Counted from the first letter of the stretch, positions 1-64,000 are shown. The stretch is DNA of 64,000 nt from Asterias rubens (GCF_902459465.1 NC_047078.1:9486001-9550000); one strand, 5' to 3'. Program-made: numbers and translations. Notes: a model not told the origin generated them from the sequence alone.

Positions 1-803
1 TTACTTTTAGAAAGAGAACTTCCATTCTTGTTTTGTTTTAACAAATCAAATCTCACAGGTTACCGGTAAACTGGATATATGTGTTCTTACAATTAAATAA
101 CAAAATAGGCCTACAACAGGATTATACATACAAATATTTTACAGTAAGTTAAACATTAAACGAAAATATATAGCATTTAACCAAGACATTAAATAGTGAA
201 CATTGACAATAAAAAGAAGACCAACTCCACACAAGGTTTAAAAAGATAGGAATTAGGTAAAAGGACAAAAGCCAGATAAGAAAGATTTTTATAAAAAGGA
301 ACAGCATTTAGGTTTCATTAATTAAGAACATCTTTTAACAAGAATAGCAAAAATTGAACAATAATAAGAGACACAAAATATGGAGCTTCTATGTGCACAA
401 CAAAATATGAAAAAGTTACATTAAATATATGAGGCAATTTCAAACAAAACATAGAATGAACCAAAATAAAACAGAATCAGCTTGACGAATATAAAGAGGT
501 ACATGTAACTCATTAAAAGTGTCTTTATAATAAATTATGAGTTTTTTCAACAAGAAGAAAAATGAAGCATCGGGCATGGCAGTGCATGTTTTGGGAGGGG
601 AATTTAATGTTTCATACAAAAGGTCATGTGTGGGTACTCCTAGAACTATGAGGTTTGCTCCCTGCTAGCGTTTGTTTGTAGGGACGACAGCGGAACGAAC
701 CTCTCAGAGTTCAAGGAGTAATGCTTGGTAACAGTTGTTATTTTAGCCTTGTTTTGAGGGGTAATAAACTTTTTTAAGAGAAAAGGAACGTGTGTAAGTT
801 TAC

Positions 804-1493
804 CTCTTCGGTTTTTGGCAAGAAGTCTCTCATGCTCTGACGGCGTCGATTGGCGGCCTCCCTGATGCTGACAGATTCATGCTGGGGGCGGGCGTGTCCC
901 AAGAAGGCGCATTCCAGACAGATCAACTCGCTGCATGTCTCACAGAAGCAGCGGATCTTCTCGCCTGGATGATTCTCACACTCTGGTGCCTTCTTACGGG
1001 CCGGACTCTTCAACTCAATCTTCCCGGTTCGAAGCTCGTCCAACGTTGCGATGGAATGATTCTTGATCATGGCGAAACGCTTGTGGGCCTCGACGCACCC
1101 TTGACACAGGAAGTGATCGCAGTCCATACATCTCGCGATGGCTTCTTTATTCTCATCACACCCGCCGCACTCCAACTTCTTACCCTTAGCACCGAGTAGC
1201 TGATCGTGCAGAACCATCTCCTCGACAACTCCGCTCAAGTGAAGGTTAGACTTCAACCCAGTGATCCCGCCGATTGGCAATTCCGTCTCGTCGCTGCACA
1301 CCGGACACGGGATCCGCGTATTCTTGGGATACTTCATGTTGCGGTATTTCACGAGGCAATCTTCGCAGAAGGTATGGACGCAGTCCATGATTTTGGGCTT
1401 GAAGTAGAAGTTTTGGCAGAGGCCACATTTCAGCGACTCTTTGCTGATTTTGTTCAGCACGGTGCTGGCGGCGTTTTTAAACATCGCAGTCAT
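804..1493 (-). CDS. Tripartite-motif (TRIM/RBCC) E3 ubiquitin ligase, first coding exon (RING + B-box1 + B-box2 + start of coiled-coil); gene continues beyond the window's left edge
   Basis: Translation has a C3HC4 RING (CGLC...CVHTFCEDC...CPVC), B-box1 (CGGC...RCMDCDHFLCQGCVEAHKR) and B-box2 (CENH...FCETCSELICLEC...H...H). Acceptor ttcccgaccacAG lies at 1519-1520 (exon starts 1518, ATG at 1493) and donor GAG|GTAAAC at 803/804, so the ORF-track tail VNLHTFLFS is intronic. Subfamily (TRIM2/3/45/56/71-like) cannot be assigned without the C-terminus. Confidence 0.92.
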
Positions 1494-1630
1494 CTTGGCA
1501 GATGGTTTCTACGCAAATCTGTGGTCGGGAAAAACACAAGTAAAGAATACATAGAACTGGTTATCAATCATATTGATTCATTTCAATCCGGACTCCTATT
1601 GCCCAATAATATTGACTATAGACTTCAACT

Positions 1631-1768
1631 TGGCCCAATTCCATAAAGCTGTTAAGCAGAAAAAAACTGCTTGACAAAATAATTTGTTTGCTAAGCAAAC
1701 ACCAGTCACAGCATGAAAACTTCTGGCTACCAACCTTTTTCTGTGCTTTACAGGCAAATTGGGCCCTG
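1631..1768. mobile_element. MITE family B (TIR GGCCCAATTTCATAGAGCTG(C/T)TAAGCA), short copy
   Basis: ggcccaattccataaagctgttaagcag...caaattgggccctg. Related copies at about 13325-13372, 16572-16950, 25767-26309, 36330-36590, 37470-37660, 39821-40000, 43800-43900, 48791-48860, 50017-50202, 53780-53920, 54175-54340 and 54671-54860. A CTG target duplication is visible at 25764/26310; 3-bp TSDs suggest PIF/Harbinger. Confidence 0.7.
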
Positions 1769-3303
1769 AAATTCTTCCACCCAGATAAATTAACTACTTT
1801 TATGTGAACAAGAATCAGAACAACAAATTAACATCTCAAAAATGCTAAGTCATTGTTGCCCATTTTGATTTGCAGCTATCAATGATCAAAAAAGGTATTG
1901 ATTTGATAATTAGAAATATTTCTGAATCCTGCCACCACTTTTTCACTCATTTTGATTTGACAATATCTCACTATATATAATGATAAACCATGAAACACTA
2001 TATTATTTCATAACGAATACAAAAGTGGTGGCAGGATACATACATTCTTCCTAAAACGGCCCAACCCTTGTCAATGCATTATATCGTGCTAATTTGTTGG
2101 TGACCGCATCAAATTACAAAATACACAACTCGACCATCTGCCAGCGCAACTTTGGTCCCTGGCAACGCCTCGCCCAGCGGGCCAGCAGGAGAGCATACAA
2201 CCCGTACCACACGTTTCACTAAAATTAAAACATCACTGATAAAAAGACGGTAAAATGCATCCTTTATTCACAAATTATACAACAACATACCACTGATAAA
2301 GACTCTCCTTGCTTCCTAATCAACTCCTATTGCGAATAATTAGCTTGTTACTCAACAGAAAACCCTCAAAACATGGGTATTTCGTAGTGAGATTCGGCAA
2401 AAATAGTCAGTAATGACGCGCTGACAAAACACCACGATCTACACCTGTTATTTTTTTAATTATGCTGTGCTAACCACGCATGCGTAAGGTATAACAAAAA
2501 ACCACAGCCTGTGTACACAAATCGTCATTGAATGAATGGAATTTTAGGAATGTGCAAGTGCCACTATGCCTTTTTGTTTGTGACCTTTGGACAAGCTCAA
2601 ATCCTTTGGGCATTACTGGCATTTTTAGGGTGGGTTTAAAAAAATATATTATTGAAATACGATTATTTTTACGTGAGGGCTTGTTTGCGAATAGTTAATT
2701 TTAATTAATAGCTGGAATATTCAAATATTCCAGCTATTAATTTGGTGGAATTGAAGCGCACTGCGACCGACGGAAACTACTGCCGTAGAGATTATTTTTT
2801 CAAATTCGAACCTATTTTTTTTTAAGGAAACACTTTGTGTACGTCGTGCATGTAGGCCTATACCATGTATAATGTAGGCCTGTAGGTATATCGTGTGAAT
2901 TTTCAAAAAAGGCAACAATAATTTGGATGTCATAAAAGTTTTAAAATTTCAAAAAACGGTGAGAATGGAGCCGGACTGAGACAAACTCCCGGCCCGCGAA
3001 ACGCGTAAACAATAAATGTTATCAACAAATATTTTATAAATAACAAATATATATTGATTTATTGTCCAAACCAACAGCGGACAGACCACCAAATTATTAC
3101 AGGAAAGGTAATAAAAGAATAACTTCACCTTTAAATTAACAATAAAACTAATACCTAGTTATCTCCCAGGTACGCGCTTCGCTTCTTTTTCCAAAAGTTG
3201 ACTTTGAACTATGTTTATCTTTTTCATCTAGTTCTTCAAATAGTGTACAAAATTGAGCACATCGCTTCCGATGTCTGATTGCCTCTATGGTTGATGATAG
3301 CTA

Positions 3304-3877
3304 TTAAAGGCACAGTATGTACACGTTTGATAATGCACCCTTCCCATGAAATATGCTAATCCCATTCACGCATAAAAAATACAGACCCTGTTGGTTGGCA
3401 AACGCCATAGAGTTGTGCACTAAGCAGACGCGCAATCGCGTCTGCGTCACGCACCCATTAGCCGTGTACAAAACAGCGCGATGTTTCCTCATTTTGCCAA
3501 CCAAAACGTTAGTGCGCACGCGCTACGTGCAATTTACATATTTCATGGGAAGGGTCCATTGTCAAAGACCACACCCCAACATGAATAAATGCAAACAAAA
3601 TAACAATACTGTAAAAAGATAATTGACTTGGTCATCATTTTTGCAAGAGAATAATGAATGAAAAAAACACCCTTGTTGCATTACTTTGTGGTGCTAAGAT
3701 GTGATAATAACTGGGTGAAGTCTTTTATTATTTTAGTGAGAAATTTCCTCTTTTTAAAAACTAAGTTTTACGGAGCTGTTTCCCACAATGTTTTATACTA
3801 CCAACAGCTCCCCATTGCTCCTTACAAAGTAACAATTATTTTGAATTAGTTACCAACACAGTGTCCAGTGCCTTTAA
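3304..3877. mobile_element. T2/Kolobok-type MITE (family A) carrying a nested palindromic MITE at 3332-3561
   Basis: TTAA-aggcac...gtgtccagtgcct-TTAA ends. The inner element has TIRs aatgcacccttcccatgaaatatg / catatttcatgggaagggtccatt. Confidence 0.7.
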
Positions 3878-4904
3878 ATTTATAACGGTACTACAGTGCA
3901 ATGTGGCAACGCGGTCCAAACTCATTGTCCAAAAGGTCCAAAGTAAATTTTGCCCTGTGTCTGGAATAAAACACGAATTCACATCTGTTCTTTTAAATTC
4001 TTGATGTAACAATCGTGTTTTCCAGCCCCCATTCAAATGTCCAAAACTGCATGCTCCATCTATACATAAAGTTATGGCCCACTTAACCGATTATAAATGT
4101 TACGTATGCGAGTTATTAGAAGTTATTCATAATTTTGTGGTTTGAGGCAGCGGCAAGCCTATATAGGAACTTCACGGTGGAATTCATGAACTTTGAACAG
4201 CAGACGTTATGCAAATACTTCGTTGGTGTCCTGCAGGAACACAACATTTGTAAATGCATTAGATAACGATTATAATGCTTAAGTTTATACTTTTCATTTT
4301 CTATTTAATTTGACTTTACCCAGCCACCAAGCCCTCGGTCATTTACCGCAGGCCCAACCCACACCCATAAAACCTCACTTCACTAAGTCAAACTACAGTT
4401 TGTTTGTATGGCAAAACAGAAGTTAGTGGGGCGCAAGTTGGAACAATTAACTTCATGGAATGTGTTAACTAGTTTCTGTAGAACAAGATTTGTCTGTGCT
4501 TCAAGTTGTTATGCTTATACAATACGGGCTTTTTGTGGGTCATGAGAGTTTTGGGTATAGAGAGGTATACAGTCGCTGTTGTATGGTGTAGGCCTATCTT
4601 CATTTTTTAGTTTGGCTCTAGACATAAAGCATTTTAGTAAATCTTATTTATTGATAACAAAGTTTAATGATAGCAATGTTTGCTATTTCAATGTGTATAA
4701 TGATATGATACAGGGCCTGTATTATATGTAAGCAAAACACGTAAGTCGCTTAAGCCATTTTGATATTACACACTCTGGATAGCCTAATCCGGTCGCCATT
4801 CCAGAGCTGTCACCGCACCCGGAATACTGGTTTTTAAAAGCATGAGTTTAACTTGGATGCTGCGTCGGTTTGACAATGATTGAACATTATTCCTGGTCAC
4901 ACAC

Positions 4905-5045
4905 AGACCCATCACATAGATTTTACAAAGAGTTAGGACTAGTCGTAACTTAGGTCAGGTATAGTCTAGGAAATATTTAAAACTTTAGCTAGTCCTCAGT
5001 AAGGATGAGTTCGAGATAGTCTTAACTCTATGTGAAATCCACCCC
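4905..5045. mobile_element. MITE family C (TIR GGGTCGATTTCACAAAGAG / CCGTCGATTTCAC; internal TAGGACT/AGTCCTAA repeats)
   Basis: Same family at 22025-22170, 24196-24351, 53612-53781 and a tandem pair at 58280-58511. CWG target duplications are seen at 24193/24352 and 58277/58379. Confidence 0.7.
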
Positions 5046-5630
5046 GTGCCCCCTAAAATCCCGAACCGGATTAATTTTCACTGTGAATATCACTGCAACT
5101 TCCTTCACCTACCCTACTGCAAGGAGGCCATAACTCCCGTTTACTCCCAAAATAAAATGGCGGTTGACACTTTGATCCTATCAAGATTTTGAAATCTCAT
5201 TCCCATTCAAACTATATCTGGTGTTCATGAACACTCATTGTAGGTTGTGGAATGCTCGAGGCCATTTGAAAATCTCTATTGTCAGTCAAATTTCGTTTCA
5301 CAAAAGGCTTTATCAAACCCGGAATAACACGTCCCCAGACCGAGTCAATAAAAGACTGCTTGGGAAGCGAGTTGCATACCGTTCGAATAGTCAATAGAGT
5401 ACACAGAACAGCCGGAAATGTCACCTCATGTATAGGTCAAACAGTATTATTCCTCAACTCAAAAATAGAAAAAGCAAAACATAACATAATTTCTCTGAGG
5501 CAACACTCCTTGCAAAATAAATTTTCTCCGACTTTTCCACACTTAAAAAAGTTACTTCTCAATATTGCAAAGTCTCGAGGCAAAGTATACATGGTGTACA
5601 CCATTTTGTTGTTGCAACCGTTTGACTGTA

Positions 5631-6023
5631 AAAAGGCAGTGTACACTATTGGTAATTACTCAAAATAATTATCAGCATACAACCTCACTTGGTAACGAGT
5701 AATGGGGAGAGGTTGACAGTATAAAACATTGTAAGAAACAGCTCTCTCTGAAGTGACGTAGTTGTCGAGAAAGAAGTAATTTTGCACGAATTGGATTTCG
5801 AGACCTCAAGTTTAGAATTTGAGGTCTCGAAATCAAGCATATCAGAAAGCACACAACCTCGTGTGAGAAGGGCGTTTTGTTTTCTTTCATTATTATCTGA
5901 CTTGCAACTTCGACGACCGATTGATTCAACTTTTCACAGGTTTGTAGTTGGATGCATATGTTGAGATACGCCAAGAGAGAAGACTGGTCTTTGACAATTG
6001 CCATTAGTGTCCACTGTCTTTAA
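5631..6023. mobile_element. T2/Kolobok-type MITE (family A)
   Basis: TIR AAAGGCAGTGGACACTATTGGTAATT and internal hairpin GATTTCGAGACCTCAA-loop-TTGAGGTCTCGAAATC. TTAA flanks with AGG termini are the hallmark of T2-family (Kolobok) MITEs. Confidence 0.8.
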
Positions 6024-8980
6024 TGCGGATATTATAATAAAAGGTTTTTATACTATGAAAATTTCATTCAACATGTGCCGTGCGTTTATGGAGGATATCA
6101 CCAAAAATCTCGAGCAGTTTAATACGTCCAATGAGGAAGTAATCGGAGCACACAATCTGATAATCATATCTGACAGCAAATGTTTCTAAGATTCAAACTA
6201 AATTATTCAAACTAATTATCGGCTCAATGCACAAGCTTGCTCTGGTAACCATAACCTTGCTTCTACTATATGGGTCCCTCCACAGTTTCATGAATGTCCA
6301 TGCAATATTATTCATGAAATTACCTGATCAAACATATTAACTTGTTTTTTAAGTTCCAATTTACATTTGATTTAATTTGTTTGATTAAACTGTTTGATTG
6401 GTTGATTGATTGATCGATTGATTGATTGAATGATTCGATATCATTTTCCATAACCAGAGAACTTCAAAGTGCAACGATTGTTAAAATGTTTTAATACCAT
6501 TGAAAGCTGATGTGTATATAGTTTTCCCTTTAAAGTATTTGATATAAAAAAAAAAATTATAATCTGGATGGTCTCTATACGAACGTAAGACAGGTAGTTC
6601 AACTTCTTTACGCATCTACAAGTTAGTTCAAAACACAATTCAGCTGGCAGGTATTGTACGAGGGCAGTGAGACTAAAAGGGTCAAATCGACATAATCAGA
6701 TGGCAATCCATCAATAGAACAGTTTATTTGATTTATGCTCAACAGCTTTTCCAGATGCTTCTGGGTTGATGAACAAAGCGAGACTAGTACCGAGGGAGAG
6801 GAGAACAGGACCCAATGTCAAGGCCGTCTGTCAGCCCCAATTGCCCGTTGGTCCCCTGACGGGAACCAGGAGGTTGGACTCGTATTACCTCTCAAAAAAA
6901 CAAGGATATTTTTCAGGGTTTGGTTTTTGGACATTCCTAAATCTTGACTGCGTTTTAATGCACCCTAAGTGCACAAAAGTGTGAAATCAAAATATATTAT
7001 TTCAAACCAAATAAGTACATGAATTGCGCCCACCATTCAACCCATTAATGGCCACTTTTGTTTCTGAAGTGTGCATCAGTATAATTTTCATTCGTTTCAA
7101 ATGTGCAAAAATTTTGTGGGAATAGTAAAATTATTCCGAATTATTTTTTCTTCGATATTTTTATGTTTCAAACGTTTGTGTTTTTGGAAAAAAAACTCCC
7201 CTTGATTGTACAATTTTACAAAACATGGGCCTGGACACGTTTGCTAATTATACTCAGTCAAAACAAAGGGCTATTTATAGCATACAAACTTGGTAACGAG
7301 AAACGGAGAGCTGTTGACACAATGGTAAACGGCTCCCTCTGAAGTATCAGAATTTTTGAGGAACATGCAATTTCTCAGTCAAATTTGAGTCGAGAAAGAC
7401 TTCAGGCCTATAGACTTTCTCAGGCATCTGAAAACACACACATAATTTTATTGCAGCAAGGTTTTCATGCATTCCCATTGCAACTTCGATGACAAATAAA
7501 CACATAGTCAGATTTACGTCATCAACCGTCATAATAAAACAACCCACATTATTTCTCGGCGCACAATGCATTTCGCTTAGATCATAATTAGCATTCATAT
7601 TATTATTATGAGTCAATAACTCTGTATACAACAGTCATATCAAAGGAATGTGAACTGATTTATATAATAGTTCGTTCTCAATGAAGTATGACTGATGGAC
7701 TGATCATGACAGCACAGTGTTATGAAAATATTAGCAGCAGTCGATTTTTCATTGTAATAATAATAATACCATATTGATTCAGAACAAACAGTCCATTCAA
7801 AAAATGATAATAAAAGAAAAGCAACCTTGGCCTAAATGTGTATGAGTAGGTCTGACAGAAACCTACGGTGATCCTGAAAGGACACGGCAAACATGTGTAC
7901 TTTGCGTTCATGAACTTGTTTGACTGAAATTCAATACACCACGTTCGGAATTGAAGATGGTCTGCCTTCTTCTTAGACGTCAATATATCACAGGAATGTT
8001 TTTACACTAAACACACGCTCAGGTCAAATATAATGGGAGGAGAGTGGTTTTTGTTTTCCCCATGGGATCAAACTTGAATCAGCCACATCAAACTCCGAAA
8101 TTGTTTTGGTTTTTTTGCTTTGTTTTGCTTGTAATCGACTTGAGGAATACCTCATCAAAATTGTAATGATAGATATTTTTACACTGGATTTGCAAAAAAA
8201 AATAGTGATTTGTTTTTAAACAATATTTGTAAAGTGGATGCAATCTAGATTAAAATGGTTTGCATTACTTTTAACTTATTATCCCAAGGTGTACAATTTT
8301 GATTTGTCATTTTTTTTTCTTTCATCTTCATCTTCAGTTCAAAATCTATGGCAAGTAGTATAACGGCAAATTATCTTCAAAAGTTCGTTCGCAATTATTT
8401 CTTTGAACGTGCTTGGACAACACACATTCCCTCGTGCACGGTGGGAAATATTTCCGGCGTATCCTGCCTGGCACCACTTTTTCACTCATTTTTACAAAAG
8501 GAACATCTCATTTTGGGTAAATTAAATACTGCCTTGTTCCACCGAATGAAAAAGTGGTGACGGCAACCTTTGTCTAGTTTTCACATTTTTTTTCAAAATT
8601 TTAGCTGAAATGGTTTTAGCTTACCATGGAGGTAGAAATACAATAAAAACCAATGAATTTAGATATTACAGATAATGTAATAAATATAGTTTGGATAGTC
8701 AATCAGGAAGTTATACACAGCGGTTATTGGCAATTGTCAACCCGTGGATTACTTCAATGTTGAGTTACACCAATAAAGTAATATTCAACAAATTGATCAA
8801 TCAATCAAAGATCAAACCATGGACCTTTTAAGCTCCGTGATCAAATTTCAAATATTTGTTTTAAGAACTTGCCACGCTAGAGTGGATACACTCACTATTG
8901 CACGTCCCCACCCTGTGACAAAATGCACCCATCAAAAGTACCGACCACACACCAAGTAAAACTAATTTCAGGACATTTAC

Positions 8981-9250
8981 CTTCACTATCCGCAGTTAAC
9001 GTATGAACAACCACCGGATAACTTACGATACAATAAGCTATACAAAACAACACTTACCTTTCAAGAAATATTCCGGATTCCAATATTCCACCCAAACCAG
9101 CACTTTGTAATTGGAAAGGGGAGCACTTTATTCCTGTGTCAACCAGTACAAATCAGACACACTTTGCAAGGCAGGGACATACACACACTGAGCCAATACA
9201 TGTACACCAACGGTAACGCTCTTTTTCAAAGGACGCGAGTCTATGAATGG
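8981..9250 (-). other. Putative non-coding 5'-UTR exon (probably of the TRIM gene) with three clustered splice donors
   Basis: Minus-strand donors AAG|GTAAGTG (9057), ATC|GTAAGT (9026) and AAG|GTAAAT (8980). The nearest downstream minus-strand acceptor of a known gene is TRIM at 1519. The upstream boundary is a guess. Confidence 0.3.
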
Positions 9251-9475
9251 GCGTATTCAAAAATAATGTTATTTTGTTAACGGCACGCTAGACTGGTTCG
9301 GTACTGACTCACTGTTATGCCGTGTGAGTCAAAGCACAGTGGCGGGGGTAAGACTGTAAACAAAAATGTGAAAATAATTTAGTGCATTGGACTTCGCTCG
9401 GTAAACGAGACTACATTGTTATTAATAGATAAATGACTGGTGATGTGCTCATGTAGCCCTGGGAAAACAGCTTGT

Positions 9476-9765
9476 TTAAAGGCACTGAACACTCTCGGTA
9501 ATCTTTACTCATGTTTAGCATTTCAGCTGAAGCCTAGTAGTAAAATATGCATCTGAAAGCACACAAAGTAATGCAACAAGTGTGTTATTTTATTAAATCT
9601 ATTGTAAACTCGATGACCAATTTGAGCCCAAGTTTTCACAGGTTTGTTGTTATGTTGAGATAAACCATGGGTGAATAAATTTGACTAATAATTTATTCCT
9701 CCATGGATACACCAAGTGAGAATACTGGTCTTTGACAAATTACCAAACTAGTTTAGTGCCTTTAA
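9476..9765. mobile_element. T2/Kolobok-type MITE (family A), internally deleted
   Basis: TTAA-aggcactgaacac ... gtttagtgcct-TTAA. Confidence 0.7.
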
Positions 9766-11082
9766 AGGGACTATCTCTTGTAGTCACTCTTATGAAAATG
9801 TTTAAAAGTAACTTTTCCCAAGTCAAGATATCAGTGATACTGATAGCCTATTGATCGGAATTCTCGCGTGGTCATGTTATTATGCATCCATAGCGTGTTT
9901 TTAATTCGTATAGTATTTTTTTTTATAAGCGACTTGCAACCAGCATGAAACGAAACCAACAATAAAACTAGGAATGTTGAAACCAAGCCGGGTTAACAGT
10001 AGTCATTGAAGCTACTTAACGGGCAAACAGACAAATAATACTGTGTTATTATTTTCTATTGTGCTGGTGTTTATCTGTACACTCGGTGATAAATATACGG
10101 GTTGCATTTATATGTTGGGTCTAATGTGCAGACTGATATCCTTTACTTGTTGTGCAAGTTAGTAAACGGAATTAAAATAACATCTATTTCATAGCTGTTT
10201 TATTTGAATAAATAATGTAACGGTAATTCATTAAACTGATAATAAATGCATTTAAATGCACTAGACACGTGTAATAATGTAAAAGACCAGTATTCTCACT
10301 TGGTGATCCGAGAGAGAATACTGGTTTTCACTAAAATGCTTGGGGCTCTTCACTTAATGCTAGTTGCTGTCTATACGTGCTTAATATCACCAGATAGAGT
10401 TTGCACAGTAGCATAAAAAAAATGATAGGCCTACTTAATACAGAATAATTTTATGCCTAAAGAAAAACTGCGGATGTTCTTTTGTTGGACATACATTTGT
10501 ATGCTTTCAGACGCTTATAGAAAGGATGCTTGAAGTATTTCAATATGTGTATGAGAAATCACCCTTTTGTCTAAATCTTAACTACGGGGAGGGTACGGAG
10601 CCGTTTTCCCAAATGTTTGATACTATCAACAGCTCTCCTTTGCTCGTTACCAACAAAAGTTTTCATGCTGACGATTTTTTAATAATTACCAAAAGTGCAC
10701 CACTTCTTTAATTGACGCTGTGCACAGAATACAGCAACCCCATCAACAACAGAATACTTTTAAATAGGTGTACAGCTTAAATATAATGTTATTCCTTTCA
10801 GCCTATACATTAAACATAATTTTATTCTCGTCAAATAAGACAAATAACGTCACTCATTGAATTTAATAACATGAAGAAAAAGAAACAACTCAAGAGTTGA
10901 GGTGTGCAACATATTATCATTAACTAGATGTGTTTATTTGTACAAAGATTATATAATGTGAATTCAATAGTTCCTGCTATTCATTCCAATGAGTCGATCA
11001 ATCAAAAATTGGCTTCTAACGGAAAAAACACCAGTAATGAATAAAATGCTACCCAAAGCTTTACAAAAATATACATAATACT

Positions 11083-11468
11083 TTAAAGGCAGTGGACACT
11101 ATTGGTAATTACTCAAAATAATTATTGGCATAAAACCTTTCTTGGTGACGAGTAATGGGGAGAGGTTGATGACATAAAAACATTGTGATAAACGGCTCCA
11201 TCTGAAGTGCCATAGTTTTCGAGAAAGAAGTAATTTTCCACGAATTTGATTTCAAGACCTCAGATTTAGAACTTGAGATCTCGAAATCGACCATCTAAAC
11301 GCACACAACTATGTGTGACAAGGGTTATTTTTCTTTAATTATTATCTCGCAACTTCGATGATCGATTGAGCTCAAATTTTCACAGGTTTGTTATTTTATG
11401 TATATGTTGAATACACCAACCGTGAAGGCTAGTCTTTGACAATTACCAATAGTGTCCACTGCCTTTAA
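11083..11468. mobile_element. T2/Kolobok-type MITE (family A), near-consensus full-length copy
   Basis: TTAA AGGCAGTGGACACTATTGGTAATT ... AATTACCAATAGTGTCCACTGCCT TTAA; about 386 bp. Confidence 0.88.
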
Positions 11469-11780
11469 GTCCAAAATATAATTTTTAGCACAGAAAAAGC
11501 ATCAAACTGTGTATATCTATTAGGCATAATTAGAATATATATTTCGTTTTTCTGCATTGAAGTATGTGTTTTGACGATTCGTTTGGTCTACTCTAGCTCA
11601 GCGGTCACTCAAAAGCCGATGCAAACCGCCCTGGCTGATGGTCCTGGTATGCTGCCTGAAAAGCATACAAAACAAAGACTGAAAGATGTAAACTTGTGGT
11701 TACCAGCCAAACCACGTGTACAGTTTATGACTGGTTTGTTAAGCAGAGTAGACATTTCTGTTGAGCAGTTTTATGAAATT

Positions 11781-14700
11781 TTACCCGCAGATTAAAGGTA
11801 TGCCTGCATTATAAAATTATGTTGAGGAAATAAAAAACAATTATTTCAAACTTAAGAATAACGGAAATAATTCGAATAAAATGATAAAAATGATACAGAG
11901 TCCACTGATTTTGATCAAGAAGACCTAGAAAGTCAATTGTTATTATATATCTATATCTATATATATTTGTTTTTGGCGTACGAAAACCATTTATTACAAC
12001 TACAACAAAATCATTTGAAAGACTTACCACCAAATAAATCCAAAAATAAGAAGTGAACGGTTCCAATTGAGATGAAACTACGTTAGTTATGCACATGTTC
12101 CCTATGGGAAGATTATTCCGAAAAGGGTAAACGTATACTCATCTCAGGACTGTATTTTGCAGGGGTTGAACCCCTTGGCGCTTCGGTGTAAAAAAAAAAA
12201 ATCAAAAACAGTGAAACCTTACCATGAATAGACTCGTCTTCCAGTCCGTTGCATATTTCCCGATACTCTGTTGATGCAATCAGGGCGTTGAGGGCGGGAT
12301 TCCACCATGTCGCTAACGTATTATCCTTCCTCATCATCATGCTGTATCCCTGCAAGGAGCACCCATCGATGCGATCTGAGGCTAGCTGAAGGTTATTTTT
12401 TACGCCCAGGAATTCACTGATGAAAACAGCATCCACCTGCAATGAAAACACTACTTGTTATTTTGTTATCAGTCTTCTGCCTAAAGCAAGCAGCTAGTCG
12501 AACGTATTGAGACCAATAATATTACCCGGCGCGGTAGTGATGATAATTAATAACGATCCAGTCCCGGCCAATTTTCTACATTCCGCCTAGGTAGTAAAGA
12601 AACAGGACAGCTCTTTTTAGAACCGAGAAGCCTCTCGAATTCCGAAAAACTACTCCGCGGTATAGTAGAATATAAAGCGAGACAAGTTCTCAAAAGAACA
12701 TGATTTACCTGGCAAGTAGATACACACATGCTGTTACCGCAAACCAAATTGATCCCTCATGCCTCAAATCCCATATGGTTTGATTTCAATGTTGAGAATG
12801 TTCAACTGATAACATCACAAATCTAAAAATGAGGATATAGCCTCGAATCAAAGACGACCTCTGCAGTAATATTATTGTTCATATGTTCATACATGTACCC
12901 ACCTCGCCATTGTTGACTGCTGAGAGTAAATCCTGCTGAGTCAAATAGTTAATAACTCTTCCCTCCGTCAGATCATGGCCCTATAAAAAAAGGATCAGAG
13001 AAATTTCTTTTAGAAGCAAAGCTTGATAGGCATGAGGTCGCAAAAGACATGCATATGCATTGAGACAAAGGATAATAATTACAATTTGGTGAACCAAAAT
13101 TTTAGTCTTGCTTGGTGACGTTTGTTGCCTACATCATTAATGAGTTTTAGGCCGAGATGTTTCAATGTTTCCTATGGAAACAAAACTGTGCTTATTTAAC
13201 ATAATGTTACTGGCAAAAATGTCATGCCATAAACATTGCTTGTGACTGGTATTTAGCTGTTGTTTACTTTGCATAACAACTGATTTGAGTCTTCAATCCG
13301 CGCCGGTAATCTAATTTTACTATTAAGCAAGGATTTTTTTTTTTTGCTTAAGCAGCTCCATGAAATTGGGCACAGGACGAGTGACAGGGGGAGAATGAAT
13401 GACCATGAGGGGCTAAGCCATTGATATTAGTTACATTTATAGCATACATATTTTGTAACTTAAAATAATAATTACCACGACTTCTGTCAGGCTTTGTATG
13501 CAATCTTCATCTTCAATATAGTAGCGTAAAAGACCGATGGTCTTCCCGGTGATGTTACGCCAGTTGAAGGCGCCCTCTGGGGTACCAGACTTCACCATGA
13601 ACACGGCGAGGTGTTTCTTAGCGTGCGCTTCGGTGAACGAGAAAGTGCGCGCACGGCGATATGTAACTGGCCATCCTGAGTGGACAGTAAAAACAAAAGT
13701 CAATCAAAGTTAATTAATCATGAATTAAATAAGTTTGTTCTGTTTTGTTTCTTCTTTCTTAGTCTTTCCAAACACAAGTAGGATATTGCGCCTCCATAAG
13801 ACTGTTTTTCGTTATGTACTGCTAAAGATGGAAATTTAATTATTTGTTGAAACAAAAAGTGGTAAGGGTATGTTTGCTGTCACTGTCACGCTCGACCAAT
13901 TTTAGCACAACATTTCACAGATTAATTGTTTATTTATTTTATGCATATTTTTGGGATACATAAAGTTAGTCTATACTGTCTTTGACAATTGTGAAAATAA
14001 TGTATAGCGCACGATCTACCAACAAGGTATACAAGGTGCTTAAGATACTTTTTTTAAAGAAAGAAAGGTTTTCGAAGTTGTGAAATTCTGAGACCCAATT
14101 ATAAAGCACCTAATAAGGGTACAATGTATACTACGGCGCATTCAACAGCCACTACCAGGAACACCAGGGCGAACCCATTCTCTTAGCGATAAGTGTTACT
14201 GGTATCTTTTAAGTGCATTTTACACAACGCACGGGACCAACGGTTTTAAGTCCCATTCGAAGGTGTCCAAAGCCTTTAATAAAATAAATAACTGTACCTG
14301 TGCATGCATCATACCACCTTCCCAGAAGCCCAATACCGCCTCCCTGTTTCTCGATGTCATCTCCTATAGATTCCCAGCATCGGTTGTAGTCATCCCAGTC
14401 TAGTCGGCAGCTCTTTTGAGCAATCCTACAAACTGTAAACACGTCAACAATGAATTTGATTATTTACAATGTTATAGTCATTGTACTATATAATATTAAG
14501 TAATCATCAGTGTTTTGTTGTGTGAGGTGTCCTAAAGCGACTAGCAAACAAAAAGCTGTGGCGCAGGTTTGGGGATGCCGGCCGGGCAAACGTTTTCTGA
14601 CGTCAGGTGATGAGACTGAAAATTAATAAAAAGGACTCACACGGGATTGACACTTGAGCCAAGTCTGTATACGAGTTGGCGGCAGGGGATATGATGGCTA

Positions 14701-15441
14701 CGACATTTGCTAAGAGTGTTTTATCTATCGTACAACTGCAACTGTAATTTCTGCCATCCTAACCCTTCAAAATCCAATCGAGGTACTTCTTACCTGCGTT
14801 AACGACATCAATGTTGTAGCCTTTGACCTGGCCACTCTCAGGTTCACTGTAGTAAAACAAAGAATTATAACGGTAAAAGTATACAAATAACTTGAAGAAA
14901 CAATAATTAATTTGAAGAAACAATATAGTTTCAAATGGCATGACAGCGTATAGCTTGTTAACTTTTAGCAATTTGTGCTATAGAAGTTTTGAAAGGAAAG
15001 CAAACGAATCTGTTTGTCCTAAATTATTGTTAAATGCATACAAATTAGATGATTTATCAATAATGTGATTGATCTAGAAATTGTCTTTGAACCAAACGCA
15101 CAACGACTTGAATGAGCACTTTCAAGTTTTCAACACAATCAAGTTTACCGCAATAAAATTATACGAGTATTGTACTCTATGGTCACAAAACTTACACGTA
15201 TTCGAGTCTATTACTGTAATCTCCAATAGCAAAAGTCCAAACTCGATCGGTGGTTTCTGGTATTTCAGCCGCTGCTGGAACTATGGAGATTAAATTAATT
15301 AACAGAGATTGCACACAAAGGGCATTTAAAATCAAACATCGTGGAACTTCTAAAGATTACACAGGGAGTTTTGTGTACGGAATTTAATTAAAACAAATAA
15401 CTATTACAAATTATATAAACTTAAACTCCCCTCCCCCCAAA

Positions 15442-15473
<32 letters not shown>

Positions 15474-16018
15474 ATAAAAAAAAATAAAAAAATGAGAGGT
15501 TTAACATGCCTAACAAATTAATTCCTTAATGTGGAAATTAAGTATTGTATAGGCCCTTTAAGTACCTGTATAATACAGGGAAAAGCAGAGATTAATGCTA
15601 TAAATGAATCTGCGTTTAGGTATGAAAAACGAGAAGTGAAACAAATATATCGATTGTTTAGACTGTTAAAGAAATTGCAAAACTTGCACTAACCTGTTTG
15701 TGGAACTGTCATTTCATTTTTAACATCAACGTAAATATTGCCTTTATTGGCAACTCCAATAAACCCGAACAGCAGCGCAAGAGATGCTACTACCAACGCT
15801 ACGACAACCAACGCAGTGCCACCGCATTTCTCTCGGCCACAACAGCCGTACTCCCGACGCTCTACTACACGGTTCATTTTAGCGAAGGTAACCTTAGACG
15901 GGTAATTTCTCTCAGTAGGATTCTCTCCTTGCTTGTTGGTGTTTGTTGTGTCACCATTTTTCGGCAAGATCATGTCCACCTCAGGTACCATAAGAGCTGG
16001 TTGGTTTGTTTCGCTCAT
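11781..16018 (-). CDS. Single-pass (probable type II) membrane protein with an extracellular bacterial-type amino-acid solute-binding domain (SBP_bac_3/PBPb; ArtJ/HisJ/ArtP-like), 370 aa, 8 exons
   Basis: Exons (minus): 16018-15694, 15280-15196, 14846-14794, 14432-14298, 13675-13476, 12980-12903, 12436-12223, 11803-11781. All are GT-AG with consistent phases (1,2,1,1,0,0,1); total 1113 nt, no internal stop. The product has a TM segment TALVVVALVVASLALLFGFIGVA followed by family-3 SBP motifs in order: VWTFAIGDYSNRLEY, VKGYNIDVVNAVCRIA, YDACTGWPVTYRRARTFSFTEAH, LAVFMVKSG, ITGKTIG, AVNNGEVDAVFISE, GYSMMMRKDNTLATWWNPALNALIASTEYREIC. Confidence 0.85.
12530..12750 (-). repeat. Dispersed repeat family I (GGTTTGCGGTAACACCATGTGTGTATCTACTTGCCAGG...)
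   Basis: Recognisable copies at 22228-22360 (+) and 33288-33435 (+). Class not determined. Confidence 0.6.
14090..14275 (-). mobile_element. SINE family H (tRNA-derived head; body ...GGATGGGACGTAAAGCCGTTGGTCCCGTGTGTTG...CCCAGTGCAC...CCGGTGTTCCTGG), partial
   Basis: Shared body with copies at 21765-22010 (+), 40480-40775 (-) and 44735-45045 (+). B-box-like GGGTTCGA heads are present in the 21765 and 40480 copies. Confidence 0.65.
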
Positions 16019-18522
16019 TTTCCACCCTTTTTTCGGCGTATTCTTTGCTATGGTGTGACACAGCCAGTATACTTACGAGAACTGATTCAAGTTTCATGGA
16101 TTTCGCACAAACACAAATACATAACCTTGGGGAATAGCTTGCAAAGAGTATAAGTCGAGACTAGCCCTGCCGGCGGCCTTGCACTTTCGTGTTATGATAC
16201 AGCACAGAGGAAGGCTCCTATAAAAGGGCTAAACTAGAAACCATGATAGCAAGTCTATGTAAAAACGTATTAATTTTTTACTAAAAAGCAATAATAGTCA
16301 ACAATCCGGGCCACATGTTCTACTCCAATGCCTCCATTCATGAGAGAACAATAATTTGAAACGTGTAAAGTTGTGTGCGACATGACCTTACAAGTATCTA
16401 TTGTGTAACTCCCTCTACAGCATTATTTTTTTACGTTGGCTTGATTTCAATTTCTTTTCCAGAAAGTCATGCAGAGACCTCCAGGTTTTACTATTTTGTT
16501 GTGTGGAATCTGAGCTAAACCTCTGCTCATGTTGATTCCTGATCCTCTGTAATCATTTCTGCAGAAATAGAGCCCGATTTAATAAGGCCTGTGTGAGCGC
16601 AACAAATTGCTTAGCATATTGCTTAGCAGGAAAATGGTTATTAGCCAATTTGCATTGTTGTGACTAGTGCCACACCACTAGTCACATAGAAATAAAAATT
16701 CGCTCGTGGCCCAATTTCCCAGAGCTGCTAAGCACATCAATGTGCTTAGCATGAACTTTTTACCTTGATAAAAACTGTATTACCAACCAAAATTCCACGT
16801 GATTTTTCAGGATTTAGCAAACAACAGCCAAATTAATATAAAGCAAAATGCAACAAATGGAAATTTTGGTTGGTAATCCTGTTTTTATACGAACGAAATT
16901 TCATGCTAAGCAAATTTGTGTGCTTAGCAGCTCTATTGAATTAAGCCCTGGTTTCAGCTCTCATCCACTGCAATAACTATATAGTTCTTCAATCGGTGCA
17001 CACTTATTACAACAATACCCATCAAAGTAGTTGAATTCCTTCCTCCGTGTTTGTTTAGTGAATCACTACTTGGAATTCATCGTTCAAACAGGACTAGGGC
17101 ATATGGATATAGCATGCGTGCTTTAGTTAGTACGAAATTGGCACATGAACTTCAAGCACACTGAAGTATGAGGTTACCTATTCGTCGTTGTGTAAAGCAA
17201 TTCATAAGATTTACAATGAAGATATAATGTCATTTTCGATTCGGGTTCGCCCTACTCATTAAACAGTGATGTAATACTATTATATTATAGTGCTGGCCCT
17301 AGGCCAGCTGTGATTGGCTACACACAGGTCACCGACACCACCATTATACACTCGCGTGCCAATAGTATGCAAATTACTATAGTAAGTGTCAATCATCCAA
17401 GTGCATGGATGGATAAACAACTTGGAAAAGTGGCTTCCCGCCTCTTTTGTCCATAATGAGATTTTATCGGTGCTAAAACAATGGGCTGCTTATTATCATG
17501 GAGCAATAAACTAGTATTGCTCCATGTTATTATGCACACAAACGAAAAGTCTGTCACAACAACTTTGACCAATGGCAGTCAAGTGTCATGCGGTATTTTG
17601 CCTGCGTAGTAATGTAGGCCATTTTTTAGTGAACATTGAGAAAAAACATATGCCGCAAATAATTTTTTTTTTCTTTTTTTCTGATCAAAATATTTCCAAT
17701 GAACAAATTTATGCAAGATTTATTTCACAAACTTCTTTTAAAGTCACTAAAATTGTGAAATTTTACGAGCGGATGAATAAGTTTTCGATGTCTTGCATTG
17801 GACCGTAACACAAAATAAACCGCATCACTCAGTCATTCGCCCATCACACAGTGCAGACGTTTTTCCCCGTGCACGCGCGTTGTTACTTTTGCAGCTGAAA
17901 TTCAATGGAAGAGGATTGTGGATTTATGCGGCGACGTCTAAATTTACGAAACTAAATTGACTGGGAATTACTTCACTAGGGCAAAGTGCGTCGGTAAATA
18001 ACCCTTAGCTTCTTCTACTGTCTGTGTGGAATATGACACACTTAAATAAAGGTAAGAAACGTTTTAAATACATAACTACTTTGAGAGTATAGCCTATTCT
18101 AAAAACCGGTTCTATTTAATTTAGAGACAAATAATCAATTTAGGGCAAAATTATATTTTTTTTTGCGGGGCCGGAGATAAGCAGATAGAGCAAGACTAAT
18201 AATAACGTTGCCAAATGTTTTTAGACCGGTGTAAATATTTATCTTTGTTGTATGTGCCTAAGTTGTGGTCATAGGCCCACATGTCAAATTAATTTCTAAA
18301 TAAAACAGATAATTTATTACGCATAATCCTTCTGAAACAAGTGCTGTTTGCGGGGTAAATAAGCACTGAATAATGTCTAGACAATTTAAGTGTTGCACAA
18401 AAATGTTACATTGCTTGACAATACAAAAATCACAGGTAAAAAAAAAAATGGGTGTCCAATCATTCATATAATAATTACAGATAAAAGAACAGGGTGTCAC
18501 CAAAATTAAAACTTGGACTTAC

Positions 18523-19015
18523 CAATTTGTCAGTCCTGTGTGGTTGCCTTGACCTAGCATGTTGACGTCTCGCTCGGCAAAGATATAATAGAGTAATTGA
18601 TTTGTTGGCAGAGCAGATCAAGAGTGCGAGGGCGGGGTCTATTAATTACGGAGGAATCAACTTGTTTTTATAACGATCCGTTTGCAGAAGAAGTGTGTAT
18701 GTGTCTCATATGTAGCCATTTCTGACAGCCTTCAAATTCAATTTGTGTGTTAATTATCAAAACCCTTAATTTATTGTGTACTCATTTTTCTTTCTGTGAG
18801 AATCGATATAAGGCTACAGAGGCCCCAATCACTCAGCCACAAAACCACCGTACCGTGAAATTTCGAATACTCGCTCGGTTACTCCGAATCGAAAGAAGAA
18901 AAGCGCCCTCAAGAGTTGTCCCTTCGTCAAGTCCGTGTAAAAGTCAATGAAACTTGAAAATATTATAGCGCACAGCACACTCTTCAAGCTTCTTGGATAA
19001 TCCCTACACATTACG
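18523..19015. promoter_or_regulatory. SMG9 promoter / first non-coding exon region, possibly bidirectional
   Basis: CpG-richer island with GC box GGGCGGGG near 18630. Plus-strand donor ACG|GTGAGT at 19015/19016, matching acceptor ttttgacAG at 20035. Opposite-strand donor TTG|GTAAGT at 18523/18522. Confidence 0.45.
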
Positions 19016-20088
19016 GTGAGTGTATGACTGAGTAGATTTGGTCAAGGCTTATATAAACTATATATATAGCTGTAGAGTATAATTGCATTTTTTGATAGTT
19101 TTGTTCATTACTTAAAACCTTTTTTTTTTAATTACACCATCGGCATAACCATGGACTCTATTATTATCTATGGAGGTAGTCTACCTCCATGGCATAACTG
19201 ACTGACGTGACTCTCTCGTCGGCGGTCACATCACTCTGTATCACTCACTGTACACAGTAGTGTAGTGTTAATTACTGGTGTATACTGTACTTAACTCTGG
19301 CTAGTAGGGCCTAGCATAGAGCAAGGAAGAGAGTAGGGAGTAGTACCGAGTAGTAATATCACACCAGTGACCATGACACAAGTTCAAGTTGTCGGTTGTT
19401 GTGGTAGTGTTCACTGCAGTGCAGTTCAAGTAAACAAAAAACATCAACAATCAATTGACTATCGAATCGTATCATTTATTACCGTATACTATTAGTACTA
19501 TACTTATAGTAGTACTCTTGAGACAATGAGAGAGCGCACATGTTTTTGTGACATTTAATAAATATCAATAACTTTTCTTTATATAGGCCTATATTAAAAA
19601 TTAATATTTCTTTTTATTTATTATTTAAGTAAAAATTAATATTAATGAAGTAATTATAACACACATTCAGTCAGTGTGATATTAATTGTTTGTATTAATT
19701 AATATTGTTCTTTTCATGTTCATTAATTATCTTTTATACCTTATTATAAATTGGGATTTTAAGTATAATACAATTACAATATATACAACTTGGCAAACCT
19801 CTCGGGCAAACCTTGGCAAACCTCTCGGGCCGTTTTAAAGTAAGTTTTCTATTTATCTACTAATGATAGTAGCTCTTTAGATCCGAGACCACAATAAACA
19901 CAATATTTTTCATTTAAATTTTTACTGTTTAACATTCAGGTTATAAGCTTTTCTTTTAAATTTAATAAATAAAATAAAATTAATAAAAGATTGTGGCCAT
20001 GTAACAACAATAATAGCCTTTCTATTATTTGACAGTTCTAGATCTGCGTCTTATGGATGACCAAACGATCTGATGACCAAGTGAAAAC

Positions 20089-23000
20089 ATGTCATCAAAA
20101 GTACCAGGAGGAATTGTGGGCGGAGCTAGTGGGAGTAGCACTGGGGGAGCAAGACGACGCAGGAGAAGAGGCAGGTCAAAGGTCAGCAATGATTTCTCAT
20201 TCCAATCTTTGGATCTCTTCCATAAACTCATTCCAATCTTTAGATCTCTTCCAAAAACTACACTAAGGCCGTAAGGGTTCGTATTCGACACTGCCTGGGG
20301 CCAGTGATTTTCAATGTTTTAGCCTTTGGCCAGTAAACTCCTGACCAGATGCAAATGTATGTCCAGCAGTTATACATTTTTCAATGGGAGACATTTGGGA
20401 CGCTTGGTGGCAGCAGACTTACCAGGTAAAATCCGTTGTTCTCGGTAATGTGCGCATGGTCGGAACTATGTAAACAATGGAAATATACCTGGTAAGTCTG
20501 CTGCCACCTAGCGTTCTAAAGTCTACCATTGAATAGTGGCAGAATAGTGGTCACTACCTCAAACTGAAAGGAATAATGTTCAAATGTTGATGTTGAGTTT
20601 CGAGTACAAAATACAATTCTGTTGTGTATTAAAATCAAAGCAAGGTAAACTGTATCAAAAGCTCTGTCTTAATGAAGATTCTGGTCAATTGTGAAATAAA
20701 TTCTAGCCCGGTAAACATTTTGAGCTACAAAGTACAAGCCTTGTCTTGTGAATTTTTCAATCCCTGTCATAAGAAGGTATGCTCGACTGTATTTAGGACA
20801 GCCACTGAGGATCGTGACATCCTCTATTGGAGAATTATATAAGGGGGACTTATGTCTGGACTTTTTCTGTTTCCTTAAGACGCAGGAAGATCTTAGAGAT
20901 GAGACAAGTTCTCCTCAGCTGAGTAAGCCAACAATAATTCTTGCCAAATCTACTGCATCTCAACCACAGGTAAGAACATTAATCAATATAATGTTAAATT
21001 GTTGCCATACCTACTGCTAAAATATAAGTAGGATTTCTTTTTTTATACTGCCTCTAGCTACTGGGCAAACTCAGTTGTCTAGTTGGTAAGACACTGCTCT
21101 AGAATTTCAAAAAGATCATGGGTTCAATTCCCATGACGAATATGCCTATGATGTTTTTCATCGAACTCAGGAAAGTACTGAGTATATACAGTGCTTACAT
21201 ATTTGGTGTATGGTCAAAACCAAGTTTTAAAAAAAAAATTTTTTTTTTGCAGAGTAAATCAGATTTGTATGGCTCATCACCAGAACCAGGGGGTGCTACT
21301 CTTTCATCCCAAACGGGTGAGCCTGCAAAGTCTACTCCTCAGTTTAAAATCAAAGCTCGACCCAGTGAATCTACTCCCTATAAACCCATTCCAACTTTCC
21401 CACAAGCCAACTCCTCAGCAATGAACTATCAATCTCCTGTTACCACGGCAATATACGCATCGTCCCCGTCACAGGGAGATGCAGGACAGTCTGGTGCTGG
21501 TAGTTACTCTGCAGCTTCAAAGCCTGTGGGTCAGGTGACAAGACCACTTGGACAGTCCAGTGCAACCCCGGTGTTCACCATAGAGGGTAAGTGGAAATAC
21601 ACAACCTGGGACCTATATGTAATTTTGGCTGTTAACCTTTTCTGCGACGCAATACAAGGATACTTTAAGGTCCATTACCAATTTGTCCACATATTTCTCT
21701 TTTACCAAATTTCGTCTCCTTTTTTGACCATACAACTAATCTTTGTTATTGCTGAAAGTGTCGTGGTCGAGTGAATAAGAGCAACAAACTCAAGCTCTGG
21801 TGTTTTTTGATCAGCAAAGTGTGGGTTCGATACCTAGTTGTAACGTTTGTGTCTTAAGCAATAAGATGGTTTGTAAAGCCATGGGTCCTGTGTGTTGTGA
21901 ATGTTTATTGTATTAAAAAAGAACCCAGTGCACTTATTGAAAAGAGAAGGGTGACTGGCCCCGGTGTTCCTGGTTTGATTGGCTGAATATTGCGCTACAG
22001 CTATGGTGCTTTGTAAACTGATAAGCCGTCGATTTCACAAAACTCTTCCTAACTTAAGACTAATCTTAGGACTTAGGACGAGTCTCAACCCTGCACTGTA
22101 GCATGCAGACCTTAAGATTAATCCTAACTTGAGATAAGACGAGTCCTAACTCTTTGTGAAATCGACCCTAGGTCTCATATTTCAGCACTAGGTTCAGCAT
22201 GTATAACTCCACATACATATATATTTGGTTTGCGGTAACATCATGGTGTGTATCTACTTGCCAGATAGAGTCTGTTCTTAGAGAACTATCTTTCTTTATT
22301 CTACCACCGTGGAGTAGATTATGAAGGAAAATACTGACAGCGCATAGGGACCTCACGGTGATGGTTAATTATTATCATTGTTATTATCACGTACAGTTCC
22401 TGTCCACAATCGACTGACAGCACCACCCGACATGAAGCAAAGTGTGAAACTAGTGGATGACAACCTCCAGTGGTGTGACAATGGCATGGAGGTAAAAACT
22501 TATTTTAATAATAATAAAAATAATTACACAGCATTTATAAAGGCGCACTGAATCTGGTGTAAAACCATTCAAAGGCACCAGTCAAGATGGAAAAGAGGGA
22601 ATTCTCAAGTGTTAGGGAAAGCAAGTGTGAACAGGTGTGTCTTAAGTTGCTGCTGAAAGATGGAGTTGTTATGTATTTCCCTGAGGTTTTCAGGGAGTGA
22701 ATTCCAGGACCTATGGAAAACCCCCTGTCCCCGTAGCTGGCTAGACGAGACCGGGGAACAAGGAGCATGTTGCTTGTGAATCTAAGACCTGGTCTTGTAG
22801 TACGGGGAGTCAACAGGTTTTAGTTTCCCTCGTGGTTCATTACTTGATATTTGAAATAGTTGTGTCCCCTTAAGGTGATTCCCTCTTTCCCTCTTAAGGT
22901 GGATTGTTTTATTCTATGTTTAAAATTTAAAAATCTTTCTAACAATTATGCATTTTAAAACAAATGGCTTTCATAGATCAACTCGCATGGTCTAAGGCGA

Positions 23001-26000
23001 CAGGTCCCTTTAACATTGGACAGCAGCCCTGAGCCCAGTGATTTGAGCGCTGGACCAGTAAACTTTTGACTGTGCAAGTCCAGCTGTCTTTTAAATAATA
23101 ACACCTCAATGCATTTTTAATTTAAACTGATCAATACAAGTATCTTTCATTTCTGTTGAGTATTGAAGTTATTATTACCCATAAGAAAAGTAGTATAAAT
23201 CAACCTTCTGCCCTGCAGTCTTGTGTATGTTTTCCACTAAATTTTGAGTAGCCCTGGTAGTGGTAAGAATTATGTTGTCGGTAAATTTGTTATTTTTAAC
23301 AAATCCTATATTATTTTCTATCCTAGATGTTACTGGACCACACTGATTTTCTAGTAGTTGGCGTATTGGGGTTACAAGGTAGTGGGAAGTCCACTCTGAT
23401 GTCCATACTGGCTGGAAATAGTGTCAGTGACAATAAAAGGTACGTCTCTTAAATGTTCATTGTTATATTAATTACCGTACATACAAAGTCTCTGCCACGA
23501 CACGCCACCAGAACATGCTAAAACACAAACAAAACAGCAAGGTACATGTAGTGCCCACATTAGGCCGTGTCTGAAACAACTACTGCGGCTACAGCTACTG
23601 CTAGATAGTGCTCGTCTGCCTACTCTTCAACACTAACAGGCGTGCTACTAATCTACAAATCCCAGCCATATCTCGTTTCCCTTCCCCCCCCCCACCCTGC
23701 CCCCTTTCAATGCTGGTTCTCATTGCACGGATTGCATTGCACGGACTGCACAGTATTCTGTGTTCCGGTCAATGTTGAACGGAGGACTGTAGAGAGAATG
23801 TTTCTTGTCAGGGGAAAGTGGACATGGAGTGGTTTTATGTAACGTTTGAAACGGTTGGCCCAAGCAGTTTGGCCGGGATTGTTGCTGTAGCTGTAGCTGA
23901 AGTCACCGTTACAGACATGGCCTTTGACTCTTTTGAAATGTTTTCATTTAATTTCCAGTCCCTATATCTTCAAGCCACAAACTAGAGAGATCAGGAACCA
24001 GTCTATGCACCAGACTACTGGTATTGACTTCTATGTTACCAATGAAAGAGTAATGATTCTGGATACGCAACCGGTACTCAGCTCTTCAGTAATGGACAGC
24101 TTAATGAGCCATGAGAAGAGTCTGCCGCCAGACGTGACATCGGCTGAAAACTGCAATGAAATACAGGTAACTACACAAATTATTTAAAGGCACTGCTGCC
24201 GATTTCACGAAACACTATCTCCAGTTAGGATGAGTACTTTGTCCTAACTTAGGATGGGTTCAATGCATCCTAGGGTCTATGGATTTTGAACCAAATTTGT
24301 CCCAAGTCCTAAGATTAATCCAAAGCTAGGAAGAGTTTGAAAAATCAACGGCTGGACACCTTTGGTAAATTGTCAAAGACCAGTATTCTCACTTTGTGTA
24401 TCCCACCATATGCATAAAATAACAAACCTGTGAAAATTTTGATTCAATTGGTCGATGAAGTTGCAAGAAAATAATGAAAGAAAAAAAACGCCCTTGTTGC
24501 ACAAATTTGTGTGCTTTCAGATAACTGTAATAACAACAGTCAGGTCTGAAGCCTGTATGCTTCGTTTTTGAAGGGACAAGGGCACCAAGGCATTTCTCCT
24601 TGGTAAAGGGAATTAGGAAATTGTAAATTTCTGCTGGAGCATCTCAAGGGCACTAAAGGCAATGACAATGGAGCAGGGAGGCAATCCCCTTTATTGCCTA
24701 CGTGAAGTATCAGGCCAACCATAGTGATTGCTTGTATTCAACAAATTCAACACCTTTTTTGAATAATAGTTTATTGTGTAATATTGTTACAAACTGTGGC
24801 TATTTGTTTTTGCTTTACGTTAATGACTTTGTGAGAATACTGGTCTTTGACAATTACCAAAGGTGTCCAGTGCCTTTGATGCAAGAAAAATATCAATGTA
24901 GGATTCAAATAGTAAAAAAAAATACATGACTTCTGCTACAATTATATTCCTCATGTCTTTATTTTGCAGTCTCTTCAGCTTGCCTCATTTCTTTTGACGG
25001 TGTGTCACGTCGTCCTCATTGTTCAAGATTGGTTTCTGGACATTAATCTGGTAGAGTTCCTCAAACGAGCTGAAATGTTGAAACCCCCTACTCCTAGCCC
25101 TAGCCCAGCATTGGAAGGTTCCAATAACGAGGAAACAGAAGACTTCTTCCCAAATGTTGGTAGGTACCTTTGTTTAACAGGGGTGTATCACAATAGAAGG
25201 ATTGTTTGGTTGAAATAGGTTGGTACTTTTCACTTTAATTGTTCTGGATATGTATTGCACCGTTCTGCTGGACCGCCAGAACGTTCCATATGAACCAACG
25301 AAATTGCCCGATAGCTAGATGCAGTTTGAATTAGGAGACAGTTCAAATAAGGATTCAAACTGCCTCTAGCTGCCAGACAATCTTGGTGGTCTAGTTGGTT
25401 AGACACTGCTCTAGAATTGCAAAGGTCGTGGGGGTCGAATCCCACTCAAAAAATAAAAGACGCATGTAATCTTGTTCAAAGACCTGGGGAAAGTAGTTAG
25501 TATATTGTATTTACATACATTGATGTAAGGGTAAAACAAAATTAATAGGATTTATATGGTTGAAGTCCTTCTAAGGGATATGGTGGTAAGATGCCTTGTA
25601 CTTAATAAGTTCCTACTTTGTTTTTTTTATTGCATCAGTGTTTGTGTTGAACAAAGCAAGGCAAGAAGACTTCCAAGTGACAGCTGTTCAGTCAATGCAG
25701 GAAAGTATAGCCAAACTCTTCAAAGATTCAAAACTTACTCTCCAAGGTATGGTTCTATCAAATCTGGGCCCAATTTCAAAGAGCTGCTTTTGCTTAAACA
25801 ATTTTTGTTATTAAGCAAAAATAAGCAGGATACTAGCCACAGATAACGCATGTGAGATTGTAAACTTATTCTGATAAGCATAATTTTGTTGTGCTTAGCT
25901 ACTTTGTTGTGCTTAAAGGGAAGGTACACTATTGGTAATTGTCAAAGACCAGTGTTCTCACTTGGTTTATCTCAACATATGCATAAAATAACAAACCTGT

Positions 26001-28949
26001 GAACATTTTAGCTCAATTGGTCATCGGAGTTGGGAGAAAATGAAGAAAGAAAAAACACCCTTGTTGAACGCATTTGTGTGCTTTCAGATAGGAATAATAG
26101 GCTTCTAGCTAGAAGTCTTTTATTATTTTAGTGAGAAATTACCTCTATTTCAAAATCTATGCTACTTCAGAGGGAGCCGTTTCTCACAATGTTTTTTGCT
26201 ATCAACAGCTCTCCATTGCTCGTTACCAAGTCAGTTTTTAAGTTAGCATTTGTTTTGAGTAATTACCAAATGTGTACCTTCCCTTTAAGCAGCTCGATGA
26301 AATTGGGCCCTGGTATTTCCCCTCCCCTGATGTGTGACTACCTGTTTGTGTATACAATTTTCATGAGAGATCACCTAGTATCACAAGGCCTCAGACGGCC
26401 ACTTCAAGGTGAAGGCTACCCCAGGGGCATGTTGCCACCTACTCCTAGGGCTGAAACAGGGTTACCTTCTTCACAGTCCAAAGGATGTAGGCATGGGTGT
26501 CACCCACTAGGAGCCGGGTTTGTAGAGCATGATGCACTACCTTACAATGTTTTACGAAGCAATTATGATTAGGAACACTTATCACGGTAAACTAGGGGTT
26601 AACCCAAGTGTTTCTGGTTCACACGGCAAGCACCTTTGCTTACAAGTTTCCTCGGGCTTGCGAGCTGCAGTAATTAAGTTCACTTATGAGGCATCCTTAA
26701 GCTCGGTTCATACTTCCTGGGAATGCGAAGCGAACGTTGACGTCACAAATTCGCAACAAAAAATTCGCAGCAGTTCAACTCTGCCCAACTCACTTGCAAA
26801 TATCGCTACGAAGGGAGGGCTGTGACGTCAATTTCATGTCAAATTCGCATGAAGTATGAACAGGGCTTTAGTTTTATTACCAGAAATAACTTAACAATCA
26901 ACAATTCTTCTGATGTTGTCAAATGTAGGAACGGCCTCAGTAGCTCACACAAAGCTCCTACCAGGTCTAAACAGAAAGAATCTACCACTGGATGTGAATT
27001 TGTTTGTGCTACCAAGATTTGATAGGACACCTGCAGAGAACTCGTCATCGGAAGGTAAGGGTGTTGCCAAAACTAAAGGTTTCTCCAACCTATTCTCTTT
27101 AAAGGGTGAATGTACTTTTTGTAGGACAAAAACACAATGTCCACAGATTTACACTAAACTTACACAGTTTGAAGATAATGATAGTAGAAAGCTTCCCTGA
27201 AAATATTACGTGCTGAGGTGCTGTAGTGTTTGAGAAATGAGTAAAACAATGTCATGAAAATTATTTTAAGCATTTACGAACATATTTTCATGACATTGTT
27301 TTACTCATTTCTCAAAAACTACAGCACCTCAGTAAGTAATTTTTGAAAGGAAGCTTTCCACTATCATTATCTTCAAACCCTGTAAGTTTAATGTAAATCT
27401 ATGGACATTTTGAAAGAGTACCCAAATCCTTTAATTATCATAAGAAGAATCGGTCATTATCGGGACTAAGGAAGGATTTTAAACTTTCCATGGTGGTAGT
27501 ATAACTAGGTGGGGTTTGCAGTTAGCACAATTCGTATATCTCTTTTGAGTAGTGTTGGTTCTTACCTCTTTTGGTAATAAACCAGCCCCGCTCATTGTCT
27601 CCCTCTTCATTGTTCATCCATTGTTTTTTTTCTGTGTGCTTTCTGCTTCTCTCTCTGCTTGTTTTTGACTACTTCTGTTACAACAATATGTGTGTGGTAT
27701 TTTGTCATCCAGCTTTCAATGAAGACGAAATGTTTGAGTCGAAATGTCAGAGCATTAACCATTTTTAGCAAATTCAAATATTCTCTTGGATAATTTCATT
27801 CTGTCAGCTTGTTGCCATGGGGGACTTTGGGGAACGCTAGGTGGCAGCAGACTTAAGGCCGATTCACACTACAGCGATAACGAAAACGATAACGATCACG
27901 AAGCAAAGAGAACGCATACTATTGGTTGAATTGCTCCAGGCAGAATAAGCACACGCTCATTCAACCAATACAATGCGTTCCCTTTGCGTCGTGATCATTA
28001 TCGTTTTCGTTATCGCTGCAGTGTGACTTGGCCTTTACCAGGTAAAATCCATTGTTCGCAGTATTGTGCGCATGCTCAAAACTACGTGAACAGTGGCTAG
28101 TTACCTGGTAAGTCTGTTGCCACCTACCGTTCCAAAGTCCCCCATTCGAAGCAGGAGTGGATGTAATTTGTTTTAGCATTGTAAATTTGTGTCAAATAAA
28201 TTTGTATTAATGCTTGCTATTCCAGACCATTCTATTCTGCTGAGTCTGTTACCAGTCTCCTATCAAGGCCATCCAAGTGTAGAACTCTTAACCAAGGCAT
28301 TCCGGAACCAGATTTATGGAGCTGCTCGAACGTCTCTGACACACACTTCACTCACAGAAAAGAACTGGTGAGTAGTAGGAGTGCAGTTGACACAGGATGT
28401 TTAGGGCCAATGATTTTTCGCAATCGCGAAAAACGGACAGAATTTGCAAAATCTTCCCTTTGAAACGGTAAAATGGATTTCAGTTCATGTTTTGTTGCAG
28501 CGATCAGTCAGTGAGCCTTTGCGTTAAATTAAAAACAATTGCCAACTCCGGAACTGAATTGGCCGTTGATTAAAAAAAAAGATTACTATCTGAATCTGGA
28601 CTGTTTTCGTTAAAAGTTTTTTCCTGCACAATTAACATTTACAACCCTTAAATCTATTACAGAAAAGGAATTGATTGTGTCTGAAACAGAATTCATGTTT
28701 TTTTTTACGGAATTTGCACTTTTCTGAATCAGAAAATCATTGGCCCTAGGTGTTATTTTCCAAATATTTTGACTTCTAGAATAAAGTTGCTGTGCAAAGG
28801 TTGACGAAAAAATAACATTAATAAATTATTCATCATGCAAAGTAAACATTATCGATTCTTCTTATCACAGGTTCCATTATGCAGCACGGACCTGGGAGGC
28901 AATAAAGAAATCCAGCCTTATGTCAGAGTTCAACAGACTTCTGACCTGA
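20089..28949 (+). CDS. SMG9: Nonsense-mediated mRNA decay factor SMG9, about 525 aa, 11 coding exons
   Basis: Exons 20089-20181, 20880(or 20886)-20969, 21253-21586, 22397-22491, 23327-23439, 23959-24166, 24970-25159, 25639-25746, 26929-27054, 28226-28367, 28871-28949; GT-AG, phases consistent, 1578 nt. Diagnostic SMG9 blocks: MKQSVKLVDDNLQWCD, LLDHTDFLVVGVLGLQGSGKS (P-loop), QTTGIDFYVTNERVMILDTQP, SLQLASFLLTVCHVVLIVQDWF, GHPS...LTEKNWFHYAARTWEAIKKSSLMSEFNRLL. Confidence 0.95.
20383..20530. mobile_element. Palindromic MITE family E (arms GGAACGCTAGGTGGCAGCAGACTTACCAGGTA / reverse complement)
   Basis: Near-perfect inverted arms. Further copies at 27817-28146 (with nested insertion) and 49854-49982, degenerate at about 41130-41190, single arms at 50604-50645 and 51385-51428. 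Confidence 0.75.
21049..21222 (+). mobile_element. tRNA-derived repeat family G (diverged copy)
   Basis: actgcctctagct...gtctagttggtaagacactgctctagaat...gggttcaattccca...ggaaagtactgagtat; same family as 25345-25540, 30620-30860, 34350-34632, 38530-39030 and 56740-56890. Confidence 0.7.
22520..22830 (-). mobile_element. LINE (L2/CR1-group) 3' fragment, degenerate ORF2 C-terminus
   Basis: Minus translation PRTTRPGLRFTSNMLLVPRSRLASYGDRGFSIGP...HSL resembles the conserved LRS..LL.VPR.R....G.RAFS..AP..WNSLP tail of L2/CR1-clade reverse-transcriptase ORFs. Confidence 0.65.
23563..23922. mobile_element. MITE family J (TIR GGCCGTGTCCGAAACG.CGACTTCGGCTACAG)
   Basis: Inverted termini ggccgtgtctgaaac...acagacatggcc. 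A shorter, near-perfect palindromic copy lies at 46821-46949. Confidence 0.65.
24184..24879. mobile_element. Family A MITE with two nested insertions (family C at 24196-24351 with CTG TSD; family D at about 24541-24716)
   Basis: TTAAAGGCA-CTG-[C element]-CTG-GACACC. The D element (GTATGCTTCGTTTTTGAA...GTGAAGTATCAGGCC) recurs at 33820-33987. Confidence 0.78.
25767..26309. mobile_element. Family B MITE with nested family A variant (TIR AGGGAAGGTACAC) at 25913-26288
   Basis: ctg-ggcccaattt...gtgc-TTAA-agggaaggtacac...gtgtaccttccct-TTAA-gcagctc...aattgggcc-ctg. Confidence 0.82.
26700..26869. mobile_element. Palindromic MITE with TTA TSD (TIR AGCTCGGTTCATACTTC...GAAGTATGAACAGGGCT)
   Basis: Inverted termini, TTA on both sides and two internal TGACGTCA sites. 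Confidence 0.6.
27099..27420. mobile_element. TTAA-type MITE, second subfamily (TTAAAGGGTGAATGTAC...CACAGATTTACA)
   Basis: TTAAAGG start and internal inverted segment atttcttctcaaaaactacagcacctc; a related start lies at 63824-64000. Confidence 0.5.
27817..28146. mobile_element. Family E palindromic MITE with nested family F element (27856-28034, TTA TSD, TIR AGGCC...GGCCT)
   Basis: gac-TTA-aggccgattcacactacagcgataacg...cgttatcgctgcagtgtgacttggcct-TTA-ccagg. Another F copy lies at about 59465-59652. Confidence 0.78.
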
Positions 28950-29635
28950 GCATTCCCTTCCCAGGTGGTAATACAGACCATTGCTGTTGATTCTCCAGGA
29001 GGTAACTGACTGCAGTTCAAAAGTCGGATGTGAGTTGGATGTGAGTTGAGAATTTCTTTGTCCAAAGAATGTTTGATGAATATTTGGAGTATTGGTAAAC
29101 ACTCTTTCGCAGAAAAGGCAACTTGTATAACATTTGAAATGGTTGAGAGGAAGTTGAATAGAATTACAGCCTAGGGCAAGTTTGAGTGCGCACATTTAGT
29201 CGACTACTAACCAGTAATGTACATGCGCAGTGATGACTCACTCAAACGACTCGTTTGGAAGCCTAGTCAACCTTTGGTACCACGGTATTCAACACTCCAT
29301 TGCCTTCTGCGTTTTCGCTATAGTGTCACTGCTTCCATATTGCGCTCTACACATGTTAGCATGGAACAGGCAATTGGGACCACGGAGGAAACCATGGTCC
29401 TGAGGCTGGTCGCAAATGGTCGACCACAGCAGTCAACCAAATGTCGACCAGCCTGGGTCCGAGTCAAAATAGTCAACTTTTAGTTAACCATGGTGCACAC
29501 TCAAACTTGCTCCTAGCAAGAGGGATGTTAAACATGTTAAAGTGGCTCTGAACAAAATGCAACTTCAGCAAATGGTGTTTACAGCAACAAGAATTTTCAG
29601 CTTCACACAGGTTCTTGGTAGCCACATTAGTGGAC

Positions 29636-29965
29636 AAACACCTGGATGTAGAGAAGCAAGTTATGGTTAAATGTCGTTCCATGGACCCAAGCACTGTGAT
29701 TAGCATCCAAACTATGAAAAAAAATGGGGATAAAGTAAATATATCTTAACCCCATCAGATACTCATTTAAACACCTGGATGTAGAGAAGCAAGTTATGGT
29801 TAAACGACGTTCCATGAATCCAAGCACTGTGATTAGCATCCAAACTATGATAAAAAATGGGGGTAAAGTAAATACATCTCAACCCCATCAGATACTCTTT
29901 TAAACATCTAGATGTAGAGAAGCAAGTTATGGTTAAAAGTCGTTCTGTTGACCCGAGCACTTTGA
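29636..29965 (+). repeat. Tandem repeat, about 133-bp unit x 2.5, in the probable SMG9 3'UTR
   Basis: aaacacctggatgtagagaagcaagttatggttaaa at 29636, 29769 and 29902. The first AATAAA I see after the SMG9 stop is at 30065. Confidence 0.8.
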
Positions 29966-30084
29966 ATAGCATTACATAGGGACCATAACTCTCAAGCACT
30001 TGGGAACCTGTGCTTTGTAGAGTTCAGGGCAAGAGCCCGCTATTCTGACACCAAAAACGATGCTAATAAAATTGTCAACAGATC

Positions 30085-30358
30085 TTAAAGGGAATGCATC
30101 TGATTGGTAATCACTCTTAAAATCAGTGGCGGTAAAAACTTTCTTGGTTAGAAGAATAGCAACTTTCGATAGTATAAAGCATTTTGAGAATCATTTCACA
30201 TATATGTACTTTTTCAAAATGTGTATTCCAATTATCTCAAAAAATGTTAGCAACATTTGAAATGAACATTTCAAAGGTTCATTGTATACATTTACATTTA
30301 TATAGGATTAAAAAAAACCAGTGGTTTAAAAATAAGCAAAGGTAGACTTTCCCTTTAA
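30085..30358. mobile_element. TTAA-flanked MITE, diverged family A relative
   Basis: TTAA-agggaatgcatc ... gtagactttccct-TTAA. Confidence 0.55.
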
Positions 30359-30619
30359 AAAGTTGAAATTAAAAAGAATTTGGGTTAAGATTTTGTGCAA
30401 TCTTCATCCTTATGTTGTCAAGTTTTGTTCTTCAAATGTTGCACTTTACAAATCTGAAGTGTTTTCTTTTAAATTGCGAGAACGAAATGCAAAAAGTAAA
30501 TTGATTACTTGATGTTCTTAAATCTTGTTGAATATTAAACTCGAACGTTATTTCATGTGTGGTACACATTGTCGTTTTATTGCTGTTTGTGTTCAGAGTA
30601 GTAGAGGTCAAACATTTTT

Positions 30620-30860
30620 TTAAATTAATATTCTTTATCCCCGATGCAAATTTAACATCTCTTATATCGTTGCGGTACCCGCTGCTAAAACATAGGATTC
30701 GAACTGCCTCTAGCTACCGGGCAACCTCGGTAGTCTAGCTGGTAAGACACTGCTCCAGAGTTGCAAGGGTCGTGGGTTTGAATCCCACCCGAGTAACATG
30801 CATGTGATCTTTTTTTTCACAGAACTCTGGGAAAGTATTGAGTATACAGTGCTAACACAC
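30620..30860 (+). mobile_element. tRNA-derived repeat family G (tail-before-head arrangement)
   Basis: Box A TAGTCTAGCTGG, box B GGTTTGAATCC and T-stem GTGGG/CCCAC, preceded by its own tail sequence AATATTCTTTATCCCCGATGCAAATTTAACATCT. Confidence 0.75.
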
Positions 30861-30884
30861 ATTTATTATTATTATTATTAATTG

Positions 30885-31435
30885 GTACTGTTGTCTCTAA
30901 AATAACAGTCGTTTTAATGTTAATTCCCTAGTTTGGGTACTCCTACAGTTATAGCAAACTAATAATTAAGTTGATGAGATGGTTTTGTTGGTTTGGTACA
31001 CCATTCAAAACTAAATAGATTTGTAAAATGCAGTTATTTGCGTTATCTCAAAAATAATCCCTCAGTTCCATGTTAATTCCATAGTTTGGGTTTCCCATAC
31101 AGTTATAGCAAACTATAAGTGAGCAGATAATATGGTTTAGTTGGCTGGAACATCATTCAAAGCCAAATTGAATTTGTAAAATGAAGTAATTAGTGTTGTT
31201 TTCTCTAAAATAACAGTCGATTTAAAGTTAATTCCCTAGTTTGGGTACTCCTTCAGTTATAGCAAACTAATCATAAGTTGATGAGATGGTTTTGTTGGTT
31301 TGGAACACCATTCAAAAACTAAATAGATTTGTAACAAAGCAGTTATTAGTGTTGTTGTCTCTAACAGTCGATTTCATATTAGTTCTCTTACATTTAGAGA
31401 AAACTAATCATTAAGCTGATAAGATGGTTTTGTTT
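30885..31435 (+). repeat. Tandem repeat, about 155-bp unit x 3.6
   Basis: Recurring gtttgggtactcc..cagttatagcaaacta...gatggttttgttggtttgg.acaccattcaaa at about 155-bp spacing. Confidence 0.75.
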
Positions 31436-31785
31436 AAATGTATTGACATTAAAACGTGTTGTTTTGCTTTTTCTCGGGTACTAATTGACAAAATGGTGTT
31501 TCAAAATACAGTTTGGTGACCTCTAAGTTAATTATAAAGTGCTGACAAGGAGCCCGATGAATTACTTTTTATAAAAAAGACGGGAGTTTAAAATGAAAAC
31601 AAAAACGCCCTTATTATTAGCCATAAATATGTGATTATATTCTAAGGTCATACGGTTATGTTTGCTTTTACCAAGAAACGGATGTCATCCAGATGTACTT
31701 AAAGTCATTAATCTGAACGAGAATCTTGTCATGTGATCCCTTCATGACGTCATAACAGCCACTGAGTAATTTCACTGAATACCAT

Positions 31786-32842
31786 TTAAAGGCACTGGAC
31801 ACTATTGGTAATCACTCAAAATAACTCTGTAGTGACTTGACAATCTAGACAGCTCTGGAGTGGCTATGGCCAGTTTGCCAAAAAAATGTTGAATTTGGTC
31901 ACAATTTCTTTTAAGGGCAGTGGACACTATTGGTAATTACTCAAAATAATTGTTAGCATAAAAACTTACTTGGTAACGAGTAATGGGGAGCTGACAGTAT
32001 AAAACATTGTGAGAAACGGCTCCCTCTGAAGTAAGTCGGGGATATTTCTCACTAATTGAATATTAGGTAAACAAGTCAGTTTTTAAAGGCACTGGTCCCC
32101 TTTGGCAATTGTCAAAGGCCAGTCTTCTCACTTGGTGTATTTCAGCATTTAAATAACTCAATTGGTCGTCGAAGTTGCGAGAGAACAATGTAGGAAAAAA
32201 CACCCTCGTCGCAAAGGTGCTTTCAGATGTTTGAATTCGAGACGTCAGCTGAGGCCTCGAATTCAATTCATTATATTTTAGAGAGAAATTATACTTCTTT
32301 CTCAAAAACTGCGTTACTTCAGAGAGAGCTGTTTCTCACAATGTTTTATACTATCAACAGCTCTCCTTTGCTCGGTACCAAGTACCTTTGTAATGCTAAC
32401 CATTATTTCGAGTAACTACCAATAGTGTCCAGTGCCTTTTTGGTCATTAATTTTTTGAGTGATACCTTCCCTTTAAAGGCAGTGGACACTATTGGTAATT
32501 GTCAAAGACTAGCCTTTACGGTTGGTGCATCTCAACACAAACATAAAATAATAAACCTGTGAAAATTTGAGCTCAATCGGTCATTAAACTTGCGAGATAA
32601 TAATGAAAGAAAAAACACCCTTGTCAAACGAAGTTGTGTGAGCTTAGATGGTTGATTCGTGAAAATTACTTCTTTCTTGAAAACTAAGGCACTTCATTCA
32701 TTTCATTTCAATACATTTATTTCAGAGGGAGCCGTTTCTCACAATGTTTTATACCATCAACCTCTTCCATTACTCGTCACCAAAAAAGGTTTTATGCTAA
32801 TAAATATTTTGAGTAATTACCAATAGTGTCCACTGCCTTTAA
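31786..32842. mobile_element. Stack of family A MITEs (partial, nested and abutting copies; complete copy about 32473-32842)
   Basis: TIR starts at 31786, 31911, 32085 and 32473. At 32463-32480 a right TIR (taccttccct) and a left TIR (aggcagtggac) share one TTAA. Confidence 0.75.
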
Positions 32843-34084
32843 AGCTATGAAATGCAAAGCAACCAATCAAACCTCGCCATTATAATCACATGTCGTAAAA
32901 CACGCTCCAAGGCGGCTGCATAAAAGCAATGTATTAAAACAGTCCCTTTTTCTTGACACATTTTTAGACTCGAGACGAATTGCGCTCAAGAACAGCAATT
33001 ACTTATTTATGCAAAATGACCGTATACGAATCATGCCTTGGCGCTGTTTTGCAGGCGATGAAAGGGTGGAGTGATGGATACCATATGGATGCATAGGCAC
33101 CGAGAGGGAGATAAGATTATAACTCACACAGATTCAGTGAATTTATAACGAGAGATCGTCTGGGTTTATGAACCCCTTTAGGATATCGAGTTATTCTCAG
33201 ATCATGAGACATACTTTATTAACAGACTCGGACCAATAAATATGTTTTACCATATATTTATATGGGATTTGAGGCATTGCATATAGGTATGGTTTGCGTT
33301 AACACCGTGTGTGTGTCTACTTGCCAGGTAGAGTTTGCTCTTTGAGAACTGTCTTGCTTGATACTACCCCTGAGTGAGTAGTTTTCAGAATTCACGATCA
33401 GGAGACTTCTCAGTTAAAAAAAAAATGTCCTGCTTTTTGGGGGTTAAATACTCACCGTCTTCTAAAACCAAATTTCTTCGAATATTCTCAAAATGCTTTA
33501 CACTATATCGGAATATTCTGTACTTCAAACCAAGTATGTTTTTATTGCCATCAGTTTTAACAGTGCCTACCAAACTTTTAACTAAGTTAACCTTTAAAGC
33601 GCTGACTCGGGGCCATATACAACAGTCATATCTGTTGTAGTTGCATTTTAAATGCCGCGTTCCAATTCCAGAAATATGATAGAATTAGGAGGTGTTGAAC
33701 GACGATACACCAGGGCATGAACCACCCACCCCGACCTCCTTCTCTCCAATTACTTAAATACATTTGCTATTTGTTTTATGAGCGTGTGTGTCTTGCTCAA
33801 TGGTTTTAATCACATCTTGCAGGCATGTATGCTTCGTTTTTGAAAAGACAAGGGCATTTTCTCCTTGGTAAAGGGCACCCTATGAGGAAAATGTAAAGTT
33901 CTACTGGAGCCTTTAAAGGGCACCAAGGCAATGACCAGGGGCATGGAGGCAATCGCCTTCATTGCCTCCGTGAAGTATCATGCCTGATGCTGGGACGCCG
34001 ATATTTTTATTATTATATTAAATAAGTATATCAAGTAATAAACCACAATATATTGGCTAATGATATGGGGAGACCACTAACAGG

Positions 34085-34200
34085 GGATGTATAACTCAGT
34101 TGGTAAAACACAGTCACTGCTAGAACGCCGCTTACGTTAATCCGGAGGTCGTTGGTTCAAGTCTCGCTTCTGTCAAGTTTTCTTTATTCAAACCCCAAAC
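34085..34200 (+). pseudogene. Degenerate tRNA-like/SINE head
   Basis: Box A-like TAACTCAGTTGG and box B-like GGTTCAAGTC, with an interrupted anticodon region and no pairing acceptor stem. Confidence 0.45.
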
Positions 34201-34349
34201 ATTTGTTTATTGAGGAACACTGTTCCCGTAAACTGGTTTCGCTTTTTTATGCCTTTTTTTTCCGGCTCCAGGTGGCTTCGCCCAATGACTCTGTCAAACG
34301 ATGTCACCAAGGCACTTCTCCGTGTAATTAGTTCTTATTAGTTCGTTTA

Positions 34350-34632
34350 CAGTGCTAACACACATCGGTGTATGGGTAAAAACCAAAATTAATATTCTTT
34401 ATCCCCGATGCAAATTTAACATCTCTTCTTTGCGGTACCCGCTGCCAAAACATAGGATTCGAACTGCCTGGCTCTAGCTACCGGGCAACCTCAGTAGTCT
34501 AGTTTGTAAGACTTTGCTCTAGAATTGCAAGGGTCGTGGGTTCGAATCCCACCCGAGTAACATGCCTGTGATATTTTTTCACAGGACTCGGGAAAGTACT
34601 GAGTATACAGTGCTAATACACATCGGTGTATA
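34350..34632 (+). mobile_element. tRNA-derived repeat family G, about 1.1 units with terminal direct repeat (unit about 258 bp)
   Basis: cagtgctaa(c/t)acacatcggtgtat at 34350 and 34608; central tRNA-like core with perfect box B GGTTCGAATCC. Confidence 0.78.
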
Positions 34633-35149
34633 AATAAAATACAACATTCATAATTAGTTCTTGTTGACTTAGTTTCTTAGTCGAGGCCTTCACCTCGAGT
34701 TGTCGTTTTGAAGTCAAACCCCTTTTCACAGAGATGTACAGCCGTAACCTACAGACTGGTTTAGAAATAGTGTTGTAAATTGTTGCTGTTGTTTGTGCTG
34801 CTGTTGTTTTCTGGTGGTGGTGGTGGTGGTGGTGGTGGTATCGTGGTGATGTTAATATTTTAGTCTTACATCATGACTATACATTCTAGTCCTCATAATA
34901 TCAATAATTTTAATATGGTGCCCTCAGCCAGCGGTCAAAAGACGATTGCTCATTAGACTGAACATCTTACGTCACACTTCGAGGCTCGTGAATTACACCA
35001 GATACCAGCCTTAAGCCTACGTCAATCCCCTTCCAAAAGCACATTCAACCTCGCACTCATTTCACATGGAGATTTGCAGTCAAATCCTACGTACATGTAT
35101 AATACACATTATGCACGCTGCATGCAGACGATCGACCGAACTTAGTGCA

Positions 35150-35910
35150 GCCGCCAAACACCATCTCGGACCAATCAAACAGATATAAATCTGACGTCAT
35201 TGCAAGTTTGTCAAATGAAATCATTGTATCCAATGAAGTGACTGTCTGTAAAACAAGTCCCTGTCTTTATCCTTGCGGATAAAAGGAAGTTTGCTCATTG
35301 GCCAACCCTGTGCGTCGCGCACACAAAGATCATGCGTTTTCCATTGTGTCATCATTGTTTTACCTCTAAAATGGCGGCGTGATGACGTCAATGCATAACG
35401 TCCATTGACACGTGGTCCGATTCAAACGGCCTCCCATCCGAAATCGATGAACAAACGCAAACTTTAGACCTTTATCACGCTGTCACCATCTTGGTCATGT
35501 TCCCTGTTTCCAATAATAGTAATGAATGCTAACATTCATCGCGCAGACATGGCACCAGACTATTATTTCGTCCAGCCTCAGTTTGGTTACAATGAGTTGG
35601 AATTGAGTAAAATCAAGATGGCAACACCGTGGTAAAGGTCTATTTACTTCCAACGTCACTTTAAATCTTGACTCATCCATTATTGCAGTTCAGCACGGCT
35701 ATTAAACTCCTTTAAGTTATCAGTGAAGGCTGAATGGGTTTAACACGCAGAGGGGAAAGGACATCCCATGTCATCAGGGTGTCGCGATTGATTGTCCCGC
35801 TATTGTCCTATGAATAAAACAAGAGAGTAATAGATCTTCACTATACCTGACATGGTAAGGGGCTCACCAGACAAAGGGGTTTATATAGCTGTGTCGTTAT
35901 CAGAACGCGC
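35150..35910 (+). promoter_or_regulatory. Promoter of the Ig/FN3 gene
   Basis: CCAAT at about 35171, CRE palindromes TGACGTCA at 35192 and 35383, YY1-like AAAATGGCG at about 35368, TATATA at 35882-35887, about 310 bp upstream of the signal-peptide ATG. Confidence 0.5.
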
Positions 35911-36193
35911 CAGAAGGCTCTAGTGAAACGCGAAGTCGAAGTCTCCCCCACCCACACCATGACACTTTCGCGCTGTGGAGAGAAGTATACATACCGTCAA
36001 TTGCAACACACTTAACCCCATTGCGACACTCATATCTCATCAACCCCAGCTATTAATACCGTTGGTTTTCATCACTCCTGCATAACCTTCGTGGGTATGA
36101 TGTTGTAAAGAGCTCGTGTGAATTGCATGATATCAAGCGTAACAATCTTATATTGTTTCATTGTTGAGCCGTTAGTTCTTCGAGGCAATACAC

Positions 36194-39100
36194 ATGGATC
36201 ATCAGAGAGTGCTTCTCCTTACGATGTTAATCACCATTACAGTGCCTATAAGTAAGTAGAAATTCTCTTCCATTGACTATTTAGAATTTATCTAACCGTT
36301 TGAATCTAACAGAGCCATGGATGGACACAATTTTATAGAGCTGCTTATGCTGACAAAATTCCTTGACAGATTTCTGCTAAGAGCAGAAATGAGACGGATA
36401 CAATCACAAATTGTTCAAAGTGATGTGGTACTTTGGCTGATACCCTTATTCTGGTAAACATACATTTGTCAGCAGGCATTTTTGTTTATACTTTCGTTAC
36501 TAAAAGGTACATTACATAATTGTTGTTTTGCTAATAAAACATTTGCTGGCAATAAACATTATAGTAATGTAATCATATAGCTCTATGAATGTACTCCACC
36601 AAAACCATAAACTGGCAAACCTGTTGAAGTTTGAGATCGATCGGTCATCTGGGTCAAATAAATAAAACGCTCACTGAGCGATAAACTCGAATGGGAAATT
36701 AGTTTCATATATTATTTCTCATCAAATATGACATTTCAGACACAAATATTTCAAGGGATGTTTTCTACTATCATTATCATTGACCGTGTAAGTTTTATGT
36801 AAATCTGTGATCTGAGACGTTTTTTGTTTTCAATGTACTCGTTTTTAACGCATTATTATTTGAACTAGTACTTAATTTTTCGTCGATTGAATTGAAAAGT
36901 TGTAACATTTATTTCTGATACAGAGCGTCTTAATTAAAGAGCACAACTATTTCGTCAATATACAATCGGGTTAAGGTTAAATTACACACGCCATTGCACC
37001 GACTGAGGACAGCAGGGGCCTTTATAGGTCTGTCTATGTAATTAACACAGCCTGGTCAGTTCATTTGCAGTCTGCATAAAATTTAATTGTGATCCTAATA
37101 TTCCCAAAGGGAGAAACAGCCGTGTACTTTCATTGAGGGGTGTCAGGAATAGGCGTGGTTTACTGGACATCCTCTTTATGGCAGTGGTCAAGCAAGGCCT
37201 ATACTTAAACTGAATACGTTAAAGGGGTTTTCCCATTCATATAAATTGTAGAGGATTATACTGTTTGATTTTGAATCTTGTCTATTTGCTCCCCTTAATG
37301 CACGTGTTTACTCCGCATGGTTCTGTGTCTTAAAGAAAACTCAGATTGTTACTCAACCTGTGGCGAGTAAGCTTGAAGTCGAGTTATGTAAAGACGTTCA
37401 GCTTTATTTTCCCAACCTACATATAAATTACTGCTCCCCCCCAAAAAAAATAGTTAACGAGATCAATTATTTCATAGAGCTGCCTGAACAGAAAATATTG
37501 CTTAACAATTTCTGCTGAGCAGAAAATAATGAGCAGGATACCAGTCACAAAATGTTCGTACATGTGATATGGTATTTTGTCTGCAAACTTTATTCTGGTA
37601 AGCAAAAATGTGTTGTGCTTAGGCTACTGTTTGTGTTTAAGCACCTCTATGAAATTTTGCTCTGTGGTTGGTTAGCATTTGTAATTTACGAGTCTGTAGG
37701 CTAAAACCCGAATTAGTCACTGAATAATTACAGTTGATCAGTGGACTGAACATGGCCCAATCCTTTTCTCGTCTCTTACTCAATATTTGTTGTTTGAATA
37801 CCCCTTTTAGCAGAATGAAATGTATACGTTAAGGCGCCTAATCTAACACGTGTACTTCCTCCACACCAATTGTTTACTATACATAATTGATATAGATTAT
37901 AGAAAACTTGACCGGGAAACCCTGTCACACTTCCCTAAAAAATATTTGCATAACATTTCTACCCTTGATGCGCCTGCGGTAAAACCACATCTATACAGAA
38001 GGGGCGCGTTTGCGGTGATAATATATGATTGGTGGACTCAAAGTGTACGTAAGCTTAATTTATGCATTTATTCGTGAAAATATAGCGATATGATAGGTGG
38101 ACTTAAAGTTTAAATAATGTATGCAATAACTCATGCAAATATGTGGACTCAAAGTTACAATGCAGTGATATGATTGGTGGACTCAAAGTTTACGTAAAAG
38201 CTTATTATGTATGCATTTATTCATGCAACAGGGTGATATGATTAATGTGGACTCAAAGTTTACGTATAAGCTCATTATGTATGCATTTTATTCATGCAAA
38301 TAGGGGGATCGATAGATGCAGGTAAACATTATATTATCGCATCTCTTAAGTTGTTAAAATTGAAATGAAGCTCATAATAAGCAATGAAAACAGTGATTAC
38401 CATAGCATACAGTCAGTCATGTCCTTTCTATTATACAACGTCACAGCCATGTCTTTGCCATCCAAGGTTAGAAAACTATAAAGGAAAGCCAAATAATGCA
38501 TAACCAAAACAGTTTATTATTTCAGATAGATTTTTTTCACAGAACTCGGGAAAGTACTGAGATATAAAGTGCTTATACACACATCGGTGTATATGGGTTA
38601 AAAAGCAGTGGACACTACTGGTAATTACTCAAAATAATTACTAGCGTAAAACCTTACTTGGTAACAAGTAATGGGACGAGGTTAATAGTATAAAACATTG
38701 TGAGAAACGGCTCCCTCTGAAGTGACGTAGTCTTCGAGAAAGAAGTAATTTTCCACGAATTTGATTTAGAGGTCTCAAGTTTAGAATTTGAGGTCTTTAA
38801 ATCAAGCATCTGAAAGCACACAACTTCGTGTGACCAGGGTATTTTTTCTTTCATAGTTATCTAGCAACTTAGATGACCAATTAAAGAGCTCATATTTTCA
38901 CAGGTTTGTCATTTTATGCATATGTTGAGATCAAGGGGGAAGACTTGTCTTTGACAGTTATCAATAGTGTCCAGTGCCTTTAAGCCAAAAAGAATATTCT
39001 TTATCCCGGTGCAAATTTACATCTATCAAAACAGATTGGCTAAACCTGTTTGTAACTACCTTATACACAAATATTAAAAATAGTGATGAATTTGTTGGAA

Positions 39101-42100
39101 ACAAAGCAACCAATCAAGGGAGATGTTGATCTGATCTCAAGTTCGTGGTATCAAAATGACATGAAAATAATATATTTTTGAGTTTTTGTGAAAATAACCG
39201 ATGGTTTACAACTCGACGTTTCGATGCTTGTCTTTCCTGGTCTGCAACTGGATAGTTCAACCATTGTGAATCTCCACCATACCTTTATTGCTTATAAAGC
39301 TTATACAAAAGGTTCGGTAACTTTAACTAACTTTTTGTAGACGATACTTTTTACCTAGTGATTGTAAAGGAGAGTTTGCCGAACAGCAGAAGGTGTGGTT
39401 CGTATAGCTTCTATATGAACAACTTAGTTACCGGTTAAACGTCACACTAATAAACATACATAAAATATACTTCCTTCTAATTTATTCATTTATACAAAGT
39501 TTGACCACAAATCAAACAAATTAATTTATCATCTATCAAGCCATGTTGAACTACACCTAAATCATTGGTTATTATCGTCTTCGGACTGCCACCCCCGACT
39601 AACACCTTTTTAGTGCATGGTTGAGGACACTTCGTGCGTCACAAAGTATTTTCTTCTTCTTCTTTTTCTTCTTATTCTTTTTCTGAGGGGGTGGAGCGAC
39701 ACTTTGACATGAACATAACTCTTTCTCAGCCTTGTGATTTTTATGAGGTATAAATTGTGCCTTTACAGTTACTTGTTCTTTGATTCAGCGTGGAGGTAGT
39801 TTTGTAATTATAAATCACAGGGGCCCAATTTCATAGAGCTGCTTAAGCACAAAAAGATGCTAAGCATAGCCAAAGTATGCTGACAAGAATAAGGTTACCA
39901 GCAAAACAACATGTACCATATGTAATTAGTATTCTGCTCATTTCTGCTAAGCAGAGAGTTGTTAAGCAATAATTTTCGGCTTTTGGAAATTATGCCCCGG
40001 ACTATTCGTCCTTGAGCTTTGTTGGGGGAAAAAAATGCAAGGTGATAGTTCATGGGGCTTTTATTTCTGAAAAAGAGTGCGCATTAAAATGAGGTGAACT
40101 TACACTGCCATCATGACGAAAAGTTGATGTTAAATTGATTGGCTACAACTTAGGACCAATTTGCGTGTTTTAAGGAGGTCGAACATAGTGCCTTTGTCAA
40201 TGTTCTCATTTCATAGACCATTAGTTTCACCATGTAAATATAGAGTTAAATTGATTGGCTACAATTCTTAGGACCAATTTGCGTGTTTTAAGGAGGTCTA
40301 ACATAGTGCCTTTGTCAATGTTCTCATTTCATAGACCATTAGTTTCACCATGTAAATATAGAGTTTTATTAATTTCATGCTTCACCTCAAACCCTGATTG
40401 AACTGACAAAGCCTTCACAACTGATGGTCCGAAATTGTGGAACATTATACAATCCCACATCAGATCTTATCTTGACTCTTATTGCTAAGCGCTATGATTT
40501 TATAATAACAATAATGTCGAGGTATTATATACCGCACGTAACTACAAAGGCGCTTTATATACATTTTTACAGAAAGATAGGTTATTGAAGTTATGAATTT
40601 TGAGACAAGAACACCTGGGTGGGCCGCTTCTTTTTTCGATAACTGCACTGGGTTTTTTTACGTGCATTACACAACACACGAGACCAACGGCTTTACGTCC
40701 CATCCGAAGGACGAAGCAATGGTTAAATGCCTTGCGGACACAGGTGTCACGACTGGGACTCGAACCCGTGGTCTAGAGCGAAATTTCGCTGTTCAAGTCC
40801 TGTTATTAATGTTGTTAATATTATCTCCAAAGTTTCATAATAATATTTGTTTCGGTTGTAGTTACAGCAGCCAAGAGGCAAGATATCGTCATAGGCTCCA
40901 CTACATTTTCACTGACGGAGCGGGTGCAGAAATGTATGGAGATGCTTCGACTCAGGGTGAGGAACAGTGCCAACCCGGGCGGCGATATGCAGAAGTGCCT
41001 TCGGCAGATGACTACTACTCGAGGTAAGACATCTTGGATCCATCAACGATCTTAAAGGCACTGGACACTTTTGATGAAACTAGTAAAGAATACATTTACC
41101 ATTGTTATATGGAAAACTTTGTAACATAAGGTGGCGGCAGACTTATCAGGTAACTTCCATTGTCTTACGTAGTTCTTACTTGCGCTCATTACTGAAAACG
41201 ATGGATTTTGTACCTCAATATTAAAGTCGCTGGCTGGTATGGTTCAACTGTTTACTTGTTATCAGTTGTGTTGTTTAAAGGCACTGGACACGTTTGTTAA
41301 TTGTCAATAATTGGTGCATCAAATAACAAAACTTTGAAAAGTTTGACTCGATATTGGTCATCGAAGTTGCAAGAGAATATAATGCAAGAAAAAACACACG
41401 TGATGCATTACTTTGTGAGCTTTCAGATGCCTAATCTATTTGAGTGAGAAATTACCTCTTTTTATGAGTGGTGGACGCCCCGTTGCAGCTTTAAAAGATA
41501 TATAAAACATTATACATTTCTCATTTTTCTGTTTTCTTCTCAGCTCCAAATGAAACTTATTTTAACAACTTAGATTCTGAGTTGTTGGTTGCAGAGGAGG
41601 GTAGTACGGCTCTATTGGAATGTGAAATAGTCAATCTAGGAAACAAGGACGTGTCATGGAAGAGACGGGGAAAAAGTAAGTCATAAAACTCTTGTGTTAA
41701 ATTGGAACAAACTTATGCTTATTTTTGTGTGTTTAATCATTGTTAAAGGCAAAATATACAATACGTGTTTACGTCATTCCACTCGTTGTTATATTAAAAG
41801 TTGATGGCAGTTTGGGGGTTTGCAGATAAAAAAGGGGAAAATCATCCGGGATTAAATCCATTGAGAACACTGTATTCGACTCATTAAGTTTGGCAGGAAT
41901 TCATATTTTGCTTGTTGCATCGGGTCCTATGGTGACCCCATTTATTTTTATCTCATTCTGCTCATTCTAATCTTTATATAAACAAGAATAATATTAAAAG
42001 TCGATGGCAGTTTTTGGTCTAAAAAGGTCTGCAGTTAGAAAAGGGAAAAATCATTAGGGAATAAATCCATTGATAACACTGTATTTCGACTCAGTAGGTT

Positions 42101-45100
42101 TTGCAATAGTTCATGTTCACGTCGCATCGGATCCAAGGGTGACTCCGTTGTTTGCCTCATTCTAATCTTTATATAAACAAGAATAATATTGAAAGTCGAT
42201 GGCAGTTTTTGGTCTAAAAAAGGGGAAAATCATCCGGGAATAAATCCATTGAGAACACTGTATTTCGACTCGTTATGTTTTGCAATAATTCATGTTCACG
42301 TTGCATCGGGTCCAAGGGTGACTCTGTTGTTTACCTCATTCTAATCTTTATATAAACAAGAAAAATATTAAAAGTCGATGGCAGTTTTGGGTCTGCAGAT
42401 GGAAAAAAAAGGAAAATCCTCAGAGAATGTGTCAACCGAGAACACTGTATTCCGACTCATTAGGTTTTGACACGGAGAGCGCCCGGTTGTAATCAGTGCA
42501 GAACACCGGTCCCTTGAGCTCGACGCTCGGGGTTTTGGTCCGGGGTGTGAGAGTCGTTTTACGGGCTCTGTTTGCGTGTGGCGAACCATACTGTCAGGGC
42601 GCATACTGGTACTGGGTGTTTATAACTGTACAGATGGGCGATTATGCGGAGAATTATAGCGTGACAGATGAATTGGGGATGAGAGAATTGTTCAGTTTTA
42701 TTTAATTCCCTTTGGTTGTGTATGAAAGCATTTACCAAAATAAATTGGGGTGGACCCAATTTCGTGTATAGGCATAACCTACATAGGCCCCTAATGGTTT
42801 ACCAGGTTTCCATTTCAATTTGGATCAGGTGTACCACTGGACCAATGGTCATGCTCACCTCGGCCTAATTTCTAGTACTTTACGTTCAAGCTAAAATAAA
42901 GTTCGTCTCCTGAGACGAAAACTATTTTCGTGACATTGTTTAATGTAAATCTTTGAACATTATGTTTTGTGTTACAAAAAGTACCCAAAGGTACCCAAAT
43001 ACTGCTTGGTAGGTATCTTTGCTATAGGAAAAAAGAGTGGTGCACCAGTTTCATTAAATGTAAACTTTATGGAATTTCGGCTGGTAACCGGACTCCTTAT
43101 CAACACAAGATATTATGGTGGACAAGGATGGTTTTGTTTAAAGGCACTGGACACCTTTGGTAATTGGCAAAGACCAGTCTTCTCACTTGGACGGTGTATC
43201 TCCTCAACATATGCTCAAAATAACGAAGCAGTGAAAGATTGGAGATAATAATGAAAGAAGAAAAAAAACTTGTCACACTAAGTTGTGTGCTTTCGGATGC
43301 TTGATATCGAGACCTCAACATCTAATTCTGAGGTCTCGAACTCAAATTCGTGGAAAATTCCTTCTCTCTTATAAACTACGTTACTTCAGAGGGAGCCGTT
43401 TTTCACAATGTTTTATACTATACCAACGGCTCCCCCATTACTCGTTATCAAGTATAAGGTTTTATGCTAATAATTATTTTGAGTAATTACCAATAGTGTG
43501 TATACAGACAGATTTACCTATAAAACAAAATAATGATAGTGTCAGCTATGGTATCTCAAAATGGCTTATGATAGGGCCTATTAACTCAAAATTACTGTTT
43601 TGTTGTATCCATAGCATTGAGTCATATGGAGACATCATATCTACGCGGTAGACGCTTCAAACTGAAGAGAGTAAACTCTACCTTTAGTATCCGTATTGAG
43701 GGAGTCGTCAAGTCTGATGCCGGTGATTACAAGTGCCAAGTACTATCTAGAACCTCAACAATCGAGAGGATCATCAGACTGGAGGTACCAAGTAAGTGGG
43801 AGGATCCATTTCATAAAGCTGTTAAGCAGAACGAACTGCGAACTGCGAACTGCTTAGCACATTTTGTAAGCTAAGCAAAAAATGGGTTGGGCACCAGTCA
43901 AACAAATATGTAAACTTTATGGACTTTTGGTGGGTATTAAACCAGTTTTCCCGTTTCTCTGTTTTAAATGCAGAATTATAAACTTTCTTGTTTTATCGTT
44001 CCAGAAAACGGCTGTGAGTATTATTTTTGATGTTGTGAACATAGCTAGGTGTTTTCTGTGATAATTTTTGAGACTGGCAAATAATTTTAATTCATACTTT
44101 TTTGCGTAAATACTGTTGCAAGTAATTAACAGAAACACCCCCCCCCCCTTTGAGCAACAATGTTCTGCGATATTTCCCCCCCCCCCCGAAATTGCAATCT
44201 CCTGGCCGAAACAAAATGTCCCTCTCTATTAGAGCTCGTTAAATAACTACTTTTTAAAGGCGTCGTAGGATATGCGGACTAGCTTTTGAATCTTTTACAA
44301 AGGTAGTCCCAAATAATTCATGAAATTCCCGGATACTAAAAGATGAATGACAATCTCTCTTTAGAAACAAAACCATTGCTGTCAAGTGTATGTCTTTTTG
44401 ATGGACGAGTGAGCGCTTGAAACTCCCGTAGGTTCACGATTACTCAATTATTAACTCTTTAACTCTCTAAATGCAAAAGAGTGGAAGGGCACTCTTTGAA
44501 GAGCCATATTGGGGACAACTCTTTTTCGAGTGGTCTTCAACTTTTTTTTTAATGAAGTTTGCATCCTTTTGAGTGATTTGTTCATAATTCTGCCCTGGAG
44601 TGAAACCCCTCTAAAAGAGTGAACTAACCACCAGTTTTTTTAAAGAGCCATTTGAGGGACAACTCGAAATGCAAAGAGTGTTTTTTCATACTTTTCCGTC
44701 TAGAGAGTATATCTCCGGTTTAGGATAAACCGGATTCAAACTCGGCTGTCCCGATCAGCAGAGTCTGGGTTAACCATGCTGATTCGTCCTTCGGATGAGA
44801 CGTAAAGCCGTTGGTCCCGTGTGTTGTATAACATCGTGACGTAAAATAACCCAGTGCATTAGTCAAAACGAGAAGGTGTTCGCCCTGGTGTTCCTGGTTT
44901 GATTGGCAGTATATTGCGCCACACTTTGTAGACCTTTAAAAGGAGTAGGTCTCATAATTCAAACGTAGTCCCCTTGCAGGAAAATTATGGAAGTTTAAAG
45001 CGCCTTTAGCGTCAATGAGTGACGGATATGCGAACTCTAAGACAACTTTTATAATTGTGATTTTCAGGTCTACCGAATATCTTCACCATCGACCCAAGCT

Positions 45101-48100
45101 CGTCTCCATATTTCATCCCATCCGACCCAAACCGGCGCTACTTCAACTCTACATCGGACGCCATTTTGTTTTGCAACGCAACAGGCTCCCCAGAGCCGAA
45201 TGTCACGTGGGAGCGCGTGGATGGCAATTCGTCCAATGGGAGGCTAGGTTTGTGGGGCGATACGGTGTCGTTACGTAACGTAAGTGCGGGAGACGCTGGG
45301 ACGTATAACTGCACGGCTTCAAACGGAGTTGGTGACGTAGAGTTATCAGTGGAAGTTGTGGTTCAGTGTAAGTATGACGTCACAATTTGCTTTAGGCCTA
45401 ACTGTAATAGACGACGTAACGATTCCGCACAGTTTTGCATATTCATAACCATAATCATAATTTGGATCGGGCAATCGTGTAGTTGACTATTTAATTATAT
45501 TTAATATATACATACTGATTATTACACTGCAAAAAAATTGGGGTGTTAAATTGACTCCATGTGTGTTGTCACAATACCGACAAAGGATAATCAAGTAGCA
45601 ACAATTTCTACAACAAAATCGCAATGATGTTATTTAAACACTTTAATATGTTTACTCTGATTCTCAGTCTGCGGTAACTATATGTAACAACACCACTGGT
45701 GTCAATTTTAACACCCAAATATATATATAAAAACACCACCACCAACAATAACAACACCTACTGATGCAGTAACACTTCTCGTATATTTTGTATATTTTTG
45801 CATAACCACATTACTTCGAAGTCTCTCAAAAATTAATGCTTAAAGACAGTGGACACTATTGGTAATTGTCAAAGACTAGCCTTCACAGTTGGTGTATCTC
45901 AACATATGCATGACATAACTTAACTGTGAAAATTTGAGCTCAATTGGTCATCGAAGTTGTGAGATAATAATGAAAGAAGAAGACCTCAAGTTCTAAACTT
46001 GAGGTCTCGAAATCAAATTCGTGGAAAATAACTTCTTTCTCGAAAACTATGGCACTTCAGAGGGAGCCGTTTCTCACAATGTCTTATACCATCAACCTCT
46101 CCCCATTACTCGTCACCAAGAAAGGTTTTATGCCAATAATTATTTTGAGTAATTACCAATAGTGTCCACTGCCTTTAAACTATCGAAAGCTGCTGTAGGC
46201 TTCTAGCAAAAAGTTGTTATTGGCATTATTTTTCAGAGTTATAACTAAATGCATGGTACCCCAAAACCCAAGAAGGAAAACATACACTTAATTATGATTC
46301 AGCGATCCGCAGCGAGACTATGTTTCAACAACTACTCAAGGGAGGCTAGTGTCTCAGAAATGATTACCAAACTCAACTGGCACCAGCTTGAGGGGGGGTG
46401 TCGTCTCATTCCAAGGCTCGCTATGATGTTTCTCATCCTACACAACCTCGTCGATATAACCTGTGAGGTGGGTTTCGAAACCCACCTCACTAAACCAAGC
46501 AACACGCCCTACTAAAAGAACCCATCCACTCTCACTCATGCAACTTCAAGCCAGGACAACAATTTACGCCAACACTTTGTTTTCACAGGGACTCTACCAC
46601 ACTGGAATGGACTCCCCCACACTATCCTAGATTTGAAAGATTATAAAGCCTTCAAGACAGCGATTAAAGCACACTTTATTTAGACATCTCCACTAGGTCA
46701 TTGGTCAGGTCATATAACTCTGATGCGATTCGGGTATCCGTTTTGATTGGAGTACAATATATCCAGATCCAGAAATGAATACCTTCTCTATGAAACTGTG
46801 CCAAGTAGGTTGCTTACTTAGGCCGTGTCCGAAACGACGACTTCGGCTACAGTTACGTCTAGATCAGCGCGTCTACCAGTGTTGAAGAATAGGCAGACGC
46901 GCGCGATCTAGCCGTAGCTGTAGCCGAAGTCGCCGTTTCGGACACGGCCATGGTATGATATATTGGTGAGGAGCACTGAGCATCTATTTTTAATCGCTTG
47001 GATCGATGTAAAACATTTATCCGTCGTTTGTTAATCTTGACATTGACAAATAATATTCATATCCAAGACTGACAGGTGGGTTGGGAAAAGCACTCATTAC
47101 GACAGATCTTACCGTACCACGTACCTCGGTAGCGACACCCTGAGCGGGGGTTTTGACGCCTCTGAACGGTATAGGGAAGACTTGCAAATCATGGTAGCTG
47201 CTCGGAGTTGAGACGTGTATTCAGGCTCCCTTAGGATGACACTGCCATACGTCACTGTCTTTTATGACACCTCTATGGCTGGGAATGAGGGGTTTGGTTT
47301 GTCAAGTACAGGCAGTAACAGCTAGCTGTCTTGATAAATCCACGTCAAACTTGTTTTGGACCACGGCCAGGCTCCTTGCAAGATTTATAAACTCACTGCT
47401 TACCTGTAGCCTAAAATAATTGTTTGTATCCATTTTGTGAACAACCGTTTGAACACAACTGGTAGAAGTTATTTCAAAGTTATAATTTTAAACAATCACT
47501 GTTTAGTTTGTTGAATACATGATTTGCAAATGACAGTAAAGTTAGCTTGGTATTGGATATTGAACATTCACTTGGGTTTTTGCATCGAATATCAATGTTG
47601 CTTTTTCCTTATTGGACATTGGCCATTCAAATATGTTTGTACACGTCAATTTTTGATATTGGACACTGGACATTCAAAGAGGTTTGTACAGCAGTGACTG
47701 TCTGCCTTGTACATCTATTTTGAACATTGGGGATTCAAATAGGTTTGTACACATCGAATATCAATGTTGCTTCGATATTGGACATTGGACATAATGTTCG
47801 TACAATGAATGTCTATACGATTTACATATTGGATAACGGATATTATCTGCACAGAGTTACTTATGTTGTGTATCATTTTGTGTATTTGTAACAAAATGTG
47901 ACTGGTTTTTTTTCGGGTTTTTATATTTTATAAAAGTAACAATAATATTTGCAGCTTTAATCTGTCAGTGCAGTTCAGTTAGGCGCATGTTGTGGTGCCC
48001 ACTGCAACGAATATTAGATCATTAAGCACATCTCATTCAAACATTTCTAGGAATTGGAATAAAAGGTTTCTATAGAGCAGGTTGTCTGCCAAACTCCATC

Positions 48101-51100
48101 AACGGTCAACACACTATATGGAATAACACTTTCTGTTTAAAGGTTCCTACAAACTTTGGTACCAAAAATGATATAGGTATTAGCACAAACAACTTGGTAA
48201 TTAGCATTTGAAAGCTGTTGATAGTATAAAACATTGAGAGAAACGGCTCCCTCTGAAGTAACGTAGTTTTTGAGAAAGAAGTAATTTCTCACGAAAATAT
48301 TTGAATCTGAAAAACACTTCAAACCTGAAGCCCCTCTTTCAGGCATCTGTAAAGAACACATAATTGTGAAACAATGGTGTTTTTCCTTTGTTTATTTCCT
48401 TGCAACTTTGATGACCAATCTTAAGCCAAATTTTAACAGATCTGTTAATGTAGACATAATGCTGGGATACACCAAGTGAGAATGCTGGTCTTTGACAATA
48501 ATATTACCAAGTGTCCAGTGCCTTTAATACACCCGTAAGCACCCATGCAAAACGAACTTGTGATGTATAATGTAGAGCCAATATATTAGGAATTAATCTG
48601 TTTTGCTAGTCGTAGATAATCCAGATGTGATATCACATTTTGCCCCCATCGTCAAGGGTCTGATGATAACCTTGCATATGGTGAATGCTTAATGACCAAT
48701 ATACGCATTTGAAATACCCAAGTTAATAAAGATGTAGACTTCGCAATGATCTTAATACTCGTCTCCTGAGTGACCTTGACATGGCAGAACGGGCCCAATT
48801 TCATAGAGCTATACTCAGCACAAAAAACCCTAGCACAACAAAATAATTATGCTTACACAATGTGATATCACATTTATTTAAAGACAGTGGACACTATTGG
48901 TAAATGTCAAAGACCAGTCTTCCCACTTGCTGTGTCTCAACATATGCATAAAAATAACAAAACTGTGAAAATTTGAGCTCGATTGGTCGTCGGAGTTGCG
49001 AGATAACTAATGAAAGAAAAAACACCCTTGTCACACGAAGTTGTGTGCTTTCAGATGCTTGATTTCGAGACCTCAAATTCTAAACTTGAGGTCTCGAAAT
49101 CAAATTCGTGGAAAATTACTTCTTTCTTAAAAACTACTCCACTTCAGAGGGAGCCGTTTCTCACAATGTTTTATACTGTGTCAACGGCTCCCCATTACTC
49201 GTTATCAAGTTTAAGGTTTTATGCTAATAATTATTTTGAGTAATTACCAATAGTGTCCACTGCCTTTAATTGCCTCTATCGTGAAGGGAGACTGAAAACC
49301 ATGCATATGGTGAATGCTAATGGCCAGGATAAGCATTGATAAAAAAATGCATAGTCTATGAAATTGTAGACTTGTATCTCAAGGATCTGAATTTAGTACA
49401 CGTCTCACGAGTGACCTTGAATCTTATGACAAAACGGGCCCAATTTCGAAGAGCAACTTGACATTAGGTTTGTACAAATTGTACTTATTGCGGGTGTCAC
49501 ATGTTCATTGTCACATTTGGGCTAGGATGGCCAATCCATTACGATACTAAGCTTAATAACAATATTATACATGTCTCTATAGTTAACCCCCGTACAAGAA
49601 TTAACAAGCGGTGACGTTCGTCTTGAATTTTCATTCTTTTGTAGACAAACCTGTGGTCGTGTCCCCAACCCCCATGGTCAGGGCAGGTCGAGATGACTAT
49701 GTAACAATAAGATGTAACGTCAAAGCCGTCCCAAAAGCTGAAATAGTCTGGAAGAGGAACAAGGTGGTGCTGCAAAATAACGGCAGGGGAATTCTCCGCA
49801 ACGGGATGCAATCTGTCGAGTAATTTAATAAGCATTAATTTATTTTAATACACTAATGGGGGACTTTTTGGACGCTTGGTGGCAGCAGACTTACCAGGTA
49901 GATATATTGTTGTTTTACGTTATTTTGCGTATGATTGACCGGTAATTCTGCTGCCACCTAGCGTTCTGAAGTGACCTATTTTAATTAACCCTTATGGTCA
50001 AGACTGACCAAGATCCTGGGCCCAATGTCATACTACTTGTGCACAGACAGAAAGTATAGCTAAGCACAACAAAAACAATGCTTTACCAGAACAAGTTTAA
50101 CAGCCAAAAGTGCCATGTCACTTGCATCATCTTTGACTGATATTCTAAGCACAAATTGTTAAGCACAACATTTCTGCTTATTCAACTCTATAAAACTTGG
50201 CCCAAACTTTGTGCGGTTAGTTAATTTCTATTTCATTATACTGACAGAAAACGAAAGTTTGCCAAAAGTAATTTAAATTTGTAGTCATGATAAAATTGTT
50301 TGCCTTTTTGTATTCCAAGTTATGTATTAGTGAAAGTGATGCCAGACACCGACTATGGCAACTACTCTTGTGTTGCGTCAAACATGATGGGCACATCACA
50401 AATGACTGTTGAATTACATGGTAAGACCTTCAATATAATCTTCAAAGATGTTCTGGGGTCGTCCTATAGAGTGTCGGGGTTAACCTGTTTCTTTATTTAC
50501 GTGTTAATTATGTCCCTTATAATGTATGTTTGATGTAATTCTTTTAAATATTTGTATCTTCTCCATTTTTGGAGGTTTTGAGGTAATAAATAAATAAATA
50601 AATAATGGGAGACTTTGGAACGCTAGGTGGCAGCAGTCATCATAAGATCAAAATACCTTGTTTACGTATACCCTTTTCGAAACCACGGCTTCGGCTTCCA
50701 GACTCGGCTCAGGCTAGCTTGGCCCCGCGGTTGTTTTGACAATTGCACGTGCTTTGCATTCGTGCTCAGGGCTTCAGACGAGAGGACGGAGCCTGAAGCC
50801 GAAGCCGTGGATTCAAAAAAGGGCCATAGTTCTGAGCCTTTTCAGGTCACAACTACAAAAACAATAGATGTAAGTCTCCTGCAACCGACCCCAAAAGTCT
50901 CACATTTGCAATTGGCTTAATGTAGAAAACAAGATACAAAATTCGAACAAACTAATTTTCGCCATGACCAAAAAAATATAAGAGAGAATTGGACTTATTT
51001 CATCAATATTATGTTGCAGGTCGACCTGTAGCCCCAGCAGTGACAAGCCAAGCTATGGGTCGTAAACGCCACGCTTATACATTGTCATGGCAACCAGGAA

Positions 51101-53202
51101 CATCTTCGTCCAATCAGAAGGTACCAATCAGTGCTTACGTCATCATGTTCAGAGGATGGTGGATAGAGGCAAGTATTTGCATTTCATAGAATTTGAAATT
51201 CTTTTGTTTTTGGGGTATTTAATTTCTTCTTTATAAATGCTCGATTGATTTTTTTTTCCCCAAAATATTCAAACTTCTGTTACACACTGGGATGGGCCAA
51301 GTGATCTCTTATGTTGACAATAGTTGGATGAGCAATTGACTGGCCCCTATAAGGTTATTCTGCGATGACGTCATGTGAATTGTATCGTGATATGTCTGCT
51401 GCCACCTAGTGTCCAAAATACCTCATTTGATAAATTATTTTTTTCCTTTCAACTTCCTGGCAGATGAGAGGGACGGCAAAGAGGATAGTGTTCTCACACG
51501 ACACCCCTCTGAGAGAAGTGGTACGTGTCCGTGGTGACGAAAGGTCTTACAGTTACATCATACGTGACCTGAGGCCAAACACGACCTATGAGTTGAGTAT
51601 TTATGGAAGAAACCAATACGGAAATGGGGATGTATCAATGTTCACCTTTTACACAACTACTGGTAAGAAGGCTTTGTTTTTATTTAAATCTTATTTACCG
51701 TTATGAGAGAGGTCCCAAAAAACTTTTAAACCCCATTATACATTTAGACGACGCCCCAAATAAAACGCTGTTATCAGATTGCATTTCTCGTATATTTTTT
51801 GTGTGTGTTTTATCTTCATCAAAGTTACTTTTTACATTCCCAGCTGATGCCATATTATAGAATTATTCAAGTCTGAATGTTCGTAATTAAAACAGTTATC
51901 AATATAAACCACAAAGGAAACTGACCGGGTAAAATTTCATTTCTAGTCAATTCTTTGTTCAACCCCCAAAATCAAATTAATAAAAACAGTGTGTACTTTC
52001 ACCATTCTGATTACTTTTTGTTTTAATTAAGCCTCACGAAGTTCATGCCTTGTTTTCGAAGTTTGTATACAAGTTTGAAATGCACCAGACTCACTTTGTA
52101 GTTACTTGGCAATCTAGACAGCTCTGGAGTGGCATGGCCAGATAGCCAAAAAGTGTTGAGTTTGGTCACAACTTCTTTTAATACTCAAAATAGTTGTTAG
52201 CATAAAAAATTACTTGGTATACAAGCAATGGGGAGCTGTTGATAGTATAAAACATTGTGAGAAACGGCTCCCTCTGAAGTATTTTTTTTTTGAGAAAGAA
52301 GTACGTTTCCAAGAATTCGTTCACAAAATCAAGCATCTGAAAGCACACAACTTCGTTTGACAAGGGTGTTTTATTATTCCATTATTATCTCGCAACTTCG
52401 GCGACCAATCGAGCTCAAATTTTCACAGATTTGTTATTTTGTGCATCATTGAGATACACCAGGTGAGAAGACTAGTCTTTGACATTGACCAATAGTGTCC
52501 AGTGCCTTTAACAGGATTGATTTGCTAACATTTGGCGCACTTTGTTTATCATCAACACGACCAAACAGGAACTAATAACGAAAATTTAAACGAAACTCAA
52601 TTAACTCTGATTTCTGTCTACATTTTTGCAGCAAATGTTCCAACGACCACGCAATCAATGATATCAAAATATGGCATAATGATGACAACTAAACCTGGTA
52701 TGTATTAAAGTTTTTTCTTTTATAATTTTTAAATTTGATGTCCAATTGAGCAGCAATTTCACAGATTTTTATTTTAATGTCGTATAATGTTTGGAAAACA
52801 AGAGGGAATTGGTCTTTAGAAATTGTCAAAGGTGTCCAGTACCTAAGGATTTTTTTTTACCTGTCCATTAAATAAGCCGCATAAATAGGCCTATAATGAC
52901 GAGGATATTGAAGACTGCAGACCCAAGTATAGTCCCCACTCCCACATGTCTCGCGGAGTCCCATGGCGGTGAACACACCTGCAGATACACAATTAAGGGG
53001 GCAGAATCCCTTGGGACAAATTCTTTTTTTACACCAGTAACGACAACGGATAATCTTTCTTTTTGTTGACCACATTAATTTTGTTCTCTGCACAGGTATT
53101 CGCCTTCCTCGTCGATCTGGAGCTGCTAGTCTTGAAGGAACGGGGCAACTTTGCTGTGTTATTTCAAGTTTGCTTTTCAGCTACATCATCATTAACAAAT
53201 AA
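36194..53202 (+). CDS. GPI-anchored immunoglobulin-superfamily adhesion molecule: signal peptide, 3 Ig domains, 1 FN3, S/T-rich stalk, GPI signal (Klingon/Wrapper-, Lachesin/IgLON-like), 539 aa, 11 exons
   Basis: Exons 36194-36251, 40868-41023, 41544-41675, 43615-43791, 45068-45367, 49645-49819, 50320-50420, 51020-51168 (GC donor), 51464-51662, 52632-52697, 53096-53202; phases consistent, 1620 nt. Signal MDHQRVLLLTMLITITVPITA; Ig motifs ALLECEIVNLGNKDVSW...DAGDYKCQV, LFCNATGSPEPNVTW...DAGTYNCTASN, TIRCNVKAVPKAEIVW...DYGNYSCVASN; FN3 YTLSWQP...ISAYVIMF...LRPNTTYELSIYGRNQYGNG; C-terminal SGAAS plus hydrophobic tail. Confidence 0.88.
38022..38305 (+). repeat. Minisatellite, about 60-65-bp unit x 5
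   Basis: Recurring (atgattg)gtggactcaaagtttacgt..agcttattatgtatgcatttattcatgcaa. Confidence 0.75.
38598..38983. mobile_element. Family A MITE inserted into a family G tRNA-derived repeat
   Basis: G tail catcggtgtatatggg-TTAA-[MITE]-TTAA-gccaaaaagaatattctttatccc resumes after the insertion. Confidence 0.8.
41791..42470 (+). repeat. Tandem repeat, about 180-200-bp unit x 3.6, intron 3 of the Ig/FN3 gene
   Basis: atattaaaagtcgatggcagtttt starts at 41791, 41991, 42186 and 42365. Confidence 0.85.
43138..43500. mobile_element. Family A MITE (right end truncated)
   Basis: TTAAAGGCACTGGACACC start, internal hairpin, ends gtaattaccaatagtg. Confidence 0.75.
44461..44709. mobile_element. Putative MITE with short TIRs (CTCTCTA...TAGAGAG) and internal AAAGAGTG repeats
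   Basis: Inverted ends actctcta / tagagagt; single copy in the window. Confidence 0.35.
45840..46178. mobile_element. Family A MITE
   Basis: TTAA-agacagtggacactattggtaatt ... aattaccaatagtgtccactgcct-TTAA. Confidence 0.85.
46255..46685 (+). mobile_element. LINE (CR1-group) 3' fragment, degenerate ORF2 C-terminus
   Basis: IQRSAARLCFNNYSREASVSEMITKLNWHQLE...RLAMMFLILHNLVDI and downstream HWNGLPHTIL...AFKTAI match the QRRAAR...SVT.ML..L.W..L..RR...RL...WN.LP...FK tail of CR1-like reverse transcriptases; stop codons and frameshifts present. Confidence 0.72.
47545..47830 (+). repeat. Degenerate minisatellite (about 60-70-bp unit; ATATTGGACATTGG.CATTCAAA.AGGTTTGTACA)
   Basis: At least four recurrences of attggaca.tgg.cattcaaa and atcgaatatcaatgttgct. 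Confidence 0.6.
48137..48527. mobile_element. Family A MITE (diverged left TIR)
   Basis: TTAA-agg ... gtgtccagtgcct-TTAA; internal body matches family A. Confidence 0.7.
48878..49269. mobile_element. Family A MITE, full length
   Basis: TTAA flanks, both TIRs and the internal hairpin are intact. Confidence 0.87.
50671..50823. mobile_element. Short palindromic MITE (CCCTTTTCGAAACCACGGCTTCGG...CCGAAGCCGTGGATTCAAAAAAGGG)
   Basis: Inverted termini of about 24 bp. Confidence 0.6.
52090..52511. mobile_element. Family A MITE, variant left end (CAATCTAGACAGCTCTGGAGTGGC segment also at about 31840)
   Basis: Right TIR gtgtccagtgcct-TTAA at 52495-52511; body matches family A. Confidence 0.7.
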
Positions 53203-53918
53203 ATAAGTACCAATATTATCGCACGAACTGTCGTTTTTTATTGTAATGAAACCAAAGTTTAATTGAAACAACAAGTTTGTCAGTGAGAGTTATTTATAAC
53301 CTGTTGTCTAACGATGCCATCCTACATGTAGTATACTCCCTGTTACGATCATACCGGTGTACCAGGGAAATCTGTCCACTCTGTCCCCTATAAAGGGAAA
53401 CTTTTATGGCTTTATGAGGACGCTTCAAGAGAGGGCGCTATATCAGAAGGGGTTTGGACATAATCTACTGCCACCTGCTTAACTAGTTACGACGACAAAA
53501 ATAAGCTACATAAAACTTATAGCCATTAATGTCAATCAAATGACTTAGCATTATTATCTTTTTTGGAACCCGTGACGGTTTCAACATTCCTTTTCCCCGG
53601 CTAGAGACCCTGCCGTCGATTTCACCAAACTCTTCCTAACTTAGGATTAATCTTAGGAATTAGGACGAGTTCAGTTCTGCCATCCAAAGACGTTAGGACG
53701 AATTGAACCCATCTTAGGTAAGAAAGGGTTACTCGTCCTAACGTGAGATAGGATTAATCATAGCGTTTTGTGAAATCGGCCCACAAGTTCAAAAAGCTGC
53801 TTAGGCAGAAAAGACTGCTTAACAAATATTGAAACGAGCAGGTCACATATTGTTAGCACATAAATGTGCCTGTGCTTAGGTAGGCTCACGTGGTTAGGCA
53901 ACTCTATGAAATTAGGCC

Positions 53919-54630
53919 CAGATCTGCAGTACAGACCGTTTGGCGATCGCAAGTGCCAATGTGCCGAAAAAGGGCAAAATGGCTTTAGGTTAGTGCAAAG
54001 GAATGGTTAGTAGGGCCTATTACACCGGAAAGGTTCAAAGGCTTGCCGTTTTCAGGTAGTTAAGTAGAATCGTAACTAAAACAAACTTGGAGGAGTGGTT
54101 AAATTTTGGTTTGTGTTTTTGAAGTGCTAAACAGTGTCGACACAATTGACAATAGAGAGCGCTATGAACAATTTCATAGGCCAAGTTCCAAAAAAAAATT
54201 GCTAACACAAAAATTGAAATGAGGAGGTCGCAAATTGTACACTGTAGGACATGATACTTTGGCTGGTAACCTTATTCTGGAGAGCACAATGTTTCTGTGC
54301 TTAGGTACTTGCAATAGGCAGCTCTATGAAATCAGGCCCATATCTGCAGAAAGATCGAGTGGCGATTGCCAAGTGCCAATGTGCCGAAAAAGGGCAAAAT
54401 ATGGCACAAGGTTAGTTCAAGGGAAGGATTAGTATTCCCGGAAAAAGTAAAAGGCTTGCCATTTTCAGAAAATTGTTAAGGAGAATCGTAACTTATAAAA
54501 TATAACAAACTTGGAGGAGGGGTTAAATATTTGTTTGTGTTTTCAAGGTGCTTATAAACACTGTCGACACATTAAATAGAAGACCTATTTGACAATAGAG
54601 GGCGCTATGAAAAATTTCATAAGCCAAGTT
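53919..54630 (+). repeat. Old tandem duplication (about 420-bp offset) interleaved with family B MITEs
   Basis: caagtgccaatgtgccgaaaaagggcaaaat...aacaaacttggagg...gacaatagag.gcgctatgaa.aatttcata occurs at about 53950 and 54370. Confidence 0.7.
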
Positions 54631-57115
54631 CTCACAGGGCTCACACATTTTTTCGACATAAAGACTGATCTGGGCCAAATTTCATAAAGCTGTTAAGCAG
54701 AAAATACCGCTTGACAAATTTCTTTGCTAAGCATAAATTGATTGAGGTACCAGTCACAACAATGAGAATGTAATGTAGTTTTGGCTGGTGACCTGTTTTC
54801 TGTCGAACAACACTTTTCCGTGCTTAGCAAGTCTGTGCTTAAATGCTTTATGAGTGGGCACTGATACCAAAAACATGTTTTGAGCACCTTTTAAACGATA
54901 TTAATAATAATCAGTCGTTTTAGTCGGACTCTTTATACATGTTTATAGGCCTAAGTCATTCTGATATTAATAATCTCAGTGTAGAAAACGGGTTTCAAAG
55001 TCATAATTTGCAAAGTTCTGCAATAATTTATAAATGACATGTACACAAGTAATAATAAGCAATTTGCATGCCATGCAATGCACTATAGATACGTTATAAA
55101 TAACTGCAGATAGAAATCATCATGGTAGGCCCAAGCAACTTGCTCTTTGTTCTTCTGCAACCTTAGTCACATAATTGTAAGGGTTTTTTTTCTAGTGACT
55201 GTGAGGTCTGTATGTACAACTATTTCCTAAAGGGGGAACTAAAACCCGAACTAGTGCCCATTCACTGCCAGTGAACTGGCTTCCTCTATTGTTTTATAAA
55301 CAATAATGAACTGTTCGAATCCCACCGAGTAATTGTCTGTGACTTGTCATTTTCACTGAACTCTGGATTTGACTACACTGTTACAGGCCTGCTAAACGTG
55401 TAATGGGTCACCCCGTTATTCTTTACAAAGCTCGATGTAAAATTGTTACATAAACAAATTATGAATTAATTTAATCTTTTGTTTGGTTCCGGCACCAATA
55501 AGTTTCGACATCCATCCCTATATTCCGACACACCTATAGTGCATTTCTCCAAATACAAATCCCGGAACCCTTGGATAATTATACCAGGGGATTCGGAACA
55601 TAGGGATGTCGGAATAGAGCGTGCAGTCACCTTTTATTTCACTGGTTGACGGACACTCTATAGCTCTATTAAAGGTGACTGTACCAGGCGAATCGTATTA
55701 CTGAACAAAAGAGGGCGCTATTTGTTGGGGCCGAAGCCTTTTGCATCTAAAACCACACAAAGTATGTGCAACAATGATTTTTCTTCTTTCGTTATTCTCT
55801 TACAACTTCGTTTACAATTGAGTCAACATTTTCACAGATTTGTTGTAATTATGCATAATGTTTGGATAAACCAAGTGAGAATACGTCTGGTCTTATTATA
55901 CCTTTATCATGGTGCCGCCATCTTGATTTTCCCCCATTGATATCAATGTAAACCAAATCGAGGCAGGAAGAAAATAATAGTCTGGTTCCTGTTTGCAAAA
56001 TGATTATGAGCATTCATTATTGTTATTTGATACAAGAGGAACATAACCAAGATGGAGGGAGCATGATAAGGTCTATTACCAAACGTGTCAAGCGCCTTTA
56101 ACCCGCCAGTTCAAACACTAACAATGTTGCAATCGATTAGAACAATCCCCTCGTTTATAGACCAAGTGACCTTTACTTTCAATAGGTGTGACCTAATGTA
56201 CAATGATACATTCTTTCGATTTCTGGGAGGCAAGATACTGCACTGGTCGTATGGGGAAATTGATATTGTGTGGCATCACACAAATCCGAGAGTTAAACAA
56301 GTAAAAGCTGGACAAGTTTGAGATGTGCCCCCCCCCCCTTTCGTCATATCAAAAGTTGATAAGAATTGGACAGTGCATGCAATCTCTATGTTTTCTTCAA
56401 TTGAGCTGCATGTTCAAATCATGCCTGCCGGAAGTTTAGGCTTAGTGGCTACTTTGTTAATGTGATGTCACAGGTCACATCGTCTGTATTATAATTATGT
56501 ATACTAAGTTATTTCTATAATGAACTCCGAATCAGGCGATTAAAGTTTGAATATTTAATTATAGTTCATACCTGGTGCTATAAAGCGTATAGTTGCTGGT
56601 ATAGATGCCTATACCCTACTGCTAATTTAATGCAAGACCAAGTTTTATCATGTTGACCGACACTGTTAAAACCAAGCCACCATTATGCATTGAAAAGAAC
56701 TTGGCCAAGACTTTTGTTTTCATTTTGATATGCTCTATATTTGGTAAGACACTGTTCTATAGTTGCAAAAGTCGTGGGTTAGAAGCCCACCCGAGTAGAT
56801 AAGCCTGTGATTTTGTGTTCACAGAGCGCACTCGGGAAAGTACTCAGTATACAGTGCTAGCACACATCGGTGTTTATGGTTAAAAACCATAACTGATATT
56901 AAGCTCTGATGTTTTTTAAATCAAGGACCCATTAAAAAAAAGAAGCTTCTTAGCAGCTCAGCAAATGTCTTGAGCGGGATCAGGTAGCAGAAATGTCTGT
57001 GCGTAGTGCAAGCTGGCCCCAAACAAGACTTAAAGCTACTCTTGGTACACCAGGGATAATATTAACGATGAAACTAGCTTTTTATGAGAGCTGAAGGTAG
57101 GAATTGATATTCCTC

Positions 57116-57484
57116 TTAAAGGCAGTGGACACTATTGGTAATTACTCAAAACAATTATTGGCATGAAACCTTACTTGGTGACAAGTAATGGGGAGAGGTT
57201 GATGGTATAAAACATTGTGAGAAACGGCTCCCTCTGAAGTGCCATAGTTTTCGAGAAAGAAGTATTTTTCCACGATTTTGATTTCGAGACCTCACGAAAT
57301 CAACCATCTAAACGCACAGAACTTCGTGTGACAAGGGGTGTTTTTTTCTTTCATTATTATCTCGCAAGTTCGATGACCGATTGACGTCAAGTTTTCACGG
57401 GTTTGTTATTTTAGGCTTATGTTGAGATACACCAACTGTGAAGGCTAGTCTTTGACAATTACCAATAGTGTCCACTGACTTTAA
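57116..57484. mobile_element. Family A MITE, full length
   Basis: TTAA-aggcagtggacactattggtaattactc ... caatagtgtccactgact-TTAA. Confidence 0.87.
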
Positions 57485-58279
57485 AACAGTCTAGTTTGTA
57501 GGACAGAGGAAAACATGCACCAGGCAAGTATTTCCAAAGAGATGCAATATGTGGAATAAAGCAGTTGGAATGATTCGTTGCTCCACTTCTTACCGGAGTT
57601 TATGGATGAGAACTTTACATTAAAAAAACAGTCTATACCTTCTATGAAAAGAAATACATCTCAATAGCTGAGTAAATAACAACAAAATCAAGCTGACAAC
57701 AAACAAAACAACAACAAAATCACAATAGGTAACAAATTAATTATTACACAGTCCCTTTATTTAATGCTTCGCCAAGTGAGATTTCTGTTGTCAATATACC
57801 TTATGCATATGACGTCATATGAGAAACGAAAGAAAATAACACCATTTAGTAAAAACTGGCAGCACTTGTTTCCAAAGACGAAACATCACTTTGTTAAGTT
57901 CAATTAAACCGTCTGCACTTATTAACATAATAGTATAACTCGTTTTCAATGTCCACAGAATTGTCATACTACTCCTTGAGGGTTGCCCTAAATTCAACAT
58001 TTACCAAATAATTAACAAGTCGACATGTGAACTACATTTTATTTTAAGAAAATGTGCCCTATAAATCGGGAAGAGGAGGTGGTGGTAATTAAAGATATTC
58101 CAATATTGCAACTTGGCTAAAGCAACGAATACTGTGTACATTTTTTACTTCCATATAAATTAATGAACTTTTATATTAATGTGTCCATCTTGGTTAAAAC
58201 AATAATTAGTAACAATGTTTTCCTCCGTCTTCAAACGCTTTGACTGCTGTCAAAATGACGTCGTCCATTACTAGTACAG

Positions 58280-58511
58280 GGGTCGATTTCACAAAGAGTT
58301 GGGACTAGTCCCAAAAGATACGAGTAATTGGTCCTAACTCGAGATAAGACTAGTCCTAACTCTTTGTGAAATCCACCCCAGGGGTCGATTTCACAAAGAG
58401 TTAGGACTAGTCCCAAAAGATATACAAATTGCATGGATAGTCCTAAATTAGGACGAGTAATTGGTCCTAACTCGAGTTAAGACCAGTCATAACTCTTTGT
58501 GAAATCCACCC
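58280..58511. mobile_element. Two family C MITEs head-to-tail (58280-58378 and 58382-58511), abutting a family A element (about 58512-58895)
   Basis: cag-[C]-cag-[C]-ctg-gacac; shared 3-bp CWG junctions. Confidence 0.8.
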
Positions 58512-60299
58512 CTGGACACTTTGGGTAATATTTCCAAAGACCAATATTCTCACTTGGTGTATCCCAACACATGCATAACATACCACTCTACGAACATTGA
58601 AATCAATTTGTCATCTAAGTTGCAAGTGAATATTGACAAATAATAAATTACTTGTACGAATTTGTGGGCTTTTAGATGTTCAATAAAAAGGCCTCAATAT
58701 TTGTAATATTTTGAGTGAGAAATATAATCCCTTTCTAAAAATCATACGTTACTTCAGAGGGAGCCGTTACTTCAGAGGGAGCCATTTATTTAATGTTTTA
58801 TACCATCAACAGCTCTCCATTGCTCGTTACCAAGTAAGTGTTTATGCTAGCAAGTATTTTTAGTTTAACAGTACCAATAGTGTTCAGTGTCTTGAACTAG
58901 CATATTCAAAAAGTTGAAATTATAAACGACGGTATATACGGAAAAGGGTTAGAGATCGATTTCATAATAAATATCAGAATTGGTAATGTAAAGTTAGTTG
59001 CATGTTTTGGAAAAGCACATTGCAGAAAACGATTGGATACACACTAGACGATATGCCAGGGAAATTTAAGCTTGATAAAATATAATTATAAGAGAACAAA
59101 AATGCAGTGAGCTCTGAGTGTGACGCAATGTTACAATGAACACAAATACGATAAAGTTATAGATGGTCAGCACATGACGTCATTGACCACCATTTTGATG
59201 AAACGTGCAAGCAAGAAATTAGGCTATCATTGGTTAAGGGTTGTGCGCAGTGCGTACAAGGGTGCACTTCTCCATTGTTTATCCTCAAATATAGCGGCCG
59301 AAGACGTCATTATTTTGCAATCATTCTATTTTGCTCATTTTCGGTACCCTATGGAGAATAAGGACAAAACAAAAGGTCTTTGTTCTAAAGACAGCTGTGC
59401 CCCACAGGGAATTTAGTGTACTAAGTATATGGGAATAATATGTAAAGTGCAGGGACACGTTTTAAGACCCGGTCACACAGGCCCCGATAATAATAATAAC
59501 GAGAACGAAAACGTTATCAATAGACGCCGTTGATAGGTTGAATAAGCGTGGACGTTTATATTCTGCGTAAGTTCTGCGTGGAGCAGTTCAACCAATAGAA
59601 TGCGTTCTCTTTGCGCTATCGTTCTTGTTATCGCTGCAGTGGGACCGGGCCTTTAGTGCTATAATAATTTGGAGTAATTACGAGTAGTTTCCAGTGCATT
59701 TAACATAATATTACGATAATGTCGTGTATACAGCAGTATAAGGAGTAACCGTGCCATCACCGTGAAATAGTGCCAATAACTTTTGCGTAGGTGCCTACAC
59801 AACCGTAAAAGTTTGAAAGTTTATTTCAATGCTACTATCAGGATTGATAAAGCTCTGGTAAAAGAAATTTCGTGACCGCCTACATGAAATAGCATACCTT
59901 TATGAAAATTTTAGGCTTGATCTGTTAAGAAAAAGAAAAAAGAAACATGCACAGTTTTTAAAACACTACGTCATTTCAGAGGGAGATATTTCACAGAAAA
60001 AAGCTCTGATATTTTATTTGATGAGCTTTCAGTGAATTCTTACTACTCCTGTATAATTCTTTTAATACTTTTAAAAATACACTGCTTGGGGTCGAAACGT
60101 CAGACAATTAACTGAGCTTGCAGCGCCAACGCAAATTCCGAAGACGTGACAATAAAACTTATAACAATAACTACATTATAATAAATAAAAAAATAACTGG
60201 AATATTGGGGCTAGAATGAAATTGTCATAGTCAAATAATTTAAAGTCGTACCGTAAATGGTGCAATGCGATTGTTAAATCCATTGTGACCTACACGTAT

Positions 60300-60420
60300 T
60301 TTGTGGCCGGAAGTGCGTCATCATTTCCCCGCTCTTTCTCTCTCTCACTTTCTGAAAAGTATAATGACGTCACCTAATGAATTATTCATTGACCTGAGGT
60401 GAACACCTCTTCACACTCGG
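60300..60420 (+). promoter_or_regulatory. Putative promoter (ETS-type CCGGAAGT, CRE TGACGTCA)
   Basis: ccggaagtg at about 60308 and TGACGTCA at 60365 in a locally CpG-richer stretch upstream of a signal-peptide-like exon. Confidence 0.35.
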
Positions 60421-60879
60421 TTTTACTGTCGGATGGCCTTCGGGAGTTTGTTCCGGTTGACAGGTTCGGAAATACAGCTGGTTTTGTTGACTAGAAAGTG
60501 ATAGGTCCCTCAGCTTTACTATTGTTAACAAAGCTATAAAGAATTGTTGTGTACGTGTCTATTTACCCTACGTTATATTCCCTTTTTAGTCCTACACTAA
60601 AATTCGAACTGACTACTATTAATGCTGGTATTTGTGTTGAGTGCAAAGTGACCCCTGTGTGCTGTGACACCGTGAACTTGGATGCTGATTGATACCATAG
60701 ATCAACTGAGCACACCCTTCTTCGTGCTTTATACTTTACTACTGGTGAATTGGGCAGAACTTCAGCGGTGAATCGCGTCGTCAGACCCCGTGGTGTTCTT
60801 CAAAAGTGTGGAAAGTTCTCATCCACTGACCTTTGGTCTATTATCTATTCGACTGAAATCATAACTTCTTTATGCGGTT

Positions 60880-60946
60880 ATGGGTTTCGTGGACTCAACG
60901 ATGTTTTTGGCCAGCACTATTGTGTTATTGGTGTTCTTGCAGAAAG
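60880..60946 (+). CDS. Probable first coding exon (signal peptide) of an unidentified secreted/membrane protein
   Basis: ATG...MGFVDSTMFLASTIVLLVFLQK followed by a phase-1 donor AAAG|GTCAGT, the same layout as the signal exon of the Ig gene. No identifiable domain exon follows within the window. Confidence 0.42.
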
Positions 60947-61728
60947 GTCAGTCCATAATTTGAATTATTTTGTAGGTATAAAATATTTTGGAAACATTTC
61001 TGCATCCTACCATCACTTTTCAATTCGTTATGAAATGGTATCTCATTTCAAAAATGAGGTATTCCTTTTGTAAAAATTAGTGATATTATGGCATGATACG
61101 AAAGTTTTTCTGTTATTTTAAACGTTAAAATTAGTTAACTTTATACGGGAGTAAAATAAGCTTTTGATGGTTGGATAACTCTCCAAACATTGTTCACCAT
61201 ATTATTTGTATAAGGTCAAGAGCACTTGAGAGTTGTTGATGATTATAAACTATTGTTAGTGTTGATCCCACACTGTGAAGTCAAGTAGTTTCAGAGAAAG
61301 AGGTCAATTTTCACCAACAAAAATTCAACTGGACATGAATGCACACAATTTTGAGCAACAAGGGTGTTTTTGCTTTTCATTGTTTAAGATTAGTCTTGCT
61401 ACTTTCATGACATTCAAACTTGAGCCAAACTTTTGCCGTTGTTATTTTATGCATTAATGTTGCGACACGTTGATGAGGATTGGTCTTTGACAATAATATT
61501 ATATCAAAGTATACCCTTTTATTTCTCCCAAATTTTGTTTGCTATTTGGAATTACAAATAACAACTCTACAAGTTATGAAAAAAAGTGCATTACAACACA
61601 CACAGCCAGGGTTTCAAATGTCACGAACCACATAATTTCAGGGGATATATTGATGTAAATTTTTATACCCCACTGCTAAAATATTTTTCCAACCATTACC
61701 GATTCAAAGGCTATCGATCATGTGCCCT

Positions 61729-62122
61729 TTAAAGGCAGTGGACACTATTGTTAATTACTCAAAATATATTTATTTGCATAAAACCTTACATGGTATAACA
61801 CGAATGGGGAGAGGTTGATATAAAACATTGTGAGCAATGGCTCCCTCTGAAGTGAAGTAGCTTTCGAGGGAGAAGTAATTTTCAAAGAATTCGATTTCGA
61901 GACCTCAAAATTAGAATTAATTTGAGTTCTCGAAATCAAGCATGAAAGCACACAACTTCGTGTGACAAGGGTGTTTTTTCTTTGATTTTTTTTATTATCT
62001 CGCAACTTCGACAACCAATTGAATTCAAATTTTCACAGGTTTGTTACTTTATGCACATGTTGAGATACACCAAGTGAGAAGACTGGTCTTTGACAATTAC
62101 CAATAGTGTCCACTGTCTTTAA
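61729..62122. mobile_element. Family A MITE, full length
   Basis: TTAA-aggcagtggacactattg ... caatagtgtccactgtct-TTAA. Confidence 0.85.
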
Positions 62123-64000
62123 GCCATTGCAGTTAGACTATAGACATGTCCTGAGGAGGTCACACTATTTGCTTACACACTGGCCCTGACGGAAACCTTA
62201 TAAAAACGGAAACATTCTTTCAAGGTTAAACCGCACAAAGGATTATACAGCCGCCCCATGGTCACTAGATTATGAGCATTCGCATTGAATACAGGTCGCC
62301 GTAGTGCCAACATTGTAACTGGGTAATTAAACATTTTCAAAGCGAAAAACTCTTAAATTAATGCACAACTGTTCATGCTAGTTTTTCTATATCCGAACCA
62401 AGTGACTTTATAGCTACATATAAAAAACTATGGGGTTTAATAAAATGAAATTGAAGCCATTGGCGTTGTTAATAGCTTAATTTTTACAACTCTCAGGTGT
62501 TAAAACAACACCAATGCAATTGGTTTTGCAGTGTGTGTTATCATCTATGTTGGTGTCTGTATTTGTCTCTGCAAAGCCACAATTATCAATGCATTACTCG
62601 CCCAAAAGGTAATACTTTATACATCCTTAAGTTGCGTGTGTAGGCCTACAGACGTAGATTTTCTGAGACCTTCTAGCTTGTCTACAGCCTTCCCCCATTC
62701 CCATTGCCCTGTGTGCATTTGTTTCAGCTCAAGAGATCAACTTCAACGCAATAAAAACTTGGTAAAAAGTGCTGCCTCTTTTAATAGTAGGCCTACAGTA
62801 TAACAATTAATTTTTGAGAATTATTACACGCGGATGTGGTCATTGGTTATGCTATAAAAAAAATATAAAAAAACAGCTTTTAAGGGGCCTATAGATCCCC
62901 AAATGGATCCTACCTTTAACAAGTTTCCCATTTTTGATCATTTTATTGCAGTAATTTCTTTGACTAAAATATTATGATTCGCATAAACATCATATAATGA
63001 GTATATTCTACCTACTCCGGGGTATGACCTTCGCGGTGCAGATGTGGGTCGGATGGTTTGACCGATAAACGGGGAGTGGGCATCCGGACCCGGAAAAATT
63101 TGACCGTCCATGATCCAATGTCACTAGTGGAAGATCAAGTTGCTGATTGCCATACATACACTCATTGCTCTATGATACAATAGACCGGCTATCTACATAG
63201 CTGAGAGATAAAAAAGTGTGTTGAGAAAGTTTTGTGACTAAAAAGAAATCGTGGTAAAAAAAGTGCTAGCGCGCCCTCTCGTGTTTATTCATGTTGGCGA
63301 ACATGTGACAAAAACATTGTTCATAAGTAAACAATCAATCCGACATTTTTTGAGTAAAAGTTGGGAAAAATATCTAAATAATTACCTAACTTTTGGATTC
63401 AGAATAAAAAAATATTGCTTGTAAAGCCGAATTTAAAGTCATAATATGACTTAAAATATTATTATTGTACTTGAAAAATCACTTTGAAACAGCACAGAAA
63501 ACTAAAGCAGACGACAGCCTCAACCTGCAAAAATAGTCAGGCTCGGCTGTATCTACATGCACATTCGTACGCGTTATCTGTCGGTACTATACTAGTCAGG
63601 CACCCTGTTGATAACGCTACATTTTGATACTAGGTACCAGAGTTTTATAATCCTCATAAAATACAGAAGAACAAAAACTTCGCCGAAGTCGTATTTTGCC
63701 TCGGCTCTGGTGCTGTCAAAATGTATAGAATTAGAATATTATTTGCAATAAAATTGCACTGGATGACAGAGGGACCAAGAAAGAGTAAGTTTCTAAGATA
63801 TTTTTTGAATAAGCATGTGTTTTTAAAGCCATATTGGACACTTACTGAACAGAACAAAAATTAAAAGTTCACAGATTTACATTACAATACAAATAATTTA
63901 TTAAATAACTTACACTACACAGCACAGTCCACTTACACTACTACAGTACACTTCTAGTTCTACAGGGTTTACAGAATTGAAGGTATGGTGAAAGATTTCC

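What the first reader, a model, noticed from the sequence alone, without database searches (positions are those of the whole stretch)
11781..16018. Intron-containing animal gene encoding a stand-alone bacterial-type amino-acid solute-binding protein with no channel
Seen: a clean 8-exon, 370-aa ORF whose ectodomain follows the family-3 periplasmic binding protein motif order (GYNIDVVNAVC, DACTGWPVTYRRARTFSFT, VDAVF, MMRKDNTLATWWNPAL) as one continuous domain. Established: in animals this fold is normally seen as the ligand-binding domain of ionotropic glutamate receptors/IRs, where S1 and S2 are split by the M1-P-M3 pore segment; continuous versions are typical of bacterial ABC-importer binding proteins (HisJ/ArtJ/ArgT). 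No pore segment or ABC permease is present here. Inference: either an old horizontal acquisition that gained 7 spliceosomal introns, or a channel-less iGluR derivative. Either way it points to a poorly characterised surface amino-acid capture or sensing system, plausible in marine invertebrates known to take up dissolved amino acids. Automated pipelines may already label such genes ArtP-like; I cannot check how well the family is described.
Basis: partly seen in the sequence, partly recalled or inferred. Interest (0 to 1): 0.8.

Follow-up and report, generated by a model that had tools for sequence, protein, structure and literature searches.

The report
Membrane-tethered bacterial-type solute-binding protein, starfish
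This starfish gene is real and expressed, and it encodes a cell-surface protein whose outer domain resembles a bacterial nutrient-binding protein; it belongs to an old, unstudied animal gene family that has neither an ion channel nor a bacterial-style transporter attached.

Summary
The gene is real. It lies on the minus strand, has 8 GT-AG exons and is spliced in RNA assemblies. Its last exon (11803-11781) is wrong: transcripts join exon 7 to 11655, so the CDS ends at 11609 and the protein has 378 aa, not 370. This protein is identical to Asterias rubens XP_033641402.1, annotated "uncharacterized protein".

It is a type II membrane protein: a 65-aa cytoplasmic tail, one TM helix (residues 66-91) and a roughly 260-aa ectodomain. 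The ectodomain passes Pfam SBP_bac_3 (35.1 bits; cutoff 26.4) and gives no Lig_chan-Glu_bd hit. A predicted structure superposes on Salmonella LAO at Z 21.4. The best sequence and structure matches listed were all bacterial amino-acid-binding proteins; no eukaryotic iGluR appeared.

The family occurs in all five echinoderm classes and in hemichordates as TM-anchored forms, and in molluscs as secreted, often tandem-domain forms. All seven intron positions match acorn worm and sea urchin, and three or four match a chiton. The family is therefore old, not a recent transfer and not an iGluR remnant.

The carboxylate-binding Arg is invariant, but the Asp that binds the amino group in bacterial proteins is never present. 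The ligand may therefore not be a standard amino acid. Ligand and partner remain unknown.

The parts
15694..16018 (-). Exon 1 coding part (ATG at 16018; residues 1-108 plus 1 nt). Encodes the cytoplasmic tail, the TM anchor and the start of the stalk. The 5'UTR continues without a break to at least 16203-16219.
   Evidence: RNA contigs cover 15694-16203/16219. In-frame stop codons lie upstream of the ATG within that UTR.
15746..15823 (-). Codons for the single transmembrane helix (residues 66-91), a type II signal anchor.
   Evidence: Kyte-Doolittle 19-residue windows score up to 2.95. AF2 predicts a helix at 67-90. Arg/Lys residues cluster on the N-terminal side. An N-terminal hydrophobic segment is conserved across most of the Ambulacraria sequences aligned.
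15196..15280 (-). Exon 2 (85 nt): stalk and first beta-strand of the binding domain (WTFAIGDY...).
   Evidence: The RNA contigs contain 138 nt (85+53) between the exon 1 and exon 4 pieces.
14794..14846 (-). Exon 3 (53 nt): GYNIDVVNA.
   Evidence: Both flanking introns sit at the same position and phase in Ptychodera, S. purpuratus and the chiton Liolophura.
14298..14432 (-). Exon 4 (135 nt): the Cys156-x6-Cys163 pair, which matches HisJ/LAO Cys38/Cys45, and an animal-specific Cys-containing insert ending in WYDAC.
   Evidence: (contig piece 14297-14432).
13476..13675 (-). Exon 5 (200 nt): TGWPVTYRRARTFSFT with the invariant Arg207 (codon 13653-13655). The chain runs straight on here into the next beta-strands with no interruption; from recalled iGluR architecture (not tested here), this is where iGluRs carry the pore.
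   Evidence: (contig piece 13475-13674).
12903..12980 (-). Exon 6 (78 nt).
   Evidence: The length of 78 nt is identical in Ptychodera.
12223..12436 (-). Exon 7 (214 nt): VDAVF...MMMRKDNTLATWWNPAL...YREIC.
   Evidence: (contig piece 12222-12432).
11609..11655 (-). True last coding exon (GSIPGPSARAVCIGF, stop). The 3'UTR continues below 11609 to at least 11443.
   Evidence: RNA contigs of X1, X2 and X3 join 12222/3 to 11654/5. The acceptor is TTTTCAG. The C-terminal motif HG..PG....C.GF is conserved in the family. The result is identical to P0089.
11781..11803 (-). It is not used and lies inside intron 7.
   Evidence: No RNA contig piece or depth here: the bin 11785-11981 has depth 0 in X1-X3.
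11083..11468 (.). A 386-bp MITE with perfect 28-bp terminal inverted repeats, inserted in the 3'UTR.
   Evidence: Very high word depth and repeat-type joints at exactly 11082/3 and 11468/9. There are 10 copies spanning essentially the whole element in the window plus several shorter partial ones, and the terminal repeats are shown. The organism-B transcript (X3) appears to skip it.

Best explanation
Shown. Window 16018..11609 (minus strand) is the expressed Asterias rubens gene LOC117301490. It encodes a 378-aa single-pass type II membrane protein: a 65-aa cytoplasmic tail, a TM anchor at residues 66-91, a disordered stalk of about 25 aa, and an extracellular two-lobe 'Venus-flytrap' domain of the bacterial class II solute-binding fold (Pfam SBP_bac_3). 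The nearest relatives by sequence and predicted structure are the proteobacterial Lys/Arg/Orn-, His- and Arg-binding proteins (LAO, HisJ, ArtJ).

It belongs to an animal-specific subfamily marked by eight conserved cysteines, a Cys-containing insert and the motifs WYDAC, MMxRKD, WWNPA and HG..PG...C. This subfamily is present in all echinoderm classes and in hemichordates as TM-anchored forms, and in molluscs as secreted single- or tandem-domain forms. Intron positions are shared across these groups.

Inferred. The gene descends from a bacterial binding protein acquired before the protostome-deuterostome split. It then gained introns, disulfides and a eukaryotic membrane anchor or signal peptide. 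It works without an ABC transporter and without a pore.

Mechanistically it most likely closes around a small carboxylate-bearing solute. Arg207, the equivalent of LAO Arg77, would hold the carboxylate in a pocket lined with aromatic residues (Tyr170, Trp201, Tyr252). The loaded domain, held at the cell surface, would then be read by or hand its ligand to an unidentified membrane partner, either a transporter or a signalling protein.

The canonical alpha-ammonium-binding Asp is absent and several pocket positions vary between paralogues. The ligands may therefore be amino-acid derivatives, osmolytes or other organic acids rather than plain L-amino acids, and may differ between paralogues.
For: Gene model and expression: all junctions are GT-AG. 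Spliced contigs of 1.3-1.5 kb occur in X1, X2 and X3, and partly in X7, and span the 5'UTR to the 3'UTR. The protein is identical to XP_033641402.1.

Family: SBP_bac_3 at 35.1 bits versus a cutoff of 26.4 for this protein, and 34-55 bits for five relatives. The best NCBIfam hits are TIGR01096 and ArtJ, far below their cutoffs.

Sequence neighbours: the profile of 37 members gives only bacterial polar-amino-acid binders among the 60 best PDB chains, from E=4e-16. Against E. coli paralogues the family HMM scores ArtJ/HisJ/ArtI/ArgT at 36-53 bits, TcyJ and GlnH at about 20, and GltI not at all.

Structure: the AF2 ectodomain has pLDDT mostly 85-98. VIA-align gives Z 21.4 to LAO, with 224 residues aligned across LAO residues 1-238. 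The Foldseek PDB top 50 and the Swiss-Prot top 30 are all bacterial binding proteins.

Age: the animal sequences form one clade (97/96), with Ambulacraria monophyletic (96/93). Seven of seven intron positions are shared with Ptychodera and S. purpuratus, with identical phases in Ptychodera; S. purpuratus phases were resolved for only two introns. Three exact positions plus one within a codon are shared with the chiton.

Pocket: Arg207 is present in 37/37 members; the Asp161 equivalent is never D/E in 37; residues 201 and 252 are aromatic in 36/37 and 33/37. The Cys156/Cys163 columns are Cys in HisJ, ArgT, ArtJ, ArtI and in the Aeromonas and Rhizobium proteins.
Against: No ligand, partner or tissue is known, so the functional half of the statement is inference from homology.

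The bacterial origin rests on thin bacterial sampling (10 sequences). In the tree the animal clade sits on a long branch (1.1) next to two long bacterial branches, which looks like long-branch attraction. No iGluR ligand-binding domains were in the tree.

SBP_bac_3 scores are only modestly above threshold. Single exons give no Pfam or PDB hit.

Loss of the alpha-amino-binding Asp and of the Ser/Thr of the G-S/T-T carboxylate loop leaves open that the domain no longer binds a small molecule at all, or that it has become an enzyme. The SBP-derived cyclohexadienyl dehydratase is a weak PDB hit (E about 1e-4).

Pocket mapping is from sequence alignment only. I had no access to model coordinates.
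Confidence: 0.7

Rival explanations
1. Channel-less derivative of an animal ionotropic glutamate receptor: an iGluR gene lost its amino-terminal domain, M1-P-M3 and M4, and S1 and S2 were rejoined.
For: The fold is the same as the iGluR ligand-binding domain. The prokaryotic GluR0 ligand-binding core scores Z 19.0, only slightly below LAO at 21.4.
Against: No Lig_chan or Lig_chan-Glu_bd hit at E<=1 in six family members. No eukaryotic iGluR appears among the 60 best PDB sequences for the family profile, in the 50 PDB structure matches listed by either Foldseek or VIA-align, or in the Swiss-Prot top 30. The PDB and Swiss-Prot are, from general knowledge, rich in iGluR entries; this was not checked here. 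The family shares the HisJ/LAO/ArtJ Cys pair. No intron or scar lies in the continuous exon 5 where, from recalled iGluR architecture, the pore would have been.
Confidence: 0.04
2. Vertical inheritance rather than horizontal transfer: the family descends from a stand-alone binding protein already present in the pre-metazoan eukaryote lineage, with many later losses.
For: The family is old: mollusc and ambulacrarian genes share introns and form one clade. My searches were not designed to find distant eukaryotic relatives. The word-indexed searches scored only a limited candidate set.
Against: No non-animal eukaryote and no chordate, arthropod or cnidarian appeared in any of four searches. The closest outgroups by every measure are proteobacterial ABC binding proteins, with a shared subfamily-specific Cys pair.
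Confidence: 0.2
3. The domain has changed job and is an enzyme or a purely structural or adhesive surface protein, not a small-molecule binder.
For: The alpha-amino-binding Asp and the G-S/T-T loop residues are lost. SBP_bac_3 proteins are known to have evolved into cyclohexadienyl dehydratase; CDT and its reconstructed ancestors are weak PDB hits. A related domain occurs in the lytic transglycosylase MltF.
Against: Arg207 is invariant in 37/37 and aromatic residues are conserved at pocket positions. This is the pattern expected for a retained ligand site. Binding proteins outrank the enzyme entries by more than ten orders of magnitude in E-value.
Confidence: 0.1
4. Bacterial contamination or a very recent transfer in this assembly.
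For: None beyond the bacterial-type domain.
Against: There are seven spliceosomal introns, which are removed in RNA. The position is chromosomal, in a 13.5-Mb record. Orthologues exist in more than 12 animal genera. No close relative was found in 185,579 prokaryotic species genomes by pattern scan. The best plasmid tblastn identity was 27%.
Confidence: 0.01

Closest known systems
Proteobacterial LAO / HisJ / ArtJ periplasmic binding proteins (TIGR01096 group; Pfam SBP_bac_3, class II, cluster F)
   Same: The two-lobe fold is the same over the whole length (Z 21.4, 224 residues aligned across LAO 1-238). The T-x-x-R carboxylate-binding Arg, an aromatic at the LAO Phe52 position, the Cys38-x6-Cys45 pair and the RKD and C-terminal helix motifs are shared.
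   Different: Sequence identity is only about 17-22%, and the scores are 10-20 times below the family cutoffs. There is no ABC permease or ATPase partner. A type II TM anchor replaces the cleaved signal peptide. Six additional conserved Cys and an insert of roughly 15 residues are present. The alpha-ammonium Asp161 and Ser120/Thr121 are replaced. The gene carries seven introns.
Substrate-binding domains tethered to the membrane in Gram-positive bacteria and archaea (e.g. GlnPQ SBD1-SBD2 of Lactococcus)
   Same: GlnPQ SBD1-SBD2 is the best PDB sequence hit of the family profile (6h30, E=4e-16). Both are tethered at the membrane surface. The tandem repeats of the domain in the mollusc members (2-3 domains) recall SBD1-SBD2.
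   Different: In GlnPQ the domains are fused to the permease they feed. Here the tether is a lone TM helix with a short cytoplasmic tail, and no translocator is encoded.
Ligand-binding domain (S1S2) of ionotropic glutamate receptors, including prokaryotic GluR0
   Same: The clamshell fold is the same (GluR0 core Z 19.0). From general knowledge, both have a conserved Arg for the ligand carboxylate and extracellular exposure on an animal cell.
   Different: The domain is continuous, not split by a pore. There are no Lig_chan or Lig_chan-Glu_bd hits. Eukaryotic iGluRs are absent from all the best-match lists returned. The acidic residue that binds the ligand amino group is missing.
Automatic RefSeq annotations 'L-arginine-binding protein-like', 'arginine-binding periplasmic protein-like' and 'ArtP-like' in echinoderms, hemichordates and molluscs
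   Same: These are the orthologues and paralogues of this gene.
   Different: The names are transferred by similarity only. Arginine binding is untested and doubtful, given the remodelled pocket. I found no paper describing the family.

Membership tests
Pfam SBP_bac_3 (PF00497), class II periplasmic binding protein fold | Score at or above the Pfam gathering threshold over most of the model | tested here: met
   P0089 scores 35.1 bits against 26.4, covering residues 132-353 and model positions 10-125 of 132. Five relatives score 34-55 bits.
Pfam SBP_bac_3 (PF00497), class II periplasmic binding protein fold | Two alpha/beta lobes that superpose on solved members | tested here: met
   AF2 model versus LAO: Z 21.4, rmsd 3.6, 224 residues aligned across LAO 1-238. 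Foldseek E=7e-16.
Amino-acid-binding SBPs of ABC importers (LAO/HisJ/ArtJ type) | Arg that binds the ligand alpha-carboxylate (LAO Arg77) | tested here: met
   Arg207 aligns with Arg77 and is invariant in 37/37 family members, and in 9/10 mollusc-type domains.
Amino-acid-binding SBPs of ABC importers (LAO/HisJ/ArtJ type) | Asp that binds the ligand alpha-ammonium (LAO Asp161) | tested here: not met
   The equivalent is Ser299. The column is N/S/Y/A/P and never D/E in 37 members, and mostly Pro in mollusc-type domains. HisJ, ArtJ and the Aeromonas and Rhizobium proteins have Asp there; E. coli ArgT was misaligned in this stretch.
Amino-acid-binding SBPs of ABC importers (LAO/HisJ/ArtJ type) | Encoded with, or docking on, an ABC permease/ATPase | tested here: not met
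   No permease-like sequence in the 64-kb window. No called neighbouring gene carries a Pfam hit in A. rubens or Acanthaster.
Amino-acid-binding SBPs of ABC importers (LAO/HisJ/ArtJ type) | NCBIfam TIGR01096 or ArtJ score above the curated cutoff | tested here: not met
   26.7 bits against 256, and 24.3 bits against 510.
Amino-acid-binding SBPs of ABC importers (LAO/HisJ/ArtJ type) | Cys38-x6-Cys45 pair of the HisJ/LAO/ArtJ subgroup | tested here: met
   Cys156 and Cys163 occupy the same columns. They are Cys in 36/37 members and in HisJ, ArgT, ArtJ, ArtI and the Aeromonas and Rhizobium proteins.
Ionotropic glutamate receptor / IR | S1 and S2 separated by M1-P-M3, plus M4 (Pfam Lig_chan) | tested here: not met
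   There is a single hydrophobic segment, N-terminal to the domain. Transcripts are 1.3-1.5 kb with a stop at 11609. No Lig_chan hit.
Ionotropic glutamate receptor / IR | Ligand-binding domain closer to iGluR domains than to bacterial SBPs (Pfam Lig_chan-Glu_bd) | tested here: not met
   No PF10613 hit at E<=1. No eukaryotic iGluR appears in the PDB profile top 60, the 50 PDB structure matches listed, or the Swiss-Prot top 30. A joint phylogeny was not done.
Ionotropic glutamate receptor / IR | Intron positions shared with iGluR genes | not tested

The most novel reading that the evidence does not exclude
A bacterial amino-acid-binding protein was captured by an early bilaterian more than 550 million years ago. 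It was turned into a eukaryotic surface (Ambulacraria) or secreted (Mollusca) small-molecule receptor that works with a non-ABC partner. It would then be an unrecognised class of animal chemoreceptor or solute-capture protein for dissolved organic compounds in seawater, diversified by gene duplication (20 or more paralogues in a brittle star) with variable pocket residues around an invariant Arg.
Probability: 0.3. Interest if true: 0.8.

Novelty: new variant of a known kind. Interest (0 to 1): 0.55.

Why it matters
As far as I know, the class II binding-protein fold has been studied in animals only as part of iGluR channels. This is a conserved, expressed animal family that keeps the continuous bacterial architecture and shares a HisJ/LAO-type cysteine pair. 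It has been re-engineered for the eukaryotic secretory pathway with a TM anchor or signal peptide, extra disulfides and introns, and it has lasted across Ambulacraria and Mollusca.

The family is a concrete molecular candidate for how soft-bodied marine invertebrates sense or capture dissolved organic solutes. It is also a clean test case for ancient bacterium-to-animal gene transfer followed by domestication. The pipeline name 'arginine-binding' is probably misleading, which matters for anyone using those annotations.

Tried and rejected
Single exon translations gave no informative Pfam hit. Against the PDB they gave nothing or spurious matches to designed 'Cake' repeat proteins. The spliced protein could not be passed by reference, so I used a 71-aa exon 7 query in the all-protein HMMER search. 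That search recovered the full-length database entry.

The alternative last exons were rejected on RNA evidence.

The search for related loci failed with the 37-sequence alignment because no stretch was conserved enough. With the ectodomain alone it found no prokaryotic relative. Plasmid tblastn gave only four weak hits at 24-27% identity.

hmmalign misplaced E. coli ArgT around Asp161. I relied instead on the concordant HisJ, ArtJ, Aeromonas and STM4351 alignments.

The placement of the animal clade next to GltI and a Burkholderia ORF in the tree is treated as long-branch attraction, not as a donor signal.

Literature searches found no description of the family. They covered SBP_bac_3, solute-binding with HGT and echinoderm, arginine-binding periplasmic protein with echinoderm terms, PBP with iGluR and HGT, and the hemichordate genome paper PMC4729200.

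I could not add iGluR ligand-binding domains to the tree or compare iGluR intron positions, because no tool supplied those sequences.


Full report
**1. The observation**

On the minus strand between 16018 and about 11600 there is a multi-exon gene. It has eight exons with GT-AG borders and gives a 370-aa product containing every quoted motif. tblastn of that product against the window finds only these exons, so there is no second copy in the 64 kb.

I laid the contigs of four public runs on 10800-16700. Single spliced contigs of 1476 nt (X1), 1342 nt (X2) and 1403 nt (X3) contain the pieces 15694-16203, 14297-14432, 13475-13674 and 12222-12432. The unlisted stretches between these pieces have exactly the lengths of exons 2+3 (138 nt) and of exon 6.

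The contigs then continue at 11654 and below, not at 11803. The real acceptor is TTTTCAG|G at 11655. The frame then reads GSIPGPSARAVCIGF and stops at 11609.

In-frame stop codons lie upstream of the ATG inside the contiguous 5'UTR. The contigs carry no further coding exons.

The corrected protein is identical to P0089 = XP_033641402.1, 'uncharacterized protein LOC117301490 [Asterias rubens]'. Its annotated span of 4410 nt on LR699108.1 equals 11609-16018.

X3 comes from a second, coded organism. It carries a 3-nt deletion at 15862, the position where the A. amurensis orthologue P0002 lacks one Val. The gene is thus transcribed and spliced the same way in a sister species.

**2. What the protein is**

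Hydropathy shows one strong hydrophobic segment, residues 66-91. AlphaFold models it as a helix at 67-90. It follows 65 hydrophilic residues and a cluster of Arg/Lys and Cys (RVVERREYGCCGREKC), so I read it as a type II signal anchor with the C-terminal domain outside the cell. The eight conserved cysteines and an N-I-T sequon at residue 240 in the ectodomain fit that orientation. The orientation itself is inferred.

Single exons were too short to hit any profile. The full-length protein passes Pfam SBP_bac_3 at 35.1 bits (gathering score 26.4), over residues 132-353. No other family appears at E<=1, which excludes Lig_chan-Glu_bd. Five relatives behave the same way. In NCBIfam the best models are TIGR01096 (Lys/Arg/Orn binding protein) and ArtJ, but at 24-36 bits against cutoffs of 256-510. 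This is a very divergent relative, not an orthologue.

A profile of 37 family members finds 61 PDB sequences at E<=0.01. The 60 shown are dominated by bacterial polar-amino-acid or opine binding proteins, from GlnPQ SBD1-SBD2, STM4351, ArtJ and HisJ to LAO. Two designed coiled-coil chains and several engineered or ancestral proteins also appear. There is no eukaryotic iGluR.

The AF2 model built on that alignment is confident in the ectodomain, with most 10-residue blocks at 85-98. Its best matches are LAO (VIA-align Z 21.4, 224 residues aligned across LAO 1-238), the SAR11 Arg/Lys binder, GlnBP and NocT. The prokaryotic GluR0 core appears at rank 33 with Z 19.0. From general knowledge Swiss-Prot holds many animal and plant iGluRs, yet its 30 best matches are all bacterial binders, led by Arg, His and LAO proteins. 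The ESM Atlas neighbours are also bacterial SBP_bac_3 clusters.

The family HMM scores E. coli ArtJ, HisJ, ArtI and ArgT and two plasmid-borne relatives at 36-58 bits. It scores TcyJ and GlnH at about 20 bits and does not score GltI. The alignment shows why. GYNIDVVNAVCRIAQKSCRL lines up with HisJ GFDIDLAKELCKRINTQCTF, including both cysteines. These two columns are Cys in 36 of 37 animal members and in all the HisJ/ArgT/ArtJ-type bacterial sequences sampled.

**3. The family and its age**

Searches returned members from:
- Asteroidea (Asterias, Acanthaster)
- Ophiuroidea (Amphiura, 20 or more paralogues)
- Echinoidea (Lytechinus, Strongylocentrotus)
- Holothuroidea (Apostichopus)
- Crinoidea (Anneissia)
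- Hemichordata (Ptychodera, Saccoglossus, Glandiceps)

Most of the 37 aligned sequences have an N-terminal hydrophobic anchor, a variable stalk and the same eight cysteines; a few start later and lack it.

A more distant branch occurs in molluscs: the chiton Liolophura; Haliotis, Patella, Littorina, Batillaria, Babylonia and Elysia; and Pinctada. The chiton protein has an N-terminal hydrophobic stretch resembling a signal peptide instead of an anchor (my reading), and other members of this branch carry two or three tandem domains. These proteins share the animal-specific insert and the motifs (G)WFDAC, WWNPAF and Y..LC. They score 100-170 bits per domain with the ambulacrarian HMM.

In a maximum-likelihood tree of 44 domains, all animal sequences form one clade (97/96). 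Ambulacraria is monophyletic (96/93) and the mollusc-type domains lie outside it. The window's gene groups with its A. rubens paralogue LOC117301362 and with Acanthaster (100/99). That paralogue lies 9 Mb away on the same chromosome, whereas the two Acanthaster genes are in tandem.

Exact exon maps show that A. rubens, Ptychodera and S. purpuratus share all seven intron positions. The phases are identical in the two fully resolved genes (1,2,1,1,0,0,1). The chiton gene also has eight exons. It shares introns 2, 3 and 6 exactly, including the 50-nt exon 3, and intron 7 within one codon and in the same phase.

I conclude that an intron-bearing ancestor existed before the protostome-deuterostome split. 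Contamination or recent transfer is excluded on several grounds. No close prokaryotic relative turned up, the best plasmid match was 27% identical, and the gene has spliced introns and a chromosomal position.

**4. Origin**

Every outgroup signal points to proteobacterial ABC binding proteins, and none points to iGluRs. No non-animal eukaryote, chordate, arthropod or cnidarian turned up in the searches. I therefore favour an ancient bacterial acquisition followed by domestication and by losses in other phyla.

This remains an inference. My tree has ten bacterial sequences and no iGluR domains. The animal clade sits on a long branch beside two other long branches. Vertical descent with many losses keeps about 0.2 probability.

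**5. How it probably works**

Shown: the fold, the anchor, and the conservation pattern of the pocket. Arg207 aligns with LAO/HisJ Arg77, the residue that holds the ligand carboxylate, and is invariant in 37/37 members. The column of LAO Phe52 is Tyr, Trp or Phe in 30/37. Trp201 and residue 252 are aromatic in 36/37 and 33/37.

By contrast, the column of Asp161 is Asn, Ser, Tyr, Ala or Pro and never Asp or Glu. This residue binds the alpha-ammonium and is Asp in HisJ, ArtJ and the Aeromonas and Rhizobium sequences, and in STM4351. The G-S/T-T loop is also replaced. Other pocket columns, equivalent to Asp30, Ser72 and Gln122, vary among paralogues.

Inferred: the domain still closes on a small carboxylate-bearing molecule, but probably not in the way bacterial proteins hold a free L-amino acid. 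Paralogues may differ in ligand.

Animals have no SBP-dependent ABC importers (general knowledge), and none is encoded nearby. The loaded domain must therefore act through another membrane partner, or simply concentrate its ligand at the surface.

The pipeline name 'arginine-binding' is not supported by the pocket.

**6. Novelty**

The gene and its orthologues are already in RefSeq under automatic names. I found no paper on stand-alone SBP_bac_3 proteins in animals among 40 papers mentioning that Pfam family, nor in targeted searches or the hemichordate genome paper's list of microbe-like genes.

I class it as a new variant of a known kind: a familiar fold in an unfamiliar architecture, with unfamiliar partner logic and evolutionary setting.

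**7. Limits**

The runs are Logan contigs with coded metadata, so tissue and strand are unknown. Pocket residues were mapped by alignment, not from coordinates. The taxonomic range rests on searches with candidate limits. The iGluR comparison is indirect.

Noticed in passing
window 11083-11468 (also e.g. 57116-57484, 48878-49269, 45840-46178, 38601-38983, 5632-6023, 61729-62122, 32473-32842): A 386-bp MITE with perfect 28-bp terminal inverted repeats (TTAAAGGCAGTGGACACTATTGGTAATT). The window holds 10 copies spanning essentially the whole element plus shorter partial ones, at 67-87% identity, and its word depth in RNA assemblies is extremely high. One copy sits in this gene's 3'UTR and appears to be absent from the sister-species transcript (X3).
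   Followed up: partly
window 774-1493 (-): An ORF of 239 aa with a RING finger followed by B-box-like Cys/His patterns (CGLCQ...C.H.FC..C; C..C......C..C..FLC..C...H). It is probably one exon of a TRIM-like gene next to the SBP gene.
   Followed up: no
window 12573-12769, 13164-13557, 13952-14345: Three further stretches inside introns of the gene have very high RNA-contig word depth (hundreds to tens of thousands). They are presumably other interspersed repeats.
   Followed up: no
window 10800-11107: Separate RNA contigs cover this stretch at depths similar to or higher than the gene's own (about 50-117). It may be the distal 3'UTR beyond the MITE or an independent transcript.
   Followed up: no
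Amphiura filiformis proteins P0009-P0104 (no locus fetched): The brittle star carries at least 20 paralogues of this family. Many lie on the same 60-Mb record, which suggests a tandem expansion. Starfish have two.
   Followed up: partly
If real, bacterial-type binding proteins in this starfish are not a one-off.
   Followed up: no
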